A DNA stretch of 54,560 bases, from positions 1 through 54,560 of IMG/VR virus record IMGVR_UViG_3300032373_000010; one strand, given 5' to 3'. This document shows positions 1-54,560 of this stretch, one piece after another. Below the pieces are notes generated by a model, which worked only from the letters and a program-made list of their open reading frames with translations, was not told where the DNA came from and made no database searches. A program made the translations under genes and the position numbers. Numbering within the stretch: position 1 is the first letter of the stretch; each line of letters begins with the position of its first letter. Origin of the DNA: a virus (taxonomy: Duplodnaviria; Caudoviricetes).

Positions 1-127
1 TGCCCGGAAAAGGAAGCATGACGCACCGCGTCAAAGCACCCCTATTATTACAGTGTAGCCGGTAGGGCCAGAGACTACCCTAACAGACCCTAACACTGGC
101 GATAGCTGGGGCCAGCCCCCTCCCCCC
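1..127. repeat. Terminal direct repeat (identical to 54434-54560); circular-assembly overlap
   Basis: Exact 127-bp match between the two contig ends; 127 is a common assembler k-mer length. Confidence 0.95.
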
Positions 128-170
128 TTGGGTGCCCCGAGCGAGGCTACCAGCCCCCTCGCCAGGCCCG

Positions 171-352
171 CATATGCTTACCTTCTCACGTAAGCATGGG
201 AGGATATAAGCATGGGATCCCATGCCGATAAGCATGGTATGCTTATATGCCGATATAAGCATATGCCCATAGGTGAATGCATTACAAGCGAAACTTATCG
301 CTTGCATTACATTCTGGTGTTAGCATATGCGCATAGGCTCACATGCGCATAT
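171..352. repeat. Cluster of TAAGCAT/ATGCTTA heptamers and CATATG/TGCGCA palindromes
   Basis: TAAGCAT at 191, 207, 229, 256; inverted ATGCTTA at 174 and 239; AT-rich relative to the genome; non-coding. Confidence 0.85.
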
Positions 353-404
353 ACCGGGCTACGTGCCGGACTCTGCACTTAATAGGTTCCCCACTTCTCG
401 ACGC

Positions 405-480
405 GACCCCCAATTTTCCCCAGACCCCAATTTTCCCCAGATAGGCAAGCATTACTCGGACCCCCAATTTTCCCCGGATA
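405..480. repeat. Three direct repeats GACCCC(C)AATTTTCCCC(A/G)GA
   Basis: Copies start at about 405, 423 and 459. Confidence 0.9.
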
Positions 481-637
481 AGCGCGCCTTATCCAGATAG
501 GCCACTCCGGCCTCCCTCAAGTTGCCGCTACACGCACGAGGTGGTTTGTGGTATAGGTAAAGGGCCCTGCCGGCGTGGACGGTTGCGGCCTGAAGGCCGC
601 CCGCAAGCGCGGTCAGGCAGCAACGAGGAGAGCCGTA

Positions 638-1546
638 GTGGACATGCGCGAGGTAAAGGCTGTGGTCGGGGAACTGTTCGCCCAGGACAGGGGTGAGGTG
701 TCCCAGGAGGAGCACAGGGACTTTATGCGCACCGCATGGCGCGTAACCCGCGAGCTGGCCCGCCTTCAGGGTATGCCCCTCGACGAAAGGTTGGAGGACT
801 GGGCCAGCGAGCGCAGGAACTCCCCCTGGGAGGTGGGTTTGGTCCCGGCAGAGAGGGCCCCAGGAGGAATGGCCCTGGCGCGGCGGTTTGTCGAGGCCCG
901 AGAGCTTATGAGCCTGGCCTACCGCAGGCACAGCGGGGGCGGACTGCCGATCGGGGCCCCAGGCCCGAGCGAGAACTCAGAGGCGAGCGAGGCCCAAGCG
1001 CGGTGGGTCGAGGTAGTCCGGGCGATCCTTCGAGGAATGAAGATCGAGCGGGACGCAGCGATCTACCGAGTCGTCCGACGACCCCGAGGCGTAGAGGAGC
1101 GGTGGCCCGACCCCGAGGCTATCCTTGTCTACGAGGAGAGCACGATCGAGGGGGTCCTAGAAGACCTTGTGAAGCTCGGGGCAAAGAAGACCCAGAAGAA
1201 CCTCGCAAAGAAGGGCCTCCTGCGGCACGAGATCAGGAGCCTCATAGCCTTGTCTGGCAGGGAGGCCCAAGAGATCACCAGCATGGGCACCGACGAGGCC
1301 CGAGGCCTGGCGATCCTCCGCAATGACGAGTTCCGCAACAGCGCGCAGGAGTCCATGAACCTCCGAGGCGTGGCGCAGGCCCTCAAGCAGGAAATGATCC
1401 TCCGCGGTCTGGGTCGGACGGAGCCGGAGAACCCGCTGACGATCTTTGCGGGGATCGTGAAGGCCCAGGACGAGCGCGAGGCCGCCCCGGACTACGGCGA
1501 CGCCACGATCGACGCGATCAGCACCCCCAAGCGAATCACAGGATAA
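638..1546 (+). CDS. Hypothetical protein, possible terminase small subunit-like
   Basis: GAGGAG RBS 7 nt before GTG 638 (ORF track starts at 575); helical C-terminus AQESMNLRGVAQALKQEMILRGL loosely resembles TerS-type helices; TAATG overlap with next gene. Confidence 0.6.
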   Translation: MDMREVKAVVGELFAQDRGEVSQEEHRDFMRTAWRVTRELARLQGMPLDERLEDWASERRNSPWEVGLVPAERAPGGMALARRFVEARELMSLAYRRHSGGGLPIGAPGPSENSEASEAQARWVEVVRAILRGMKIERDAAIYRVVRRPRGVEERWPDPEAILVYEESTIEGVLEDLVKLGAKKTQKNLAKKGLLRHEIRSLIALSGREAQEITSMGTDEARGLAILRNDEFRNSAQESMNLRGVAQALKQEMILRGLGRTEPENPLTIFAGIVKAQDEREAAPDYGDATIDAISTPKRITG

Positions 1547-2109
1547 TGGCGCAGATCGACGTTGACCAGACGTGTGAGACGTGCAAGAAGGTCTTCCATA
1601 ACCGAGAGGTGAGGCGGTTTTGCGGGGTAAAGTGCCGTCGCTACGGTGTGGGGGTCTGTGAGATATGCGAAGAGCCCTTCCACAAGAAGACACCTACGGT
1701 GGTGGTCTGCTCTAAGGCCTGCTACAACCAGCGCAAGGCGTGCAGAACAGCGATCAGGAGGCTCAGGAAGCCTAAGAAGCCCAATGTAGCGATACCTTGC
1801 AAGCACTGCGGCTACGACATACAGCCCCACCCCGTCGTGATAAGGAATATAGGCAGGGGCAGGATCACCAGGAGCCAGAAGCGCCTTAGTAATGGTCGGA
1901 AATACCACGCAAAGTGCTACAGAATCAGACACAACTTGCGGTGCAGGGCGCTCAAGCGGATCAGCGCGGCGTATGAGCGCGGCAGGGACCTAGAGGCGAC
2001 CTACGAGGGCCTCAGGAGCCTGATCGAGGAGATCACAGGAGCCCCGGACGAGGCCCTCGTGCAGGATCTGGCGGCCTTAGGGCGGAGGAAGTGGGGAATC
2101 GCTGGGTAG
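1546..2109 (+). CDS. Cys-rich zinc-finger protein
   Basis: Repeated CxxC...CxxxC motifs (CETC/CGVKC, CEIC/CSKAC, CKHC); basic; no HNH motif seen. Confidence 0.7.
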   Translation: MAQIDVDQTCETCKKVFHNREVRRFCGVKCRRYGVGVCEICEEPFHKKTPTVVVCSKACYNQRKACRTAIRRLRKPKKPNVAIPCKHCGYDIQPHPVVIRNIGRGRITRSQKRLSNGRKYHAKCYRIRHNLRCRALKRISAAYERGRDLEATYEGLRSLIEEITGAPDEALVQDLAALGRRKWGIAG

Positions 2110-2170
2110 GGCTTCCCCCGCTGAGCAAAACCTGCTACCGTATCACGAATCCAACTGTGGGAGGCGGCTC

Positions 2171-2488
2171 ATGCCCCTTAAAATCAACCTCGACAGCCTC
2201 AAGGAGGGCGTCAGCGACTCGATCGCTGAAGGCCTCCAGGGACTCGTCGAAGGAGCCAAAGAGGATCTGAAGGAGTTCGCCAAGGCGATCTCTGAGGACC
2301 TGCTTGAGGCCCACCTCGAAGGCGACGTTGACCTCCAGGGCCAGCTTGCCGACCAAGTCAAGATCCTCGCGGAGATCAACCGAGTGCGCGTCGAGGCCCA
2401 TGTTTGGGTCGTCGTCCAGAAGATCGCCAAGGTCGCGATCCAAGCCGCAGCCAAGGGCGCCGCAGCGGCGTTCCACGTCCCCCTTTAG
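2171..2488 (+). CDS. Hypothetical helical protein
   Basis: GGAGG RBS upstream; amphipathic helices; hydrophobic C-terminus. Confidence 0.75.
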   Translation: MPLKINLDSLKEGVSDSIAEGLQGLVEGAKEDLKEFAKAISEDLLEAHLEGDVDLQGQLADQVKILAEINRVRVEAHVWVVVQKIAKVAIQAAAKGAAAAFHVPL

Positions 2489-2499
2489 GAGGCAGCCAA

Positions 2500-2841
2500 A
2501 TGGCTATGTCCCCCAGCACCCGTCTCCACTTTGACCGCGCTTGCGGTCGCGCGCCCGGTCGCGTCTTCCCGAGCACCCGACACTACGCCTCCGCGTGGGG
2601 CCTCATGCTCGGCTTGGTCGTCCTGCTCCTCATGCTGACGGGCTGCGGCAGCCCCGGCTACGTGCGCGCGGACGCGATCGAGGGAACCGTCAAGCGGATC
2701 GCCGAGCGGCACGACGCCTACACGGTCGCGGCAGTCGCCAGCGGTCACGTCACCAAGAAGCAAGGCAAGGTGGACCTCCGGGACACCGCGCTGCTCCTGA
2801 AGCTGATCAAGACGGCCCAGGACAAAGGAGCAAAGAAGTGA
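2500..2841 (+). CDS. Putative lipoprotein (possible spanin-like lysis component)
   Basis: AGGAGG RBS before ATG 2500; hydrophobic stretch followed by lipobox LTG-C (LLLMLTGCGS). Confidence 0.7.
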   Translation: MAMSPSTRLHFDRACGRAPGRVFPSTRHYASAWGLMLGLVVLLLMLTGCGSPGYVRADAIEGTVKRIAERHDAYTVAAVASGHVTKKQGKVDLRDTALLLKLIKTAQDKGAKK

Positions 2842-3296
2842 GCAGCGACAAGCGTTTCGCGACGATCGCCCCCCAGCAGGCGGGCGGGGTCCTCACCACG
2901 ACCTACGGCAGTGAGGCCTCGGACTGGACGACCAAGGCGATCGACGTGTCGCAGTTCGATTACGTCCAATTCAAGTTCGACTACAGCAACCACTCGGTCG
3001 GCGCGCTCCTGACCCTCAAGCCCATGTTCGGCGACAGGGACAGCGCGAACCTCGACGCCTACGTGGACACCTACTTCGACTCCGGGGCGGGGGTCCTGAC
3101 CCTGCTGGAGCTGTCCAAGACGACCCCCGGCAACCTCTCCGGGGCCCTGCCGCCCATGGACGTGCGCGGGATCAGCCTCCTGCGGATCGCCGCCAAGATC
3201 GACAACGCCGCGGGCGGTCCCGTGCTCGCGCTGACCTACCTCGGCCACCGGGCGGCCAATCAGCCGGCCCAAGAGACCTCCCCGGTGATCACCTAA
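2838..3296 (+). CDS. Putative virion protein (beta-rich)
   Basis: GTGA overlap start with AAGGAG RBS; Thr/Gly/Asp-rich beta-sandwich-like composition. Confidence 0.65.
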   Translation: MSSDKRFATIAPQQAGGVLTTTYGSEASDWTTKAIDVSQFDYVQFKFDYSNHSVGALLTLKPMFGDRDSANLDAYVDTYFDSGAGVLTLLELSKTTPGNLSGALPPMDVRGISLLRIAAKIDNAAGGPVLALTYLGHRAANQPAQETSPVIT

Positions 3297-3517
3297 TGGC
3301 CGGCAAGATTATCACCTACAAGGTCGCGCCAGGCTCTCAAGAGCCGGGCATGAGCGTCGAGCACGACTACGCCGTGGGCCACGTCCTGATCACCACGCAC
3401 GGGCGCCTCCTGGCTTCCCAGATCACCCAGGACATGGTGGACGAGGGCTGCGCTGTGCTGCTACTTCCCAAGGGACAGCTCAAGACCCTGATCCACTCGA
3501 TCGAAGAGGTCGAATAA
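3296..3517 (+). CDS. Hypothetical protein
   Basis: TAATG coupling at both ends. Confidence 0.7.
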   Translation: MAGKIITYKVAPGSQEPGMSVEHDYAVGHVLITTHGRLLASQITQDMVDEGCAVLLLPKGQLKTLIHSIEEVE

Positions 3518-4971
3518 TGGCGCTTCCTGACACCCTTGCGCTCCTGACGACGCCCACCCCCACGCTGGTCCAGATCAAAGACGACGGCTCGATCAACACG
3601 ATCGAGGTCCTCGGCTCCACCGACGAGGGCGCGTTGGGCGCGGACATTTACCGCTCAGACAGGACCGTCGCCTACCGGGGAGGGCGCTATGCCCTGGGCA
3701 AGTCCAGCGGAGCCAACCTCGGCGTCTACAAGGCTGGAACAGGCCTCGTGGGCCTAGCCGCCGCGGGCACCCCCGTTGGGCTCTTCCTCGTGAACGCCGG
3801 GACCGGCGCGGCAGGCAAGCAGCGCCTGGTGGCGGTTGGGACCAACGCCGGCCAAGTCGTCTACGACTACACCGACGACGGGGTGACGTGGAACGGCGTC
3901 GCCTCGGTAGGCTCCGCCGTGAATCCGCCCGCTGGCCCCGCGATCGTCTTCGACGAAAAGATCTACTGGCCCATGCCCAGCTCGGGCAACGCTGTTGCTA
4001 GGTTCGACCCCGTCGCGCTCACGGCGACGAGGATCACCCCTCCCTGGCTGAGCACAGCCCCTCCCGGGAACTCGATCTGCAACAGCTTCGAGGTCCTAGA
4101 CGGCACCAAATACGCGCTGGCGCCGACAACCACGCCGGGCACAGGCACAACAAACTGGGCGATCTACGCGTGGACCGGCTCGGGCTACACGTTCAACACC
4201 GCGATCACAGCCGACAACCCGATCGGAGCGCGCGCCGGAGTCGCGGACGGGCAGTGCCTGCTGCGGAAGATTCCTGGCGCCAACAAGCTGCTCGCGATCT
4301 GCCCCGGGTCGTCCGACAACACCCCGACCAACGCTGGCACGCGCGCCTGGGAACTCACGCCCAGCGGCGGCGCGTTCACCGTGGTCGAGATCACCAACTC
4401 CTTCATTCCGGTCGGCCTGCGCCCCGGAGCCCGCCCCGGATTCTCCGCTGAGGAGGACCGGATCATGGGCATGACGGTCAACGACGACGACCCGACCGTG
4501 GTGGAGTTGTTCATTCTGATCGCGGAGGGGGTGGCGCCCGGCGCGGGAGGCTATTCGATCTACAAGTTCGTCAACGCCTCCACGGTGCTCAGCCTGCACG
4601 CGGTGGGCCCCTCGCCGGGATACGCGCTCCCCTCGTGCAACTTCGGAGGCGGCGCCCGCGTGGACATTGGGGGAGGCAATCAAGTCACGATCGAATACGA
4701 CCAGCCCGTCCCCACCGGCTGGGAGATCGGCTTCAGGGTCGAGGGCCCGATCGCGGGGCAGAGCATGGGCGTCTTTGCGAGCCAGGACAAGGAAACCCCA
4801 ATGGTCCTGGCCTCCCTCCTCAGCCAGACAGGCTCAGGGGGGCTCGCGGCGAACCGAGTGACTGGAGTAAACGGGGACTCCGGCGCCACCCTCAGGACCG
4901 TCGTCGTGGATCTGGCGGCCAGCGGGATCCCCAAGAAGACAGGGCTCCACTACAAGCTCGACCTCCAGTAA
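3517..4971 (+). CDS. Putative virion/receptor-binding protein (beta-propeller-like)
   Basis: 484 aa, Gly/Thr/Ala-rich; Asp-box-like YTDDGVTW; coupled to neighbours. Confidence 0.65.
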   Translation: MALPDTLALLTTPTPTLVQIKDDGSINTIEVLGSTDEGALGADIYRSDRTVAYRGGRYALGKSSGANLGVYKAGTGLVGLAAAGTPVGLFLVNAGTGAAGKQRLVAVGTNAGQVVYDYTDDGVTWNGVASVGSAVNPPAGPAIVFDEKIYWPMPSSGNAVARFDPVALTATRITPPWLSTAPPGNSICNSFEVLDGTKYALAPTTTPGTGTTNWAIYAWTGSGYTFNTAITADNPIGARAGVADGQCLLRKIPGANKLLAICPGSSDNTPTNAGTRAWELTPSGGAFTVVEITNSFIPVGLRPGARPGFSAEEDRIMGMTVNDDDPTVVELFILIAEGVAPGAGGYSIYKFVNASTVLSLHAVGPSPGYALPSCNFGGGARVDIGGGNQVTIEYDQPVPTGWEIGFRVEGPIAGQSMGVFASQDKETPMVLASLLSQTGSGGLAANRVTGVNGDSGATLRTVVVDLAASGIPKKTGLHYKLDLQ

Positions 4972-5607
4972 ATGAGCGACCTCACCTCCCCAGGAATGGC
5001 TGTAGCAGGGACCCTGAACTTCGCGGGGGCTGGCGGCAACGCTGCCCTGATCGACGACAACAGCGGAACCTCAGCCGCCGACCCGTCCGGCTACAACGCC
5101 TCGACGAACTGGTCGGTAGATCTTGGGAGCGGGAACCCACAAGCGGTGACCCAGATCCTTGTGGCGAAGGACGGGACCTTCGGGCTCACGAATCCGGCGA
5201 CCATGAAGCTGGAGCACAGCGACGACAACGCGATCTGGACCCAAGCCGGCAGCAACTTTACTCTGAGCGCAGGCACGAGCCCCTCTCCCGAGAGCTTCGA
5301 GTTCCCCTATGCTGGGGCCCACAGATACTGGAGAGTCCACTACGCCTCCGGCGGCACAGGCGGAAATTTCTGGCTGCAAGAGATTCAAATGTTCTCCCGA
5401 CTGAGGTCGGGCTCAGCTAACGCGACGGGCACGGCTGACAGCCTCAAGGAGCGTGCCGGCAGCGCCACTGCCTCAGGCACAGCCGATACGCTGAAGCAGC
5501 GCGCAGGCAGCGCGACTGCGACCGGCGAGGCAGACGACGGCATTCCTCCGCCCCCCATTGCGGCAAACAAGAGATTCTTCTCTCGATTTGGAGCAGACCT
5601 ACAATGA
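4972..5607 (+). CDS. Discoidin/F5-8 type C-like carbohydrate-binding virion protein
   Basis: WSVDLGS, KLEHSDDNAIWT, HRYWRV and LQEIQMF are typical discoidin motifs; three 16-aa C-terminal repeats. Confidence 0.7.
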   Translation: MSDLTSPGMAVAGTLNFAGAGGNAALIDDNSGTSAADPSGYNASTNWSVDLGSGNPQAVTQILVAKDGTFGLTNPATMKLEHSDDNAIWTQAGSNFTLSAGTSPSPESFEFPYAGAHRYWRVHYASGGTGGNFWLQEIQMFSRLRSGSANATGTADSLKERAGSATASGTADTLKQRAGSATATGEADDGIPPPPIAANKRFFSRFGADLQ

Positions 5608-6119
5608 GCAACAGATTTGGCGGAACGCCAGACGCGACCAGCGGCGGCGCAGGCGGAGGAGTCGTCCCCCCGGGCGGCATGATCCCCTTCGGCGGACTCT
5701 ACAGCGCGATCCCGGCAGGCTGGCTGCCCTGTGACGGGGGAGCCTACAGCCAGGCCACCTACAGCGGACTCTACGCCGTGATCGGCGGCGCCTGGGACAC
5801 CTTCGACGGGGCCGGAGCGCCGGGCGCCGGCCTGTTCCGCACGCCCGACTACAGAGCCCGAGGCTTCATGGGCGAGAACAGCGGCAGCGCCCCCAATGGG
5901 ACCAAGGGCACGTTAGGGACCCGATCCAACGCAACGGCTGTGGGGACCGAGGGTCACGTCCACGACATAACGGTGGGACCAAGCGCCACGATCAACGTGG
6001 ACAACGACGGAGGCGGCTCCACGACCTCAGTTGGGACGGGAACCCACACCCACTCTGGCACCAACAACGCCGGCACCATTCACCCCGTGGGCGTCTGCCC
6101 TGTGATCATTCGGACCTAG
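5604..6119 (+). CDS. Phage tail-collar domain protein (short tail-fibre-like)
   Basis: PPGGMIPFGG..IPAGWLPCDG..YS..TYSGLYAVIG..FRTPDYR; HxH motifs (HVHD, HTHS); C-terminal IIRT. Confidence 0.85.
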   Translation: MSNRFGGTPDATSGGAGGGVVPPGGMIPFGGLYSAIPAGWLPCDGGAYSQATYSGLYAVIGGAWDTFDGAGAPGAGLFRTPDYRARGFMGENSGSAPNGTKGTLGTRSNATAVGTEGHVHDITVGPSATINVDNDGGGSTTSVGTGTHTHSGTNNAGTIHPVGVCPVIIRT

Positions 6120-6120
6120 A

Positions 6121-6651
6121 ATGCCGCGCCTTCTCCTAGCCCTGGTGCTGATCCTCTCGCTGGCCTCCCCAGCGCTCGCCGCGGACCCGCCCGAGGTGGT
6201 GTCGGGCGTCCCTGCCGACGTGTTCAATTTCGTCTGCTGGGCAGCCGGGGTGATCATTGCGGCAGAGGCCGTGGCGATCGTGGGGCTCTTCAGGACCAAG
6301 ATCGCCTCTATCGAGGTCCCCGAGTCCCCCTCTTGCGGCCTCACTCCCGACGAGCACGAGGCCCTGATCTGGCTGAGGAACACCCACGACAGTCGCGACG
6401 AGGACGGGATCCTCAACTGGGTCACGCCCCGCTCCTACGGAACGATTCTGAAGAAGCTGGAGGCCGCCGCGGATAACGCCAGGGAGGCTTCAGCGATCCG
6501 AACAGAGGGCCAGCAGCGGGAGGACCGGCTGCGGGGCACCTACGAGGGCAGACTTCTGAAGGCAGAGGTCCGCGCAGAGAACGCCACTCGCCAGTTCCAA
6601 GAACTCTTGGAGTGGGCGGCTGGCAAGAAGGAAGACCCAAATGCTAGCTGA
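6121..6651 (+). CDS. Membrane protein with signal peptide, TM helix and coiled-coil tail
   Basis: N-terminal signal-like segment ending ALA; TM FVCWAAGVIIAAEAVAIVGLF. Confidence 0.7.
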   Translation: MPRLLLALVLILSLASPALAADPPEVVSGVPADVFNFVCWAAGVIIAAEAVAIVGLFRTKIASIEVPESPSCGLTPDEHEALIWLRNTHDSRDEDGILNWVTPRSYGTILKKLEAAADNAREASAIRTEGQQREDRLRGTYEGRLLKAEVRAENATRQFQELLEWAAGKKEDPNAS

Positions 6652-6856
6652 CCTGCCTCCCGTTCCCCCTCCCACGACTCTCCAACAGGCCTCCGAATCT
6701 GCTCGTATGCAGGAGCAGGTCGAGGAGTTTAAGAGGACTCTGAGCCCTGAGCGGCGCCTGACCCTACGCCGCAGAATCAAGCGCCGTGCGCTGAATCTCA
6801 GTCAGTCGAGGATCGTGGCCCCGGCGGATCTGCCAGACGACGAAGTAGCCGCGTAG
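6641..6856 (+). CDS. Hypothetical protein
   Basis: Fills the gap before terL; AAGGAAG RBS-like sequence upstream. Confidence 0.55.
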   Translation: MLADLPPVPPPTTLQQASESARMQEQVEEFKRTLSPERRLTLRRRIKRRALNLSQSRIVAPADLPDDEVAA

Positions 6857-6858
6857 CT

Positions 6859-8274
6859 ATGGGGCGCGCTATGCGCCTCATGGAAGCGAATTATGTTGCG
6901 GTAAGGGGCGACATTTATAAGTTCTGTGCGGCCCTAAACTTCAGACCTACGTGGCAGCAGCAAGAGTTGCTGGACAAGATCCAGTGCAAGCAGCCCAGGC
7001 AGAGGATCGCGGTAAAGAGCGGCAAGGGCCCGGGGAAGACAACGATCTCCGGCGTGATCGCCCTGTGGTGGGCGATTTGCAACTTCGGGACTAAGGTCCT
7101 GGTAACTGCCCCCACCATGCGCCAGTGTAAGGACGTATGGCTTGCCGAGGTGCGCCGCACCATGGCTAACGCCGATCCCTGGCTCCAAGAGCTAATCAAG
7201 GTCACCAGCACCAAGGTAACGATCGCAGGGCACCCCGACTGGGGCGTCCAAGTAATGACCGCGACCTCCCCCGAGGCCAGCCAGGGCTTCCACGAGAAGA
7301 ACCTCAAGGTGATCGTTGAGGAGGCCTCCGGCGTCCCCCGTGGGTTGGTCCAGGCCCTCAAGGACACCCTCACCAACCCAAACTCTGCCATGCTCCAGAT
7401 CGGCAACCCCAACACCAGGGATTGCGCGTTTTTTGATTGTTTCAATACTGACCGAGGCAACTGGGAGACCCTGACCTTCAATGCAGAGGAGACGCCCGCC
7501 AGCAGCTACTTCGACCCAAAGCGGAACAAGGAGTGTGAGGAGGAGTTCGGGAGGGACTCGGACATTTACCGCGTCGCGGTGCTCGGGGAGTTCCCCCACG
7601 CCGATCCCAACTGCGTCCTCTCCAGCGAGCAGCTTGAGAAGGTCAGCCGCCCGAAGGACATGATCCGCTGTGCAGGGCTCTCCAGGCGCAAGCAGTTCGG
7701 CCTGGACTTCGCCCGCTTCGGCGGGGACGAGCTGACCCTCTACAGGCGCTCCGGCGAGGCGATTGTGCAGTGGGCCCGCATGGTGCGCAGCGATCCAAGC
7801 CTGCTGGTCTCTAAGGCGTTCCTGTGGCAGGCGCAGGCCGGCTGGACCAACGAGGAGTGCTGGTATGTAGCGGACGCGGGCGGCATGGGTCAAGGGATCA
7901 TGCACCGCTTCTACGACGCAGAAAGGCAGATCCTAGAGTTCCACAATGGCAGCACCGCGGTCGAGGGGCAGAAGTATTCCAACAAGGTAACGGAAGCCTG
8001 GTTTAACTTTGCTAAGAAGGCCAAGACCGGAGAGGTAAACATTCCAGACGACAACATTCTGATCCAGCAGTTGTGTTCTCGTCAGTATCGCATGGACCGA
8101 AAGGGTAGGATCGTTCTTGAGAGCAAGGACGACTATATGAAGCGCGGGCACAACTCGCCGGACAGGGCAGACGGGCTGGTCATGGCCTTCTACGACGAAA
8201 CCGTCGCAGCGATCGGGTCGGTATCCGGGGGCTACGGCTCTCGCGGCATGATCGGCACGAGGCACCAGCGGTGA
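6859..8274 (+). CDS. terL: Terminase large subunit
   Basis: Q-motif PTWQQ, Walker A SGKGPGKT, Walker B VIVEEA, coupling motif IGNP, RNase H-like GLDFARFGGD and C-terminal SPDRADGLVMAF. Confidence 0.93.
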   Translation: MGRAMRLMEANYVAVRGDIYKFCAALNFRPTWQQQELLDKIQCKQPRQRIAVKSGKGPGKTTISGVIALWWAICNFGTKVLVTAPTMRQCKDVWLAEVRRTMANADPWLQELIKVTSTKVTIAGHPDWGVQVMTATSPEASQGFHEKNLKVIVEEASGVPRGLVQALKDTLTNPNSAMLQIGNPNTRDCAFFDCFNTDRGNWETLTFNAEETPASSYFDPKRNKECEEEFGRDSDIYRVAVLGEFPHADPNCVLSSEQLEKVSRPKDMIRCAGLSRRKQFGLDFARFGGDELTLYRRSGEAIVQWARMVRSDPSLLVSKAFLWQAQAGWTNEECWYVADAGGMGQGIMHRFYDAERQILEFHNGSTAVEGQKYSNKVTEAWFNFAKKAKTGEVNIPDDNILIQQLCSRQYRMDRKGRIVLESKDDYMKRGHNSPDRADGLVMAFYDETVAAIGSVSGGYGSRGMIGTRHQR

Positions 8275-8495
8275 TCTGCAAGTGCTGCTCTGGAAAGCTC
8301 AAGGTCAAGCACTCCTATGGGACGCCCTCGGGGAAGTCCCAGCGCCTGGAGTGCGAGGACTGCTTCGTAGTGCATACAGCCGTCGTGGCGATCGTGAACG
8401 TGGACCCCGAGAGGGGGCAGGGCGCTCACGCCCTAGCCAAGCGGCTTGCCGCAGGAGAGGAGATCAACGGGCCATGGACCTCTATCGCTTCCTGA
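8271..8495 (+). CDS. Zinc-ribbon protein (Ogr/Delta- or NrdR-N-like)
   Basis: CKCC...RLECEDC pattern; GTGA overlap with terL. Confidence 0.6.
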   Translation: MICKCCSGKLKVKHSYGTPSGKSQRLECEDCFVVHTAVVAIVNVDPERGQGAHALAKRLAAGEEINGPWTSIAS

Positions 8496-9424
8496 GGGGG
8501 GTCTTCGGCTCCTCCAATCTAGCCAAGCAGGACGTTCCCGAGGTCGAGGCGGTGATCACGGCGATCGACCCCCTCGCGCGTCGCTTCTGGGAGCGCAAGG
8601 TCGAGGCCTCCCTCGACTACCTCATGGAGACCCTCCAGACCTACGAGGAGCGCCTGGGGACTGACGAGGTGGACGCCCTGGCCTCGATCTCGCCGGGCAA
8701 GGCACGCAACAGCGCCCTAGAGCGGGAGACCGCCGCGATCATTGCCACGCTGGAGGAGCGCATGAGTGCCCCATTTGGGGCAGTCGGAGCCCGAGCGATC
8801 GAGAGCGCGGGGAAGGACCTCCTGCGCGAGGGGGCGCTAGCCCTCGACGTGCGACTCGCTCTGCCGAGCCCGCTGGAGGCGACCACGGCGAGGCGGGACC
8901 TCTCGCTGCTGCTGTCTGGGAGGGTTCCAGCGCACGCCCAGGAGCTTGCGGACCCCCTCCGCGGCTACTTGCTCGATCGAAGCCTACGAGACGCCCTGAG
9001 GGGCTCCCGTGTGACCGACAGGACCCGCGCCTGGGTTGCCGCCGTCCGGGGGCCTCTGGGAGGCTCCTGGGAGGCCTGGGGGCCGCAGACGGTGGACGCC
9101 TGGGCCTACCGCTGGCACAACGTCGGGCGCTTCCTCGGGGGAGAGCAGAACGGGGTGCGCCGCTGGGTCGCGGTCAACCCCAACGACGAGCGCACCACGC
9201 GCTTCTGCCGTTGGGTCCACGGGAAGGTGATCTCCGCGCGCAGGACCCGCAAGAAGCTGGGCGCCTACTTCGAGGCCGTCAGCGCGGGGGACAGGGAGAC
9301 CATGCGCTCAACGTGGCCCCTGGAAACGCCTCAGGGAAGCTCCGCGCGCTTCAGGCGGATCTTCGGGGACCTCGGGTTGCCTCCCTACCACTTCCGCTGT
9401 CGGACGGTTGCGCAGCCGGCCTGA
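8474..9424 (+). CDS. Head morphogenesis protein (Mu gpF / SPP1 gp7-like)
   Basis: DERTTRFCRWVHG and C-terminal PPYHFRCRT signature; start moved to ATG 8474. Confidence 0.85.
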   Translation: MDLYRFLRGVFGSSNLAKQDVPEVEAVITAIDPLARRFWERKVEASLDYLMETLQTYEERLGTDEVDALASISPGKARNSALERETAAIIATLEERMSAPFGAVGARAIESAGKDLLREGALALDVRLALPSPLEATTARRDLSLLLSGRVPAHAQELADPLRGYLLDRSLRDALRGSRVTDRTRAWVAAVRGPLGGSWEAWGPQTVDAWAYRWHNVGRFLGGEQNGVRRWVAVNPNDERTTRFCRWVHGKVISARRTRKKLGAYFEAVSAGDRETMRSTWPLETPQGSSARFRRIFGDLGLPPYHFRCRTVAQPA

Positions 9425-9706
9425 ACCAATAGAAGAAGCCCAGCGCGTTCAAGGCGCGGGGCTCCTTACTTGAGTCTCTTGATCTACGTCGGCTGACCCT
9501 GCCGAATGTGCCACCGATCAATGGTGCAGCGCGAGTTAAGGTGATCGACCCCGCGCCTAGCCGCCGCACCCCGAAGGGCGCCTCACCGACTTGACAGGGC
9601 CAACCCTACTCGACGCCTCCGACAAAACCAAGCGCCTTCTCAGAAATAAAACCGCCACCGGGGGAGGGGGAACATGGAAGTCCTCCCCCGGCAGCGGCGG
9701 CAGACG

Positions 9707-10123
9707 CTAGGCGTCCTTGCCTTGTGCCATGAAGTTGATCTGGGAGGCCGTCAGCGGCATGGGCCGCTCCGACCACTGGGGCTCCCCGAACTCCCGTGCC
9801 GTCTCGAAGACGAGGTGCGCCAGCGCTCGCGCGCACCAGCCGCGCAGGCGCCGGAGCTTGAGCCTCGTGACCTCGCGCAGGCAGTCCCCGAGGAAGAGGA
9901 GATCCACCCACTCGCGGTCCTTCTCGGTGCCTCCAGCTAGGTAGAGGAGGTCGTGCCGCTTGGCGGGCCCGTCGAAGAGGGCGGCCAGCCCGACCCAGAC
10001 CAGGAGCATGCGCAGCATGCGGAACTTGAAGCCGCCGCGCCCTTGGGGCCCCTTGGGGCCTAGCCCGTTGGCGTATTTCCCCTGGGCCTCGGGAGAGAAC
10101 TCGCTCAGCAGGTGGAACTTCAC
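9707..10123 (-). CDS. Phospholipase A2-like protein
   Basis: NGLGP...RHDLLY.AGG...DR..VD..FL resembles the prokaryotic/phage PLA2-like NGCGP...HDxxY...DRxxAD motif. Confidence 0.6.
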   Translation of the reverse strand: MKFHLLSEFSPEAQGKYANGLGPKGPQGRGGFKFRMLRMLLVWVGLAALFDGPAKRHDLLYLAGGTEKDREWVDLLFLGDCLREVTRLKLRRLRGWCARALAHLVFETAREFGEPQWSERPMPLTASQINFMAQGKDA

Positions 10124-11034
10124 AGCACGTCTCTCAGCATGGCGGTGATCGCCAGCGCGCTGGCGTCAGCCGTGGCGCGCGAGGTCTGAGCGAAGAAGCG
10201 AATGCCGATCGAGGCCCCCACGCCCGCGGCCTCCGACGCCTCCCCTGGGTTGCCGAGCTTCTCCGTCTGGGAGCCCAGGAAGCGGGCGCCCCCGTCGATC
10301 CCCTCGGGGCCGCGCAGGGGCGTGTAGCTCTTGACGATCGGGACAGCCTGCGCGTTTGCCGGCAGCGGAACAGTCGTGGCGCGTTTGAGGGTGATCGTCT
10401 CGTCGCTTACGGAGTCGATCTCAATGGACTCAAGCAGGGTCGCGTCTGCCTGATCGCTCGACCAGAACTCGACGTGATTGCAAATGTTGTAGGCCCCCGC
10501 CACGCCCGAGTCTGGCGCGTCGAAGGAGAGCATACCGGCGCTGGCCCCAGCCACCAAGATCACGCGGGAGCTTGGGATCAGCACCACGGTCTTGCCGTAG
10601 TCCCCCGGCAGGGCCTTGAAGCTCTTGGCGTGGGCGAAGGCAATGTGGCTCGGCTTGGTGAGAGGGAAGTCGGCTCGCACCCAGCCCTGCTCCACGAGAG
10701 GCGTGCAGCAGCCGTCCATGCGGGAGCCCCGCTCACCGACCACCAACTCCTGCCGCGTGGCCGAGGTGTCGAGGAGGTTTGCCTCGTGGGCCAGCATGGC
10801 TGCGAGGTCGGCAGCGTTGGCGGCCTTCTGCTGGGTGTCCCACCCCTTCGGCTCGCTGTCCGCCTTGTAGGCCTTGGAGACGTAGACGGCAGGCCCGTCT
10901 GAGACCCAGGCAAGGTAGGAGTCCTCAAGCTCCTGGCGCTGGAGGCGCAGGGCCTTCCCGTCGCAGAAGGCGACCAGGGAAGCCCAGACCATGTCCACCC
11001 GAAGAGGAGCGTTGATCGTCACATTGGTAGCCAT
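10120..11034 (-). CDS. Hypothetical protein, probably virion-associated
   Basis: Coupled within the tail operon (TAATG and GTGA overlaps). Confidence 0.65.
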   Translation of the reverse strand: MATNVTINAPLRVDMVWASLVAFCDGKALRLQRQELEDSYLAWVSDGPAVYVSKAYKADSEPKGWDTQQKAANAADLAAMLAHEANLLDTSATRQELVVGERGSRMDGCCTPLVEQGWVRADFPLTKPSHIAFAHAKSFKALPGDYGKTVVLIPSSRVILVAGASAGMLSFDAPDSGVAGAYNICNHVEFWSSDQADATLLESIEIDSVSDETITLKRATTVPLPANAQAVPIVKSYTPLRGPEGIDGGARFLGSQTEKLGNPGEASEAAGVGASIGIRFFAQTSRATADASALAITAMLRDVL

Positions 11035-12248
11035 TAGTAGACCTCTTTCCAGTTTACTGCCGCCCAGAAGTCACTGTTCGCGGAGAGCGGGGTCACCGTC
11101 AGGATCACCTCGTCAACGGTGCCGGCCAGATCTCGACCGACCGAGCCGAAGCCGTTGAGGTCGCTCTCTCCGCCGCGAACCTTCTCTGAGATCAGCCCCG
11201 AGGCCAGCAGCCGCGCGCTCGCCAGAGAGGGAACGGTAGGGGCAATCTGCGCCTCCACTGCGTCGCTGACGCTGTTCCATGTTCCGGCAGAGACGGAGCC
11301 AGTAGGTGCGGCGTAGAGGCGCACGTAGGTAGCCTTGGTGTTGTCCTCGGCCACAGCCCCGAAGTTCTTGGGAACGATCAGGGCCTTGTTGAAGCCAGCC
11401 TTCAGCCGGTAGGCCACGAGGGGAACTTCCACCCCGTTGGCGGCGTTGATCTTCGTGTTCCCGCTGTCCGTGGACCGAGGGCGCGAGAAGGTCTCACCGG
11501 CTCCGCCTTCGAGGATCGCTGAGAAGCAGATCTGGTCGAGGCGCATTGCCCCGTTCGTTGCGCCAGATACGTTGTGTAGCTCGAAGCGCCAGGGAAGGTT
11601 CCCAGACGCCATGTAGACCTCGCCTAGGGAGTTGGCGTGGTTGAATTGGTGGCAGCAAATGAACACCCCGTCGATCACGAAGCCGATCCGCACCGACCCG
11701 ACGCCGAGCCACTCAAGGTCGAGCCACATGATCTGAGTCTTGGAGGGATCGAGCGTGACCCCAGAGGGGCCTGTCCCGTCGAGCTTGTCCCCGTTCCAGT
11801 TGGTCTGGAGGATCTCCGTATTGACCGGGCTCCCGCTGGTGGACGTGCGGTGAACGAAGGTGAGGCCTTGGACCAGCCTGCGCTCCAGATAGAAGCCGTC
11901 ATTGTCGTCGAAGTAGCCCGCTCGCTGAACGGAGTTGGTGGACACCGTGTTGAGGCAGAAGGTGCTCAGGAGCAACAACGAGCGACCGGGCTGGTAGGGC
12001 ACGTAGAAGCGGGTCTGCCTGACTACACGGTCGTTGTGGGCCGCTGTCACGTTTAGCTCAGTGCGAGCCTTTGCGGCATTGTGAGCGGTGGTGCCGCCAA
12101 CCTCAGTGACGTTCTGCCAGAGGTGCGGCGTGTCGTCGTGAATGTTGGTGGTCGAGACCAGAACGTCAGGGTCCGCCACGCGGAGGCGACCGAAGGCGTC
12201 GAGGTTGAGCGGGGTAGAGAATCCACCCGCCTGGATTGAGGTGCTCAC
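11034..12248 (-). CDS. Virion structural protein, lectin/ConA-like (DAFGRLRV family)
   Basis: N-terminal DAFGRLRV.DP, YQPGRSL, WNGDKLDGTGPSG and DLEWLGVGSVR motifs seen in phage structural proteins. Confidence 0.75.
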   Translation of the reverse strand: MSTSIQAGGFSTPLNLDAFGRLRVADPDVLVSTTNIHDDTPHLWQNVTEVGGTTAHNAAKARTELNVTAAHNDRVVRQTRFYVPYQPGRSLLLLSTFCLNTVSTNSVQRAGYFDDNDGFYLERRLVQGLTFVHRTSTSGSPVNTEILQTNWNGDKLDGTGPSGVTLDPSKTQIMWLDLEWLGVGSVRIGFVIDGVFICCHQFNHANSLGEVYMASGNLPWRFELHNVSGATNGAMRLDQICFSAILEGGAGETFSRPRSTDSGNTKINAANGVEVPLVAYRLKAGFNKALIVPKNFGAVAEDNTKATYVRLYAAPTGSVSAGTWNSVSDAVEAQIAPTVPSLASARLLASGLISEKVRGGESDLNGFGSVGRDLAGTVDEVILTVTPLSANSDFWAAVNWKEVY

Positions 12249-12823
12249 GAGTGGGCCTCCGCGATAATGGTAGAGCCGCCGGTCTCAGCGGTGAGGATTC
12301 TGAGGGAGAGCCTGTCCCCGAGGGCGACGGCTTGGCTGATCACTTGGGACTTGTAGGCCCAGGCGAGGTCGGCAGGCGTCCAGTTCAGGACCGCACCCGC
12401 CAGAGCGACCCCGTTGATCTCTAGCTGGATCGAGGTCGTGCCGATCGTGCCCGGGATAGCGCGGCGCCCAGAGAACATGATCAGGGTCGTGGCGCCGATA
12501 ATGTTGGACGAGCCGAGGTCGTTTCCGACCGCGAAGAAGCCTGCCACGTCCATGGAGACGCCGAGAGGCTGCGGCGTAGGGACCGACCCGGAGGCAATGT
12601 CCACCCAAGTTGTGCCGTTGCTCTTCCAAATCTTCTGATCGCTGACGGTCGCCATAATGCAGCGGTCATACATATTTGCGGGATACGTCGCGACCAGGGT
12701 CGCGAAGTCAGCGATCTCAGGGACGGGGTAGGGCGCGTCGAACAGGCTCGATCGCCAGTCGTTTAGCGTGGCGTCCCAGCCCTGAACCGAGCTTTGAACC
12801 GGCGTGGTGACGGGGCGTGCCAT
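12245..12823 (-). CDS. Putative tail protein
   Basis: Follows tail-tip gene; WKSNGTTW fibre-like motif. Confidence 0.65.
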   Translation of the reverse strand: MARPVTTPVQSSVQGWDATLNDWRSSLFDAPYPVPEIADFATLVATYPANMYDRCIMATVSDQKIWKSNGTTWVDIASGSVPTPQPLGVSMDVAGFFAVGNDLGSSNIIGATTLIMFSGRRAIPGTIGTTSIQLEINGVALAGAVLNWTPADLAWAYKSQVISQAVALGDRLSLRILTAETGGSTIIAEAHS

Positions 12824-15303
12824 TAGACGAAGCTCACGAGGAGGGTGGTCGAGGGATCACTCACAAAGCCTCCGTTGCGGTGGACGAGCCGGAAGCGGAC
12901 GTTGATCTCGCTCCCAAAGTCGGCTACCAAGTTTGCGTTGGTGTAGGTGTAGGCCGCCACGGTAAGGACCACAGTCCTGCCGATCACAGTGCCAGCCTCG
13001 TTCTCAATCTGCAAGAAGAACTCCCCGATCAGGGGGCCGATCGGGGCTGGCGTGCCGGCGTTGATCAGGCCCGCCCCCGAGAAGGAGGACCCAGGAGCCT
13101 GGGTGAAGAAGCCCCAAGCCAGTTCAATGTCCTGCCCGGTCTGGTAGGCGGGGACGTTGATCTGCGGGGCACGGACCCGGAGGTTCCGGGGAGGCTCTGG
13201 CACGAGCCCTAGCCCGTAGACGGGGAGCTTGCTGACCGGCACGACGGAGCCCAGGGCCAGAGCCGTAGAGGCCACCGGCTGGCCCTTAATGTAGAGGTCT
13301 TGGAGCGGAGCGATCAGAGGATCGAAGAGCCGCTTGAGTTCGGTGTCCCGGAAGATAAAGACCGTCTCGCCGATCCCATGCGTCGCACGCTCTGTGTTGT
13401 AGCGAGCGCGGATCAGGCCCTCAAGGCGCATGGTGTTGGGCCCGGTGGGGACGATCTTTTGGAGGAAGAAGATCTCCTGCCCGATCACAGCGATCTGGGT
13501 CCCCAGACGCCACTGCGCTGTCTGTCCTGTGAGGTCGGCCACGGAGCCAATGTCGGGGCCGATCACGTTGATCTCAGGACCCACAGCAAGCTCGTAGGGG
13601 TCTGTCACGTCGATCGCGGCAAGCAGATTACCGCCAGCGGTGACCCCCTTGTCGGTGTCTATAAACTGATAGTTAAGGTTGTCAGTCGAGACGTGCATGA
13701 AGGCGAAGAGCTGATCAGCGTTTGCTCGAATCCTAAGCTCGGAGACAGAGACCTGCCCTTGGGCGATCTCGGCGGGGACCTCAATGAACAGACGGGCGAG
13801 GTCGGCCAGCGGAGGCGGCGGAGTCTGGGGAGTGGAGCCCCCACTGGAGGGCAGGAAGCCAGAGGCCTTGCGCCCGTAGAAGTCGGACACGGCGTTGATC
13901 GTGACCTTGCGCGACCCCTGGGTGATCTCCACGCTCTCCACGAGGAGGAGGTCCGTCACGCCGGCCATGAAGAACGTGCGCCCCGGGGTGAGGTAGCGGG
14001 CCTGCCGCAGGGCCTTGATCTTGTGCTTGATCTCTGTGCCGAGGGCCTCCTGGGCACGCCGCTCAGAGACCTTCGAGGCGACGAAGAGGGTCGTCACCGT
14101 GGGCAGGCTCTTGGTCGTGACCTTGGGGCTCTTGATAAAGTCGCTTCGGTCGTCCGCATACTGGGACACGGTCTGATTGGCGAACTCGTGGGCCTTGTCA
14201 GCGAATTGCCAGTTGACTTGGCTCACCTTCACGGGGCGCATGGAGAGGTCGATCTCGGGGGCCAGGAGGTCGGCCACATACTCCGAGGGCAGAGTCGGAG
14301 GGGGAGGCCCAGTGTTTGGGTCCCGCAGAGGGCGGAGGACAAAGCGGGAGTAGTCCTGCGCGAAGGTCGCGTTCCAGTTGACCTCCCAGGGGATCACGAA
14401 GCCGAGGTCGGCCATGAGATCCTCGATCAGCTCCTTTGCCGTGCGCCCTTGATCCCCGATCAGGGAAGTGAAGATCGGCTCCGCGTCGATCACTACCCCG
14501 AGGTGCTCGAAGGAATACTGGTCAAACATATAGGGGTCAAGCTCCAGCCCCTGCGGCCACTGCGCGAAGAGGAGCTGGTCGAGGGTGTGAGCCCCGTTCC
14601 ACTCGTTGACCCCGCCATTCAGCGCGGGATCCGCCTCGGGATACTGGATAGCCCCGTAGTCAAAGTTGCCGTGGGAGTTGCAAATAATGTTGCCCTTCTG
14701 TGGCTTCAGCAGCGGCACCTCGATCTCATACTCAAAGACCGGCCAGACAGGGCTGGGCCCCAGCTTGGCCTGTTCCCAGACGACATAGAGCAGGTTCGGC
14801 CAGCGGGAGGCGATTCCAATTCTGTTGGCGTCTTGTAGAAACGTGTTCACTGGCTGGGTGCGCTCGCCCCAGAAGATAGAGAAGGTGTTGCCCTCAGAGG
14901 TCTGGAAGGAGGAGCCGGAGGGGTTCACGCCCTGCCCGACCGTCTGGTCCCAGACAATCTTGCCGGCCCTCCAAATCCGGTGCAGGCGACACTCCCCGTT
15001 GTTCTGCGCGGGGCCCCCGCTGCCCACGGCCAGCCCGTGCCAGGCGCTCTCCCGGTAGACGGTGCGCTTGTTGGAGCTGGAGGAGGAGCTTTTCTTGCGT
15101 GAGCCCTTGCCGCCCCCGGGGGACGTGGAGGAGTCCTCCTCCTGAACCCCTGTGCGGTCGCCGACCCAGAGAATGTTCGGTGCGACCCTCCGGTAGCCTA
15201 GGAGATAGGGGACGAAGGCCCCACGCTCCGCCGTAGTGGAGGCCCTGTCGTCTAGGACAAAGGGCGCCTCAACAAACTCGGGCTTGGAGATCAGCGTGCC
15301 CAT
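12823..15303 (-). CDS. Tail tip / host-specificity protein (GTA megatron / gpJ-like)
   Basis: Follows NlpC/P60 gene; IGQEIF..LEGLIRARYNT..HGIGE motif of GTA-type tail-tip proteins. Confidence 0.8.
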   Translation of the reverse strand: MGTLISKPEFVEAPFVLDDRASTTAERGAFVPYLLGYRRVAPNILWVGDRTGVQEEDSSTSPGGGKGSRKKSSSSSSNKRTVYRESAWHGLAVGSGGPAQNNGECRLHRIWRAGKIVWDQTVGQGVNPSGSSFQTSEGNTFSIFWGERTQPVNTFLQDANRIGIASRWPNLLYVVWEQAKLGPSPVWPVFEYEIEVPLLKPQKGNIICNSHGNFDYGAIQYPEADPALNGGVNEWNGAHTLDQLLFAQWPQGLELDPYMFDQYSFEHLGVVIDAEPIFTSLIGDQGRTAKELIEDLMADLGFVIPWEVNWNATFAQDYSRFVLRPLRDPNTGPPPPTLPSEYVADLLAPEIDLSMRPVKVSQVNWQFADKAHEFANQTVSQYADDRSDFIKSPKVTTKSLPTVTTLFVASKVSERRAQEALGTEIKHKIKALRQARYLTPGRTFFMAGVTDLLLVESVEITQGSRKVTINAVSDFYGRKASGFLPSSGGSTPQTPPPPLADLARLFIEVPAEIAQGQVSVSELRIRANADQLFAFMHVSTDNLNYQFIDTDKGVTAGGNLLAAIDVTDPYELAVGPEINVIGPDIGSVADLTGQTAQWRLGTQIAVIGQEIFFLQKIVPTGPNTMRLEGLIRARYNTERATHGIGETVFIFRDTELKRLFDPLIAPLQDLYIKGQPVASTALALGSVVPVSKLPVYGLGLVPEPPRNLRVRAPQINVPAYQTGQDIELAWGFFTQAPGSSFSGAGLINAGTPAPIGPLIGEFFLQIENEAGTVIGRTVVLTVAAYTYTNANLVADFGSEINVRFRLVHRNGGFVSDPSTTLLVSFV

Positions 15304-15785
15304 AGGTCCCTGTCCCCACACCGAAAGACGCGGTAGATCTTGTTGTGGATCCCGTCAGCGAAGCCGAGGCCCGTGACTTGGACCCCGAGGCCCGTGGAGT
15401 GCCAGAGCGTGTTCCTGCTCGGGCCGGCGATCAGCGCGTGCCCCGGACCCCCGTCGCGCGGGCCCATTACGACCACGTCTCCTGGGGAGATCGTCCCGTC
15501 TCGCACGGCCATGTTGGGCTTGTAGAGGACTTTGATCTTGTGCATGACGCCCACGGCGCCCCGCGCGTTGTGCATAGCGGTGTCTGGCGGCAGGGTCTCG
15601 ATCGGGGTAGTGACTCCATACAGCTCGTCGAGGACCCCGCAGACGAAGCGGACACAATCCACGCCCGCGCCCTTGCACTGCCACCCGGGGTGGTAAGAGG
15701 TTCCGACCCACGAGGTAAGGACGTAATGCAGCCTCGCCTCAAGGTGAGACTCAATCTCGGCCCACTTGAAGTCCCTCATGTCCAC
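15291..15785 (-). CDS. NlpC/P60 family tail-associated peptidase
   Basis: WVGTSY..GVDCVRFV (catalytic Cys), PGDVV, GHALI (His). Confidence 0.88.
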   Translation of the reverse strand: MDMRDFKWAEIESHLEARLHYVLTSWVGTSYHPGWQCKGAGVDCVRFVCGVLDELYGVTTPIETLPPDTAMHNARGAVGVMHKIKVLYKPNMAVRDGTISPGDVVVMGPRDGGPGHALIAGPSRNTLWHSTGLGVQVTGLGFADGIHNKIYRVFRCGDRDLWAR

Positions 15786-16618
15786 TAGAACGAACTCTCA
15801 ATGTTGGGCTGGTGATCAGGGATTCCGAAGCCGAAGCCGCCGAAGGTCTCCTCACGATTGTAGCGCGAGCGGCACGTCGCGATCGTCTTGTCGCAGCCGG
15901 GCACCACGCCCACCACCTGTCCGATCCAGGCTTGGGGGACCTTGGTCCGCAGCGTGAAGAGGGTCGGGTCTGCGCCGTCCCAGGCCGCAATGCCGATCCG
16001 CAGTCCGTCAAGGTGAAGGTATCCGCGCTCGTAGTAGTGCGGATCTGCGTTGGGTAGGACCCCAGTCAAGATAGCCTGAGAGGTCTGGGGCAGGGAGGCC
16101 ACCGTTCCCGTAAAGAGGGGCAGGATCGCCAGGCAGTTGTGGTCCCCGAGAGTCCAGACGCATTGGGGCGTGCAGGGAAGCCCCATGGGGATCTCCAGAT
16201 CGCTCTTGAGGGTTAGGGCCTCGATCCGCACGAGACCCTCGCGGCCCTCAGTGTTGCCGACGACGCGGGAGAACCGACCCCAGTAGTGAAAGAGGGTCGA
16301 GTAAGGCGAGCCGCTGGCCTGGCTGATCTGCTCGTAGATCTTGACGGTGACAGGCGCGTGAGACTCTCCGCTGGTCAGCGCCTGGAAGAGCGCGTTGGAG
16401 TCCCGCAGGACGCGCAGGATCAGCGGGCGCTCGTCGAGGTCGCCCGTGTTCGCCGGAAGCTCGATCTCCAGGGAGGGCGCAGCCGTGAAAACCCCGCCCA
16501 GCGCGGCCTCGGTCTGGTCGGTCTCGCGATCGGTCAGCCTCAGCGTGTTGGAGCCCCACGTAAAGATCAGCAGCCAGCGGGCCGATTGGGTAGGCGTGTC
16601 GAGTTCGGTGGTAGCCAT
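15785..16618 (-). CDS. Baseplate hub protein (DUF2163 / BR0599-like)
   Basis: CVWTLGDHNC and C-terminal PGCDKTIATCRSRYN...FGGF; start at TAATG overlap 16618. Confidence 0.85.
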   Translation of the reverse strand: MATTELDTPTQSARWLLIFTWGSNTLRLTDRETDQTEAALGGVFTAAPSLEIELPANTGDLDERPLILRVLRDSNALFQALTSGESHAPVTVKIYEQISQASGSPYSTLFHYWGRFSRVVGNTEGREGLVRIEALTLKSDLEIPMGLPCTPQCVWTLGDHNCLAILPLFTGTVASLPQTSQAILTGVLPNADPHYYERGYLHLDGLRIGIAAWDGADPTLFTLRTKVPQAWIGQVVGVVPGCDKTIATCRSRYNREETFGGFGFGIPDHQPNIESSF

Positions 16619-17889
16619 TAAGGTGCCGGCAGGGGACATGCCGAGAAGGGCTCGGGCGGGATATAGGGAATCTCAGTCGGGAAGGGCGGGGTGACCGTCT
16701 CCTCGGAGATTAGTTCTATCACGCTCAAGGACACGTCGCAGTCCTGATTTGTGGTCCACCGCTCTTCAAACACGTCCTCTGTGAAGCGCCCCTTGATAGC
16801 CAGAGTCACATAGTCCACGTCGCTATTCCCGACAGGGGGAAACGCCGGAGTGACCAGGAATCGGAAGAAGAGCGGGAAGGGAGGGAACCCGCCAAGCTGG
16901 ACCTTGTTGGTGATCCGCCGAACCTCAATGTCCCCGTTCTTCAGGACGACAGCAATGTGGGCCAGGCAGTCGGTGTCAGCGAAGTCGAAGTTGCCCAAAA
17001 TATCTACAAAAGTGGATCCGAGCGAAAGGAACTCAAAGACGGGCATGGGGGCAATCGCCCAGAAGGGGAGCAGCCGCCCGCGCCTCGAATCGAAGAACTT
17101 CATAAGGGAGAAAACGCCGGCCCTGTCCTTCAGGAAGGTCATGGCGAAGGAGAGGGACCAGCGCCCCTTGCCGCCACCGATCGCTGTCAGGCGATCCTTA
17201 CCCGAGGGGACGAGATCCCCCGTGCGAAGGTAGGTCATGCCGTAGTTAGAGACCCAGTTGTGGGGGAAGGTGAAGATCGGCAGCCCTAGGTGGACAGGGA
17301 ACCCGGAGGGGTTGGTAGGTCCGTTGGACTCGGGCAGCGCGGGGTGGGTCTCGGTCGAGCGCGTCTCGTAGGTGCCCACAAAGTTCGTCAGGAGCGAGAG
17401 GTCGGCCTCCAGCTCCTGGTGCGCCTCCATGGCGGGGAAGACGAAGGAGCGCGCCGGGACGGTCGCGGTGAGCGCCACGGTGATTGTGATTGTGGTGGCC
17501 GTGAAGGAGACGACCTCGTGGACCAGGGCCTCCCCGAAGGTGCCCCCGTTGAAGGGGATCACAACGATCTTGCGACCTACGAAGAAGCGCCGGTTGGTCG
17601 TGTCGCAGTTGATCACCGTGCCGGTGGAGTCCGAGGTCACCCCTGTAACGTCGGGGTAGATCGGCACCACCACCTTCTGGGTCGTCCTCCGGTAGAGAGT
17701 CATGGCGAGGCGCGAGGTTAGCTGCTGGTCCAGGCACTTGAGGTTGGCGTTCTGCGTCCTCAGAGGGACGGAGTAGACCTGCCTGCGGCTCTCGGCGTCC
17801 TCTAGGAGCGAGACCCCAATGTCGGTCTCCCAGCGCGTCTCAATGCGGGCCTGGACGGACCAGTCGTGGCGGAGTGGGTCGGTGCTCAC
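16618..17889 (-). CDS. Distal tail protein-like
   Basis: Directly after TMP; FFDSRRGRLLPFW resembles GTA/DUF2460-type distal tail motif. Confidence 0.7.
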   Translation of the reverse strand: MSTDPLRHDWSVQARIETRWETDIGVSLLEDAESRRQVYSVPLRTQNANLKCLDQQLTSRLAMTLYRRTTQKVVVPIYPDVTGVTSDSTGTVINCDTTNRRFFVGRKIVVIPFNGGTFGEALVHEVVSFTATTITITVALTATVPARSFVFPAMEAHQELEADLSLLTNFVGTYETRSTETHPALPESNGPTNPSGFPVHLGLPIFTFPHNWVSNYGMTYLRTGDLVPSGKDRLTAIGGGKGRWSLSFAMTFLKDRAGVFSLMKFFDSRRGRLLPFWAIAPMPVFEFLSLGSTFVDILGNFDFADTDCLAHIAVVLKNGDIEVRRITNKVQLGGFPPFPLFFRFLVTPAFPPVGNSDVDYVTLAIKGRFTEDVFEERWTTNQDCDVSLSVIELISEETVTPPFPTEIPYIPPEPFSACPLPAP

Positions 17890-20800
17890 GAGAGCGCCCT
17901 ATTGAAAGCGGCGCGGTTGTTCTCGACGAACTGAAGCATGGCACCGCGCCCCCCGCGCAGCATGCGCTCCATGGACTGATCATTGGCCTGGACGACCGCG
18001 GTCGCGGGCCCAGCGCTGGCGGCCTGGCGACCAGCCGAGGTGATTTGGGCGGTAGGCCCTTGGCGCAGGCCGCCGACAGTTCCTCCGACAGCGAACCCTC
18101 GCGCCCGCGACACCCTCGCCGTGGGGGTTGAGCGCCGGGCGCCTGCCAGCGCCGCGAGGTCCATGGGGTTGATCAGCCCGCTTACGATCCCCTGGATCCC
18201 AGCCGCATACTTGCGCGACTTGGGGGCGCTGATCACGGTCTCCCCGGGCGTGAGCCAGGCAGGGACGGTGTCGCTCTTGGCGATCCCCCGAGGGCGCGCG
18301 GCGAGGGCGTGGGGAGAGGCCGCAGCAGAGCCGGGGACGGTGCCACCCTCGGCCAGGCCGATAGCCCCGCCGATCGAGCCCAGCAGCCCTCCGATCGCGG
18401 AGGCGGTCTTCGCAGCGCCGGCAGCACCGACAGCGGCAAGGCCGGGCACGAAGGAGGTCACCACGGCGGTCACGGCTGCCGTCACGGCGATACCGATCAG
18501 GGTGCTGATAATCATTTGCGCGACGCTGCGAAGGAAGCTACCCAGGGCAGCCCTCGGGTCTGCTTCGGTGGTAGGGTCGAAAATGTCAACGATCAACTTG
18601 CCCGCCGCAGAACTGAACTGCTGGATCGTGCCCTTGATAATGCCGAAGGTCGTGGCAAAGGCCGAAGGCAGTCGCGCCAGTTCGTCAATCGAGAGTTGCA
18701 CGAAGCCAGCAACAAAGCCGTTGCTCCCGGCTAGGTTGGCCGCGCGCTCGGCGTTCGCAATGGCAGCCTCTTGAAGCGCCAGGGACTTCTGCGCCTCAAC
18801 ATTGAGCTTTTGCTCCTCAGCCGTGATCAGTCGCTTGGTCGCAAGGCGCGCACGCTCAGTCTCTACCAGGGAGCTGAGGATCGCCTCCTTCTGCTTCTCT
18901 GTAGTTGCGGAGAGAAGGTCTTCGCGAAGGGACTGCTGCTTGACGACGAGGGCCGTGCGAGTGTCCCGTAGGGAGTCGAGATTCTTCTGAGCCTGGGTCG
19001 TCAGCTCTTTGGTCTTTGCCCGCTCAATGTTGAGGGCAGCCTGGGCCTGCGCGGCAGCCACTTGGGCCTGGCTGCCGCCCCCCTGAGCCAGGGCAGTCTG
19101 GGCCTGAGCCACCCGGATCGCCTCTTGGGCGTTGACCTGGCGAAGAGCTGTGGTCTTGCGGATCTCCTCAGCAGCGGAGCGCGCCTGGAGGGTAATGATC
19201 CGAGCCAGGCTGGCCTGCTCCTGCGCCAGGAGGGCAACCCGGTCGTTTTGGATCGCCTTGATCTCCTCCTGCTTGACCTTGATCTCTCCGAAACCCCGGA
19301 CAGCGTCTAGGGTGAGATCGCCCAAGGTCTTTGCGGCGGAGGGGTCTAGGCCGTCGAACACGTCGGAGGCTGTGTCCCTAAGGCGATCCAGCCGCTCCTC
19401 CACTTCGGCGAGGTCTTGGAGCGCGCCGGCAAGAGCCGACTCTCCGCCCGCAGTGCTCCCCCCGTCGCGGCGGGCCTTTGCGATCTCCAACTCGGCGAGC
19501 TTGACCTTGTTGAGGACCACGAAGCGCTCGCGCTCTGACTTGACGGTCTCCCTGGCGACCCCAGAGGCTTGGGTGAGGATCTGGCGCTGCTCCTCCGAGA
19601 GACCGGCCAGCTTGGCGGCGGAGGCTGCCCTGCGGGACTCCAGCGCCTGGAGCTGCGCTCGGGCGATCTGCTCCTCGCGGACGAGCGCAACACTCCGAGC
19701 CTGGGTCTGCTGGGCAGACTTCACGGTCGCGAGCTGCAGCTTCTGGGCCACGCCGACGAGCCCCAGCGTGGCGGCCTGCTGCTCCAGGGCGTCGGAGGTC
19801 TTCTTAGCCTCCTCGGTCAGCTTCTTCGCGGTCGCGCCTTGTGCGTCGGTCGCTCGCCGGGCGCGAGCCAGAATCGGGTCGAGCCTGTCCAGCACCACCG
19901 TCAGCCCGGTGAACTCCTCGGTCGCCTTCTTGGGCGGCCCGACAAGCGCCCCGGTCAGCCTCTTGCCTAGGGCTTCGGCTGCGTCGCCGGCCTTCTTCAG
20001 GAGGTCGGCAGCGATCTCTCCGGTGCCCTTGTTCCTGTTGACGATCTGGGCGTTGGTGGCCTTGCGCTGGGCCTCCCTGTCCTTGGCCTCAAGCGCAAAT
20101 CGCGTCTTCGCGGTAGCGAGGGATTCCTTCTCCTTCTTGATCTGTGCGTCAAGCGCAGCGACACCTGCAGTCCGAGCGTTTGCGATTCCGCCCAGAGTGG
20201 CGGCCAGCGCCTTACTGATTCCGACCAGGCGGGTAGCGAGGAACCCAGCCGCCCTGCCTACAGCGTCCACGAATGCCTTGGCTACGCCGAGAGAGGCCGT
20301 CTTTGCGGACGAGACAATGCTCTTGAAGACCACGGAAAAGGAGGACGTTAGATCGCCTACCGCAGCAATCAGATCGTTCGCCAGGATCGAGGCGATCGAG
20401 GCGAAAGTGAGTTTGGTCTCCCCCGCCGAGGCGGAGAGCTTCTGCATTACCAGGAACGCGGCGGCGATAGCCTTGACCAGAACCAGAGCCGAGGCAGCGG
20501 CCAGGAGGAGGGGCGCAGACGTAAGGGCGGCGGCAGCAGCGGCAGCCTTAGTCTTTGCGGCGACCAGCGCCAGCGCAGCCGCGAGCCCTCCAGCCGCCGC
20601 TGTGGCCGCGCTGATCGACGCTGCGATTGAGGCAAGGCCCACCGTGATTGAGGCGGCGCGAAGCGCGGCGGCCAGTGCGGCTGAGGCCACAGCCGCGATC
20701 TTGGCCCTCAGTCCCAGGAAAGTCACCGCAGCGGTAAGGGCGGCGGCAGCAGCGGTGGCGGCCTTGAACGCCAGGACGATCCCTCCCAGCACCACCAGAA

Positions 20801-22433
20801 TCCGGGTCAGGGTCGTCAGGGACTCAACCCCCCCGAAGTCTCGCCCGGTGATCTGGCTGATCAGGTTGGTCACGTTGCGAAGAACGCCAGCAAGATCGTT
20901 GGCCCCCTTGACGAAGCCCTCAATGATCCGACCCACGATCTGCGCGACGTTGGTGAGGGTGTCTCCGATCGTTTGGGCGCCGGCTTCGAGGTCAGCGAAT
21001 CCGAGCGCGCCGCCTAGCCTGCGGGCCTCCTCGACCGCACCCTCCAGGCCCGACGCCAAGGACTCCACGATCGCGAGCGCTTTGGGGTTGGGGCTCAAGA
21101 CACCCGTGATCGGGTCCGTGTCGGTGGCGAGGCCGATCGTGTCCTTGAGGATCCCCTTCAACTCGTTGAAGAACTCCAGGCCGCCCGCGCCGAGGAGTTG
21201 GCTTACCGCGTCCTTCGCGTTGGAGAAGAGGGCCTCGAAGGTGCCGAGGGCCACCTCGCCGGCCTCGGAGAATGCCCCGAAGCGGGAGTTCAGGAACTCG
21301 ACGAGGGCGCCCGCCTCCTTGGCGCGGCGAATGTCCTCGTTGGTGATTCCCAGGACCGCAGCCAGGCGGGTGGTGCGCTGTTGAATCGTGCCCGAGAGGA
21401 TCGAGCGGATCTCCTCTGAGAGTTGGTTCTGGGCGACGCCGGCAGCCGAGGCCGCCTGGCTGATCTGAATGGTGAGCTTGCGGACCTCGTCGAGGGACAG
21501 CCCCGCGGCGAGACCCGGGCCCACTGCGACTTGGAAGGTCTCCACGAGCTGCGCGAAGGTCGCGGCAGTCTTGAGGCCGTCACGACGCAGGAGGTTCGTC
21601 TGGCGCCGCGCTTCCTTCTGGGCAAGGGCAAGGCGCTGCGCAGGCTCCACAGCCCCGCCTAGGGCGTCCCTGACACCCGTGGAGGCTGTGACGAGCGCGG
21701 CGATCGAGAGTTCGGCGGTCTCCACGACCCTGTTGAACTCGACCATTTGCTTGACGAGTTCGCCGATCCCCTGGGCAGCGAGGCGCGCGGCGGTGAACGC
21801 AGCCAGCACCCCGAAGAGGCGCCGGAAGGTAAAGAGCATGCGCGAGCCGCTCTTTTCGGCTGTGGCTGCTGCCTTGCCCGCGTCAACGATCGGCGTGATA
21901 GGGGGAGGAGTCGGGATCGGAGCAGTGGGAGAGGGGACCTCAGGGCCCCTGGAGGGCGGCAGGATAGCCCCCGCCTGACCCCCAGCGAGGAGGTTGTCGA
22001 GGCGGCGTCCTCCGGCCCGAGCCGCAGCCCGGCGAGCCGCGTTGAGGCGCTCGTAGGCAGTGGTGAGTTTGAGGACCGCGGTGCGCTCGATCCTGAAGGA
22101 GCGCAGGCGCTGGGCCTGGATCTCGCGGAGCCCTTGGGTGTCGGTCCCCAGTTGCCGGATCGCGTCTGCCTCCGCTTGGGACTGGGCAATGCGGTCCTGT
22201 GAGGCGACCCCCGCGCGAGCGGTGGCTGTGGCGACTCGATCCGCGGCCTTAGCGATTCGGTCTAGGTTGCGGGCAACCCCCGAGGACTCGCGACCGAGCC
22301 CCCGGACGTTGTTCTTGAAGTCACGGAACGCCTTCTTAGCGACCACGACTTGGGTGCGGAACTGCTTGAGCGCCCCCGAGAATTTATTCTCGACGGTGAT
22401 CGTGTAGCGCAATCCTCCTCTATCGACAGGCAC
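17886..22433 (-). CDS. Tail tape measure protein
   Basis: 1515 aa, Ala-rich helical, hydrophobic segments, C-terminal LAEGG..DTVPAWLTPGE; downstream of chaperones. Confidence 0.92.
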   Translation of the reverse strand: MPVDRGGLRYTITVENKFSGALKQFRTQVVVAKKAFRDFKNNVRGLGRESSGVARNLDRIAKAADRVATATARAGVASQDRIAQSQAEADAIRQLGTDTQGLREIQAQRLRSFRIERTAVLKLTTAYERLNAARRAAARAGGRRLDNLLAGGQAGAILPPSRGPEVPSPTAPIPTPPPITPIVDAGKAAATAEKSGSRMLFTFRRLFGVLAAFTAARLAAQGIGELVKQMVEFNRVVETAELSIAALVTASTGVRDALGGAVEPAQRLALAQKEARRQTNLLRRDGLKTAATFAQLVETFQVAVGPGLAAGLSLDEVRKLTIQISQAASAAGVAQNQLSEEIRSILSGTIQQRTTRLAAVLGITNEDIRRAKEAGALVEFLNSRFGAFSEAGEVALGTFEALFSNAKDAVSQLLGAGGLEFFNELKGILKDTIGLATDTDPITGVLSPNPKALAIVESLASGLEGAVEEARRLGGALGFADLEAGAQTIGDTLTNVAQIVGRIIEGFVKGANDLAGVLRNVTNLISQITGRDFGGVESLTTLTRILVVLGGIVLAFKAATAAAAALTAAVTFLGLRAKIAAVASAALAAALRAASITVGLASIAASISAATAAAGGLAAALALVAAKTKAAAAAAALTSAPLLLAAASALVLVKAIAAAFLVMQKLSASAGETKLTFASIASILANDLIAAVGDLTSSFSVVFKSIVSSAKTASLGVAKAFVDAVGRAAGFLATRLVGISKALAATLGGIANARTAGVAALDAQIKKEKESLATAKTRFALEAKDREAQRKATNAQIVNRNKGTGEIAADLLKKAGDAAEALGKRLTGALVGPPKKATEEFTGLTVVLDRLDPILARARRATDAQGATAKKLTEEAKKTSDALEQQAATLGLVGVAQKLQLATVKSAQQTQARSVALVREEQIARAQLQALESRRAASAAKLAGLSEEQRQILTQASGVARETVKSERERFVVLNKVKLAELEIAKARRDGGSTAGGESALAGALQDLAEVEERLDRLRDTASDVFDGLDPSAAKTLGDLTLDAVRGFGEIKVKQEEIKAIQNDRVALLAQEQASLARIITLQARSAAEEIRKTTALRQVNAQEAIRVAQAQTALAQGGGSQAQVAAAQAQAALNIERAKTKELTTQAQKNLDSLRDTRTALVVKQQSLREDLLSATTEKQKEAILSSLVETERARLATKRLITAEEQKLNVEAQKSLALQEAAIANAERAANLAGSNGFVAGFVQLSIDELARLPSAFATTFGIIKGTIQQFSSAAGKLIVDIFDPTTEADPRAALGSFLRSVAQMIISTLIGIAVTAAVTAVVTSFVPGLAAVGAAGAAKTASAIGGLLGSIGGAIGLAEGGTVPGSAAASPHALAARPRGIAKSDTVPAWLTPGETVISAPKSRKYAAGIQGIVSGLINPMDLAALAGARRSTPTARVSRARGFAVGGTVGGLRQGPTAQITSAGRQAASAGPATAVVQANDQSMERMLRGGRGAMLQFVENNRAAFNRALS

Positions 22434-22705
22434 TACTTGCCGCCCTTACCCTTGCGCCACGCGGAAATGAAGGCCCCCGCGTCGTTCTTCTTGGGCTTAC
22501 CCAGTCCGACCAACTTCTTGTAGGGCTTGAGGAGCTTCTCCATGTCTTTGCCTGCTGCTTGTGCTGAGCCCATTGCAATCCATGCCTCCTCGATCGTCTT
22601 CGCCGCGTTTACCCGGGTGGAGCTTTCGACAAGTGCCTGAAAGGCGAGCATGTCCAGGCTTATCACCCAGTCTGGATCGTGGCCTCGCTCTATGAGCGAG
22701 GTCAC
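22433..22705 (-). CDS. Tail assembly chaperone, C-terminal (GT-like) portion, probably expressed by -1 frameshift
   Basis: In frame with the -1 reading from the slippery site at 22798-22792, with no intervening stop. Confidence 0.75.
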   Translation of the reverse strand: MTSLIERGHDPDWVISLDMLAFQALVESSTRVNAAKTIEEAWIAMGSAQAAGKDMEKLLKPYKKLVGLGKPKKNDAGAFISAWRKGKGGK

Positions 22706-22713
22706 TTGGTCTG

Positions 22714-23280
22714 CTAGGTCGAGCCAGCCGTCTCCGGCGCTTCGCCGACTTCGCTTGCCGCGCCCAGGCTTAGCCCCGGCGCGATCTCTGCCAAAGGGCC
22801 TAGCACCTCCTTGTTCGCGGCGGCGACGCCCTTGAGGAGATCCACGAGCACGGCGCCGCTGACCTCGCCCATGAAGCCCCCGGCAGAGGGGTTGCCCTTG
22901 TTGCCTCGGGGGAACTCGTCTTGGAGGGAGTCCATGATCAACTCGCCCACGACCTCGCCGTTCTTCGGGTCGAGGAGGGCGTCCACAGCCTCCGCGAGGG
23001 AGTCGGCCCGCTGCTCAGAGCGGAACTTCGCAAGGGACGTGGCAGGCGGCTCCGAGATCACCTCGGTCGAGCCGTCAGCGTGGGTCCGCTGGGTTACGCC
23101 GTGGTCGTTGTCGCCGGAGGAGAAGAGGGTGCTCAGGGCCTTGGCGAGCGGCTTGCCGATCCGCCTCAGCTTGAACATGACCTCCACCCGCACGGGGTAG
23201 AACTTGAGGTCACAGCCGTTGACTTTGTGCTCAACGTAGTTTGTGCGCCCCAGAAAATGCTTGCCGTCTTTCCAGCTCAT
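22714..23280 (-). CDS. Tail assembly chaperone (G-like)
   Basis: Canonical position between tail tube and TMP; contains slippery heptamer. Confidence 0.8.
   Translation of the reverse strand: MSWKDGKHFLGRTNYVEHKVNGCDLKFYPVRVEVMFKLRRIGKPLAKALSTLFSSGDNDHGVTQRTHADGSTEVISEPPATSLAKFRSEQRADSLAEAVDALLDPKNGEVVGELIMDSLQDEFPRGNKGNPSAGGFMGEVSGAVLVDLLKGVAAANKEVLGPLAEIAPGLSLGAASEVGEAPETAGST
22792..22798 (-). other. Programmed -1 ribosomal frameshift site C CCT TTG
   Basis: X XXY YYZ heptamer in the correct codon phase (Gly-Pro-Leu); the -1 frame reads PFGRDRAGAKPGRGKRSRRSAGDGWLDLADQ into VTSLIERG. Confidence 0.8.
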
Positions 23281-23302
23281 GTGTCTGCCTTTTCATGTGA
23301 GA

Positions 23303-23342
23303 GAAGCCGGGCCCGGGACTTCCATAGCCCAGACCCGGCTTC
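23303..23342 (-). terminator. Stem-loop after tail tube gene
   Basis: GAAGCCGGG / CCCGGCTTC 9-bp inverted repeat; weak U-tract. Confidence 0.55.
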
Positions 23343-23365
23343 GTGAGTCTACCTCAAGCGCCGAC

Positions 23366-24217
23366 TTAGGAGTTGGCGTGATCCTTGATCGTGAGGGTCT
23401 TGCCGGCCACGTTGGCCTCAGCCGTCGCGGTGTAGCCCATGACGGTCCACTCGTCGCCGATCCCGGCGAGGTCGCCCTCGGACTTCAGCGAGAGCTGGTG
23501 GAAGGTGTAGGCCGTCTCCTTGTCGTTGTCGGCGGGGTTGACGCCAATGAAGAGCAGGGCCATGGCGGGGTTGGTGCCGGTGAGGGCCTCGACCTCGTCG
23601 AAGGTCGCCGCAGCCGCAGCCGTGGCCGCGACGGTGACGGCAATGTCGAGCCCTGCGGTGACGGAGGCTGCCGCCCGAATGAAGACCCGACCGTTCTTCG
23701 CGTCGAGGTCGTAGTCGGTGCCGAGGACGAGCACGACGGGGGTGCCGCCAGTGTCGGTCGTGATCGTGACGTTGGCCGGAAGGAGGTCAACAGCCTGGAC
23801 CCCAGCGGGGCTCAGAATGTTATACCAGCGGCCACCGATCGCGGAGAAGTCGGGCGCGACCGTGCAGAAGACCGTGAGCGCGAAGCCGGCGACGGTGGGG
23901 TTCACCGTGCCAGCGGTCGCGGTGCCCGAGAGGAAGAGGGCGAGGTTCTGCGCGCTCAGCTCGTCGAGCTGGAAGGAGACCGAGACCTCCTGAGAGATCA
24001 CGACTTCCTTGTCCGTGACCTTCAGCCCGATCCGCGAGGACTGGTGCTTGAGCGTCTCGGTGTCGAGGCTGGTGTTGAACTCGGGCGCGTTGCCAAGGTC
24101 CCGCCAGCCGTCGTCCCCAGGGAGCCCGGTGGTGCTGTCCAAGATCGCGGCGTAGAGGCGCCCGCGTCCGAGGTTGTAGAGGCTGGTGTCCGGTAGTCCG
24201 GTGGTGTTCAAGCCCAT
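23366..24217 (-). CDS. Major tail (tube) protein
   Basis: YNLGRGRLY...WRDLGNAPEF...LKHQSSR.G...QLDELS..NLAL siphovirus tube pattern; GGAG RBS. Confidence 0.85.
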   Translation of the reverse strand: MGLNTTGLPDTSLYNLGRGRLYAAILDSTTGLPGDDGWRDLGNAPEFNTSLDTETLKHQSSRIGLKVTDKEVVISQEVSVSFQLDELSAQNLALFLSGTATAGTVNPTVAGFALTVFCTVAPDFSAIGGRWYNILSPAGVQAVDLLPANVTITTDTGGTPVVLVLGTDYDLDAKNGRVFIRAAASVTAGLDIAVTVAATAAAAATFDEVEALTGTNPAMALLFIGVNPADNDKETAYTFHQLSLKSEGDLAGIGDEWTVMGYTATAEANVAGKTLTIKDHANS

Positions 24218-24227
24218 GGCGGGTCTC

Positions 24228-24674
24228 CTATCGCCTTCCTAGGCGAGCAGCAAAAGTGAATTCGATCAAGGTCCCGTTGTGGGCGCTCTGTTTGATTGGG
24301 TGGCCGTAGGTCGCTCGCTGGAGGATCAGCGTGGCCTGACGGAAGTCGGTCGTCTTGGGCAGGATCAGGGGATCGCCCTGCCATGCCTCCTCGGCGTGGT
24401 AGGCGGTGATCTCCCGGTTGAACTTGACCTTCGCGAGCCAGAGCCACTGGGGCCGGTCGAGGATCAGAGCGCGCCCGTAGCGCGGATCGACCTCGAAGCC
24501 AGCGTCGATCTCGTTGGTCTGAGCGCTGTCAGGCGGATAGGGCGTGTCGATCAGGGGATCCACGTCCGACGCGATCTTCGACCCTGGGGGGTAGTTCACG
24601 GGAAAGTAGGGCCCAGCCTCGATCAAAGCGAGGAGCGCGTTCTGAATGCGGATCTTGTCTGAACGGTTGGGCAT
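24228..24674 (-). CDS. Putative tail terminator/completion protein
   Basis: Position and size just before the tube gene. Confidence 0.55.
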   Translation of the reverse strand: MPNRSDKIRIQNALLALIEAGPYFPVNYPPGSKIASDVDPLIDTPYPPDSAQTNEIDAGFEVDPRYGRALILDRPQWLWLAKVKFNREITAYHAEEAWQGDPLILPKTTDFRQATLILQRATYGHPIKQSAHNGTLIEFTFAARLGRR

Positions 24675-25198
24675 TAGCTGTAGAGGATCGGGCGGATTGA
24701 ATCACCCGGCCTGGGTTGAACGGTGTCGGGCTCGAAGACGACGACGCTGAGCTTTCCGGTCGAGTCGGTGTCTCCGAGGAGGTCGGCAATAGCCTCCTCG
24801 ACTTCCTTCTGGAGCGCCTCGATCTCCTTCTCCAGGGCGCGCTGCCCCTTGCGGGTGAGGGGCTCCTCGTTCCATGTGTCGTGGGTGCTGCCGCTGGCGT
24901 CCATGAACAGCATGGGCAGGACCTTGAGCAGCCGCAGCCGCACGTAGATCTGCTCAAGGTTGTTGGCTTGGGTCCGCACGAGGTCGGCAGACGTGGTGGC
25001 GTTCTCCACGTAGGCGACAGCCAGGATCTCGTTGACCTTGGTCAAACCCAGCCCCCGCTCCTCGTCGTAGAGCGCCACGCGGACCCACTCGACGGCTTCG
25101 TCGATCTGGGCCAAGGCGTCCGACTGTGCCGCACCCGAGAGCCGCAAGCGGGCCTTGAGTGTGGTCATATCGGCAACGAAGAGGGGGGCGACAGGCAT
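24674..25198 (-). CDS. Putative head-tail adaptor
   Basis: Position; helical N-terminus TTLKARLRL typical of connectors. Confidence 0.6.
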   Translation of the reverse strand: MPVAPLFVADMTTLKARLRLSGAAQSDALAQIDEAVEWVRVALYDEERGLGLTKVNEILAVAYVENATTSADLVRTQANNLEQIYVRLRLLKVLPMLFMDASGSTHDTWNEEPLTRKGQRALEKEIEALQKEVEEAIADLLGDTDSTGKLSVVVFEPDTVQPRPGDSIRPILYS

Positions 25199-25201
25199 GA
25201 C

Positions 25202-25618
25202 TTACTCGGGCGCCTCGTAGTCTTCGGAGAGGAGAGCGATCGCTTCCTCTTCGGTGTCGAGCAGGCCGATCGAGTCGTCCCGCTCCATGATCATTACGTT
25301 GAGCTGGTCGAGGCTCATGCCCCGCAGCCCGTCTGGGTCGAGGTTCCACTTGCTGGCGATCTTGACGGGCTTGCCGTTCTCGCCCATGGAGGTCGCGGCC
25401 TCGACGCCAGGGGGGAGACCGTCCCCGCCAAGCTCCGCCTCGATCTCCTCGACCGACAGGGTGGCGACGCTGCCCTTGATCACGTCAAGGAAGCCGTTCT
25501 TCATGTGCTGCTGGATTTGCTTCGACGAAAGGACGCCCGAGGGGATTACCTCGCCGCCCACGAAGAGCTTGCCCTTGGGGCACAGGATCGAGCCGCCTTT
25601 TCTGACTTTGAGAATCAT
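25202..25618 (-). CDS. Hypothetical protein
   Basis: AAGGA RBS; located in the head-neck region. Confidence 0.65.
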   Translation of the reverse strand: MILKVRKGGSILCPKGKLFVGGEVIPSGVLSSKQIQQHMKNGFLDVIKGSVATLSVEEIEAELGGDGLPPGVEAATSMGENGKPVKIASKWNLDPDGLRGMSLDQLNVMIMERDDSIGLLDTEEEAIALLSEDYEAPE

Positions 25619-25657
25619 GTTCCATGTTCCTTATCTGGGGGTGAGCCAGAGTCTACC

Positions 25658-26071
25658 CTACGCGGCGGGCTGGACAGCCTGGGCGTAGGTGACCACGACC
25701 TTCACGGCGCCCGAGACGAAGGTCTCGACCCCAGGGGGCGTCACGGTGAGCCCCTGAGCCGTGGCTGCCCAGAGCGTGCCGGGCGCGACGGTGTAGTCGG
25801 TCTCGTCGCTGACGGTGTTCAGGGCCCCGGCAATCGCGGCTCCGAAGGCGTCGGCGTCTCCGCCCGTGATCCCGAGGTCCACGGTGTTGGTCGCGCCGCT
25901 CGTCACGATCGGGGTGGTGACTCGCATGGAGACACCCAGGAGGGTGGCGCCTGCGGGGATTGCGGCGGCGAGGGCTGCGCTCACAGAGAGATCGTCAAGC
26001 TCCAGCGTGACCGTCGTGGACTTGAGCACGTAGCGACGCCAGAGGTCGAGCAGGTTCTTTAGGGTGCGCAT
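25658..26071 (-). CDS. Putative capsid cement/spike-base protein
   Basis: IPAGATLLGVSMRVTT..VDLG small beta-rich protein downstream of the capsid gene. Confidence 0.55.
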   Translation of the reverse strand: MRTLKNLLDLWRRYVLKSTTVTLELDDLSVSAALAAAIPAGATLLGVSMRVTTPIVTSGATNTVDLGITGGDADAFGAAIAGALNTVSDETDYTVAPGTLWAATAQGLTVTPPGVETFVSGAVKVVVTYAQAVQPAA

Positions 26072-26099
26072 TGGATTCTCGCTTCGTGTGGGGTTATGA

Positions 26100-26126
26100 G
26101 CAGGGGGCCCCTATAGAGCCCCCTGC
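26100..26126 (-). terminator. Stem-loop after major capsid gene
   Basis: GCAGGGGGC / GCCCCCTGC 9-bp inverted repeat. Confidence 0.6.
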
Positions 26127-26157
26127 GTTGTCTCTGCGTTGAAGGCTAGGCCGAGGC

Positions 26158-27213
26158 CTAGGCGATCACCTGCATGCTGACCATGGCGCCGGGGCGGCGC
26201 GGGACGGGCAGCGGACGGCTGTGGGCGAGGGCGATCATTTGGCTCGGGTCCTCGTTCTCCCAGCTCTTGGAGAAACGCTCACCCTGGAACTTGCGCCCCT
26301 GGAGAGCCTTCATGTCTGGGATCGCGCCGTAGTAGAGCGTGAACTCGGCGGCGGCGCCCTCGGCGACGAACTCGACGAACTTGTCGCGGATCAGCGGGGT
26401 GCTGACACCGGCCACGGCCACCGTGCGGGAATACTCCCAGCACTCGACGCCGCAGAACTGGCCGAGGTAGATCACGCCCTCGTTGGAATACTGCTGCTGC
26501 AGGGTCAAGTTGCCCGTGTCGAGCTTGGGGCCCTGACCGAGGTTGCCCTGGATCTTGAGGATCTTGCGGAAGGCGGCGGCGGCGCCGGCACCCATGATCG
26601 CGTCCTTGAGGCCGAGGCCCACGGCGTCGCTGAGGAGCTTCTTGACGAGGTGGAAGTTCTCCTCGGGGTCGGGCAGCGTCGGATCCGCGTCGTCCCAGAA
26701 GGTCGTCAGCGTGACGTTGTTCGCCGCAGGCTTGGGGTAGGTGATCGTGAAGTGCTCGTTCGGGCTGACCGAGTAGCTCACGACGCCCGTCAGCGAGAGA
26801 GCGCAGAGGTATTCCTCGGCGTTCGTGATCGCGTCGGCCATGACTTGCATGTCGCGCGCAATGTGCTGCTGGAGCGCCGAGACTTGCATGCCCGCACCCG
26901 GGCTGAAGATCACCGTGCCGGGGCGACGGTTGAAGAGCAGCCCGCTGGGGGTGAAGGGGCGCTTGACCCGAATGTTGGGCGCCGAGACCGTCTGGAAGGT
27001 CTCGCTGTGCCCGTCGATCAGGAGCGCGGCGCCGTTCTTCCGCACGAAGGGAGCGACCTCGCGGCCCTTCGTGAGGACCGAAAGCTCAATGTCCTCGGTC
27101 GGCAGGGTGACGTGCCGGCCATAGAGGCGCCGCTTGAGGAACTGGTTGGGCGACTTGATCTCGTTGACCAGCGGCGTGAGGCTGGTCCACTTGAGTTCGG
27201 TGATCGTGGACAT
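26158..27213 (-). CDS. Major capsid protein (lambda gpE-like)
   Basis: VAPFV, AITNAEEYLCALSLTG and C-terminal SKSW..EDPS...AHSRPLPVP match the Phage_cap_E pattern. Confidence 0.9.
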   Translation of the reverse strand: MSTITELKWTSLTPLVNEIKSPNQFLKRRLYGRHVTLPTEDIELSVLTKGREVAPFVRKNGAALLIDGHSETFQTVSAPNIRVKRPFTPSGLLFNRRPGTVIFSPGAGMQVSALQQHIARDMQVMADAITNAEEYLCALSLTGVVSYSVSPNEHFTITYPKPAANNVTLTTFWDDADPTLPDPEENFHLVKKLLSDAVGLGLKDAIMGAGAAAAFRKILKIQGNLGQGPKLDTGNLTLQQQYSNEGVIYLGQFCGVECWEYSRTVAVAGVSTPLIRDKFVEFVAEGAAAEFTLYYGAIPDMKALQGRKFQGERFSKSWENEDPSQMIALAHSRPLPVPRRPGAMVSMQVIA

Positions 27214-27261
27214 GGGTGCTTCCTTGTTTGTTTCGGTGTAGGGGTAGGGCTAGCCTGTGGG

Positions 27262-27657
27262 CTAGCGGACCTGATCGAGGCCTTGGACTTCGATCCCAAG
27301 GAGGCGAGCTTCGGTGCGGAGAATGGCCTCAACGTCGGCGTCGGCCTCGGCGGAGGCAGCCTTCACGTCGTCGGCGTGGACGATCCCGCGGATCAGGACG
27401 TGGGCGATCACTTCGCCGCCAGCGTCGAGGACAGCGGCGTCAGGGAAGAGAATGCCCTTGAGGACCCCGGTGCCGTTGGCGCCGCCGTTGGTCCAGGGAA
27501 CCCAGAAGTTGGTCGCCGTGTTGAACGCCATGGGGGTGTTGACCGCCAGCGTGCCGGCGCCCGCCGCGAGGTTCTTGGGGGCCGTCTCCCGGGCGATCGT
27601 CCGGGTCGGGGCAGCAGGCGTGTTGCTGCTGAAAAGTTCGTTGGTAGCGTAAGCCAT
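27262..27657 (-). CDS. Head decoration protein (gpD-like)
   Basis: Between protease and capsid; VPW...GIL...GIV...LGI pattern. Confidence 0.75.
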   Translation of the reverse strand: MAYATNELFSSNTPAAPTRTIARETAPKNLAAGAGTLAVNTPMAFNTATNFWVPWTNGGANGTGVLKGILFPDAAVLDAGGEVIAHVLIRGIVHADDVKAASAEADADVEAILRTEARLLGIEVQGLDQVR

Positions 27658-27704
27658 GGTGGTCTCCTGCTTGTCTGTTCTTTGGGTGCGAGGGGCCTAG
27701 GGCC

Positions 27705-28694
27705 TTAGCCGTTGATCCAAGCGGCCATTTTGCTGCCAGCGGCGGCGGCCTCTTGGTCTTCCTTGGAGAGGGTCACCCCGTCGAAGCCGGTGTCGTCGCC
27801 CTTGTTGATCGTGCCCGCGGGGGCGCCCTGGTTGCTGGGGGCTGCCTTGGGGGGCTGCCCTGCGGGGGCGGCGAGGTCCTTAAGGATCGCGTCCACTTCC
27901 TCGGCGGAGGTGGCCTTGGAGAGCTTCTCGGTGAGGCTGTGCTTGCGGAGGGCCTCGCGGTGGGCCTTCACGTCCTCGACGTTGGTGGGGTCGCCCTTGA
28001 AGACGGGCAGGACAGGCGCGGCTGCGGCGGCGGCTGCGGCGGCGTCAGCGGCCTCCTTGGCGACCCGCTCGTTCTCTTCGCGCATGGACTTGACGACGAG
28101 GGTCTGGATCTCTTCGGGGGTCATGGTGTATTCCTCTTCAGGGTTGAGTCTCTTGGCGAGGCGGGCCGCAATCGCGTCGGCCAGATCCTCGGGGTCTTGC
28201 TTTTCAATCTCCAGCTCGGCCTTACCACCCATAGAGACGCCCTCCCAGGCGCCCTCGCGGTAGAGCTTGCGGAGAGCGGGGTCGTCGATCTTGAGCACGA
28301 CGCCCCAGGCGCCGGTCGGGTCCACGACCTTGCCGTCGTAGTCGGTGAGGCCCTCGAAGCGAGGGTCGCCCTTCTGGACCAGGAAGCTCTCAGCCACGTA
28401 GGCCTGATCCTTAGGGATCGCCTTGCCGTCGTGGCGCATGTCGATCGCAACACCATTCTTGGCGGCGTCGTAGAGCATGTCTTTGATCACAGCGGCAGAG
28501 GCCACGTCGCCCTGGCTGTCGCGCAGCTCCGGGGCGTAGACGACAGCGGTCAATTCGCCCTGCTCGTCCATGCCCTTAGCGAGGAGGGACACCTCGAAGG
28601 CACCGTCCTCCTTGAAGATCGTCGGCAATCTGTTAGCACCCCGGGGGACCAACGAGATAAACTTGATCTTGGCTCTCTTGATTCTGCGTCGCAT
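27705..28694 (-). CDS. XkdF-like prohead protease with C-terminal scaffold region
   Basis: ISLVPRGAN, VVYAPELRDSQGD, DMRH, VAESF, GAW, GVSMGG; Ala/charged coiled-coil tail. Confidence 0.85.
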   Translation of the reverse strand: MRRRIKRAKIKFISLVPRGANRLPTIFKEDGAFEVSLLAKGMDEQGELTAVVYAPELRDSQGDVASAAVIKDMLYDAAKNGVAIDMRHDGKAIPKDQAYVAESFLVQKGDPRFEGLTDYDGKVVDPTGAWGVVLKIDDPALRKLYREGAWEGVSMGGKAELEIEKQDPEDLADAIAARLAKRLNPEEEYTMTPEEIQTLVVKSMREENERVAKEAADAAAAAAAAAPVLPVFKGDPTNVEDVKAHREALRKHSLTEKLSKATSAEEVDAILKDLAAPAGQPPKAAPSNQGAPAGTINKGDDTGFDGVTLSKEDQEAAAAGSKMAAWING

Positions 28695-28773
28695 GCAGGT
28701 CAGGGTATGTATCGTCGCCGACGACGCAAGGCCTTACCGGACAAATGGATAGATATAGCGAGAGGCGGAGAGT

Positions 28774-30294
28774 ATGGCCGGAGTGAAAGCGGAAGGCGCG
28801 GCTGTCGCCGACAAGAACGTCAACAGCGTCCACGGGATCCCCCGGGTAAGTCGGGTCCTCTACGACCAGCAGATCGCCAAGGAAGTGGGCTCTCGCAGCC
28901 TTCTCAGTGTGGCCCTGGAGAAGGGCGACGACCAAGACAAGCCCAGTCAGCAGGGCGTGTCGCTCGGTCGTAAGGGACACCCCTTCAACTTTGAAATGGT
29001 GGCTTCCTTCCAGAACGCCAACGTCCACCACGGGCGATCCGTTCACGCCAAGGTAGCCGCCATTGTCGGCCTTGGGTTCCAGACCCCCAACGACAAGAAG
29101 CGCGCCGACGCAAAGCTGACTGGTATCCCGTTGACGCCAGAGGATCTACCCCCCGAGGACGACGTGTCTCGTATTGACATGATCATGGACCCCCTCTGCC
29201 AGCACTCGTGGCAGGACGCCATTAACGACGCGTGCGAAGACTTCGTGCAGACCGGCAACGGCTACCTTGAGATCGTGCGCGACAAGGCCGGAGTCGTGGC
29301 CGGCTGCCACCACCTCCCCTCGAAGGAAGTCTTCGTCGTAATCGAGGACGCCAAATACAACATGCACTATTCGATCCAGGGCGCCGAGGACGGCACGGGG
29401 TCGAGGGTGTTTGCAAAGTTTGGGGATAAGGAAAAACTCATTGAGCGCTCTGGAGGCGACGGCTTCGTCACCTTCGACTCCAACGGCACCGTGGATCCCG
29501 AATTCGTGAGCGAGGTGATTCACTTCCGCCGACCCACAAGCCTGTCGCGCTGGTATGGGTTCCCAGACTGGCTCTCCGCCGTGGCCTCGATCGAGCTGGT
29601 CCAGTGCGTGACCCAACACGAATACGACTTCTTCCTGAATCGCGGCGTGCCCGAGTTCATGCTCTTCGTCCTGGGTCAGACCCTGCACAAGAAGGACAAG
29701 GAGCGGATCGAGACCGCCATGCAGTCCACGATCGGCCTGGGGAATCAGCACAAGAGCCTGCTGGTCAACCTCTCGCAGGGCGGCGCGGACATGAAGGTGC
29801 AGCTTGAGAAGCTCGCCATGGAATCGAAGAGCGACGGCAGCCAGTTCTCGGGCATGTCGGAGAGCCTAGCCCTCCAGATCGTGACCGCCCACGGCGTCCC
29901 CCCGCTCCTGGCCGGGATCCAAGTCCCCGGGAAGCTCGGGGCCAGCAACGAAATGGTCCAGGCCATGCAGGCCTTCCAAGTCCTCGTGATCGAGCCCATG
30001 CAGCGGCTCTTCCGCCAGACCCTCATGCGGACTCTCGGCTCGGAGGGCGCCGGCCTCACCCTGGGCGCGGGGGACCTCGTGCTCAACACGATCACCGGGG
30101 CGATCGACATTGGGACCGCAGATACTGTGGCCCGCATGCGCCAGAGTCCCCAGGAGGCCGAGGCCGAGGGCCGCGACCTCGACGACGGTCTCAAGAAGGG
30201 GGAGGAATGGACCGACGAGGAGAAGGGCGCCTTGGTGGGTGAGACCATTGACCTCCTGATCGACCGCCTCCGACTTCGGTCCAGCGCAGCCTAG
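28774..30294 (+). CDS. Portal protein (PBSX family)
   Basis: DFVQTGNGYLE, EVIHF, WYGFPDWLSA, FFLNRGVP, IVTAHGVPPLLAGI, IEPMQ. Confidence 0.9.
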   Translation: MAGVKAEGAAVADKNVNSVHGIPRVSRVLYDQQIAKEVGSRSLLSVALEKGDDQDKPSQQGVSLGRKGHPFNFEMVASFQNANVHHGRSVHAKVAAIVGLGFQTPNDKKRADAKLTGIPLTPEDLPPEDDVSRIDMIMDPLCQHSWQDAINDACEDFVQTGNGYLEIVRDKAGVVAGCHHLPSKEVFVVIEDAKYNMHYSIQGAEDGTGSRVFAKFGDKEKLIERSGGDGFVTFDSNGTVDPEFVSEVIHFRRPTSLSRWYGFPDWLSAVASIELVQCVTQHEYDFFLNRGVPEFMLFVLGQTLHKKDKERIETAMQSTIGLGNQHKSLLVNLSQGGADMKVQLEKLAMESKSDGSQFSGMSESLALQIVTAHGVPPLLAGIQVPGKLGASNEMVQAMQAFQVLVIEPMQRLFRQTLMRTLGSEGAGLTLGAGDLVLNTITGAIDIGTADTVARMRQSPQEAEAEGRDLDDGLKKGEEWTDEEKGALVGETIDLLIDRLRLRSSAA

Positions 30295-30923
30295 TGGCAG
30301 ACGAGGTCTTCCAGCGACGACTCCTTAGGGCCCTCGGTAAGGCCGCCGCGAATCGAGTGCGGCCCAAGATCGTGAGCTACAAGGGCAAGCCGATCAGGGC
30401 GCTCCAGCGCGCGCTCAAGTCGGTCCTCGTCAACGACGAGCGCGTCGAGCTGCAGATCCCGCACTTCTGGTCGGTCTACGTTCACGAAGGCCGCAGAGTC
30501 CCGGTCACCTCGCGCACGGGCCTGCTGATCTGGTATCGCAACCCAAAGCGCGACCCGCGGCTGAATGCGGGGGTCACACCCGAGAGGGCGGCGAAGCTCC
30601 GGCACCTCAGCAACGCGGAATTCAAGGACGCCCAGGCTGAGAACTACGAGGCCCAGAGGCAGGGGCGCGAGCCTCCGGTCATTATCATTCCGGCAGGGCT
30701 CCTGAAACGAGCAACGCCCCCGAGCCCGTTCTTTGAAAACGAGCCAGGAGGCGGCATGTTCGGCTTCGAGCGCGAGGCCAGCGAGATCGCGCAGCAGGAG
30801 TTTCAGTCCTTCGCGCTCACGTCCCTGAGGAGCACGCTAGGCGTCAGCTCCTTCATTCCCCGAGGGGGAGGCAGCGGGATCAACGTCACCGTCGAGCGGG
30901 ACGGGATTGAGCTTTCGATCTAG
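30294..30923 (+). CDS. Putative neck/tail-completion protein (HK97 gp10-like)
   Basis: WSVYVHEG and TPPSPFF resemble the gp10 YVxxG / PxPF motifs; TAGTG overlap with portal. Confidence 0.5.
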   Translation: MADEVFQRRLLRALGKAAANRVRPKIVSYKGKPIRALQRALKSVLVNDERVELQIPHFWSVYVHEGRRVPVTSRTGLLIWYRNPKRDPRLNAGVTPERAAKLRHLSNAEFKDAQAENYEAQRQGREPPVIIIPAGLLKRATPPSPFFENEPGGGMFGFEREASEIAQQEFQSFALTSLRSTLGVSSFIPRGGGSGINVTVERDGIELSI

Positions 30924-30930
30924 GAAGGCC

Positions 30931-31173
30931 TCACTTGGGCGCCTGGCAAAGGGCGTCTGCTGCTTTGCGAATGTCGCTCAGGGTCGCGTCGGTGTCCGGG
31001 TCAACGCCGACCCCCAGGTCTACCCGAGTGTGTTCGGCGATCTCCTGGCACTTGAGGTGGATCTCCAGCGCCTTGGCCCTGGCGACCTCAGTGAGCACGT
31101 AGCAGAGGCCTGTGAGGGCTCCTCCCACGGTCTCCAGAACCTTAAGGACTCTCTCGTCGTCGCTGTTCCTCAT
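30931..31173 (-). CDS. Hypothetical protein
   Basis: ATGA overlap with the resolvase gene. Confidence 0.6.
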   Translation of the reverse strand: MRNSDDERVLKVLETVGGALTGLCYVLTEVARAKALEIHLKCQEIAEHTRVDLGVGVDPDTDATLSDIRKAADALCQAPK

Positions 31174-31895
31174 TTCCTACCCGCTTCCCGTCGCAGTCTT
31201 GCCGCAGCCTTCTTCAGTTCGGACTGTCCCCACAAGGCCAGGCCAATCCCGTCCATGACGTGCTTCCAGTCGGCCTTATTGATCTTGCTTAGTTTGGCGA
31301 CCGGCACCTCCCCCGTGGGTCTGGCGTAGCCTGACATTACCTCGTAGTCCCACCCGAGGCTGTCCAGCAGCCTTGCGTGGTGGATCTCCTTAGGCACGCC
31401 GCCCTTCCATGTCTGCGGCTCCGCGACGACCACGATCGCGTCAGGCCAGACTGACAGGGCCGCCCCAGCCGCCATGCCGCCGCAGAAGGACACGTCCACG
31501 AGGCTCTGAGGGTTCTTGGTCGCGGCGTCGCTCTGAGCGCGCCTGATCCGCATGCCCTCGACGATCACGAGGACGCGCGCGGTCACGGAGAGTAGATTGT
31601 CTGCCTCTGTGAGAGCCTCCCGGCACTGCCGGAATACCTCTGGCCCGGCCTGCTGCGCCTTGAGGTCCTTGACGTGGGTGGTCGCGACCCAGGAGGGTCC
31701 GTGCAGCACCTCGAATCCCCCCATGCCGACGTTCTTGCAGTCGGGGTCGATCCCCACAATCAGATCGACTTCGCTCTGCGCGGCCAGCTCAAAGAGTTCC
31801 CGGTGGTGCGCTCGGTCGCTCGCGCCGCCCTTGTTGCTCTTGCGCTTGGCTTTCCCTCGGGACCAGCCCACCGGCTTGCCTGGGAAGGAGACCAC
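31170..31895 (-). CDS. RuvC-like Holliday junction resolvase
   Basis: IVGIDPD, VIVEG, PQTWKG and DGIGLA acidic RNase H-fold motifs. Confidence 0.8.
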   Translation of the reverse strand: MVSFPGKPVGWSRGKAKRKSNKGGASDRAHHRELFELAAQSEVDLIVGIDPDCKNVGMGGFEVLHGPSWVATTHVKDLKAQQAGPEVFRQCREALTEADNLLSVTARVLVIVEGMRIRRAQSDAATKNPQSLVDVSFCGGMAAGAALSVWPDAIVVVAEPQTWKGGVPKEIHHARLLDSLGWDYEVMSGYARPTGEVPVAKLSKINKADWKHVMDGIGLALWGQSELKKAAARLRREAGRK

Positions 31896-33493
31896 TAGAC
31901 CCCGCCCTTCGCAGCAGTCTCGAAGAACGCCTGGGCGTCGCCGCGCTTCCGGTCGGCGGCCTCCTTGAGGGGGTGATCCTCGATCTCGGCAGGCGCTCGC
32001 GGGTCACCGATCCACGCGGCACACTGCGCGTAGCCCGCCTGATCCACGAGGTTGTCAGGCTTGCGGCGCACCCGGTCGCGGAGGGCCCTCATAATCACGA
32101 GCATTTGGATCACGTCCCGCCCGTCGAGCTTCTTGAACCCGAGGTAGGAGGCCCAGGCTGAGGCGAGGCGCCCGTAGGTCTGGCGAGGGTCGCCGTAGTC
32201 GTGCGCCCTGTTGCCGCAGACAAGCTCCCGAGCCCGGTCCAGGCAGAAGGTCGTCTCGTGGATCTCCTCCTCGCCGTGGAGGCAGTTCTGCTGACCCAGG
32301 CGCTCGTGGAGCTGCCGAATGATCTTGCCGAAGCGCTCGCACTCTCCGCACTCAAAGCTGACCTCCGAGACGCTGCTGTTCTCCTCCCTGATCCTGCCGG
32401 AGCGCTTGATCTCTCCGCGCAGATCAGCCGTGAGCGCGTTGATCTGCCGCCGCATGTCGGTCGTGGCCTCGTTGTGCTTGCTGCGCTGCTCAGCGAGGGC
32501 CGCATTGAAGGCCTCTTGCGAGAGGGGGTGCTTGGCCTTGGCCAGCAGGTTCTCGACCCGCTGGAGTAGGGTTTGCCTGTGGCCCTCCAAGTATTCAAGC
32601 CGCTCGCCTTCCTTCTTGCTCTTGGCCTTCAGCTTGTCCAACTCCGAGGACATGCTGCGGATTCGCTCCCGAGCGCCTGGGTCGTGGGAGACCTTCTTGG
32701 CGTCGGCAAGCTCGGTCGTGAGCCGATCGACCTTCTTGTGCAATCGCCTAGCCTCCCCCTCGAAGGCGGCCCCGTCCTCGGCGGCCAGCACCCTAATGCG
32801 AATGATCTCTTTGTTTAGCGCCTGCTCCTGCTGCGTCAGGCGGGTGATCTCCTCCCGCAGCGAGGGCTCCACGTCAGGCCCCAATGCCCGCAACTCAGCC
32901 AGGGCCTTGCGCTGCTTAAGGTTGACCTCGGTCTTGGTGGCGAGTTCGGCGCCCCTCTGGTCGGAGCAGCGCCTGGTGTTCGCGTGATTGCTGCGCTCCA
33001 GCTTCAGTTCCTCCTCCAGGGCCTCGATCCTGTGCTGCCTGTCTCGGTTGATCTTCTTCTGATCGTTGGCCGCTCGGCCCCGACCCAGGGCCTCCTGGCC
33101 CCGCCTGGCGATCTGCCGGTCGCGGTCGTTGATCACGTCGCTCTGAGCCGTGATCGTCTGCTCAGCGTCGATCAGCGCCTTGGCCTGGTCGCGGACCAAT
33201 GACTCGGCCTGGGTTAGGCGGGCAGCGAGGCCCTCCTCGTCGCTCGGGAAGGGCCCATGCAGCTTCTGCTCGGCCCCCTCCCCAGCCACAATCAGGGTCT
33301 CGGCGGCCGGTTCTGGGAACGAGCCCCACAGCTTCTCGGGAGGCAAGGCAGGCCCGGTCGCGTGCTGCTCGCGATACACGTCGCAGGGGCAGTCCTGACC
33401 CTCCGTGCGCGCCAGGCAGGCATGCTGCTCGTTTGCGTGGGAGCCCCTCGGGTGGCCGCACCGGCAGATCCTGGTCTTGGTCTTCTGTTCCAT
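31895..33493 (-). CDS. Zn-finger + long coiled-coil + DUF6378-like protein
   Basis: N-terminal CRCGH..H..C..CPC; heptad repeats; C-terminal R..DYGDP...A.AW..YL...DV..M...R...DNLVDQAGYA. Confidence 0.75.
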   Translation of the reverse strand: MEQKTKTRICRCGHPRGSHANEQHACLARTEGQDCPCDVYREQHATGPALPPEKLWGSFPEPAAETLIVAGEGAEQKLHGPFPSDEEGLAARLTQAESLVRDQAKALIDAEQTITAQSDVINDRDRQIARRGQEALGRGRAANDQKKINRDRQHRIEALEEELKLERSNHANTRRCSDQRGAELATKTEVNLKQRKALAELRALGPDVEPSLREEITRLTQQEQALNKEIIRIRVLAAEDGAAFEGEARRLHKKVDRLTTELADAKKVSHDPGARERIRSMSSELDKLKAKSKKEGERLEYLEGHRQTLLQRVENLLAKAKHPLSQEAFNAALAEQRSKHNEATTDMRRQINALTADLRGEIKRSGRIREENSSVSEVSFECGECERFGKIIRQLHERLGQQNCLHGEEEIHETTFCLDRARELVCGNRAHDYGDPRQTYGRLASAWASYLGFKKLDGRDVIQMLVIMRALRDRVRRKPDNLVDQAGYAQCAAWIGDPRAPAEIEDHPLKEAADRKRGDAQAFFETAAKGGV

Positions 33494-33571
33494 GTTCGTG
33501 CTCGCTGTCTAAAGGGAGAGAGCCTGCCTGCACCGAGCCATAACGCAAGGCAGCAGGCAGGCCCTCAGGGC

Positions 33572-33598
33572 GGGTCGAGGCTAAGGGGACCTCGACCC
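33572..33598 (-). terminator. Stem-loop after histone-like gene
   Basis: GGGTCGAGG / CCTCGACCC 9-bp inverted repeat. Confidence 0.55.
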
Positions 33599-33608
33599 AG
33601 GGAGTGAA

Positions 33609-34127
33609 TTACGCTTCGACGGGCTTCTCGGCGGCCTTCTTCCGAGCCTTGGCGCGGGCCAGGGCGTCGGCCTTCTTCTTGGCCGCCGTGTGGGCGGGCT
33701 TCGCAGTCGGCTTCGGCTTCGGCTTCTTGCCCGGCGCCTTCTTCTTGGCTGCGGCCTTCTTCTTCTTCGCGGGCGCCTTCTTCTTGGCTGCGGTCTTCTT
33801 CTTCGCGGGCGCCTTCTTCTTCTTGGCCGGCGCCTCAGAGGCCGGGACGCACGAGATCACCAGGCCGCCCGTGATCGAGGTGCGCTTGCGGAAGACGCAG
33901 CCCTTGGGTGCCTGAGGCTTGGCGTTACGCAGCGCCGAGTTCAAGCGGTTGTGGGCCTGCTTGGGGGTCACCCCGTCCTCGGCGGCCAGCTCCAGGGACT
34001 CACCCTCGGCGAGGCCCTTCATGGCCTCGATCAGCCCCGCATAGCGGCTGGGTCGCCCTGGGGACCGCTCCGCGAACTTGACGCTCTTGGTCTTCTTCTT
34101 CTTGTATTTGACTTTGGTATCGGTCAC
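33609..34127 (-). CDS. Histone H1-like basic DNA-binding protein
   Basis: C-terminal (A/P)AKKK repeats; GTGA overlap with polA. Confidence 0.8.
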   Translation of the reverse strand: MTDTKVKYKKKKTKSVKFAERSPGRPSRYAGLIEAMKGLAEGESLELAAEDGVTPKQAHNRLNSALRNAKPQAPKGCVFRKRTSITGGLVISCVPASEAPAKKKKAPAKKKTAAKKKAPAKKKKAAAKKKAPGKKPKPKPTAKPAHTAAKKKADALARAKARKKAAEKPVEA

Positions 34128-36292
34128 TTGTCTGCCTTCCAGGGGACTAGGCGCCCCTCAATGTAAACAGGCTCGGCTCGTTTATCCCAGCGCAGCATAA
34201 GGACCGGATCGGCCCTCGGCGTAACGTCTGGGGTAATGATCGACATGCACTCCACCATGATTCGGGCAACCTCGTGGGCAACCTCGTGAGCGCAGTCGAT
34301 CCTCGCCTCCCCAATCAACTCGTCGTGAATGAACAAAAGGGACCTGTGTCGGTCCCCTTGGTCGTCAGCATACAGAGTGGATCCGACATTAGCAAACGTG
34401 GCCTCTACTACGTCGCAGACAGCGAGCATGGCGCCCTCAGCAGACGGTGCTTGCAGTCCAGCGCCGTTGGCTGCGGCGCAATAGGCGGCCCCAGCCCGAT
34501 ACATGCCCAGCGGGGTAATGTAGGCGTAGCTGCCCTTATGGTGGGGGTCAGGGCAACTGTCGCTGATCCACTTGAGGTAGGGCGCCATTTCGGGGAAGCA
34601 CCTGTGCCAGACCTCACGCAACTCGCCAGCAAGCTCCTCGTCAACCTCGATCTTGTAAGTCGCGTGAGCATATTGGACGAACGTCTTGGGGCCTAGCCCA
34701 CCGGGGTAGCCCAGTCCTGTGGGCTTAGCGAAGGTCCGATAGTGCTTGTAGAACTTGCGAACCTCCTCCACGCCTGAGCGCTTGCACGCCATGAAAGCCT
34801 CGTAGAGGTCCTCCCCTTGAGGATCCGGGTTCTCCTCGATCACAGAGTCGTGGAAGTTGTCGTCGAGGAAGAAGGCGAGGTGAGCCCCGAGGTAGGAGTG
34901 CGCGTCCCAACCCCTGTTGATAACGTCCCGCAGCACGGAGAAGCCAAAGAGGTCGTAACACTTCTGCGCCAGCGTCCCCAGCTCCATGCCGCTGTAGTCA
35001 ACGCTGTAGAGGACGTAGGTCTCGCGGGGGACAATGCAGGCGCGCACCCGGGGGTGCGGGTTCTGGCAGTTCCACGAGGGGTATGCCTTGGAGGCGAAGG
35101 ACGAGGAGCGCCCGGTCTCCTTGAGGAAGTCGTAGTTGGCGTGCAGGACCGGCGCTACCTTGCCTGAGCCCTTCGGCCACTCCATGCGCGGCATGTCCGT
35201 CGTCACAAGTTTCTGCACCGCCTGTCGGCCCTGATACTGCGTCAGGATCGGACAGCGCCTGGCGTAGTCGTCGAGGAACTCCTTGTCCACTTGGAGGCTT
35301 CCCTTGTCGGTGTAGCGCAGGACTACGTCAGGGTGGTCCTTCTTGAGGTCCATGGCGACCCGGTAGAGCGCCTCTTTGTTGATCGACGCCTTCTTCGGCT
35401 TGGTCAGCTTGACTGGGCAGTCGCAGGGATCCTCCTTCTTGGTGGGTCTGGGGCAGTCGAAGTCATGCTCCTTGGCTCCGTTGGCCCACGGCTTCGGGGG
35501 GATTGCCGGGCGTAGGATCTCGTGCTCCACGAGGAGGCAGAGCTTCTCTGGGGTCAGGGCTTCGGCCAGCTCCTCTACGATCTTGGCGTGCTCCTCGGCG
35601 TCGGTGGCGACCCCCTTGATCGTCATGAGGTAGAAGCAGAAGCGGAGCAGGCAGCGGAAGCTCTCGACTTGGAGGGGGTCGATCCCGAGACGAAGCTCCA
35701 ACTCCGCCCGGCGAGCCTCCTGGGCGTGCCAGATCTGCACCGGGTAGACCGAGTCGAGGATCGAGTAGAGAACGGCTTCCTCGGGCCACTCGACCAGCGG
35801 CACGTCTTCGAGCACGTCGTAGTTGAGGCGCCATGCCTCGTCCTCACCCACCTCGCCGGGCTTGGCCTTCCCGACCATGGTGATCCCGAGATACAGCTCG
35901 GCCAGCGTGTCGAGCCCGTATTTCAGCTTCCGCTTTGATCCGTCTGGGTTGAAGGCGTATTCGAGGTCCCCCGTGTCGGCGAGGTTGAGGAGCTTCTCAC
36001 GAACTTGAATGTCGGAGGCGCGGCCCTCGCTGATCTCGCGGAAGATCAGCGGGTAGAGGTCTGGGGTCTCCTTGCAGGCTACAGCGAAGTCGAAAGCGAG
36101 GTTTGCCCCGACCTTGATCTGATCGGAGTCCAGAAGCTCCCGCATGAGGATCTCAAGGTCCCCGGCTTCGCGCGTGGCGAGTTCGGAGTCCTCGACGGTC
36201 CCGGTGGACGCCGAGAGGCAGACCGCACGAGGAGCGAGGTTCTCAGGGCCGAAGAGGTGCGTCTCGTAGTCGAGGCCGATTAGATTGGTCAT
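34124..36292 (-). CDS. polA: Family A DNA polymerase with 3'-5' exonuclease (atypical motif B)
   Basis: ExoI DYET, ExoII NLAFD, ExoIII YSILD, TGRSS, motif A DYSGMEL, motif B RTFAKPTGLGYPGG, motif C IHDE. Confidence 0.93.
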   Translation of the reverse strand: MTNLIGLDYETHLFGPENLAPRAVCLSASTGTVEDSELATREAGDLEILMRELLDSDQIKVGANLAFDFAVACKETPDLYPLIFREISEGRASDIQVREKLLNLADTGDLEYAFNPDGSKRKLKYGLDTLAELYLGITMVGKAKPGEVGEDEAWRLNYDVLEDVPLVEWPEEAVLYSILDSVYPVQIWHAQEARRAELELRLGIDPLQVESFRCLLRFCFYLMTIKGVATDAEEHAKIVEELAEALTPEKLCLLVEHEILRPAIPPKPWANGAKEHDFDCPRPTKKEDPCDCPVKLTKPKKASINKEALYRVAMDLKKDHPDVVLRYTDKGSLQVDKEFLDDYARRCPILTQYQGRQAVQKLVTTDMPRMEWPKGSGKVAPVLHANYDFLKETGRSSSFASKAYPSWNCQNPHPRVRACIVPRETYVLYSVDYSGMELGTLAQKCYDLFGFSVLRDVINRGWDAHSYLGAHLAFFLDDNFHDSVIEENPDPQGEDLYEAFMACKRSGVEEVRKFYKHYRTFAKPTGLGYPGGLGPKTFVQYAHATYKIEVDEELAGELREVWHRCFPEMAPYLKWISDSCPDPHHKGSYAYITPLGMYRAGAAYCAAANGAGLQAPSAEGAMLAVCDVVEATFANVGSTLYADDQGDRHRSLLFIHDELIGEARIDCAHEVAHEVARIMVECMSIITPDVTPRADPVLMLRWDKRAEPVYIEGRLVPWKADK

Positions 36293-36293
36293 A

Positions 36294-36422
36294 TGGTCCT
36301 TCGGGGAGTCGAACCCCGCCTCTAAGCACAGACTTACGCGAGTCCCTCCACAGGGGTAGCGTTCCGGGAGTCGAACCCAGCCTCACAGCAACGGCCTAGC
36401 GCTCACCCCGAGCTAAGGACCA
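36294..36422 (-). ncRNA. tRNA-like RNA with two T-arms and a large insertion in place of the anticodon loop
   Basis: Acceptor GGTCCTT/AAGGACC+A; D-stem GCTC/GAGC; stem CTAGGC/GCTTAG; T-arms CTGGG-TTCGACT-CCCGG and CGGGG-TTCGACT-CCCCG. Confidence 0.65.
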
Positions 36423-36494
36423 AGTGCCGACTTTGATAAGGGCGTCGGCGGGCCCTTGCGCTTTCTTGTCCCCTTCCGGGGAACCCCAGTGCGC

Positions 36495-37067
36495 CTACTC
36501 TTCGAGCGAGGCCTCGTATTCGATCAACTCGTCCAGCGCCGAGCCCGGGAAGAATGCCTCCTTCTCGTCGTCGCTGAGGATCTCCGCCAGCTCGATCGCG
36601 GGGACCTCGCGCTGGTAGTTGATCTTCGTGAAGGGCTTGCTCGCCCGGGTCTCGATAATCCGGTTCTTGACCTCAATGTAGGTCCCGCAGAGCGGCTGAT
36701 CGTCGTCGAGGATCGCGTAGAAGTTCTCCTCGGTCACGTCGTTCTCGGGCAGCCCGAGGATCTTCGACAAGAATGCCTTGACGTTGCCCAGGAAGCTGTC
36801 GTGCTTCGTCCACATGGAGTGGCACGGGCTTTCGCCGACCTTGTGGCCGTCCCCGTCGTCGTCGTCGAAGACGTGAATGATCGTCTTTTCGACGAACAGG
36901 CCGACGCCGCTCTTGCGGGTGTCGTCCATTTTCACGAAGTCGATCCGCTGGAGATAGTGTCCAGCCTTCTCCCAGTTGGAGTCAAGGGAGGCCTTGGCGT
37001 CCTTGAGCCCCTTGGCGTGCTTGCGTGCGAGTTCAAGGCTTCGCTGGCCTTTGGTCATTTCAGTCAT
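36495..37067 (-). CDS. Putative single-stranded DNA-binding protein
   Basis: Position between helicase and polA; beta-rich core; acidic C-terminal tail; AAGG RBS. Confidence 0.6.
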   Translation of the reverse strand: MTEMTKGQRSLELARKHAKGLKDAKASLDSNWEKAGHYLQRIDFVKMDDTRKSGVGLFVEKTIIHVFDDDDGDGHKVGESPCHSMWTKHDSFLGNVKAFLSKILGLPENDVTEENFYAILDDDQPLCGTYIEVKNRIIETRASKPFTKINYQREVPAIELAEILSDDEKEAFFPGSALDELIEYEASLEE

Positions 37068-37161
37068 GGGATACCTTTACGATTCTGCGTTTACGATATG
37101 CCTTTGGGTGTTGTTCCCTCAGGTCGTTAGGAAGTTACTCTTTGGGTCTGACAAGTCAAGG

Positions 37162-39408
37162 CTACCCGAAGCGGTCTGTCATAAGTGCTTGAGCGGCAGT
37201 GCTGAGCTTCTTGTTTTGGAATCCTCGCTCCCGCAGGACAGCGGTAGGAAATACCTTAGGGAGGTGGGGCGCATAGGTCGCGTAGATCAGTTTCTGCCGG
37301 TTGCCTGTGGTCTGGTGGATATAGAGAGCGTCGTTAAGGGACGCAGCCAGGAGCATGTCGTCGAACTCGCTAGTGGCGCAGGTGTAGGCGGAGACTTGCG
37401 AAGCCTCCTGACCATTGCGGTGCATGCGCCCCAGGGTCTGCTCAGCCAGCTTGGCCGAGCGGGGCCACTGCACGAAGAGTTCCTGATTGAATGCCTGGAG
37501 GTTCTTGCCCGTGCCGTGGCTGCGCATGCTGGCGACGATCTTGCGGCCTCGGTTCTTTGGGTCGAGGATCGCGGCGTTGGCTGCGGCGCCCGCGGGACAG
37601 TGCAGCGGGTCCAGCCCGGCCTCCCTGAGGGCCTCGGTAAGCCAGACACCCATGCCCTTGTGGTAGATCCACATGATCGCGCCTTGGTCCTTCTTGAGCG
37701 AGGAGGCCCACTTCACGGCATGGCGAATCTTGTAGTCGCAGACGCGCACCACGCGATCGTTGCGGAGGCTCCTGGTGATCCTCCGATCCAGTTCCTTCGA
37801 GGCGCCTTTGAAGGCCCGCTTTTCGAGGATCAGCTCCCGAAGCTCCACGGCGAGCACCTTGTGGTCGGCCCACAGGCGATAGAGCCCCGTGCCGACGTTG
37901 GCCCCCCCGTGGGTGCTCATGTCGTGACCCACTAGCATGGGCGTGTCTAGGCCGCTGCGCCCGTGGTCCTCGATCCACTTGCGAAGCTCGGAGGAGTATT
38001 CCTGCCCGGCGCCGTGGTGCTCCCGGGCGAGGTCAAGGATCTCCTCGGCCACCGATTCGGACACGTCGCTGCGCTCAGCGAATTGCTCGGGGGTCGGGAA
38101 GGTGAGTTCGTTGTAGAAGCCGGCGCTGAGTTCGTAGAGCCATTTGTAGGTGTGGATCGGGTGCTCGATCTCGTCTTCGTTGGGGGTGCGCCAGAGTTCC
38201 ACGACTTGCTTCTGGAGGCGGGTCAGTTCCGCCCACCCCTCGTGGGTCGAGGGGGACTTCACAGGCTGGTTGTGGATCACCAAAGAGGGCTTGATCTCGG
38301 CGTCGCCGGTCGCGGTCACCCCGGGGCAGCTCTTGAGTCGTAGTTTGTAGGCCATGCGGAATCCTGCTGTGTCTTCGGAGATTGTTTCGGCGGGGAAGTT
38401 GCGCTCTGCCCAGTGGACCAGCGGCATGATCGGGCCGGTCGCCTCGCTTGAGCAGGCGTCGGAGTCGATCTTCGTGGCCCATTCGGAGGCGAGGTTGGCG
38501 GCCAGCGGGAGCGGGCAGTATTCGCCCAGGCACCAGCGGATAAGGTGGTAGTAATCTTTGATCGTCTTGGAAGTGATCGTGCCAGAGAGGACGCAGCCCT
38601 GCGGCCCGTGCTCCCTGACGTAGCCCATGAGCCGCTTGGTGCGGGCCGCCCGTGGGTTGCCGAGTGCGTCGGCCTCGTCCGCAATGATCAGCTCCGGGGC
38701 CATGGCTTCGAGGACCTCGGAGGTGTCCTTCGTAGAGAGGCAGGAGTAGGGCAGAATGTAGAGCCCCCTCTTGCCGCTGGTGGCGAGCATTCGGCGGGCG
38801 CCGGGAGGCTTGCCGCCCATGACGTGGATCGGGTAGTTCACGTCGATCCTGCGTCGAGCGAAGGGGAAGTCGTCCCGCACGAGCTGACCCAGGACGGAGC
38901 TGGGCACCAGGAGTAGGACGCGCTTGAGCCCTCGGCGGAAGGCGCTCGCGGCGATAGCCTGGGTCACCATGGTCTTGCCCCAGCCGACGCCGATCGGGGC
39001 AAAGAGTCCGTTGCGCTGCTCGTAGGACCGGATCGCTTCGCACTGGACCCGCCACATGCGGAAGCCGTCAGCGTAGGGTCGGGCCAGGACTCGCTTCGAG
39101 TTGAACTCCTCGACCTCCTCGTCGGTCATGGAGGGCACAAGCTCTAGGCCAATGATCCGATTGATCTCGGCATACTGCCCAGGGTCGGCAAGGAGGCGAG
39201 CGCGGTCGCGCCGGGCGTCCATGCTCATGCGAGGGGCCACCTTCTGCTGGGGAGGGCGGGGCCTCTTAGGCGGGGCCTGCGGCTCGTTGAGCTTGTCCCC
39301 CATGAGCCTCGCGGCCCTGATCGCTTTGACGCGCTTAATGAGCGCGTTGCGCTTGGCACGGGCGATCAGGGCCTTCTTAGCCCTCGCTCTTTCGAGGAGG
39401 TCGGCCAC
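37162..39408 (-). CDS. SF2 (SNF2-like) helicase
   Basis: VGWGKT, IADEAD, LSGT, GTGKNLQ, EQTLGRMHRNGQ; start set at GTG 39408 (TAGTG overlap). Confidence 0.88.
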   Translation of the reverse strand: MADLLERARAKKALIARAKRNALIKRVKAIRAARLMGDKLNEPQAPPKRPRPPQQKVAPRMSMDARRDRARLLADPGQYAEINRIIGLELVPSMTDEEVEEFNSKRVLARPYADGFRMWRVQCEAIRSYEQRNGLFAPIGVGWGKTMVTQAIAASAFRRGLKRVLLLVPSSVLGQLVRDDFPFARRRIDVNYPIHVMGGKPPGARRMLATSGKRGLYILPYSCLSTKDTSEVLEAMAPELIIADEADALGNPRAARTKRLMGYVREHGPQGCVLSGTITSKTIKDYYHLIRWCLGEYCPLPLAANLASEWATKIDSDACSSEATGPIMPLVHWAERNFPAETISEDTAGFRMAYKLRLKSCPGVTATGDAEIKPSLVIHNQPVKSPSTHEGWAELTRLQKQVVELWRTPNEDEIEHPIHTYKWLYELSAGFYNELTFPTPEQFAERSDVSESVAEEILDLAREHHGAGQEYSSELRKWIEDHGRSGLDTPMLVGHDMSTHGGANVGTGLYRLWADHKVLAVELRELILEKRAFKGASKELDRRITRSLRNDRVVRVCDYKIRHAVKWASSLKKDQGAIMWIYHKGMGVWLTEALREAGLDPLHCPAGAAANAAILDPKNRGRKIVASMRSHGTGKNLQAFNQELFVQWPRSAKLAEQTLGRMHRNGQEASQVSAYTCATSEFDDMLLAASLNDALYIHQTTGNRQKLIYATYAPHLPKVFPTAVLRERGFQNKKLSTAAQALMTDRFG

Positions 39409-39671
39409 TAGGAGGAGGCCTGCCCTGCCATGAGCGCGCGCCCAGTCCGTTGAGTCAGGGTCAGCAGGCGGCGACGCACCCGAGCGCGCTTGGTGTGGGG
39501 GAGGCCCTTCCACTGCGCCTTGAGGTTGACGTAGGTCGTCCGCGAGATCTTCTGGATCCTGCGGTGACGCTCGGCTGCGCTGAGGCTGTGGGCCCCTCGC
39601 GCCTTGCTGACGCTGATCATGGCGATAGCCACGGCTGCGCGGGAGAGTTGCTTGGAGGTGCGTGAGTTCAT
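39408..39671 (-). CDS. Hypothetical basic protein
   Basis: AAAGGA RBS; coupled to the helicase gene. Confidence 0.65.
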   Translation of the reverse strand: MNSRTSKQLSRAAVAIAMISVSKARGAHSLSAAERHRRIQKISRTTYVNLKAQWKGLPHTKRARVRRRLLTLTQRTGRALMAGQASS

Positions 39672-39698
39672 GCTGCTGTCCTTTGTGTTTGGGTAAGA

Positions 39699-39754
39699 GA
39701 ACGCCCCGGGCCAGAAAAGCTCCCCACGAGCGAAGGGAGTGACCCAGGGCGTTC
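39699..39754 (-). terminator. Long stem-loop after nuclease gene
   Basis: GAACGCCC(C)GGG / CCC(A)GGGCGTTC outer stem with inner CTCCC/GGGAG stem; followed by TCTT on the - strand. Confidence 0.55.
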
Positions 39755-39768
39755 CATTTCTTTTGGCG

Positions 39769-41601
39769 CTAGCCGACGATCACCATGCCCGCGAGGGGGC
39801 GCAGGGCCGCCAGGAGGGCCTTCTCGTCGGGGGTCGCCGCGCTGTTCGCGGTGAGGTAGCCCGTGCCGAGTTCCTCAGCGAGGTCACCCGCAGCGGCGCA
39901 AACGGCGTCGCGCCGCTTGAAGGGGTCGAGGGCGTAGAAGCTCTCCTCGCCGGAGGCTTCGGCCAAGCTCGTGCCGAAGGTGTGGAGGACGGTCGAGAGT
40001 TCCGTCACCTTGTTGGTGCCCCGGGCGACGTTGCAGTCGATCAGGAGGGTGAAAGACTTCTTGGGTCGGCCTCGGCTCTTCTTGGCTGCGGGCTCGGCCT
40101 TCTTCTTCGGGGCTGCCTTAGGGGCGGGCTCGGGCTCCTCCTCGACTTCGGGCTCCTCCTCGACTTCGGGCTCCTCCTCGACTTCGGGCTCCTCCTCGAC
40201 TTCGGGCTCGGGGGCAGGCGCGTCCGCGACCTTGGCCTCGACCAGGCCCCCGACCTCCACGCCACCAGCGTCGTCGTCGTCCTCGCCAACCCAGACGATC
40301 GTGGTGCCGTCGCGCTCAATGAAGAACGCGGCGCTGGTCAGGCGGCCCGCCTTCTTCGACTTAATGTCGCACATTTTGCAGGGCCCGGCCTTGGAGTTGA
40401 ACCCGGAACCCTTGCACGCCCGGCAGGTGGGCTCAGCCCAGGGCGGGGTGTCGCCCTCGAAGGTCACGGGGACGTGCTCGGGCTCTTTGGGCTTGGGGGC
40501 CGGCTTGGGACGGGGCTTGGGCTTGGGCTTGGCTGCTGAGGGCTTGCCCTTACCGGCAAGCGCTTTCCGCTTGGCTGCCTTCGCCGCCAACTTCGCTGCA
40601 ACTGACATATTTGATTCCTTACTTCGGGGTTGAGGGGCTGATATTACCCCGGGGGTCTGACACTCCACAACAGGAAGTGGCATTTTGTTTCTGCGTTCGG
40701 TTCTGCGCCTGTATTGCTCGGGGCTGCGTCGCCCGGAGCAGATCTTCTGGAAGGTGCAGGGGCCGTATTTCATACAGACGCCGGAGCCCTCCTTAGGGCC
40801 TGGCACGTCCTTCCAGTCCTCGATCTTACGGACCCGGCGAAGCTCATGCGCCATAGGGACTACGGTGGAGGTCCACCAATCTTGAATTTCCTGGCGGGGA
40901 ACGGGCGCCGAGAGCGTCCGCTTTACCGCGAGGTTCTCCGGGTCCTTAGAGGCGAAGTTGTGAATGAAGGTCACAGTCTCGGGAGGCGGCTCGTCTCGCT
41001 GGAGGGCCTCGAAGATCAGGCTGAAGCCGTAGGTCAGCATTTGGTTGTTCTTCGCGAGGGCCTTGGCTGTCTTGCGCCAGGGGCTGCGGTTCTTCTTGCC
41101 GGTCTTGTGGTCCTCTACCACGTCACGAGCTGAGACGTAGTCCCGGTAACCCATGAGGGTTATCGCACCGTCCTCGCCCTCCCCGGGGGCTATCGAAATG
41201 TCGAAGCGGGATTCGATCCGACCCTCGGGGCTCTTGATCAGGACCCCACCGTCGATCGCAGCCGTGGTGAGCTTCTGGATCATGGCGGCTTCGGCGTCGC
41301 TGATCGAGCGCTCGATCCCCTCGTCGGCGCCGAACTTGCTGACCACGGTCGTCCACGGGAGCGTGCGCCCCATGATCTTGCGGGCCTCTGGGTAGAGGTC
41401 GGGGGTCTGGAGGTCGTCGGTGGCTAGGTAGCGCTCCCAGACCTCGTGGAGGACTTCCCCGAAGGTGCGGGGGTCGGGTCGGCGGATCTTCTCGGGGAGA
41501 CGCAGGACCTTCTGGAAATACCACTTGACCTTGCAGTCGAGGGCCGTGTCGAGCTGGGTGGCGCTGAGGACGAGGGGCTTGCGGCGGGGCTTCCCGCTCA
41601 C
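39769..41601 (-). CDS. PD-(D/E)XK Cas4/RecB-like exonuclease with long low-complexity C-terminal extension
   Basis: SATQLD..LDC..KW, FGEVLH, GYRD, DHKT, QMLTY, CMKYGPCTFQKIC; start at GTGA overlap 41601. Confidence 0.85.
   Translation of the reverse strand: MSGKPRRKPLVLSATQLDTALDCKVKWYFQKVLRLPEKIRRPDPRTFGEVLHEVWERYLATDDLQTPDLYPEARKIMGRTLPWTTVVSKFGADEGIERSISDAEAAMIQKLTTAAIDGGVLIKSPEGRIESRFDISIAPGEGEDGAITLMGYRDYVSARDVVEDHKTGKKNRSPWRKTAKALAKNNQMLTYGFSLIFEALQRDEPPPETVTFIHNFASKDPENLAVKRTLSAPVPRQEIQDWWTSTVVPMAHELRRVRKIEDWKDVPGPKEGSGVCMKYGPCTFQKICSGRRSPEQYRRRTERRNKMPLPVVECQTPGVISAPQPRSKESNMSVAAKLAAKAAKRKALAGKGKPSAAKPKPKPRPKPAPKPKEPEHVPVTFEGDTPPWAEPTCRACKGSGFNSKAGPCKMCDIKSKKAGRLTSAAFFIERDGTTIVWVGEDDDDAGGVEVGGLVEAKVADAPAPEPEVEEEPEVEEEPEVEEEPEVEEEPEPAPKAAPKKKAEPAAKKSRGRPKKSFTLLIDCNVARGTNKVTELSTVLHTFGTSLAEASGEESFYALDPFKRRDAVCAAAGDLAEELGTGYLTANSAATPDEKALLAALRPLAGMVIVG
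40130..40209. repeat. 18-bp coding tandem repeat, about 4.4 copies (EPEVEE)
   Basis: TCGGGCTCCTCCTCGACT repeated exactly four times plus a partial copy. Confidence 0.95.
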
Positions 41602-41945
41602 GCCCAGTCCCCCAGCCGAGTGAAGACCGGCGTGCGCCCACCCACCCACGCGCCGATCACGTTGAACTCGAAATACTCCAGCGCCTCGTCGGGGTCCATG
41701 CCCTGCTCCTCGTAGCCCTTGAGGACCTTGTCCATGTCGTAGAGGGCGCACACTTCCATGCCGAAGCGGTAGGCCACGCCGATCAGGGCGTGGTCCAAGC
41801 CGTCGCAGCAGAGCAGGTCGGGGTGCTCCTCGGCGAGGCGCTCGCGCAGGGTCGGCTTGTCGTCCTCCGGCGCGTCGTTGCACGAGGGGCACACCAGCTC
41901 CTGCTGGCAGGACTTGCACTCCTCTCCGTAGGCGTTGGTGATCAT
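41598..41945 (-). CDS. Conserved phage hypothetical protein
   Basis: DGLDHALIG...YD..KV...GM...EALEYFEFNVIGAWVG..TP motif that I recognise from other phages. Confidence 0.75.
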   Translation of the reverse strand: MITNAYGEECKSCQQELVCPSCNDAPEDDKPTLRERLAEEHPDLLCCDGLDHALIGVAYRFGMEVCALYDMDKVLKGYEEQGMDPDEALEYFEFNVIGAWVGGRTPVFTRLGDWA

Positions 41946-41950
41946 GCGGG

Positions 41951-42166
41951 TTAACCCTGCCCTCTGCGCCGAAGCTCCTCGACGCACTCCTGGCAGATCC
42001 CGCCCTCAGGGTCGTGCTTGACGAAGGCCCGGTCCCAGAGGTGGCCGCAGAGGCACTGATCCGTAGGCCTGCCCTCGTCGTCCAGCTCAACGATATGGTT
42101 TGGGCGCTTGGCGATCTTCTGGGTTGAGGTCTCAGCGCGCGGCAGGGTCTTGACTTCAATGCTCAC
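41951..42166 (-). CDS. Small zinc-finger protein
   Basis: H..CLCG...CQEC; GTGA overlap. Confidence 0.65.
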   Translation of the reverse strand: MSIEVKTLPRAETSTQKIAKRPNHIVELDDEGRPTDQCLCGHLWDRAFVKHDPEGGICQECVEELRRRGQG

Positions 42167-42468
42167 TCAGAGCCTCCTAGAGCAAGCCTCAAGTGCTTGA
42201 TCGCGTCACAGACAGGAAGCAAACGGACCTCCCGCCACGATCGACCAAGGAGGATACACGCGGCCTCCCTGACGCTAAGTCCTCCCCTCTCAGCCAGCCG
42301 CTCCGGGGACTGACCGTGGTTGGCCTGGCACCGGCGGCGACACTCCTCTGTCGTGAACAGCCCCATGGGCATTGAGGGCGGGTGCTCGTAGTAGCGGGTG
42401 CGGCCTCTGTTGGGAGGGTCCTTCGGAATAGCCTCACGCATGATCGGCATGGTCTTGACTTCGCTCAT
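42163..42468 (-). CDS. Hypothetical protein
   Basis: NHGQSPERLAERGGLS motif recurrent in phages; ATGA overlap. Confidence 0.7.
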   Translation of the reverse strand: MSEVKTMPIMREAIPKDPPNRGRTRYYEHPPSMPMGLFTTEECRRRCQANHGQSPERLAERGGLSVREAACILLGRSWREVRLLPVCDAIKHLRLALGGSE

Positions 42469-45131
42469 AGCTCAGAGTCCCCTCGCACCAGGGCGTCCAG
42501 TGCAGGGCACGGGAAGCCTTCCTTAATAGCCTGGCGTTGCACCAGGAGAATGTCGATCTCGTGCCACTCCTTATCCCCAAGCCCTGTCCTGTTGGGCAGC
42601 GTCCGAATCGAGGGGGTGCAGAGCACGAGCCCGCGCAGAGCCTTACGGACCCGAGCGGCAGTCAAGTGGGCGCTGACTGTCTTACTGAGGACATTGCGGA
42701 AGTAGTTCAGGATCACGCCCACCGTGACATGCAGCCTACCATTATAGACCGACATGCCGGGGTAGAGTGAGGTCCCTGACTTTACAGTCAGGTGTTGCAG
42801 CAAGGCAATGATCACCTCGATTACAATGCCCGCCGCGCCCTGGGTCCTCATGGGGTCGAGCAAGGTGGTGCCTCCGTTGCCCTCGACCAGGAAGCGCCCG
42901 CCGCGAGGCTTGCGCATGTTCTCCATGATCCAGAGGAAGTGCTTCGCCACGAGGAAGTCCCCCTGACCCTCGCCGTCTCCTGCGATCCAGCCGTCTGTGT
43001 GGTCGTGCCCCCCGAGGTTGACGAGGTGGCGGGTAGCCCGGTCCTTCACGTCAATGTGGAAGATCCGAATGGCGAGGGCGTTGCGGTCCTCGGGGCTCAT
43101 GTCGCGGTTTGAGCAGAGACCCATGACCACGTCGAGGTTGTTCGCCGTGAAGATCACTCGCACGGGGTTCTTGTTGTTCATGGGCGTCTTAAACTTGCGG
43201 TTGACGTAACGGGCCCCGCCGCCGACCAGCTCCCTGAAGGTGTCGGCCTGGTGCTTGCCGCCGTAGGTCTTCGGCCAACCCTCGTCCACGAGCAGGATCG
43301 GGGTGTTGACCAGGCCGGGCTGGAAGTCACCCACGAGGGTCTCGGCGCCCGCGACCTCGCATGTGTTGAAGCATTCCGCAAGCCCCTGGGGGATCATTTT
43401 CTTGCCGGCGCCGGCCTCTCCGTGAATGCTCAGGGCGCAGATCGCCCCGTCCTCGGGTCGAAGGGCCCAGGCGATCCAGTTGCAGACGGCCTCATACTCC
43501 TCGCCGCAGAGGGCCTTGAGCCACGCGGCAACGTGCTTGTTGAAGGTCGGCCTGAGGTCGGTCCTGCGGTGGAAGGTCGGGACGTGCAGGACGCTGTCGT
43601 AGCGGTCTATGCCCTTGATCCAGGCGCCCCCCGCGCTGGGCATGCCTACGATCCGCGAGACCAGCGTGCCGTGCTCCGCGAGGATCTCCGTGTGATTGAC
43701 CTGCCTGAATCCCTTGCCGTCCTTGGTGGGGACCTTGGTCTGAAGGAGCTGCCCCATTTTCAGGGCTCGGATCCTCGGGGCGACCATGGTGACCGCGACG
43801 CTCATGGGGTCGTAGGACCCGTCAGGGCGCATAATGTGGGCGCGCTTGTCTTCGGTGATCGCAATGAGGTGCTGGGTCGCAAAGTCCCGGGCTGTGTCCT
43901 CGTCACCCATGAGGGCCGCGTGGCTGCACCACCCGCGCATGCCGCTGACGATAGAGTCCAAGAGGTCTAGCACGTCCTCAGCGTCCTCGGCCTTCTTGGT
44001 CTCCCTGTGGCGCTCCTCGGCGTCCTCCCGGGCCCAGCAATACTCAATCGCATACCACAGGCGATCGGTCCAGTCGGGTGTGTCCTCGTCGGGATCGAGC
44101 TGGAGGACAGGGTCAAGGAACAGGCCGTAGACGTGCGCCTTGGTAGTGATCCTCTCACCGTCGTCGTCAAGCTGGTAGAGCATGGTAGACGCCTCGCCTA
44201 CCAGCTTCATAATCGAGGAGTCCCTACCCCCAACCTCTGCCAGGGGCGTGTCCTGGTAGAGGCAGGAGTAGCACCCGCGGCCTTTGAGGCGGCGCTTGGC
44301 TAGGAAGGCCCAGCGGCTCATGGTCTCCTTCCCTGTGCTGGCGCTGACGCTCGTCAGCAGCGCGAGGGCGTCGCTCATGTCTGGCTTGGGTTCGGCGTTC
44401 TCCCGGAGGGCGGCCTTGCCCGACTTACCGACCCTACCCAAGGTGCCGAGGTCCGCGACCGGCAGGACGTTCTCAAACTGCTCGATTACCTCGAAGTAGT
44501 CCTGCTCCCAAGTGATCTCGTTTGAGCCTTCGCGCACCACGGCAGCGGCGCGGAAGCAGCGGGTCCAGTCCGAGGTCGGGTATTGGAGGCCGGGCTTGTT
44601 CTCGGGGTCGCTGCTGAGGTAGCCCTCGGCGTCAATGTCGTCTAGGAGGATCCCCGCCTCGCGCAGGCGCTGCGTCAGCCAGCGGTGGTGTCCCTCCGCA
44701 GCCTCCACGTCCACGGGCTCGTCGAGGACGTAGACCAGCCGCGCGCCGTGGCTGGTGGTGTAGAGGACGGTCCACTCCATGCAGATCGAGTCCTCAGCCT
44801 CGGCGAGCTGGGTGAGCCACTCAGAGAGCGTCTCGGGCGTCCAGCCGGCATGGCCGGGCCGGTCGTAGTCGAAGACCAGCATGCGGATCCAGAGGGTCTC
44901 TCCGGCGTCCCTGAGCGACGTGATACTCGCCTTGCGGTAGCGCACCCACGGGAGGGTCTCAGGCGCGTAGCAGACGAAGTGCGCGTCGGTGAGGAAGATC
45001 TCCTCCCACAGCTCCTCGAAGGGAATCTGCCGAAGCTCCTTGCGGTCGGGCACTTCGTCTAGGTGCGCGGCGCCCTTCCAGGCTTTGCTGGAGAGAACGC
45101 CGACGTTGAAGTCGGTAGCGGATTTGTTCAA
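42465..45131 (-). CDS. AEP primase-polymerase fused to D5/DUF5906-like NTPase/helicase
   Basis: LVFDYD (DxD), YTTSHGARLVY, DWTR.FR; GGRD (PriCT-like); GEAGAGKK, LLVDE, VNRKF, IFTAN. Confidence 0.8.
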   Translation of the reverse strand: MNKSATDFNVGVLSSKAWKGAAHLDEVPDRKELRQIPFEELWEEIFLTDAHFVCYAPETLPWVRYRKASITSLRDAGETLWIRMLVFDYDRPGHAGWTPETLSEWLTQLAEAEDSICMEWTVLYTTSHGARLVYVLDEPVDVEAAEGHHRWLTQRLREAGILLDDIDAEGYLSSDPENKPGLQYPTSDWTRCFRAAAVVREGSNEITWEQDYFEVIEQFENVLPVADLGTLGRVGKSGKAALRENAEPKPDMSDALALLTSVSASTGKETMSRWAFLAKRRLKGRGCYSCLYQDTPLAEVGGRDSSIMKLVGEASTMLYQLDDDGERITTKAHVYGLFLDPVLQLDPDEDTPDWTDRLWYAIEYCWAREDAEERHRETKKAEDAEDVLDLLDSIVSGMRGWCSHAALMGDEDTARDFATQHLIAITEDKRAHIMRPDGSYDPMSVAVTMVAPRIRALKMGQLLQTKVPTKDGKGFRQVNHTEILAEHGTLVSRIVGMPSAGGAWIKGIDRYDSVLHVPTFHRRTDLRPTFNKHVAAWLKALCGEEYEAVCNWIAWALRPEDGAICALSIHGEAGAGKKMIPQGLAECFNTCEVAGAETLVGDFQPGLVNTPILLVDEGWPKTYGGKHQADTFRELVGGGARYVNRKFKTPMNNKNPVRVIFTANNLDVVMGLCSNRDMSPEDRNALAIRIFHIDVKDRATRHLVNLGGHDHTDGWIAGDGEGQGDFLVAKHFLWIMENMRKPRGGRFLVEGNGGTTLLDPMRTQGAAGIVIEVIIALLQHLTVKSGTSLYPGMSVYNGRLHVTVGVILNYFRNVLSKTVSAHLTAARVRKALRGLVLCTPSIRTLPNRTGLGDKEWHEIDILLVQRQAIKEGFPCPALDALVRGDSEL

Positions 45132-45185
45132 GGGGTGCTCGTTTGTTCCTGCTAGGTCTATCAGAAGTGTCTGACACGCGCCACG

Positions 45186-45473
45186 CTAATTGAGGTGGAA
45201 CTCGCAGCCGCTGCTGTCCTGAAACGTGGAGTATTTTGCGGAAAAGGGCGGAAGGGAGTCGCCCTTCAGATCCGCAGCCCAGGCACTTATGTCGCCGCCG
45301 ATCGGCTCGAAAATGTATTGGGTCCGCTCAAGGTCCGGGAAGGTCTTGTAGTCGCTGACCCGCCAGCGCATTCCGTAGCGCTGCGCCAGGAGATCGAGGA
45401 ACCCGGAGATCAGATCGGCCTTCTGGTGCGGGGGCATGCTGTCGCGGACAGCGACGAAGAAGAGGGCGGTCAT
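45186..45473 (-). CDS. Hypothetical protein
   Basis: ORF; start moved to ATG 45473. Confidence 0.5.
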   Translation of the reverse strand: MTALFFVAVRDSMPPHQKADLISGFLDLLAQRYGMRWRVSDYKTFPDLERTQYIFEPIGGDISAWAADLKGDSLPPFSAKYSTFQDSSGCEFHLN

Positions 45474-45621
45474 GCGTCGCACGGGTGATTGTCGGCGCAG
45501 ATCGAGTCGGCCTCGTTTGGGTCGTCGTTGATTAGGTCCTCGTCGGCGCTCTCCTCCGGGCATGAGCACTCTCCAGAGAAGGGGTGAGCGCACCCGTCGC
45601 AATAGTCGTCTGAGGTTTTGG

Positions 45622-46170
45622 TCATGTCGTCGCCTTCGCCAAGGCTAGCAGCAGGATAGCCAGGAAGCCCAGTCCGATCGTGGCGAAGATCCGCGGCAGC
45701 ATGTAGTCGGCCAACTGGTGCATGAGGGGCTCGGGCCTGGGCTGCTTGTGCGGCTTGCCGAAGACCTCCCTCAACTCCTTGCGGTAGGCCTCTGCCTCGG
45801 CCTGAAGCTCTGCCGCGTAGTCTCTCCGGTAAATCTCCGGCTCTGGCTCGGCGCGCGGCTTACCGATAGTCCCCACAAGCTCCGGGTAGGTGTCCTCCCA
45901 GACCTGCAGCATGCGCTCCAGCTCCTCGTTGCTGAACTCGGGCGGGGGCTTGAGTCCGGTGGGCTTGCCGAGAGTGTGTGCGGCGTATGCGCGGGGGATC
46001 ACCCTCGGCTCACCCTCCGGCCTGGGGGGCGCCTCGTTGCTAGGTTCCTTGGGGTGAGCCCCCGCGCATGCGTTGCATGCGCCCGGCACTGCGTCGATCT
46101 CCGCGTCGGTCGTTTGGCCCTCAATGATCGTGCCCTTCCAGGGGTGGCCGGGCGGCAGGGACATTCTCAC
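45622..46170 (-). CDS. Hypothetical membrane-anchored protein
   Basis: C-terminal TM segment; GTGA overlap. Confidence 0.6.
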   Translation of the reverse strand: MRMSLPPGHPWKGTIIEGQTTDAEIDAVPGACNACAGAHPKEPSNEAPPRPEGEPRVIPRAYAAHTLGKPTGLKPPPEFSNEELERMLQVWEDTYPELVGTIGKPRAEPEPEIYRRDYAAELQAEAEAYRKELREVFGKPHKQPRPEPLMHQLADYMLPRIFATIGLGFLAILLLALAKATT

Positions 46171-46394
46171 GGGATCCTCGGCTCAAACCCGACATGGATC
46201 ATGTTGGCGTAGCGGGGGCGCACAGTTAGGGAATTGAGGTGAGTGCGGGCGTCTTCGGGCTCCTGCCCTCGGATCTCCAGCGAGCCGTCTTCGTTCTCCG
46301 CGAGCGTGAAGGTCCCCTGCTTGGTGGTGATCTTAATGTGTTCCTTAAGGTGTTCCAAGGTTACGTCACCGACCACCACATTGGTAATGTCCAC
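46167..46394 (-). CDS. Hypothetical protein
   Basis: Coupled ORF in the early operon. Confidence 0.65.
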   Translation of the reverse strand: MDITNVVVGDVTLEHLKEHIKITTKQGTFTLAENEDGSLEIRGQEPEDARTHLNSLTVRPRYANMIHVGFEPRIP

Positions 46395-46744
46395 TAGATC
46401 CTTCCTTCGAGGTCCAAGCGTCGGACCTCCTCCGCCCAGGCGGGCCAGGCTGCCAAGTCAACCCGCAGGCTGTCCAAGCTCGGGCCTCTCCCTTTGTGGC
46501 GGCCCCACGCGAGGATCAAGGCCAGCGGGCTCGCTCGTAGCTCCAGGGCCTTGTTCTCGTCGTCCAACTCGCAGACGTGATTCGGGACCAGCTCCTCCAT
46601 GATCACGTCGGCGTCGAGGGCCGCGCGCTTGATCACGCGCATGGCGAGGTCGGTCGGGTCCTCCTCGCTTTGCTCGCGCTGCTGGAGGGCGGCCTCAGGC
46701 GAGTCCGGCTTGGGTGGAGGCAGGAGCTTAGGACTGTTATCCAT
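46394..46744 (-). CDS. Hypothetical protein
   Basis: AAGGA RBS; coupled ORF. Confidence 0.65.
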   Translation of the reverse strand: MDNSPKLLPPPKPDSPEAALQQREQSEEDPTDLAMRVIKRAALDADVIMEELVPNHVCELDDENKALELRASPLALILAWGRHKGRGPSLDSLRVDLAAWPAWAEEVRRLDLEGRI

Positions 46745-46970
46745 TGGTCAATTCCTTCAAGTCGCGCTTCATTTCGTAGAAGATTTCCTCCAAGTCGGTA
46801 TCGTCTCCGTCCAAGAGTTGGGCCTGGATCGCCTCGAAGACCTTCACCGGGCTCAGCAGGCAGCCGACCAGAGCATGCTCCTTAGGAGTCAGGAGCCGCC
46901 GGGTAGTGGCGTTCTTGAGGTCCTCAGGCTCGAAGCCCTCGTCATAGATCAGCAGCATGTGGTTACTCAT
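46737..46970 (-). CDS. Hypothetical protein
   Basis: AAGGA RBS; flanked by 14-bp direct repeats. Confidence 0.65.
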   Translation of the reverse strand: MSNHMLLIYDEGFEPEDLKNATTRRLLTPKEHALVGCLLSPVKVFEAIQAQLLDGDDTDLEEIFYEMKRDLKELTNG

Positions 46971-47586
46971 TGTTGGTCAATTCCTTTGCCAAAGTTTCCA
47001 AATACCAGTCAACGTCGCCGTGGCTGTCCTCAGGGAAGAGGTCGTAGACGCTCTTGCAACCGAGTCCGATCTCCGAGTCCAGATCCAAGTCCGCTGGCCC
47101 GATCAGCGCCTCGACAAATGCCTCGGCGTAGGCTTCGCTGCTGACCTCAATGGGTCGCACGCAGAAGTCAGGGCCGCCCTCACGGAGGTCACCCAGGGCG
47201 AACACCAGGCCCACGCTCTGGAAGTCCTTCTTGAGGCGCTCCCAGCGGCGCATGGCGCTCGCCAGGGCGGTCTGGGGGCAGAAGTCGGCCCACCACTGCT
47301 CGAAGGGCCAGACACGCCCGTAGCGAGAGAAGAGGTCCTGAATGTCTAGGGCTACCCGCGTGAGCTTGGCCTCGCCCCAGGACTGGGGGCATGTTGCTGT
47401 GGTCGTGTCAATCATGCTTGCCACCACGCCGCAAGATTCGAGCGGCACCAGCAAAGGGTAGGCGGGGTAAAGGGCCGGATCACGTAGCCGATTAGTTGGC
47501 GCACGGTCACGTCCAGCCGGATCGCGCAGCGTATGCAGACGTGCTTGGTCATACCGAGTCCTCGCCATACTTGCCGCTCGCGTCAA
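46963..47586 (-). CDS. Hypothetical protein (start uncertain)
   Basis: ORF in the early operon; true start probably downstream of 47586. Confidence 0.55.
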   Translation of the reverse strand: MTRAASMARTRYDQARLHTLRDPAGRDRAPTNRLRDPALYPAYPLLVPLESCGVVASMIDTTTATCPQSWGEAKLTRVALDIQDLFSRYGRVWPFEQWWADFCPQTALASAMRRWERLKKDFQSVGLVFALGDLREGGPDFCVRPIEVSSEAYAEAFVEALIGPADLDLDSEIGLGCKSVYDLFPEDSHGDVDWYLETLAKELTNNE

Positions 47587-47746
47587 AGCCTGGGCATGGG
47601 CACCACCGCTTGCTGCAGAGGGCCTTGTCGATCTCGACTTGCGACTGGGTGCCGTCTTCGTGGATCATGGTGGCGTTGGCCTTGGCATAGCCTCGGTTGT
47701 GCTGGCCGAGGACGTGGCCGCAGTGCTTACAAAGGAGGTCTACCAT
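47549..47746 (-). CDS. Small zinc-binding protein
   Basis: CKHCGH...H...C...CPC. Confidence 0.65.
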   Translation of the reverse strand: MVDLLCKHCGHVLGQHNRGYAKANATMIHEDGTQSQVEIDKALCSKRWCPCPGFDASGKYGEDSV

Positions 47747-47940
47747 TGCTTTTCTTCCATGGCGCTCAGCCTGGCCTCTAGGTCAGAGAGGCGCGCTTCC
47801 AGTCTCTCGCGGCGCCTCTTCTTAGAGGCGGCTAGCTTGCGCTGCTTGTCTGCCCTTGAGCCGCTGCCGCAGACTACGCACCCGTCTAGTCCTCGGTCGT
47901 GGCCGAACCTCCTGCATTGTGATTTTGCTTTGCTGGTCAT
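47740..47940 (-). CDS. Small zinc-finger/coiled-coil protein
   Basis: C..GH...CVVCG; flanked by 15-bp direct repeats. Confidence 0.6.
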   Translation of the reverse strand: MTSKAKSQCRRFGHDRGLDGCVVCGSGSRADKQRKLAASKKRRRERLEARLSDLEARLSAMEEKQW

Positions 47941-48095
47941 TGCTTTTCTTCCTTGAGGCGCAGCAACTCAATCGCGCGCTTCTTACTTACCCGCCCGGTG
48001 CTTCCGCACGCCAGGCACTTCCTCTTCTTACCGTGGCAGATAGGGCACGTTACATTACCCTTCGGACACCTGCCAGACTTGCCGCGTTTACTCAT
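47937..48095 (-). CDS. 52-aa zinc-finger protein (not in ORF track)
   Basis: MSKRGKSGRCPKGNVTCPICHGKKRKCLACGSTG...; ATGA overlaps at both ends. Confidence 0.65.
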   Translation of the reverse strand: MSKRGKSGRCPKGNVTCPICHGKKRKCLACGSTGRVSKKRAIELLRLKEEKQ

Positions 48096-48646
48096 GTCTC
48101 CCCCTTACCAAAGTGTTCGGCTACGTGGCGATAGAGCCCCCATGTGCTCTTGCTCGTTAGGGTCGCCTTTACGTTCCGAGTCCACTCGTCGAGTCCGTGC
48201 AAGCGGTCCCAGGCGTTGGTGACGGTCATGGCCTCAAGGGGCACCTCGATCCGGGATCGGGCGTCGTCGTGGGGTCGGACGACAACATGCCCATTGGGCC
48301 CCCTGTGGGTAACCTGCCCCAGGAAGTTGTAGTTGGCCAGGACCTCGTTGCCTATCACCACGAACTCGCGGCAGCGAACGAGCGCGCCCTCGGCAACGGT
48401 GGCTGCCTTGCGGTAGCGCCCGACCTCCTCCTCCAACCGACAGAAAGCGGAGTAGCCCTCTCGGGAGCGCACTCGCTCCTCTGCCTGCCTTTCGCGATCC
48501 TGAAGGATCTTGAACATAGGCTCAAAACACTCCGAACCGTCGAGTCCGTGGCGCAAGTAAGCGCGCTCCAGGGCCGCCCACGCGTCGAAGTCGCCGGGGT
48601 TGGCGTGGGCCTGGCGCTGCAGGGCTTCGATCTTGGTGAGGCTCAC
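48092..48646 (-). CDS. Hypothetical protein
   Basis: Coupled ORF; TPR-like N-terminal helix pair. Confidence 0.6.
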   Translation of the reverse strand: MSLTKIEALQRQAHANPGDFDAWAALERAYLRHGLDGSECFEPMFKILQDRERQAEERVRSREGYSAFCRLEEEVGRYRKAATVAEGALVRCREFVVIGNEVLANYNFLGQVTHRGPNGHVVVRPHDDARSRIEVPLEAMTVTNAWDRLHGLDEWTRNVKATLTSKSTWGLYRHVAEHFGKGET

Positions 48647-49080
48647 AAGGCACCTAGCCAGCGCAAGAGGTGCCTTGTCAGCCCCAGGACTGTGATCCCT
48701 GCGGCTGTCACGAGCACGCAGGCGAGCACATTCCCCATGCTTTGGTCAAACGCCAGTTGCCTTGCTAGCTTCTCCTTCTCAATCTCCGCCAAAGTAGTCC
48801 TGATCTCGGCGGGGGAGGGGAAGTCGTAGTAGTCCTCTCGCGCGCCGCATGTCGGACAGCCCGAGTGAAACTCACGCAAGCAGAGCTTGTGTAGCGCGGT
48901 GCCGCAGTCGCACGACCACGAGGCCTCCGCCTTGCAGAGCGCGCAGACAACGAGTCCGGGTTTCGAGTCCGCAGACACAGTCAGATCGCAGCGGTGATCG
49001 GGGAGCCCGTGGAGGAAGTCGCCGCAGGGCCCGCGCTCGCGCACGACCTTCCTCTCGAAGGCCTTGCCGAAGTCGATCAT
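48643..49080 (-). CDS. RING/PHD-like (C4HC3) zinc-finger membrane protein
   Basis: CALC-x7-CDC-x4-H-x2-C-x7-CPTC followed by a C-terminal TM helix. Confidence 0.7.
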   Translation of the reverse strand: MIDFGKAFERKVVRERGPCGDFLHGLPDHRCDLTVSADSKPGLVVCALCKAEASWSCDCGTALHKLCLREFHSGCPTCGAREDYYDFPSPAEIRTTLAEIEKEKLARQLAFDQSMGNVLACVLVTAAGITVLGLTRHLLRWLGAL

Positions 49081-49310
49081 TGGGATCCGTCCGAGTCTGC
49101 GAGGTAGAAGGTGAGCCCGTCCCTGCCATTGACGATCCAGCCGCCCTCAACGCGCTTACGCGCTGTGTAGTTCCCGAGGTCCTCCCAGCCCTCCGCCTCA
49201 AGGCGCTGCCTTCTGCGCTCCTTCCACGAGGGCCTGCTAGCCAGGAAGTAGATCAAGCCAACGCAGGCCAGGATAAGGAGGCCAGGCCCCCAAGGTCGGT
49301 CGTGGCTCAC
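49077..49310 (-). CDS. Small membrane protein
   Basis: N-terminal TM segment; coupled at both ends. Confidence 0.6.
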   Translation of the reverse strand: MSHDRPWGPGLLILACVGLIYFLASRPSWKERRRQRLEAEGWEDLGNYTARKRVEGGWIVNGRDGLTFYLADSDGSQ

Positions 49311-49741
49311 TAGTCAATCCTCGCTTCCGAGATCAAGTCTCCCTGAAACCAGACTTGCACGCGGCGCTGGCCGTCGCTAACGCAGACCCCAATCGACAGG
49401 CCAGCCTTGAGGGCGTCAGCGAGTCCGGGAATCGAGTCCGGGGGCGTAGTCCTCGTCTCGGGGCGTGTCGGGTCCTCACCCACTCCGGGCCAGGGTAGGA
49501 CCTCGTGGGCGTGGGCCAGGCGCCGGAGCCCCCTCAGGGGATCCTCGTTAGGGGGCAGGAATGGCAGGCTCTCGACCATATCCATAGCGGGATCATGGAA
49601 GGCCTCGCGCTTCAGGGCGCGCTCTACCAGGGCCCTGTCAGGATCTAGGGCCCTGGCCCTGGCCCTGATCCTCTCGGCTCTCGCCTTACGGGCCCTCGCC
49701 CTCTTAGCCTTCGCTATCAGCCGCTCGCGCTTACTCTCCAC
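49310..49741 (-). CDS. Hypothetical protein
   Basis: Arg/Ala-rich N-terminus; GGGAGG RBS. Confidence 0.55.
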   Translation of the reverse strand: MESKRERLIAKAKRARARKARAERIRARARALDPDRALVERALKREAFHDPAMDMVESLPFLPPNEDPLRGLRRLAHAHEVLPWPGVGEDPTRPETRTTPPDSIPGLADALKAGLSIGVCVSDGQRRVQVWFQGDLISEARID

Positions 49742-49888
49742 GCTGGCCCTCCCATTCCCTCAGCTCCTCGCGCTGGCGCCTACGGCCCTTGCGATAGCCT
49801 GCCTTCCGATCGGGCTTTCGGGTCTTTCCGTCAACGCCTGAGCCGCTGCCGCCACCGGGCTTGTCGTTTGGCTTGTCGCTTTGCGTGC

Positions 49889-50080
49889 TCACCAGTCCAC
49901 CCCCTTGCTATCCCAGTCTAGGCCGGGACTATCCCCGAACATAAGCGCCCAAACGTCTGGCTGGCCTTGCTTGGCCTTAGCCTTTTCCATTGCCCTCTTG
50001 GCCTTGGCTTTAAGAATTGCTGCCTTTAGCCTTCTTCGCTTTTCTTCTTCAGACACTGAGTCCACCTTTCGAGTCCGCAA
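49889..50080 (-). CDS. Hypothetical basic protein (start uncertain)
   Basis: Short ORF beginning inside the GAGTCC array. Confidence 0.45.
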   Translation of the reverse strand: MRTRKVDSVSEEEKRRRLKAAILKAKAKRAMEKAKAKQGQPDVWALMFGDSPGLDWDSKGVDW

Positions 50081-50128
50081 AATGAGTCCGGGTTTCGAGT
50101 CCGGGTTTCGAGTCCGGGATCGCAGTCT
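50058..50128. repeat. 13-bp-period array of GAGTCC (5 exact copies plus 1 degenerate)
   Basis: GAGTCC at 50058, 50071, 50084, 50097, 50110; CAGTCT at 50123. Confidence 0.95.
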
Positions 50129-50153
50129 ATACGATCCCCTGTCACTACCGCAA
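50124..50153 (-). promoter_or_regulatory. Putative sigma70-type promoter
   Basis: -35 TTGCGG (50153-50148), 18-nt spacer, -10 TAGACT (50129-50124); directly after the GCCCCC/GGGGGC hairpin at 50154-50180. Confidence 0.5.
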
Positions 50154-50190
50154 GCCCCCGCAGAATTACACTGAGGGGGCGCGGTGCCAG

Positions 50191-50631
50191 CTAGCAGTCT
50201 GAGGCGAAGATACCTCCCACCACGTCACCCAATGAGGCGCCGGGATCCTCGCTCCCCTCCCAGCAATCGCGACACTCCTCCTCTGGCATGCTCAGCTCAG
50301 AGGCAGGGTGTAGCTTGCGACAGGAGGAGCAACGCTCAAGGGGCCCGCTCGCGAGCGCCTCAAGGGCTGCCTTGGGATTCTCTCCCCGGTAGGCCTTGCG
50401 GACGTGGGCGCGGGACCAGCCCGCTTCTTCTGCCTGAGCTGCCAAGGCCTGGAGAGACTCGGGTCCCTCTACGCGCCACTCCCAGAAAGAGTGTCGTGCT
50501 TCGCGAACCTTGACGGACTCCGCCATTGAGAGGTAGCTATAGCTCCCCCATTCTTTCCAGGGGGCGCCTGCGTTCTCGCGATACTGGACACTCCACCCAT
50601 GGGGGTGCAATCGGCTTGCTGGCTTGCTCAC
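50191..50631 (-). CDS. Hypothetical protein with C-terminal CxxC...CxxC
   Basis: GTGA overlap; CSSC/CRDC. Confidence 0.6.
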   Translation of the reverse strand: MSKPASRLHPHGWSVQYRENAGAPWKEWGSYSYLSMAESVKVREARHSFWEWRVEGPESLQALAAQAEEAGWSRAHVRKAYRGENPKAALEALASGPLERCSSCRKLHPASELSMPEEECRDCWEGSEDPGASLGDVVGGIFASDC

Positions 50632-50933
50632 GAGGTCAGCCCAGAGAGGTCAAGCTCAAGGTCGAAGGTATCCGCAAGGTCCCCCAGGGCCTCGCGCTCG
50701 CTGGAGTGGGGGCCCGTCCATGACGTGCAGTCCATGTAACCCGGTGCTGAGAGCCTGGCATACCAGCCCGACTCCCGCGTGAATTCCTCGGGCTCGCCCT
50801 CGCAGTAGTCAGCGAACGCCAGGAGGTCAGGCGAGGACCCTACGAGGTCTGCAGGAATGATCTCGGTTCCGTGGGAGGTTTCGACGTGGTAGCACGTCAT
50901 TTTGACGGATTGCGGCTGCATAAAGTCGGACAT
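50628..50933 (-). CDS. Conserved phage early protein
   Basis: GWYARLSAPGYMDCT.W motif recurrent in phage early regions; MSD start. Confidence 0.75.
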   Translation of the reverse strand: MSDFMQPQSVKMTCYHVETSHGTEIIPADLVGSSPDLLAFADYCEGEPEEFTRESGWYARLSAPGYMDCTSWTGPHSSEREALGDLADTFDLELDLSGLTS

Positions 50934-51167
50934 TGGGGGCTGCTTTCGTGGTGAGCTGCAAGAAATTACGGCTCGGAGTTATTGCGAGCTTGCACGCCGA
51001 AAAGAGGGCCTTTCCTATAGTCCTATAGACTTAGGTCGAAAAGACACCCGAAACGGCTACGAGCTGCGCAGAATTGAGGACAAGATAGCGCGGCGCAAGT
51101 TACGAGCTTACGCGCTTACGGGCCCGGACTAGGGCTCGCGCTTAGTGGACTAGGCTAGGGCAGAAGG

Positions 51168-51800
51168 CTAGCTGCAAGGGCAATCGGCTTTGCCACAAAT
51201 AGAGTCCTCGCTGAGGCGCCTTGCGGTATCTCGCTCGTCCTCCTCGTCCTCCTCGCTGATATGCCAGCGCAGACCCAAGGCGAGATAGAGCGCGCTCCAA
51301 TGAGCCTCATGGAAATCATAACCGGCCCCGTGCACGCCGAGGAAAAGACTACCGTCGATCTCTCGCGCGAGGAAGCCCGTCGAGCCTACCTCCTGCCAGC
51401 CGCTCGCCTCAAGGTCTGCGCGCTCGTCATAGGACTCGCGCCACTGCTCCAGCAGATCTTCGCGGGTCTGCTCCAGCCAGTCCTCACAAGTGAGGTCCTC
51501 GGCGTCTTCAGGCTCGGCAAAGTCTAGGCCGTGCTCCTCGGCAAACTCGCGGAGGGTCCTCGCCTCAGAGTCCTCCGGCAAGGCGCTGCAGAGCATGCGC
51601 GCAATGTTCGGCGCAAAATCGTCACAGCGAAACAGGGTCCCCCACATAGGCCAGGCGTAGCACTCGACCTCACCTTGTCCGTCGTGGTATTGCGAGGCGA
51701 GCTGGGCCCAGTCTTGGGGGATACTGGCGAAGGAACGATTGGCGAAATGCTGGACGGATTCGCGGAGCTTGGCGGATTCGGGTGCGTAGAAGTCGGACAT
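51168..51800 (-). CDS. Conserved acidic hypothetical protein
   Basis: PMWGTLF and GAGYDF.EAHW..LY motifs; AAAGG RBS; MSD start. Confidence 0.75.
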   Translation of the reverse strand: MSDFYAPESAKLRESVQHFANRSFASIPQDWAQLASQYHDGQGEVECYAWPMWGTLFRCDDFAPNIARMLCSALPEDSEARTLREFAEEHGLDFAEPEDAEDLTCEDWLEQTREDLLEQWRESYDERADLEASGWQEVGSTGFLAREIDGSLFLGVHGAGYDFHEAHWSALYLALGLRWHISEEDEEDERDTARRLSEDSICGKADCPCS

Positions 51801-51902
51801 TGGGATAGGCCTTTCTAAGGCTAGGGGGAAGGATACAGAGCGCGCTTAGGATTTGATCCACGCCTACACCCGGAGGGTGTCGCGAGCGCGCTGAGGGGGC
51901 TG

Positions 51903-52049
51903 CTAGAGCTTTAGGCCCAGCCAGCCGCGCTTGTAAGCAGAGATAAGTAAATCGTCTGCGCCCCTGAATTCGGGTAGTTTGGGGGGAGGGTTATAGAACC
52001 CCTCCCGCTTATCTTTCCTGCCCCAGTTCCATGCTTCGCGTTCTGACAT
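51903..52049 (-). CDS. 48-aa hypothetical protein (not in ORF track)
   Basis: MSEREAWNWGRKDKREGFYNPPP...AYKRGWLGLKL; shares the ATGTCAGA start context. Confidence 0.55.
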   Translation of the reverse strand: MSEREAWNWGRKDKREGFYNPPPKLPEFRGADDLLISAYKRGWLGLKL

Positions 52050-52089
52050 TGGGTGTTCTCTCTCTCTCTTAGTGGTGAAGGGTAGGGCG

Positions 52090-52218
52090 TTACTTCGCGA
52101 GCGCGTAGCCTGCCAAGTAGAGGGCGAGGCCAGTCTGGTAGGGCAAGCCCATTGCGTCTGCTAGGGCTTGCGCCCTCGTGTTGGTGAGGCGCAACGCCTT
52201 ATCGTGCGGGGTGCTCAC
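52090..52218 (-). CDS. 42-aa hypothetical protein (not in ORF track)
   Basis: TAGTG overlap with the upstream gene; open to TAA at 52090. Confidence 0.45.
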   Translation of the reverse strand: MSTPHDKALRLTNTRAQALADAMGLPYQTGLALYLAGYALAK

Positions 52219-52415
52219 TAGGACAGATCCAGCAAGCTCTCAAGCTCCTCGCGGGGGATCTTGACCCCAGCGCGGCTCAGGGCCTCAAGCGCGCAAGTTA
52301 TGTCGCCAGCAGCTTGCCTGTCCAGCATGGCACTAGGAAGGGCCAGGCTGCGCGCTAGTTTGGTGGCAGCCTCGGTGAGATAGGTTAGGGCTTCGATCTT
52401 CTTGGCGTCTGACAT
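52218..52415 (-). CDS. Hypothetical early protein
   Basis: GGGAGG RBS inside the 132-bp repeat; MSD start. Confidence 0.7.
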   Translation of the reverse strand: MSDAKKIEALTYLTEAATKLARSLALPSAMLDRQAAGDITCALEALSRAGVKIPREELESLLDLS

Positions 52416-52538
52416 GGTAGCCTCCCTGGCTCGTTTGGGTATGTCTCCAATTATACGGATTGGAGTGTAAGTTTCCAGGGTAAACCGGGGAGTAATTTAA
52501 GTATTCCCCAAGTGTAACCCTGGCAGTAAGTTAGACCT
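52407..52538 (-). promoter_or_regulatory. 132-bp early-gene module, copy 1 (stop codon, hairpin, promoter, RBS, start)
   Basis: 129/132 identical to 52900-53031; TATAAT at 52455-52450; hairpin 52475-52523; GGAGG RBS. Confidence 0.85.
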
Positions 52539-52908
52539 TCGCGGAGATACCATAGGTTTCAAGCTCGCCCACGATTTGGTCTTGCACGCTGTCAAGCTCG
52601 CCTGTCCATTCCAGCGAAAAGGAACCGTCTCCATGATCCTCAGCGCTCGCGTTATCGTCGCCGGAGAGCTGTTGCAGAACGCTCAGGATTTGGGAGGGAT
52701 CGGCGTCTTTTGACTCTAGGTCCAGCCCGCAAAGCTCGCCCTCCTCTGGGGTCTCGCACTCGCTCAAGCCGTCCTCGTCGCACCCGTGCTCCTCGCACTC
52801 ATGGCAGAGGTCAGGGCTGGAAACGTCATTGCTGATTGCGGTCTCGAAACAATCGCGACAGGCGCAGGAAGTGTAACCGCTCGTAGAAATGATTCGCGTG
52901 TCTGACAT
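52531..52908 (-). CDS. Acidic Cys-rich early protein
   Basis: CACRDC...CHECEEHGC; bracketed by the two 132-bp repeats. Confidence 0.75.
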   Translation of the reverse strand: MSDTRIISTSGYTSCACRDCFETAISNDVSSPDLCHECEEHGCDEDGLSECETPEEGELCGLDLESKDADPSQILSVLQQLSGDDNASAEDHGDGSFSLEWTGELDSVQDQIVGELETYGISAKV

Positions 52909-53031
52909 GGTAGCCTCCTGGGCTCGTTTGGGTATGTCTCCAATTATACGGATTGGAGTGTAAGTTTCCAGGGTAAACCGGGGAGTAATTTAAGTATTCC
53001 CCAAGTGTAACCCTGGCAGTAACTTAGACCT
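52900..53031 (-). promoter_or_regulatory. 132-bp early-gene module, copy 2
   Basis: Near-identical to copy 1; TATAAT at 52948-52943. Confidence 0.85.
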
Positions 53032-53917
53032 CAAAAGTAGGGCAGGGCAGGCTATCGCGACACCTTGCGGACAAGGCCGGACCCTCAATCTCTTCCGGCT
53101 CGCGCTCGTCCGATTCGCTCTTTCCCCAGACCTCCCACTGGCTGCCATAGGCCCCCGGAGCGAAGAGAATCACCCAACCGTGATTGCTCGCGTGCTTGAG
53201 CACGTCTGACGCGTCGCTGGCGTAGACCTCGCACAAGGGCTCAGCCCCATACCCAAAGGCTGAGAGGTCTACGCCAAGGTAGTTCACGGGAGCGCTGTAT
53301 TCGCTGGCCTCAAGGTGTTCTACGTAGGGCGCGGGATCGCTCTCCACGCAATCGGCACAAGAGTAGTCTCCGTCTCCGATATAGCCCTTCATGATCCAGC
53401 CCCAGTGTTGAGACGTTGTGCCGAAAGCGCGGTTGCAATCGCAGACGAGGTAATCGTCCGGCCAATCGGTGGCGAATCCCTCTTGTTGGCATGCTTCCTC
53501 AAGTCCTTCCCACCCGTTCCAGTTTCCGAGGATAAGCCCAGACTCGCTGGGGCCCATGTTCTCGGCTTCGGCGTAGCCCTCGCAGAGGCGCCAATTTCCA
53601 GAGCCCTCAGAGGCAAGCCTACCGAGTAGTCGCACCATGATCGGGGCTGCCTTAGCCTGCCAGGCGTCTGGGGCCGCCTCAGGGCGCCTGAAGCCTACGT
53701 CATGGGGGGAAAGGCTATCAGCACCCGTCCAACGCGCCTCAAGGGCTCTCAGGCGTTCTAGGTAGGGCTTCTCTGCACCCCCTACCTTGCCGCAAGCGCA
53801 GCCCTGAGAGTAGGTAGGCCAGACATGGATACCCAAGCGACACTTGAGTTGAGCGGCAAGGGCCTTGTCTCCCATGCGCTGGGCCTTGCGCAAGCGGTTG
53901 ACCGTTGACGTGCTCAC
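53024..53917 (-). CDS. Hypothetical early protein
   Basis: 297 aa; GNWNG, CDC...CADC; GTGA overlap. Confidence 0.7.
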   Translation of the reverse strand: MSTSTVNRLRKAQRMGDKALAAQLKCRLGIHVWPTYSQGCACGKVGGAEKPYLERLRALEARWTGADSLSPHDVGFRRPEAAPDAWQAKAAPIMVRLLGRLASEGSGNWRLCEGYAEAENMGPSESGLILGNWNGWEGLEEACQQEGFATDWPDDYLVCDCNRAFGTTSQHWGWIMKGYIGDGDYSCADCVESDPAPYVEHLEASEYSAPVNYLGVDLSAFGYGAEPLCEVYASDASDVLKHASNHGWVILFAPGAYGSQWEVWGKSESDEREPEEIEGPALSARCRDSLPCPTFEV

Positions 53918-54057
53918 GACTTCACCGCTTCCTTGACCATGCTGCGGACAAGGCCGAAGGCTAGCAAGTGCTCAAGGCGCAAGGGGGGAGGCAGGATAGC
54001 GCTAAGGCCCTGGGCCTTGCGCAGGAGGTTCGTAGCGTGGGGAGAGAGGTCTGACAT
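53914..54057 (-). CDS. Small hypothetical early protein
   Basis: Start set at ATG 54057 (MSDLSP) by homology with the repeat modules. Confidence 0.6.
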   Translation of the reverse strand: MSDLSPHATNLLRKAQGLSAILPPPLRLEHLLAFGLVRSMVKEAVKS

Positions 54058-54140
54058 GGTGAGCGCCCTTTCGCGGTGCTGGGTATGTCTCCCATTATAC
54101 GAGCGGAGTGTAAGCGCGCAAGTAATTTCCAAATGTAAGG
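54049..54140 (-). promoter_or_regulatory. Degenerate third copy of the early promoter module
   Basis: Shares CTTACACTCC-N3/4-CGTATAAT-N-GGAGACATACCCA and CCATGTCAGAC; -35-like TTGCGC. Confidence 0.75.
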
Positions 54141-54340
54141 CCTAAGTGTATATGTGACAGGGGGCTGAGAGGGGGCTGGCCGGTCACGAAATCACCAGAT
54201 CCATAGGCCTATAGAAAAAGTTAAGTCGCTACACCCCTAGTCGTATCTGAATTACTACCTTTACTCTTTACTTTTCTCTGGTCCCCTAGAAGTTGTTTTG
54301 TCGGTTAAATCCTATATCTCACAGGGGTTATGGAGAGGGG

Positions 54341-54387
54341 GGTTTCATAATGAAACCTTTCCAAATAGCGTTTCACATTATTGTGAA
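54341..54387. promoter_or_regulatory. Two operator-like palindromes
   Basis: GGTTTCAT-A-ATGAAACC (54341-54357) and TTCACA-TTAT-TGTGAA (54372-54387). Confidence 0.5.
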
Positions 54388-54433
54388 TCACGATCAAATG
54401 CCGGAAAAGCCCCCTCCGGGTGACCCCAAACAA

Positions 54434-54560
54434 TGCCCGGAAAAGGAAGCATGACGCACCGCGTCAAAGCACCCCTATTATTACAGTGTAGCCGGTAGGG
54501 CCAGAGACTACCCTAACAGACCCTAACACTGGCGATAGCTGGGGCCAGCCCCCTCCCCCC
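54434..54560. repeat. Terminal direct repeat (identical to 1-127)
   Basis: Exact match to the contig start. Confidence 0.95.

What the first reader, a model, noticed from the sequence alone, without database searches (positions are those of the whole stretch)
36294..36422. Double-T-arm tRNA mimic whose acceptor stem covers the polymerase ribosome-binding site
Seen (- strand): GGTCCTT-A-GCTC-GGGGT-GAGC-G-CTAGGC-[66-nt insert]-GCTTAG-AGG-CGGGG-TTCGACT-CCCCG-AAGGACC-A-T-ATG(polA). The acceptor, D-stem, anticodon-stem equivalent and T-arm all pair. The anticodon loop is replaced by an insert holding a second T-arm (CTGGG-TTCGACT-CCCGG) stacked on a CGTT/AACG helix, plus two small hairpins (CCT-GTGG-AGG; GACT-CGCGTA-AGTC). 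No usable anticodon is present. The only SD-like sequence for polA (AAGGA, 4 nt before ATG) is the 3' strand of the acceptor stem. Inference: an undescribed structured RNA, either a cis switch or processing signal controlling polA translation (RNase P/Z cleavage would leave a nearly leaderless mRNA), or a trans tRNA decoy against anticodon nucleases and tRNA-binding defences, or a Y-RNA-like scaffold.
Basis: partly seen in the sequence, partly recalled or inferred. Interest (0 to 1): 0.85.

Follow-up and report, generated by a model that had tools for sequence, protein, structure and literature searches.

The report
Two-T-arm tRNA-like element before polA
Right in front of its DNA polymerase gene this phage carries a tRNA-shaped RNA gene whose anticodon is replaced by an insert holding a second T-arm, so it cannot decode and most likely acts as a tRNA-like processing signal or a small RNA of unknown role.

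Summary
On the - strand, 36421..36294 is a 128-nt tRNA-shaped element. It has a 7-bp acceptor stem, a D-arm, a 6-bp anticodon-stem equivalent, a canonical T-arm and A73. A 66-nt insert replaces the anticodon loop and holds a second T-arm and two small hairpins. The polA ATG follows 1 nt later.

It is tRNA-derived but not a working tRNA. ARAGORN (default) and Rfam find nothing. ARAGORN in intron mode forces a tRNA-Gln(CUG) with a 61-nt "intron" and U37. There is no BHB motif, no group I intron and no phage-encoded RNA ligase.

The start of the insert is a near-copy (26 of 31 nt) of the gene's own 3' part, so it arose by partial internal duplication.

Related phages carry ordinary tRNAs or other expanded tRNA-like shells in the same intergenic slot. 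IMG/VR holds many two-T-arm tRNA-like elements closed by one acceptor stem. One 93-nt subfamily is 95% conserved between unrelated flanks.

No close homologue of this element could be fetched, so there is no covariation and no expression evidence. Thermodynamic folding supports only the acceptor stem and the 3' T-arm.

Best guess (0.4): it is matured like a tRNA by RNase P/Z, which punctuates the transcript just before polA. The main rivals are a neutral relic and a translational attenuator that sequesters the SD. Interest is moderate.

The parts
36294..36421 (-). whole tRNA-like element, 128 nt including discriminator A36294; T36422 can pair with A36294
36415..36421 (-). acceptor 5' strand GGTCCTT
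   Evidence: pairing probability 0.59-1.0
36401..36413 (-). D-arm GCTC-GGGGT-GAGC (short loop containing GG)
   Evidence: The same 13-mer forms the D-arm of a phage tRNA-like gene in L254. Ensemble probability 0.01
36394..36399 (-). anticodon-stem equivalent, 5' strand CTAGGC (pairs with 36322-36327)
   Evidence: ensemble probability 0.0
36328..36393 (-). 66-nt insert that replaces the anticodon loop
36360..36390 (-). 31-nt copy 1 (anticodon-stem 3' strand-like, variable loop, T-arm 1, AACG), paralogous to 36298-36328
   Evidence: 26 of 31 identical. Only 33 of 15,072 within-contig pairs of phage tRNAs reach that level
36364..36380 (-). T-arm 1 CTGGG-TTCGACT-CCCGG
   Evidence: Its second stem pair is T.G where T-arm 2 has G-C, so both sides are changed
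36345..36354 (-). small hairpin CCT-GTGG-AGG (D-arm-like, GG in the loop)
   Evidence: A GG-loop hairpin between the two T-arms is seen in 22 of 24 two-T-arm elements against 11.3 expected from shuffles
36331..36344 (-). hairpin GACT-CGCGTA-AGTC
   Evidence: probability 0.53-0.58
36322..36327 (-). anticodon-stem equivalent, 3' strand GCTTAG
36302..36318 (-). T-arm 2 CGGGG-TTCGACT-CCCCG
   Evidence: probability 0.79-0.92
36295..36301 (-). acceptor 3' strand AAGGACC, which contains the SD-like AAGGA of polA
34124..36292 (-). polA (722 aa, family A polymerase with 3'-5' exonuclease). The ATG lies 1 nt after the discriminator
36423..36494 (-). 72-nt leader between the upstream 190-aa gene and the element. 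It holds small hairpins but no sigma-70-like promoter or intrinsic terminator on this strand
   Evidence: a homologue lies upstream of polA in 85 related loci

Best explanation
This is a tRNA-gene derivative that can no longer decode. It keeps the parts that tRNA-maturation enzymes read: a 7-bp acceptor stem stacked on a 5-bp T-stem with a canonical T-loop, a D-loop with GG, and A73.

Its anticodon loop has been replaced by a 66-nt insert. The insert begins with a copy of the gene's own 3' part and continues with two small hairpins.

My reading of how it works (inferred): it is transcribed inside the long leftward replication operon. Host RNase P cuts between 36422 and 36421. RNase Z or an equivalent 3' activity cuts after A36294. 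This releases a stable two-T-arm tRNA-like RNA of about 128 nt and separates the upstream message from polA. The polA mRNA is then left with a 1-nt leader, as in 'tRNA punctuation'.

Shown: the anatomy, the tRNA origin, the internal duplication, the lack of a usable anticodon, and the existence of similar two-T-arm elements as conserved units in other phages. Inferred: transcription, cleavage, stability, and any trans function of the released RNA.
For: Anatomy and origin
- The anatomy is present and the shell is very unlikely by chance.
- The 31-nt segments around the two T-arms are 26/31 identical, in the top 33 of 15,072 phage tRNA pairs. One stem pair is changed on both sides.

A tRNA slot in relatives
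- 12 of 111 distinct upstream regions show a T-loop-like motif.
- ARAGORN finds tRNA-Met, Asn and Arg in L099, L128, L129, L143 and L193.
- Expanded, anticodon-less shells occur in L152 (124 nt, 31 nt before the polA ATG; RF00005 39.2 bits through acceptor, D and T only) and in L099 (101 nt with two T-arms).

A wider class in IMG/VR
- Of 122 sites with two T-loops 42-70 nt apart, 23 are closed by a 7-bp acceptor stem around both arms. Offset controls from +2 to +30 gave 1-7.
- 22 of 24 carry a GG-loop hairpin between the arms, against 11.3 expected.
- One 93-nt two-T-arm subfamily (32 stretches, 13 variants) is 95% identical pairwise, while its 150-nt flanks are 59%. Such elements can therefore be discrete, conserved RNA genes whose borders lie at the acceptor ends.

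Processing precedent

Stability of the sequence
- The element is unchanged in a second mat metagenome whose contig differs at 5 places in polA.
Against: - No homologue of this element was found, so there is no covariation test. The searches were blastn against phages, a D-arm/T-arm pattern and an acceptor pattern.
- Nearest-neighbour folding gives no signal: z -0.5. It prefers a fold in which D, AC, CGTT/AACG and T-arm 1 do not form.
- RF00005 does not match even at E up to 10.
- Nothing shows that this stretch is cleaved or accumulates as a separate RNA.
- The acceptor 3' strand keeps an SD-type motif (AAGGACCA) like that of polA in relatives (AAGGAYCA in L099, L111, L118, L119, L186). This would be pointless if the leader were cut off, and it fits the SD-sequestration rival better.
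- Whether the unknown host translates a 1-nt-leader mRNA is unknown.
- Perfect helices may simply mean that the duplication is recent.
Confidence: 0.4

Rival explanations
1. Neutral relic. A phage tRNA gene in the tRNA slot before polA suffered a partial internal duplication or rearrangement and is now a non-functional pseudo-tRNA, tolerated because it does no harm.
For: - Internal duplication is shown.
- No homologue or conservation was found for this element.
- There is no thermodynamic signal.
- Aberrant tRNA-like genes are common in this phage group: L099, L120, L152, L175, L197.
- The slot is variable: 68 distinct intergenic lengths from 0 to 2504 nt.
Against: - All shell helices and T-arm 1 pair perfectly, and the one stem difference between the two T-arms keeps pairing.
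- Two-T-arm elements elsewhere are strongly conserved against unrelated flanks.
- The phage is tightly packed, so 128 nt of junk abutting an essential start codon is unexpected.
Confidence: 0.25
2. Cis-acting attenuator. The tRNA-like fold locks the polA SD (AAGGA) into the acceptor stem and limits or times polymerase translation. Opening of the stem, or an alternative fold, lets ribosomes in.
For: - The SD-like motif lies inside the acceptor stem, whose six outer pairs have probability 0.96-1.0.
- AAGGA is the usual SD type of this phage and of polA in relatives, at similar short spacing. This suggests the motif is used as an SD.
- There is a precedent for a structured operator overlapping the RBS of a phage DNA polymerase gene: T4/RB69 gp43 (passages of PMC3014915).
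- An alternative MFE fold exists that uses the D-arm and T-arm 1 regions.
Against: - The opening energy of -15..+6 is 9.6 kcal/mol, rank 21 of 54 genes, so it is not an outlier.
- In relatives that carry tRNA(-like) genes here, the gene ends 31 to about 200 nt before the ATG and polA has its own free SD. RBS overlap is therefore not a conserved feature.
- A simple hairpin would do the job; a full tRNA shell with a canonical T-loop is not needed.
Confidence: 0.2
3. Trans-acting decoy or sponge. The matured two-elbow RNA binds host factors that read the tRNA elbow or T-arm, or tRNA-targeting defence nucleases, and so protects translation.
For: - There are two T-arms, each with a possible GG-loop partner.
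- A recurrent class of such RNAs occurs in phages, partly inside tRNA arrays: 12 of 23.
- There is no anticodon to be cut.
Against: - There is no direct evidence.
- No defence or counter-defence genes were linked to it.
- No partner gene is conserved next to the related AGTCAGG family: 81 clusters among 94 downstream ORFs.
- This reading overlaps with the best explanation, being its optional trans role.
Confidence: 0.1
4. Intron-containing tRNA-Gln(CUG). The 61-nt insert is removed and the 69-nt product decodes CAG.
For: ARAGORN with introns allowed reports tRNA-Gln(ctg) of 69 nt plus a 61-nt intron.
Against: - The intron sits after position 32, and the product has U37 instead of a purine.
- The two possible junction pairs give no bulge-helix-bulge motif (read).
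- 61 nt is far too short for a group I intron, and Rfam finds none.
- The phage has no RtcB or Rnl-type ligase.
- Relatives show bacterial-type terminators and SD motifs.
- No spliced DNA form was seen in 3 metagenomes.
Confidence: 0.04

Closest known systems
Phage-encoded tRNA genes and pseudo-tRNAs
   Same: It has an acceptor stem, D-arm, T-arm with TTCGA loop and A73. It sits in a slot where relatives carry tRNA-Met, Asn or Arg.
   Different: There is no 7-nt anticodon loop with U33/R37. It is 128 nt long with a second T-arm. RF00005 and ARAGORN default do not call it.
tRNA punctuation of mitochondrial transcripts, and mascRNA/MALAT1-type tRNA-like processing signals (listings of PMC10941002 and PMC11996679, and of PMC8457004; the mechanism itself is recalled)
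   Same: A tRNA-shaped structure abuts the next coding region, so RNase P/Z cuts would define the mRNA ends and leave an almost leaderless message. The best tRNA-like among the below-threshold Rfam matches is mascRNA-menRNA (18.4 bits, E 0.27).
   Different: This is a bacterial virus. Cleavage is not shown. The element is much larger and has two T-arms. The Rfam score is far below the gathering score of 42.5.
YrlA / bacterial Y RNAs with a tRNA-like domain (PMC4201824, abstract and passages)
   Same: It is a non-decoding RNA that mimics the tRNA D/T/acceptor parts. One YrlA is cut by RNase P and receives CCA. YrlA RNAs are also found in phages.
   Different: YrlA is encoded next to Ro60 and carries a Ro-binding stem. 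Here there is no TROVE gene and no RF02553 match, and the topology differs because the ends lie in the acceptor stem.
Engineered 'tRNA scaffold' RNAs, in which a foreign RNA is inserted in place of the anticodon arm (listing of PMC3753655; details recalled)
   Same: A tRNA shell with a foreign structured insert at the anticodon stem, expected to be matured and stabilised like a tRNA.
   Different: This one is natural, the insert is partly a copy of the shell's own T-arm region, and its function is unknown.
T4/RB69 gp43 translational operator (PMC3014915, passages)
   Same: A structured RNA overlapping the ribosome-binding site of a phage DNA polymerase gene.
   Different: The gp43 operator is a 16-18-nt hairpin bound by a family B polymerase. 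Here the structure is a tRNA shell and the polymerase is family A. Binding is untested.
tmRNA tRNA-like domain
   Same: An acceptor stem and T-arm with a large non-tRNA body in between, and no anticodon.
   Different: ARAGORN tmRNA mode finds nothing. Positions 3:70 are U-A and not G-U. At 128 nt it has no pseudoknots and no credible tag frame.

Membership tests
canonical tRNA (Rfam RF00005 / ARAGORN) | 7-bp acceptor stem with discriminator, D-arm, and T-arm with TTCRA loop | tested here: met
canonical tRNA (Rfam RF00005 / ARAGORN) | 5-bp anticodon stem closing a 7-nt loop with U33 and purine 37 | tested here: not met
   The 6-bp stem closes a 66-nt insert. Only removal of 61 nt gives a loop, and that loop has U37.
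canonical tRNA (Rfam RF00005 / ARAGORN) | score at or above the family threshold | tested here: not met
   No RF00005 match at gathering score or at E up to 10. ARAGORN default reports 0 genes.
intron-containing tRNA (archaeal BHB type) | bulge-helix-bulge motif at both junctions | tested here: not met
   Both junction pairs that give U33 were checked by hand on the sequence. The 4-bp central helix cannot form.
intron-containing tRNA (bacterial group I type) | group I ribozyme core inside the insert | tested here: not met
   The insert is 61-66 nt and there is no Rfam intron match.
intron-containing tRNA (any protein-spliced type) | an RNA ligase available from the phage | tested here: not met
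   No RtcB and no RNA_ligase in the complete genome. The host's enzymes are unknown.
tmRNA | G3:U70, tag reading frame, detection by ARAGORN -m | tested here: not met
   positions 3:70 are U-A
YrlA / Y RNA | RF02553 match and a neighbouring Ro60 (TROVE) gene | tested here: not met
attP copy of a host tRNA 3' half | an integrase in the phage | tested here: not met
   No PF00589 or PF00239 match in the complete genome.
RNase P / RNase Z substrate (tRNA-like processing signal) | acceptor stem of 7 bp stacked on a 5-bp T-stem with a T-loop, and a single-stranded 3' trailer | tested here: met
   Sequence. The two helices are the only ones with high ensemble probability.
RNase P / RNase Z substrate (tRNA-like processing signal) | actual cleavage at -1/+1 and after position 73 | not testable with these tools
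   No RNA run holds the stretch.
phage two-T-arm tRNA-like elements (provisional class defined here) | one 7-bp acceptor stem closing two T-arms | tested here: met
   Window. Class: 23 of 122 sites against 1-7 in offset controls.
phage two-T-arm tRNA-like elements (provisional class defined here) | a small hairpin with GG in its loop between the two T-arms | tested here: met
   CCT-GTGG-AGG in the window. 22 of 24 against 11.3 expected (lenient criterion).
phage two-T-arm tRNA-like elements (provisional class defined here) | sequence homology to any other member | tested here: not met
   No alignable relative was found. The likeness is in architecture only.
gp43-type translational operator | binding of the polymerase to the RNA that overlaps its RBS | not testable with these tools
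   Only the overlap with the SD is seen.

The most novel reading that the evidence does not exclude
The element belongs to an undescribed class of phage-encoded 'two-elbow' tRNA mimics. In this class, two D-loop/T-loop modules sit inside a single acceptor stem. The RNAs are matured by RNase P/Z like tRNAs and act in trans. They might be charged or uncharged decoys or sponges for factors that read the tRNA elbow, T-arm or acceptor end, such as tRNA-targeting defence nucleases, modification or maturation enzymes, or the ribosome. In this phage the gene has also been fused to the polA start, so its maturation sets polymerase expression.
Probability: 0.2. Interest if true: 0.8.

Novelty: new variant of a known kind. 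Interest (0 to 1): 0.55.

Why it matters
Phage tRNA genes are usually read as codon-supply or anti-defence cargo. Elements that fail tRNA detectors are dropped as pseudogenes. This case, together with the many two-T-arm and anticodon-less shells seen in IMG/VR while following it, suggests that phages keep tRNA-shaped RNAs that cannot decode.

If these RNAs are matured and stable, they would be a natural counterpart of the engineered tRNA scaffold. They would also be a new place to look for counter-defence or regulatory RNAs.

For this phage specifically, the fusion of the acceptor end to the polA start makes a clean test bed for one question: does tRNA-type processing or SD sequestration control a replication gene in a bacterial virus?

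Tried and rejected
Detectors
- ARAGORN default and tmRNA modes found nothing.
- Rfam found nothing at gathering score. At E up to 10 it gave only weak chance-level matches: epsC 23.1 bits, mascRNA 18.4 bits.

Search for homologues
- blastn of 1.1 kb against 50,697 phage records: no match.
- tblastn of PolA there: 1 record at 26.6% identity.
- Single-protein locus search in IMG/VR: none.
- D-arm/T-arm pattern: 1 unrelated tRNA-like gene, L254.
- Acceptor pattern with an 85-115 nt gap: 0.

Sequencing runs
- No RNA holder is listed.
- Three DNA contig sets from microbial-mat metagenomes were laid. There were no variants, indels or joints in the element, so they say nothing on covariation or splicing.
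- X3 has no cover over 36037-36304.

Readings rejected
- attP: no integrase.
- Y RNA.
- tmRNA.
- Archaeal-type intron: no BHB. Relatives have bacterial-type terminators (by eye in L107, L109, L119) and SD motifs.
- Phage-borne tRNA repair or splicing: no RtcB, RNA ligase or CCA-adding enzyme.
- Tandem duplication of a whole 62-nt unit: only the 31-nt segment is alike, and the neighbouring 31 nt are not (by eye).
- Unusual closure of the polA start: not an outlier.
- A conserved partner gene for the AGTCAGG family: none.

Literature
- Searches found no description of tRNA-like RNAs with two T-arms or of anticodon-less tRNA shells in phages.
- PMC10690425 (abstract and passages) mentions tRNA-like candidates in viruses only in general terms. 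Its supplementary tables, which I could not see, may list some of these elements.

Tool problems
Full report
WHAT IS THERE

The window is a complete 54,560-bp virus genome with direct terminal repeats and about 64% G+C. Genes are tightly packed, mostly on the - strand from 9.7 to 51.8 kb.

There is a 202-nt gap between a conserved 190-aa gene (36495-37067) and polA (34124-36292; family A polymerase plus 3'-5' exonuclease).
- acceptor GGTCCTT/AAGGACC
- A
- D-arm GCTC-GGGGT-GAGC
- G
- CTAGGC ... GCTTAG enclosing 66 nt
- AGG
- T-arm CGGGG-TTCGACT-CCCCG
- A73
- T, then ATG

The insert holds CGTT/AACG around a second T-arm (CTGGG-TTCGACT-CCCGG), then CCT-GTGG-AGG and GACT-CGCGTA-AGTC. No ORF of 50 aa or more covers the element.

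A strict scan for acceptor + T-arm + TTCRA loop finds this element. It finds only 1 hit in about 1.7 Mb of reversed or complemented control sequence. The tRNA shape is therefore not chance.

WHAT THE STANDARD TOOLS SAY

- ARAGORN default: 0 genes in the window.
- Rfam: nothing at gathering score. At E up to 10 on 321 nt it gives only junk-level matches and no RF00005.
- ARAGORN with introns allowed reports tRNA-Gln(ctg), 69 nt, with a 61-nt intron after position 32 and U at position 37.

Only two cut-pairs can give a 7-nt loop with U33. For neither can the 4-bp central helix of a bulge-helix-bulge motif form (checked by hand). Sixty-one nt cannot be a group I intron. The phage has no RtcB, no Rnl-type ligase and no CCA-adding enzyme. 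I rate a spliced tRNA at about 4%.

FOLDING

In the ensemble, six of the seven acceptor pairs have probability 0.96-1.0 (the innermost 0.59) and T-arm 2 has 0.79-0.92. D, CTAGGC/GCTTAG, CGTT/AACG and T-arm 1 are at most 0.06. The MFE is no better than shuffles (z -0.5).

Nearest-neighbour models ignore tRNA tertiary contacts. This weakens the detailed fold but does not disprove it.

ORIGIN

The 31 nt around T-arm 1 (36390-36360) and around T-arm 2 (36328-36298) are identical at 26 of 31 positions. Their mean is 16.1 (sd 2.9), and only 33 pairs reach 26.

The insert therefore starts with a copy of the gene's own 3' part: anticodon-stem 3' strand, variable loop, T-arm and the first 4 nt of the acceptor. 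Two of the five differences fall on one stem pair and keep it paired (T.G against G-C).

The phage has no integrase, so an attP-type tRNA fragment is excluded.

RELATIVES

No close relative could be fetched. The nearest PolA proteins (56-66% identical) come from collections I could not read.

I collected 153 loci with more distant PolA (29-51% identity) from metagenomes and IMG/VR, and 3 from MAGs. Their best-segment identities to the window's PolA are 41% (Planctomycetota), 45% (unnamed bacterium) and 29% (Phycisphaerales). This is only a weak host hint.

The 190-aa gene lies upstream of polA in 85 of these loci. The gap between the two genes varies from 0 to 2504 nt across 68 distinct cases. 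Many short gaps hold a terminator-like hairpin and an AAGGA-type SD (by eye).

Twelve of 111 distinct upstream regions show a T-loop-like motif. ARAGORN finds ordinary tRNA-Met (L099, L128, L129), tRNA-Asn (L143) and tRNA-Arg (L193) there.

Aberrant shells also occur:
- L152 is 124 nt and ends 31 nt before the polA ATG. It matches RF00005 at 39.2 bits only through its acceptor, D and T parts.
- L099 has a 101-nt element with two T-arms inside one acceptor stem, about 200 nt before polA. RF00005 does not match it.
- L175 (108 nt) and L197 (159 nt, ending ACCA) lie elsewhere in their loci.
- L120 has a tRNA-Met-like gene with an odd D-arm and loop.

The spot is thus a tRNA cargo slot in this phage group, and a sizeable share of the cargo is non-canonical. 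None of these elements aligns with the window's insert, so no covariation test was possible.

Three microbial-mat DNA data sets hold the phage. One independent contig differs at 5 places, all inside polA, and at none in the element. No indel or joint was seen. This carries little information.

A WIDER CLASS

A pattern for two exact T-loop 13-mers first showed nested cases in unrelated viral contigs: L009, L017, L057, L091. Rfam has no family for them.

Among 122 distinct sites:
- 23 are closed by a 7-bp acceptor stem (at least 6 Watson-Crick pairs) around both T-arms. When the 3' strand is read at offsets of +2 to +30, only 1-7 close.
- 44 are an ordinary tRNA followed by an extra T-arm.

Of the 23 closed elements, 12 lie within 2 kb of tRNA genes on the same strand and 11 are solitary. 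ARAGORN calls overlap only 3 of them. Between the two T-arms, 22 of 24 elements (window included) have a small hairpin with GG in the loop, against 11.3 expected from shuffles. The criterion was lenient. The window's CCT-GTGG-AGG fits.

One subfamily has acceptor AGTCAGG/CCTGACT, is 93 nt long and was found in 32 stretches as 13 variants. I compared 12 of the 13 variants; one was dropped for lack of upstream flank. Pairwise identity is 95%, while the 150-nt flanks are 59-60%. Two-T-arm tRNA-like elements can therefore be discrete, conserved genes whose borders lie at the acceptor ends.

The likeness to the window is in architecture, not in sequence.

THE RBS QUESTION

SD use in this genome is weak. 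Where an SD is present it is of the AAGGA type. polA of the nearer relatives has AAGGAYCA 1-4 nt before the start codon: L099, L111, L118, L119 and L186, with near variants in L101, L107 and L109. The window has AAGGACCA-T-ATG.

So the acceptor 3' strand carries a plausible, probably functional SD that the fold would bury. However, the computed cost of opening -15..+6 is 9.6 kcal/mol, which ranks 21st of 54 genes. In relatives the tRNA(-like) gene does not overlap the SD.

I therefore keep SD sequestration as a serious rival (0.2) but not as the lead.

MECHANISM I COMMIT TO (0.4)

The two helices that the energy model does support form the acceptor/T minihelix. This is the part that RNase P and RNase Z read; my knowledge of that is recalled. 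[quoted passage not shown] It also shows a non-decoding tRNA-like RNA that is cut by M1 RNA and receives CCA.

I infer that the element is excised like a tRNA from the operon transcript. This would leave polA mRNA starting at U36293, 1 nt before the AUG. That is the arrangement known from mitochondrial tRNA punctuation (listings only; mechanism recalled).

Whether the released two-T-arm RNA does anything in trans is open. Cleavage, stability and translation of a near-leaderless polA are all inferred.

The main alternative is a neutral relic of a duplicated tRNA gene (0.25).

KNOWN FAMILIES

- It is not a member of tRNA: the anticodon arm and the score both fail.
- It is not tmRNA.
- It is not YrlA: there is no RF02553 match and no Ro60 gene.
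- It is not an attP fragment.
- It works most like a tRNA-like processing signal, and it is built like an engineered tRNA scaffold.
- The T4/RB69 gp43 operator (PMC3014915, passages) is the precedent for RNA structure at a phage polymerase RBS, but it is unrelated in form.

Five literature searches found no description of two-T-arm tRNA-like RNAs. Supplements of PMC10690425 were not visible and may list some.

VERDICT

This is a new variant of a known kind (phage tRNA-derived, tRNA-like RNA). The specific element is a singleton with no conservation or expression data, which limits the claim. The recurrent class seen while following it is the more interesting lead. Interest 0.55.

Noticed in passing
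IMG/VR loci L375-L488 and others, e.g. L380:284-368, 524-626, 2002-2095, 2407-2517 (- strand): A large family of 84-114-nt tRNA-shaped genes. The shell is conserved: acceptor AGTCAGG/CCTGACT+A, a tRNA-Leu-type D-arm TGGCGGAAT.GGTA.ACGC, and T-arm ACAGGTTCGAATCCTGT. The middle, 33-63 nt, is hypervariable. A canonical anticodon arm is found in 0 of 127 (strict) and 4 of 127 (relaxed), against 58-82% of control tRNAs. ARAGORN of 127, with scattered anticodons. Up to 4 copies occur per contig. No partner gene is conserved. Some members pass RF00005 at 39-50 bits.
   Followed up: partly
L359:1397-1489 (+) and 12 further variants (L331, L474, L483, L490, L492, L494, L496, L499, L502, L508, L509, L515): A 93-nt two-T-arm subfamily of the AGTCAGG family. 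Its order is acceptor, T-arm 1, hairpin GTCA-TGGA-TGAC, hairpin GGG-TAGCT-CCC, T-arm 2, acceptor. Pairwise identity is 95%, against 59% in the 150-nt flanks. Variation is concentrated in the first small hairpin, with some compensatory changes and some mismatches.
   Followed up: partly
IMG/VR loci L255-L374: At 44 of 122 sites with two close T-loops, an ordinary tRNA is followed within a few tens of nt by an extra T-arm. This is often a minihelix-like acceptor + T-arm unit or a tRNA 3' fragment, sometimes in arrays (L311; also L003, L018, L035, L058).
   Followed up: no
L333 (+), 97-nt element: A two-T-arm element with acceptor GGGCGGT/ACCGTCC. This gives a G3:U70 pair, with A73 and an encoded CCA, which together are the alanine identity set (recalled). 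It lies in a tRNA array.
   Followed up: no
L152:2848-2972; L175:591-699; L197:2325-2484; L120 about 2780-2850: Other non-canonical tRNA-like genes in phages with related PolA. L152 has a partial repeat of its T-stem region inside its long middle. L175 has an 8-bp hairpin with a 4-nt loop where the anticodon arm should be. L197 is 159 nt and ends ACCA. L120 is tRNA-Met-like with an unusual D-arm and a loop lacking U33.
   Followed up: partly
window 36423-36494 (- strand): The leader before the element holds overlapping hairpins: TCCCC-GGAA-GGGGA, AAGGGC...GCCCTT and GCCGAC...GTCGGC. Together with T-arm 1 it gives a weak, below-threshold match to epsC RNA (23.1 bits, E 0.052, gathering score 42). 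It has no sigma-70-like promoter or terminator on this strand.
   Followed up: no
It is nevertheless a conserved upstream neighbour of polA in 85 related loci.
   Followed up: partly
window 31895-33493 (- strand): A 532-aa protein with a C-terminal DUF6378 domain. PHROGs labels the matching families 'phosphofructokinase'.
   Followed up: no
L251, L253: Two of the three genome-collection contigs with a related PolA are binned in MAGs labelled Planctomycetota and Phycisphaerales. Together with the weak SD use in the window this is a faint host hint.
   Followed up: no

Follow-up and report, generated by a model that had tools for sequence, protein, structure and literature searches.

The stretch of DNA analysed here (the window, 54,560 nt) is a complete 54.6-kb tailed-phage genome, in which genes lie on the minus strand across 9.6 to 54.1 kb. 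Its primase-helicase-like protein contains a P-loop and matches DUF5906 in Pfam with an E value of 1.5e-7, above the cut-off (Table 1). Neither megablast of the 46.0 to 51.5 kb segment nor tblastn with the primase found an isolated relative among 50,697 phage records, and tblastn with the helicase gave one weak match in the same records; on these searches the clade appears to be known from metagenomes alone, without an isolated relative. A tRNA search of the phage found none and Rfam gave 0 matches at the gathering score across the whole window. The immediate-early region carries a promoter/leader unit (TGGAAA-N16-TATAAT, AGGAGG and ATG TCA GAC, in that order) that is duplicated as near-identical 132-nt copies at 52407-52538 and 52900-53031, and two pieces of it, of 21-22 nt, occur again at ~54049-54101.

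Table 1. Features of the early genes and of the box runs in the window
Feature	Position	Strand	Details
Immediate-early region	52407..54101	-	Box-free
GC-rich hairpin	50155..50179	-	CCCCC-N15-GGGGG, directly after the stop of ORF 50191-50631; without U-tract
Putative weak sigma-70-type promoter	50124..50153	-	-35 TTGCGG (50153-50148), 18-nt spacer, -10 TAGACT (50129-50124)
Main array A	50058..50128	-	Six units at exact 13-nt steps
First delayed-early gene with its SD	49889..50070	-	SD GAAAGG (50070-50065), probable start GTG (50056-50054)
Cluster B	49421..49452	-	GGACTA, GGACTC, GGACTC at 13-nt steps, inside ORF 49310-49741
Cluster C	48952..48983	-	TGACTG, GGACTC, GGACTC at 13-nt steps, inside ORF 48643-49080
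Cluster D	48178..48209	-	GGACCG, GGACTC, GGACTC at 13-nt steps, inside ORF 48092-48646
Single sense box	47556..47561	-	GAGGACTCGGTATG, directly before a start codon (ATG at 47552)
Cluster E	47062..47092	-	GGACTT 12 nt upstream, then GGACTC, GGACTC at 13 nt, inside ORF 46963-47415
Primase-helicase-like gene	42465..45131	-	888 aa, DUF5906; marker for finding relatives

Five clusters of a short repeat lie within 47.06-50.13 kb. On the sense (minus) strand the unit is the heptamer GGACTCG plus six free letters, and because the genes of this region are on that strand the mRNA carries the box as GGACUCG. The units of a cluster follow one another at exact 13-nt steps; one cluster has six units and the four within ORFs have three each. 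An earlier sequence-only reading had described the same pattern on the plus strand as thirteen GAGTCC copies (47062/47075, 48178/48191, 48952/48965, 49421/49434, 50058, 50071, 50084, 50097 and 50110) with a degenerate copy at +13 (CGGTCC 48204, CAGTCA 48978, TAGTCC 49447, CAGTCT 50123) or at +12 (AAGTCC 47087), all of which were found again at these positions. Array A occupies the gap separating ORF 50191-50631 from the first delayed-early gene, and consists of AGACTG (50128-50123) followed by GGACTC at 50115-50110, 50102-50097, 50089-50084, 50076-50071 and 50063-50058; a natural variant of the window phage has one unit fewer, through a 13-bp deletion at 50084. Cluster B is 116-129 nt ahead of the stop of its ORF, which encodes a 143-aa protein with an Arg-rich N-terminus, cluster C is 110-123 nt past the start of its ORF, and cluster D stands in a codon phase different from that of B, C and E. 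The distance from clusters B-E to any start codon is 83-330 nt, so simple ribosome-site occlusion cannot explain them. Four further single sense boxes lie within the primase-helicase-like gene (42475, 43954, 44218 and 44788).

The main array had also been said to start at the -10 of a putative promoter. Its first, degenerate unit AGACTG does overlap the -10 TAGACT, but the promoter itself was not picked up by a consensus promoter scan. The hairpin just upstream may terminate the immediate-early unit or stabilise its 3' end, and hairpins precede clusters in two of the relatives described below (L028 and G002) as well. At its other end the array reaches into the ribosome-binding region, with the last perfect box between the SD and the GTG of the first delayed-early gene. 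The product of this gene is a basic protein of 55 aa, and the first three delayed-early proteins are all small and very basic (pI 9.7, 10.3 and 10.0).

The pattern is far rarer by chance than one dyad per genome, as the sequence-only reading had roughly estimated: GAGTCC-N7-GAGTCC occurs eight times on the plus strand and never on the minus strand, against a mean of 0.04 in dinucleotide shuffles (largest count 1; 0/100 reach 8). The single orientation relative to transcription that it had noted likewise stands. The hexamer alone is not enriched genome-wide (57 copies versus 54.9 +/- 7.9), and its strand bias is confined to 42-51 kb, with 21 copies on the plus strand and one on the minus strand. 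Close pairs of sense copies are spaced 13, 26 or 39 nt only; the antisense strand has none. Codon usage does not account for the dyads, as 2000 codon-preserving shuffles of 23 minus-strand CDS (10,440 nt) gave none in 1953 cases, one in 46 and two in a single case, whereas four coding dyads are observed; single GGACTC boxes in the same CDS number 18 versus 5.5 +/- 2.1, with a shuffle maximum of 13. Three of the coding dyads share one codon phase (DSxxGL) and the fourth is in another (GLDEWT), in unrelated ORFs, which upholds the view that the signal is at the level of the nucleic acid. Since a 13-bp duplication would shift the frame, the spacing within ORFs has been selected rather than duplicated. 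The seventh letter of the box emerges from 43 pooled units chosen as perfect GGACTC hexamers, so that position +7 was outside the selection: it is G in 36 of the 43, the base preceding GGA is mostly C, and the spacers vary while the box stays.

The box, its 13-nt phase and its strand recur in five very distant relatives, the primases of which are 24-37% identical, which bears out the conservation that a functional signal had been expected to have. In every case the boxes stand upstream of the primase-helicase gene, 1.6-7.6 kb from it and on its strand. Runs of at least three units number 16 in the sense direction in six phages and 0 in the antisense direction across 12 sequences, and counts of exact dyads over whole records are 10/0, 4/0, 3/0 and 1/0 (sense/antisense). 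Run lengths are 6, 3, 3, 3 and 2+1 in the window, 6, 3, 3 and 6 in L027, 3 and 3 in L028, 5 and 3 in G002, 3 and 4 in L030, and 7 and 3 in L037; they are thus mostly 3 or 6, though not strictly, as 4, 5 and 7 also occur. In L027 the boxes cross stop/start junctions and end 3-24 nt ahead of an SD or ATG, with no promoter visible before the arrays, and L025 twice has GGACTCGGAAGGA-N8-ATG, in which the box abuts the SD. Relatives without the box have other short sense-strand repeats in the same place between promoter and SD; one of them, L031, has TTGACG-N17-TAGACT, four copies of CCAAC, GAAAGG and ATG, the layout seen in the window.

Phages with the motif are spread over the entire primase tree, including its deepest branches. 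Around the boxes little else is kept: tblastn of the early ORFs of the window against the relatives gave no match at E <= 1e-3, no early ORF family is common to more than two phages, and no DNA similarity was found among the early regions of the six motif phages. On these comparisons the conservation of the box code appears to run deeper than that of any early protein. A literature search for GGACTC together with 'direct repeats' and 'phage' found nothing, and CGAGTCC or GGACTCG as a word occurred in a single, unrelated paper (main texts in both cases).

It might still be held that the runs have no function and reflect slippage in tandem repeats together with chance or codon effects. The copy number of array A does differ by exactly one unit among natural variants, and three phased GAGTCC elsewhere in IMG/VR proved in 12 of 15 matches to be 13-bp tandem repeats in unrelated viral contigs. 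These 12 contigs encode no relatives of the window ORFs and have a single array each, consistent with chance tandem repeats. Against a lack of function, 0/2000 codon-preserving shuffles reach even three coding dyads, the spacers diverge while the box is kept, the runs within ORFs cannot come from 13-bp duplication, and six phages that have no early DNA in common all retain the feature. We regard this explanation as hardly credible, and as effectively refuted already by the codon shuffles and the conservation.

The search for a protein that reads the boxes gave no candidate, RNA-binding or other, among the early ORFs scanned. No Pfam family was above cut-off in 25 early ORFs, and these include no match to a MerR/Xis-like winged-helix protein; no PHROGs family was assigned to 10 early ORFs, and an atlas look-up of the 143-aa Arg-rich protein returned no match and no model. 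Pfam and/or PHROGs scans of 57 distinct ORFs found no repressor, no integrase and no protein of HTH, RHH or Xis-like type, although a very divergent protein could escape such a scan; nor did a lysogeny module or a partition gene (ATPase or centromere-binding protein) turn up in these ORFs. The latter result leaves parS-like sites, one of the roles proposed in the sequence-only reading, without support, and nothing was found in support of another, a staged DNA-injection signal. Gene content was compared by clustering every ORF from seven complete or near-complete genomes; the sole family restricted to the four strongest motif phages is a 380-aa protein (8282-9424), which was dropped as the reader because of its head-protein-like PPxH..CRT signature, presumably akin to the Mu F / SPP1 gp7 head proteins. 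A 190-aa protein is kept in all relatives and looks like a DUF669 protein, which we take to be an SSB. The genes that directly follow the arrays are not related to one another and their products vary in charge, which gives no support to simple autoregulation by a single type of protein.

We tentatively favour the reading in which the boxes are a docking array for an oligomeric regulator, used at the level of the transcript or of the non-template strand. That the sites serve one oligomeric factor agrees in part with what had been proposed from the sequence: the exact 13-nt phase in unrelated ORFs calls for contact with several boxes, but no binder was found, and for this reason the list of mechanisms is not narrowed to one. 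RNA folding of three arrays was no better than that of shuffles (z = +0.95, -1.33 and 0.00), which is the expectation for a single-stranded docking site. The analysis shows the code itself, with its phase and strand, its restriction to a single operon and its deep conservation; the use of RNA or a single strand, a reader working in threes and the role of the boxes are what we infer. The boxes would form a code that regulates the delayed-early transcription unit in cis. A homo-oligomeric factor would dock on runs of mostly three or six, either on the RNA, while the transcript is nascent or early, or on the non-template DNA strand where the polymerase exposes it during transcription. The run of six boxes occupies the 5' leader between the -10 region and the start codon, and docking there would set translation or read-through for the first genes of the delayed-early unit; at the three-box runs downstream the same factor would be reloaded or reinforced. 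This factor is unlikely to be one of the fast-evolving early proteins; a slowly evolving one is more plausible, be it part of the host core machinery, an RNA-binding regulator of the host or a phage protein that is conserved. Counting against this reading are the lack of a candidate reader among the early ORFs scanned, the distance of clusters B-E from start codons, the weak consensus match of the promoter before array A, the absence of a visible promoter before the L027 arrays, and run lengths of 4, 5 and 7 together with the variant that has one unit fewer. A more ambitious form of the docking array, which we consider doubtful, would be an ancestral, family-wide single-strand code read in threes by a factor that forms a ring or a filament and either moves along with the polymerase or awaits it, the reader then being conserved host machinery or an unrecognised conserved phage protein. 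If true, phages would control early operons processively in a new way, by antitermination or mRNA gating.

The points in support of the docking array fit a polar DNA roadblock equally, bar the L031-type repeats and the lack of folding, and a polar, stoperator-like operator is accordingly a serious possibility, nearly as likely as the single-strand docking array. Here a phage-encoded DNA-binding protein would bind the 13-bp units head to tail on double-stranded DNA; the six-unit array would block promoter escape, while the three-unit runs in the operon would stop elongating polymerase, shutting the delayed-early genes off, much as L5 gp71 acts at stoperators or D29 Gp36 on direct repeats. Array A, stretching from the -10 across the initially transcribed region, is in the classic position of an operator, and the small, very basic delayed-early proteins would suit such a binder. 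Sites in genes and at junctions, with one orientation to transcription, recall the asymmetric L5 stoperators as described in PMC9283540. Direct-repeat repression in a lytic phage also has a precedent in D29, whose Gp36 binds GC-rich direct repeats, four of them inside gene 59.2, and represses downstream genes (PMC12266134). On the other side, the scan of 57 ORFs found neither a lysogeny module nor any protein of HTH, RHH or Xis-like type, and a 13-bp step sets adjacent sites ~86 degrees apart on B-DNA. Stoperators reportedly co-vary with their repressor, whereas here box and phase are kept despite the turnover of early proteins. The MAG that holds L037 has two exact dyads in 8.7 Mb, versus two for a control pattern, so that no host DNA-binding regulon is visible in that MAG.

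Iterons, or cis replication enhancers for the downstream SF3-type primase-helicase, would have a hexamer on six units and use the three-unit runs as half-sites. The arrangement would resemble that of the alpha protein of phage P4 with its ori and crr repeats. The constant position of the boxes upstream of the primase-helicase gene, the family's common marker and conserved in all relatives, its DUF5906 and P-loop, and runs of 3 and 6 that fit a hexamer all agree with this role. The C-terminal domain of the primase, expected to bind an origin, is however its least conserved part, which weakens an iteron role as put forward in the sequence-only reading: its last 130 residues are 13-31% identical to those of the window protein, and it has no residues specific to motif phages. 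Five clusters across 3 kb of coding DNA are unusual for an origin, and iterons need not be strictly co-oriented with transcription. GC skew was noisy and uninformative in seven genomes, with no consistent switch or extreme at the clusters. We judge this role improbable.

Still less probable are CsrA/RsmA-type sites on the leader RNA, through which a host protein would bind a GGA core, the phage thereby repressing genes or soaking up the regulator. The GGA core is invariant, the last box overlaps the SD/start region in the window, boxes in L027 and L025 lie directly against the SD, and the MAG containing L037 encodes CsrA (69 bits, cut-off 27), although binning of a phage contig is no proof of its host. 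A classic CsrA site, also suggested before, leaves the CUCG after GGA unexplained, which is conserved like GGA itself and includes the G at +7; in addition, no hairpin presents GGA in the folded arrays and runs of three are ill-suited to a two-site dimer. Several other ideas were dropped: CcrM/GANTC methylation sites, as the four GANTC words are neither depleted nor enriched; a haloarchaeal host, given ordinary protein pI values; a sigma-E-like promoter (GGACTC-N17-TCTGA), which matches clusters A and C only; a Rho loading site, Rho covering 13 nt per subunit, as the L027 units are G-rich; an antisense of the tRNA T-arm, which matches the window spacers only; and base-pairing to a fixed RNA partner, since the degenerate units have no wobble pattern.

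Only a few model phages have had the temporal control of their early genes worked out in detail. The cis-code described here is precise and easily synthesised (a heptamer, a 13-nt phase, one strand and runs of mostly 3 or 6), and appears from the comparisons to be older than all the genes around it, which makes it a handle for fishing out the regulator. It also allows one to study how coding sequence accommodates regulatory sites, and it can serve to mark the delayed-early unit of uncultured relatives.

Among known systems, the ring-shaped attenuation proteins TRAP and HutP read 11 GAG/UAG triplets and two sets of three NAG, respectively. Their RNA operators resemble the boxes in having a short core, fixed spacing, free spacers and an unstructured leader, with a copy number that matches the subunit count and, in HutP, the use of threes and sixes; the period here is 13 nt and not 5-7, the core is 7 nt, runs also lie within ORFs far from leaders, and no such protein was found. 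Ribbon-helix-helix proteins bind direct-repeat sites cooperatively (the omega heptads, ParR on parC, the ACTC boxes of ParG), and these operators and centromeres likewise are tandem direct repeats at a promoter with variable copy number, the TP228 boxes containing ACTC as GGACTC does. Their period differs, and here there are clusters in coding DNA, strict co-orientation and no partition or RHH gene found. D29 Gp36, lambda Xis and Streptomyces BldC bind cooperatively head to tail on short direct repeats, which the window likewise has, although unlike those systems no Xis/MerR-like ORF was detected in it; the D29 repeats are GCGGC cores 15-21 nt apart, without fixed phase or an orientation rule stated in the available portion of PMC12266134. 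Like the Cluster A stoperators, as presented in PMC9283540, the boxes are an asymmetric 13-nt unit found in intergenic spaces and in genes, with an orientation that follows transcription. Those stoperators are single, monomer-bound sites, more than 20 in number and genome-wide (on both arms), in temperate phages, whereas the boxes stand in tandem phased runs within ~3 kb, in a phage in which no repressor or integration genes were found; only 7 of the 13 positions are fixed, and the motif outlives all the early proteins.

The GAGTCC-N7-GAGTCC dyad is real: it is a conserved cis-element, far from random, in a phage clade that only metagenomes have revealed so far. The 13 GAGTCC copies and five degenerate neighbours named in the sequence-only reading are all present where it placed them, and the strand specificity it claimed for the dyad holds, with eight dyads on the + strand and none on the - strand (0.04 expected; none of 100 shuffles had more than one). 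The hexamer as such shows no window-wide enrichment (57 copies on both strands vs 54.9 +/- 7.9 in shuffles), and its + to - strand ratio is 21:1 at 42-51 kb as against 9:13 at 0-28 kb. The codon-preserving comparison proposed in that reading, applied here to 23 minus-strand CDS (10,440 nt) with 2000 synonymous shuffles, gave the same answer: four coding dyads are observed, whereas 1953 shuffles contained none, 46 contained one and a single shuffle two. Single copies in these CDS number 18 vs 5.5 +/- 2.1 after shuffling. All pairs of sense copies less than 40 nt apart are spaced by 13, 26 or 39 nt, and the antisense strand has zero such pairs.

The window is a tailed phage; its virus record is complete, 54,560 bp long, and has terminal repeats. 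Searches of it turned up no integrase, repressor, partition gene, RNA polymerase or tRNA, and no Rfam family. Between 54.1 and 9.6 kb the genes run on the minus strand, and in their mRNA the box is therefore GGACUC. Strong sigma-70-type promoter/leader units with the sequence TGGAAA-N16-TATAAT recur at 54.1-52.4 kb on this strand; in the 132-nt unit they are followed by AGGAGG and then ATG TCA GAC, and MSD or MSE is the N-terminus of many immediate-early ORFs. These units probably serve as a set of strong immediate-early promoters. Boxes start only past this block, behind a GC-rich hairpin. Within the minus-strand late block lie two consecutive + strand ORFs, conserved in six of seven (506 aa) and all seven (209 aa) genomes. 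The minus-strand ORFs that overlap them are likewise conserved, so that either strand may be the coding one; a portal gene is one possible identity of the 506-aa ORF. The 380-aa protein after the terminase has a C-terminal signature (W-A-Y-R..N, FCR..HG, PP(Y/F)H..CRT) that resembles that of minor head proteins such as Mu F / SPP1 gp7, and it had no match in Pfam or PHROG.

Features of the window and of related phage contigs (L and G handles); cluster units are read on the sense strand
Record	Feature	Position	Strand
Window	Cluster A: AGACTG + GGACTC x5	50058-50128	sense
Window	Cluster B: GGACTA + GGACTC x2	49421-49452	sense
Window	Cluster C: TGACTG + GGACTC x2	48952-48983	sense
Window	Cluster D: GGACCG + GGACTC x2	48178-48209	sense
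Window	Cluster E: GGACTT (at 12 nt) + GGACTC x2	47062-47092	sense
Window	Promoter-plus-leader unit, two near-identical 132-nt copies	52407-52538, 52900-53031	-
Window	21-22-nt pieces of the same unit	about 54049-54101	-
Window	GC-rich hairpin	50179-50155	
Window	143-aa ORF	49310-49741	
Window	Hairpin, 19-nt arms, 89% complementary, exactly where ORFs 48643-49080 and 48092-48646 meet	48637-48686	
Window	Four small Cys-rich zinc-ribbon-like ORFs (52/66/65/46 aa), between clusters D and E	47412-48095	-
Window	DUF5906 primase-helicase-like protein, 888 aa	42465-45131	-
Window	Exonuclease	39769-42159	-
Window	SNF2-type helicase	37162-39513	-
Window	DUF669-like protein	36495-37067	-
Window	DNA polymerase	34124-36292	-
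Window	209-aa ORF	30294-30923	+
Window	506-aa ORF	28774-30294	+
Window	Major head protein	26158-27213	-
Window	Tape measure	17886-22433	-
Window	380-aa protein	8282-9424	+
Window	Large terminase	6859-8274	+
L027/G001	Box runs of 6, 3, 3 and 6, upstream of primase gene		sense
G002	Box runs of 5 and 3, upstream of primase gene		sense
L028/G003	Box runs of 3 and 3, upstream of primase gene		sense
L030/G004	Box runs of 3 and 4, upstream of primase gene		sense
L037	Box runs of 7 (perfect and degenerate units alternate) and 3, upstream of primase gene		sense
L025	CGCCTGAGCC arrays, 10- or 14-nt period	308-373, 663-709, 1026-1117	
L028	Long 18-nt-period repeats (CAACGCCCGGGTCTACGG) within early ORFs	5092-5288, 5429-5780, 6803-7054	
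L029	Tandem CA-rich leader repeats (CCAAC, CAAC, ACCAC)	34-113, 507-564	
L030 (G004)	ORF right after box cluster, GYEVSNTGRV motif	1417-1860	
L031	Tandem CA-rich leader repeats (CCAAC, CAAC, ACCAC)	4797-4890, 5679-5843, 5997-6032, 7207-7236	

All five clusters share one layout on the sense strand, a run that opens with a degenerate unit at its 5' end and proceeds in exact 13-nt steps. Among the perfect units of six phages, the base after GGACTC is G in 36 of 43 and the next is A in 22 of 43, with other positions variable, so the unit is GGACTCG(a) followed by about six free letters. Array A occupies the gap from a weak putative promoter, TTGCGG-N18-TAGACT, to the first delayed-early gene, and its last box lies between the Shine-Dalgarno (SD) sequence GAAAGG and a probable GTG start at 50056. 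The suggestion that array A begins at a promoter -10 stands as regards the overlap of its degenerate unit with TAGACT, and is weakened as regards the promoter, which does not pass a consensus scan; what speaks for this putative promoter is its likeness to that of the relative L031 (TTGACG-N17-TAGACT, repeat leader, GAAAGG, ATG).

Clusters B-E fall in four ORFs, three in the phase that reads DSxxGL and one in that reading GLDEWT, in agreement with the earlier view that the ORFs are unrelated and the frame not shared. Because a 13-bp duplication would break the reading frame, these runs must have been written by substitutions, and the 13-nt spacing itself is therefore under selection. A natural variant (the run X2 contigs; run X1 is not independent of the window and may be its source) differs by 21 substitutions, a 15-bp deletion at 49613, inside the 143-aa ORF, and a 13-bp deletion at 50084 that takes precisely one unit out of array A. 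The GAGTCC hexamers are free of all 21 substitutions; with chance predicting only about 0.5 there, this is not significant. The operon that carries the boxes also contains a hairpin at an ORF junction, which could act as an attenuator inside the operon or as a site of processing, and four Cys-rich ORFs whose stop and start codons overlap (ATGA).

An IMG/VR scan for three phased GAGTCC copies returned 15 loci, three of which (L017, L018, L023) encode a primase-helicase of the window type. Alignment searches with this protein gave eight near-full-length relatives among viral contigs (27-37% identity, best segment), one further relative among MAGs (a 56.8-kb contig), and duplicates or fragments only among metagenome contigs. 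Structural and replication modules are syntenic among the window and its relatives. None of the window early ORFs (45.1-54.6 kb) matched any relative in tblastn at E <= 1e-3, families of early ORFs are common to two phages at most, and blastn of the window early DNA against ten relatives gave no match. The box recurs upstream of the primase gene, with the same phase and strand, in the five box-bearing relatives of the table. Exact dyads number 10, 4, 3 and 1 per whole record, all on the gene-sense strand and confined to the early region, and are absent from five other relatives. In L027, three-unit runs bridge gene junctions (GAG GAC TCG TGA c ATG GAC TCG, and GGACTCGAAGGAGG-N6-ATG), and six-unit arrays stop 24 and 57 nt ahead of start codons. 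L025 has GGACTG plus single GGACTCG copies beside SDs instead of dyads, and in L031 and L029 the corresponding promoter-to-start position is taken by CA-rich repeats (CCAAC, ACCAC). Motif phages occur all over the primase tree, deepest branches included, although branches in this tree are long and five of its forks are unresolved; the box is probably an ancestral trait, with replacement in some lineages.

Other repeats accompany these early regions. The CA-rich leader repeats of L031 and L029 reach right to the start codon, in L029 without a visible SD; the L025 arrays lie upstream of a repeated promoter-like TAGCGG...TATTCA block, and the element GGACTGTCTGAG recurs ahead of SDs in its leaders. 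The 18-nt repeats of L028 encode hexapeptide-like ..GNAxVxG.. repeats in several copies of 155-171-aa proteins, and the L030 motif is typical of HNH/NUMOD homing endonucleases.

The box code is sequence-specific, phase-fixed and polar to transcription, and it is limited to one transcription unit and older than the surrounding genes. Its fixed phase inside ORFs means that the reader, the putative factor binding the boxes, must touch neighbouring boxes together, and its polarity across 16 independent runs requires a directional process. Two readings would fit: a reader that acts on the transcript, or on the non-template strand within the polymerase during transcription, and a polar roadblock on double-stranded DNA, as with L5 stoperators. 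We tentatively prefer the first, at less than even odds, and the roadblock is only a little less likely. The first is favoured because the box has outlived all of the early proteins, which have turned over completely; a reader that evolves slowly, such as the core machinery of the host or one of its RNA-binding proteins, would explain this better than a phage repressor. It is also favoured because related phages place other sense-strand repeats in the corresponding leader position, because the arrays are unstructured and, a weak point, because 13 bp does not hold the sites to a single helix face. The distance of clusters B-E from ribosome sites counts against it. If the reader were of the CsrA type, as the CsrA encoded by the MAG holding L037 might suggest, the conserved CUCG would be left unexplained, and we regard this as very improbable. 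That the boxes serve the primase-helicase as an origin or as iterons is improbable too, given that the C-terminal domain of this protein is poorly conserved and that GC skew is uninformative.

The boxes are most like L5-type stoperators in polarity, dispersion within one unit and 13-nt size (PMC9283540), and their runs would work like the direct-repeat coating of the Xis/BldC/Gp36 type (PMC12266134). Unlike the sites of both systems, those described here form tandem runs in fixed phase within no more than 3 kb, and since no repressor or Xis-like protein was found in the window either, the boxes belong to neither family. Among RNA sites, the phased operators of TRAP and HutP come formally closest to the boxes. 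Built on a GGACTCG heptamer not previously reported as a motif in the literature searched (supplementary files not covered), the boxes are best classed as related in kind to known phased regulator-binding arrays.
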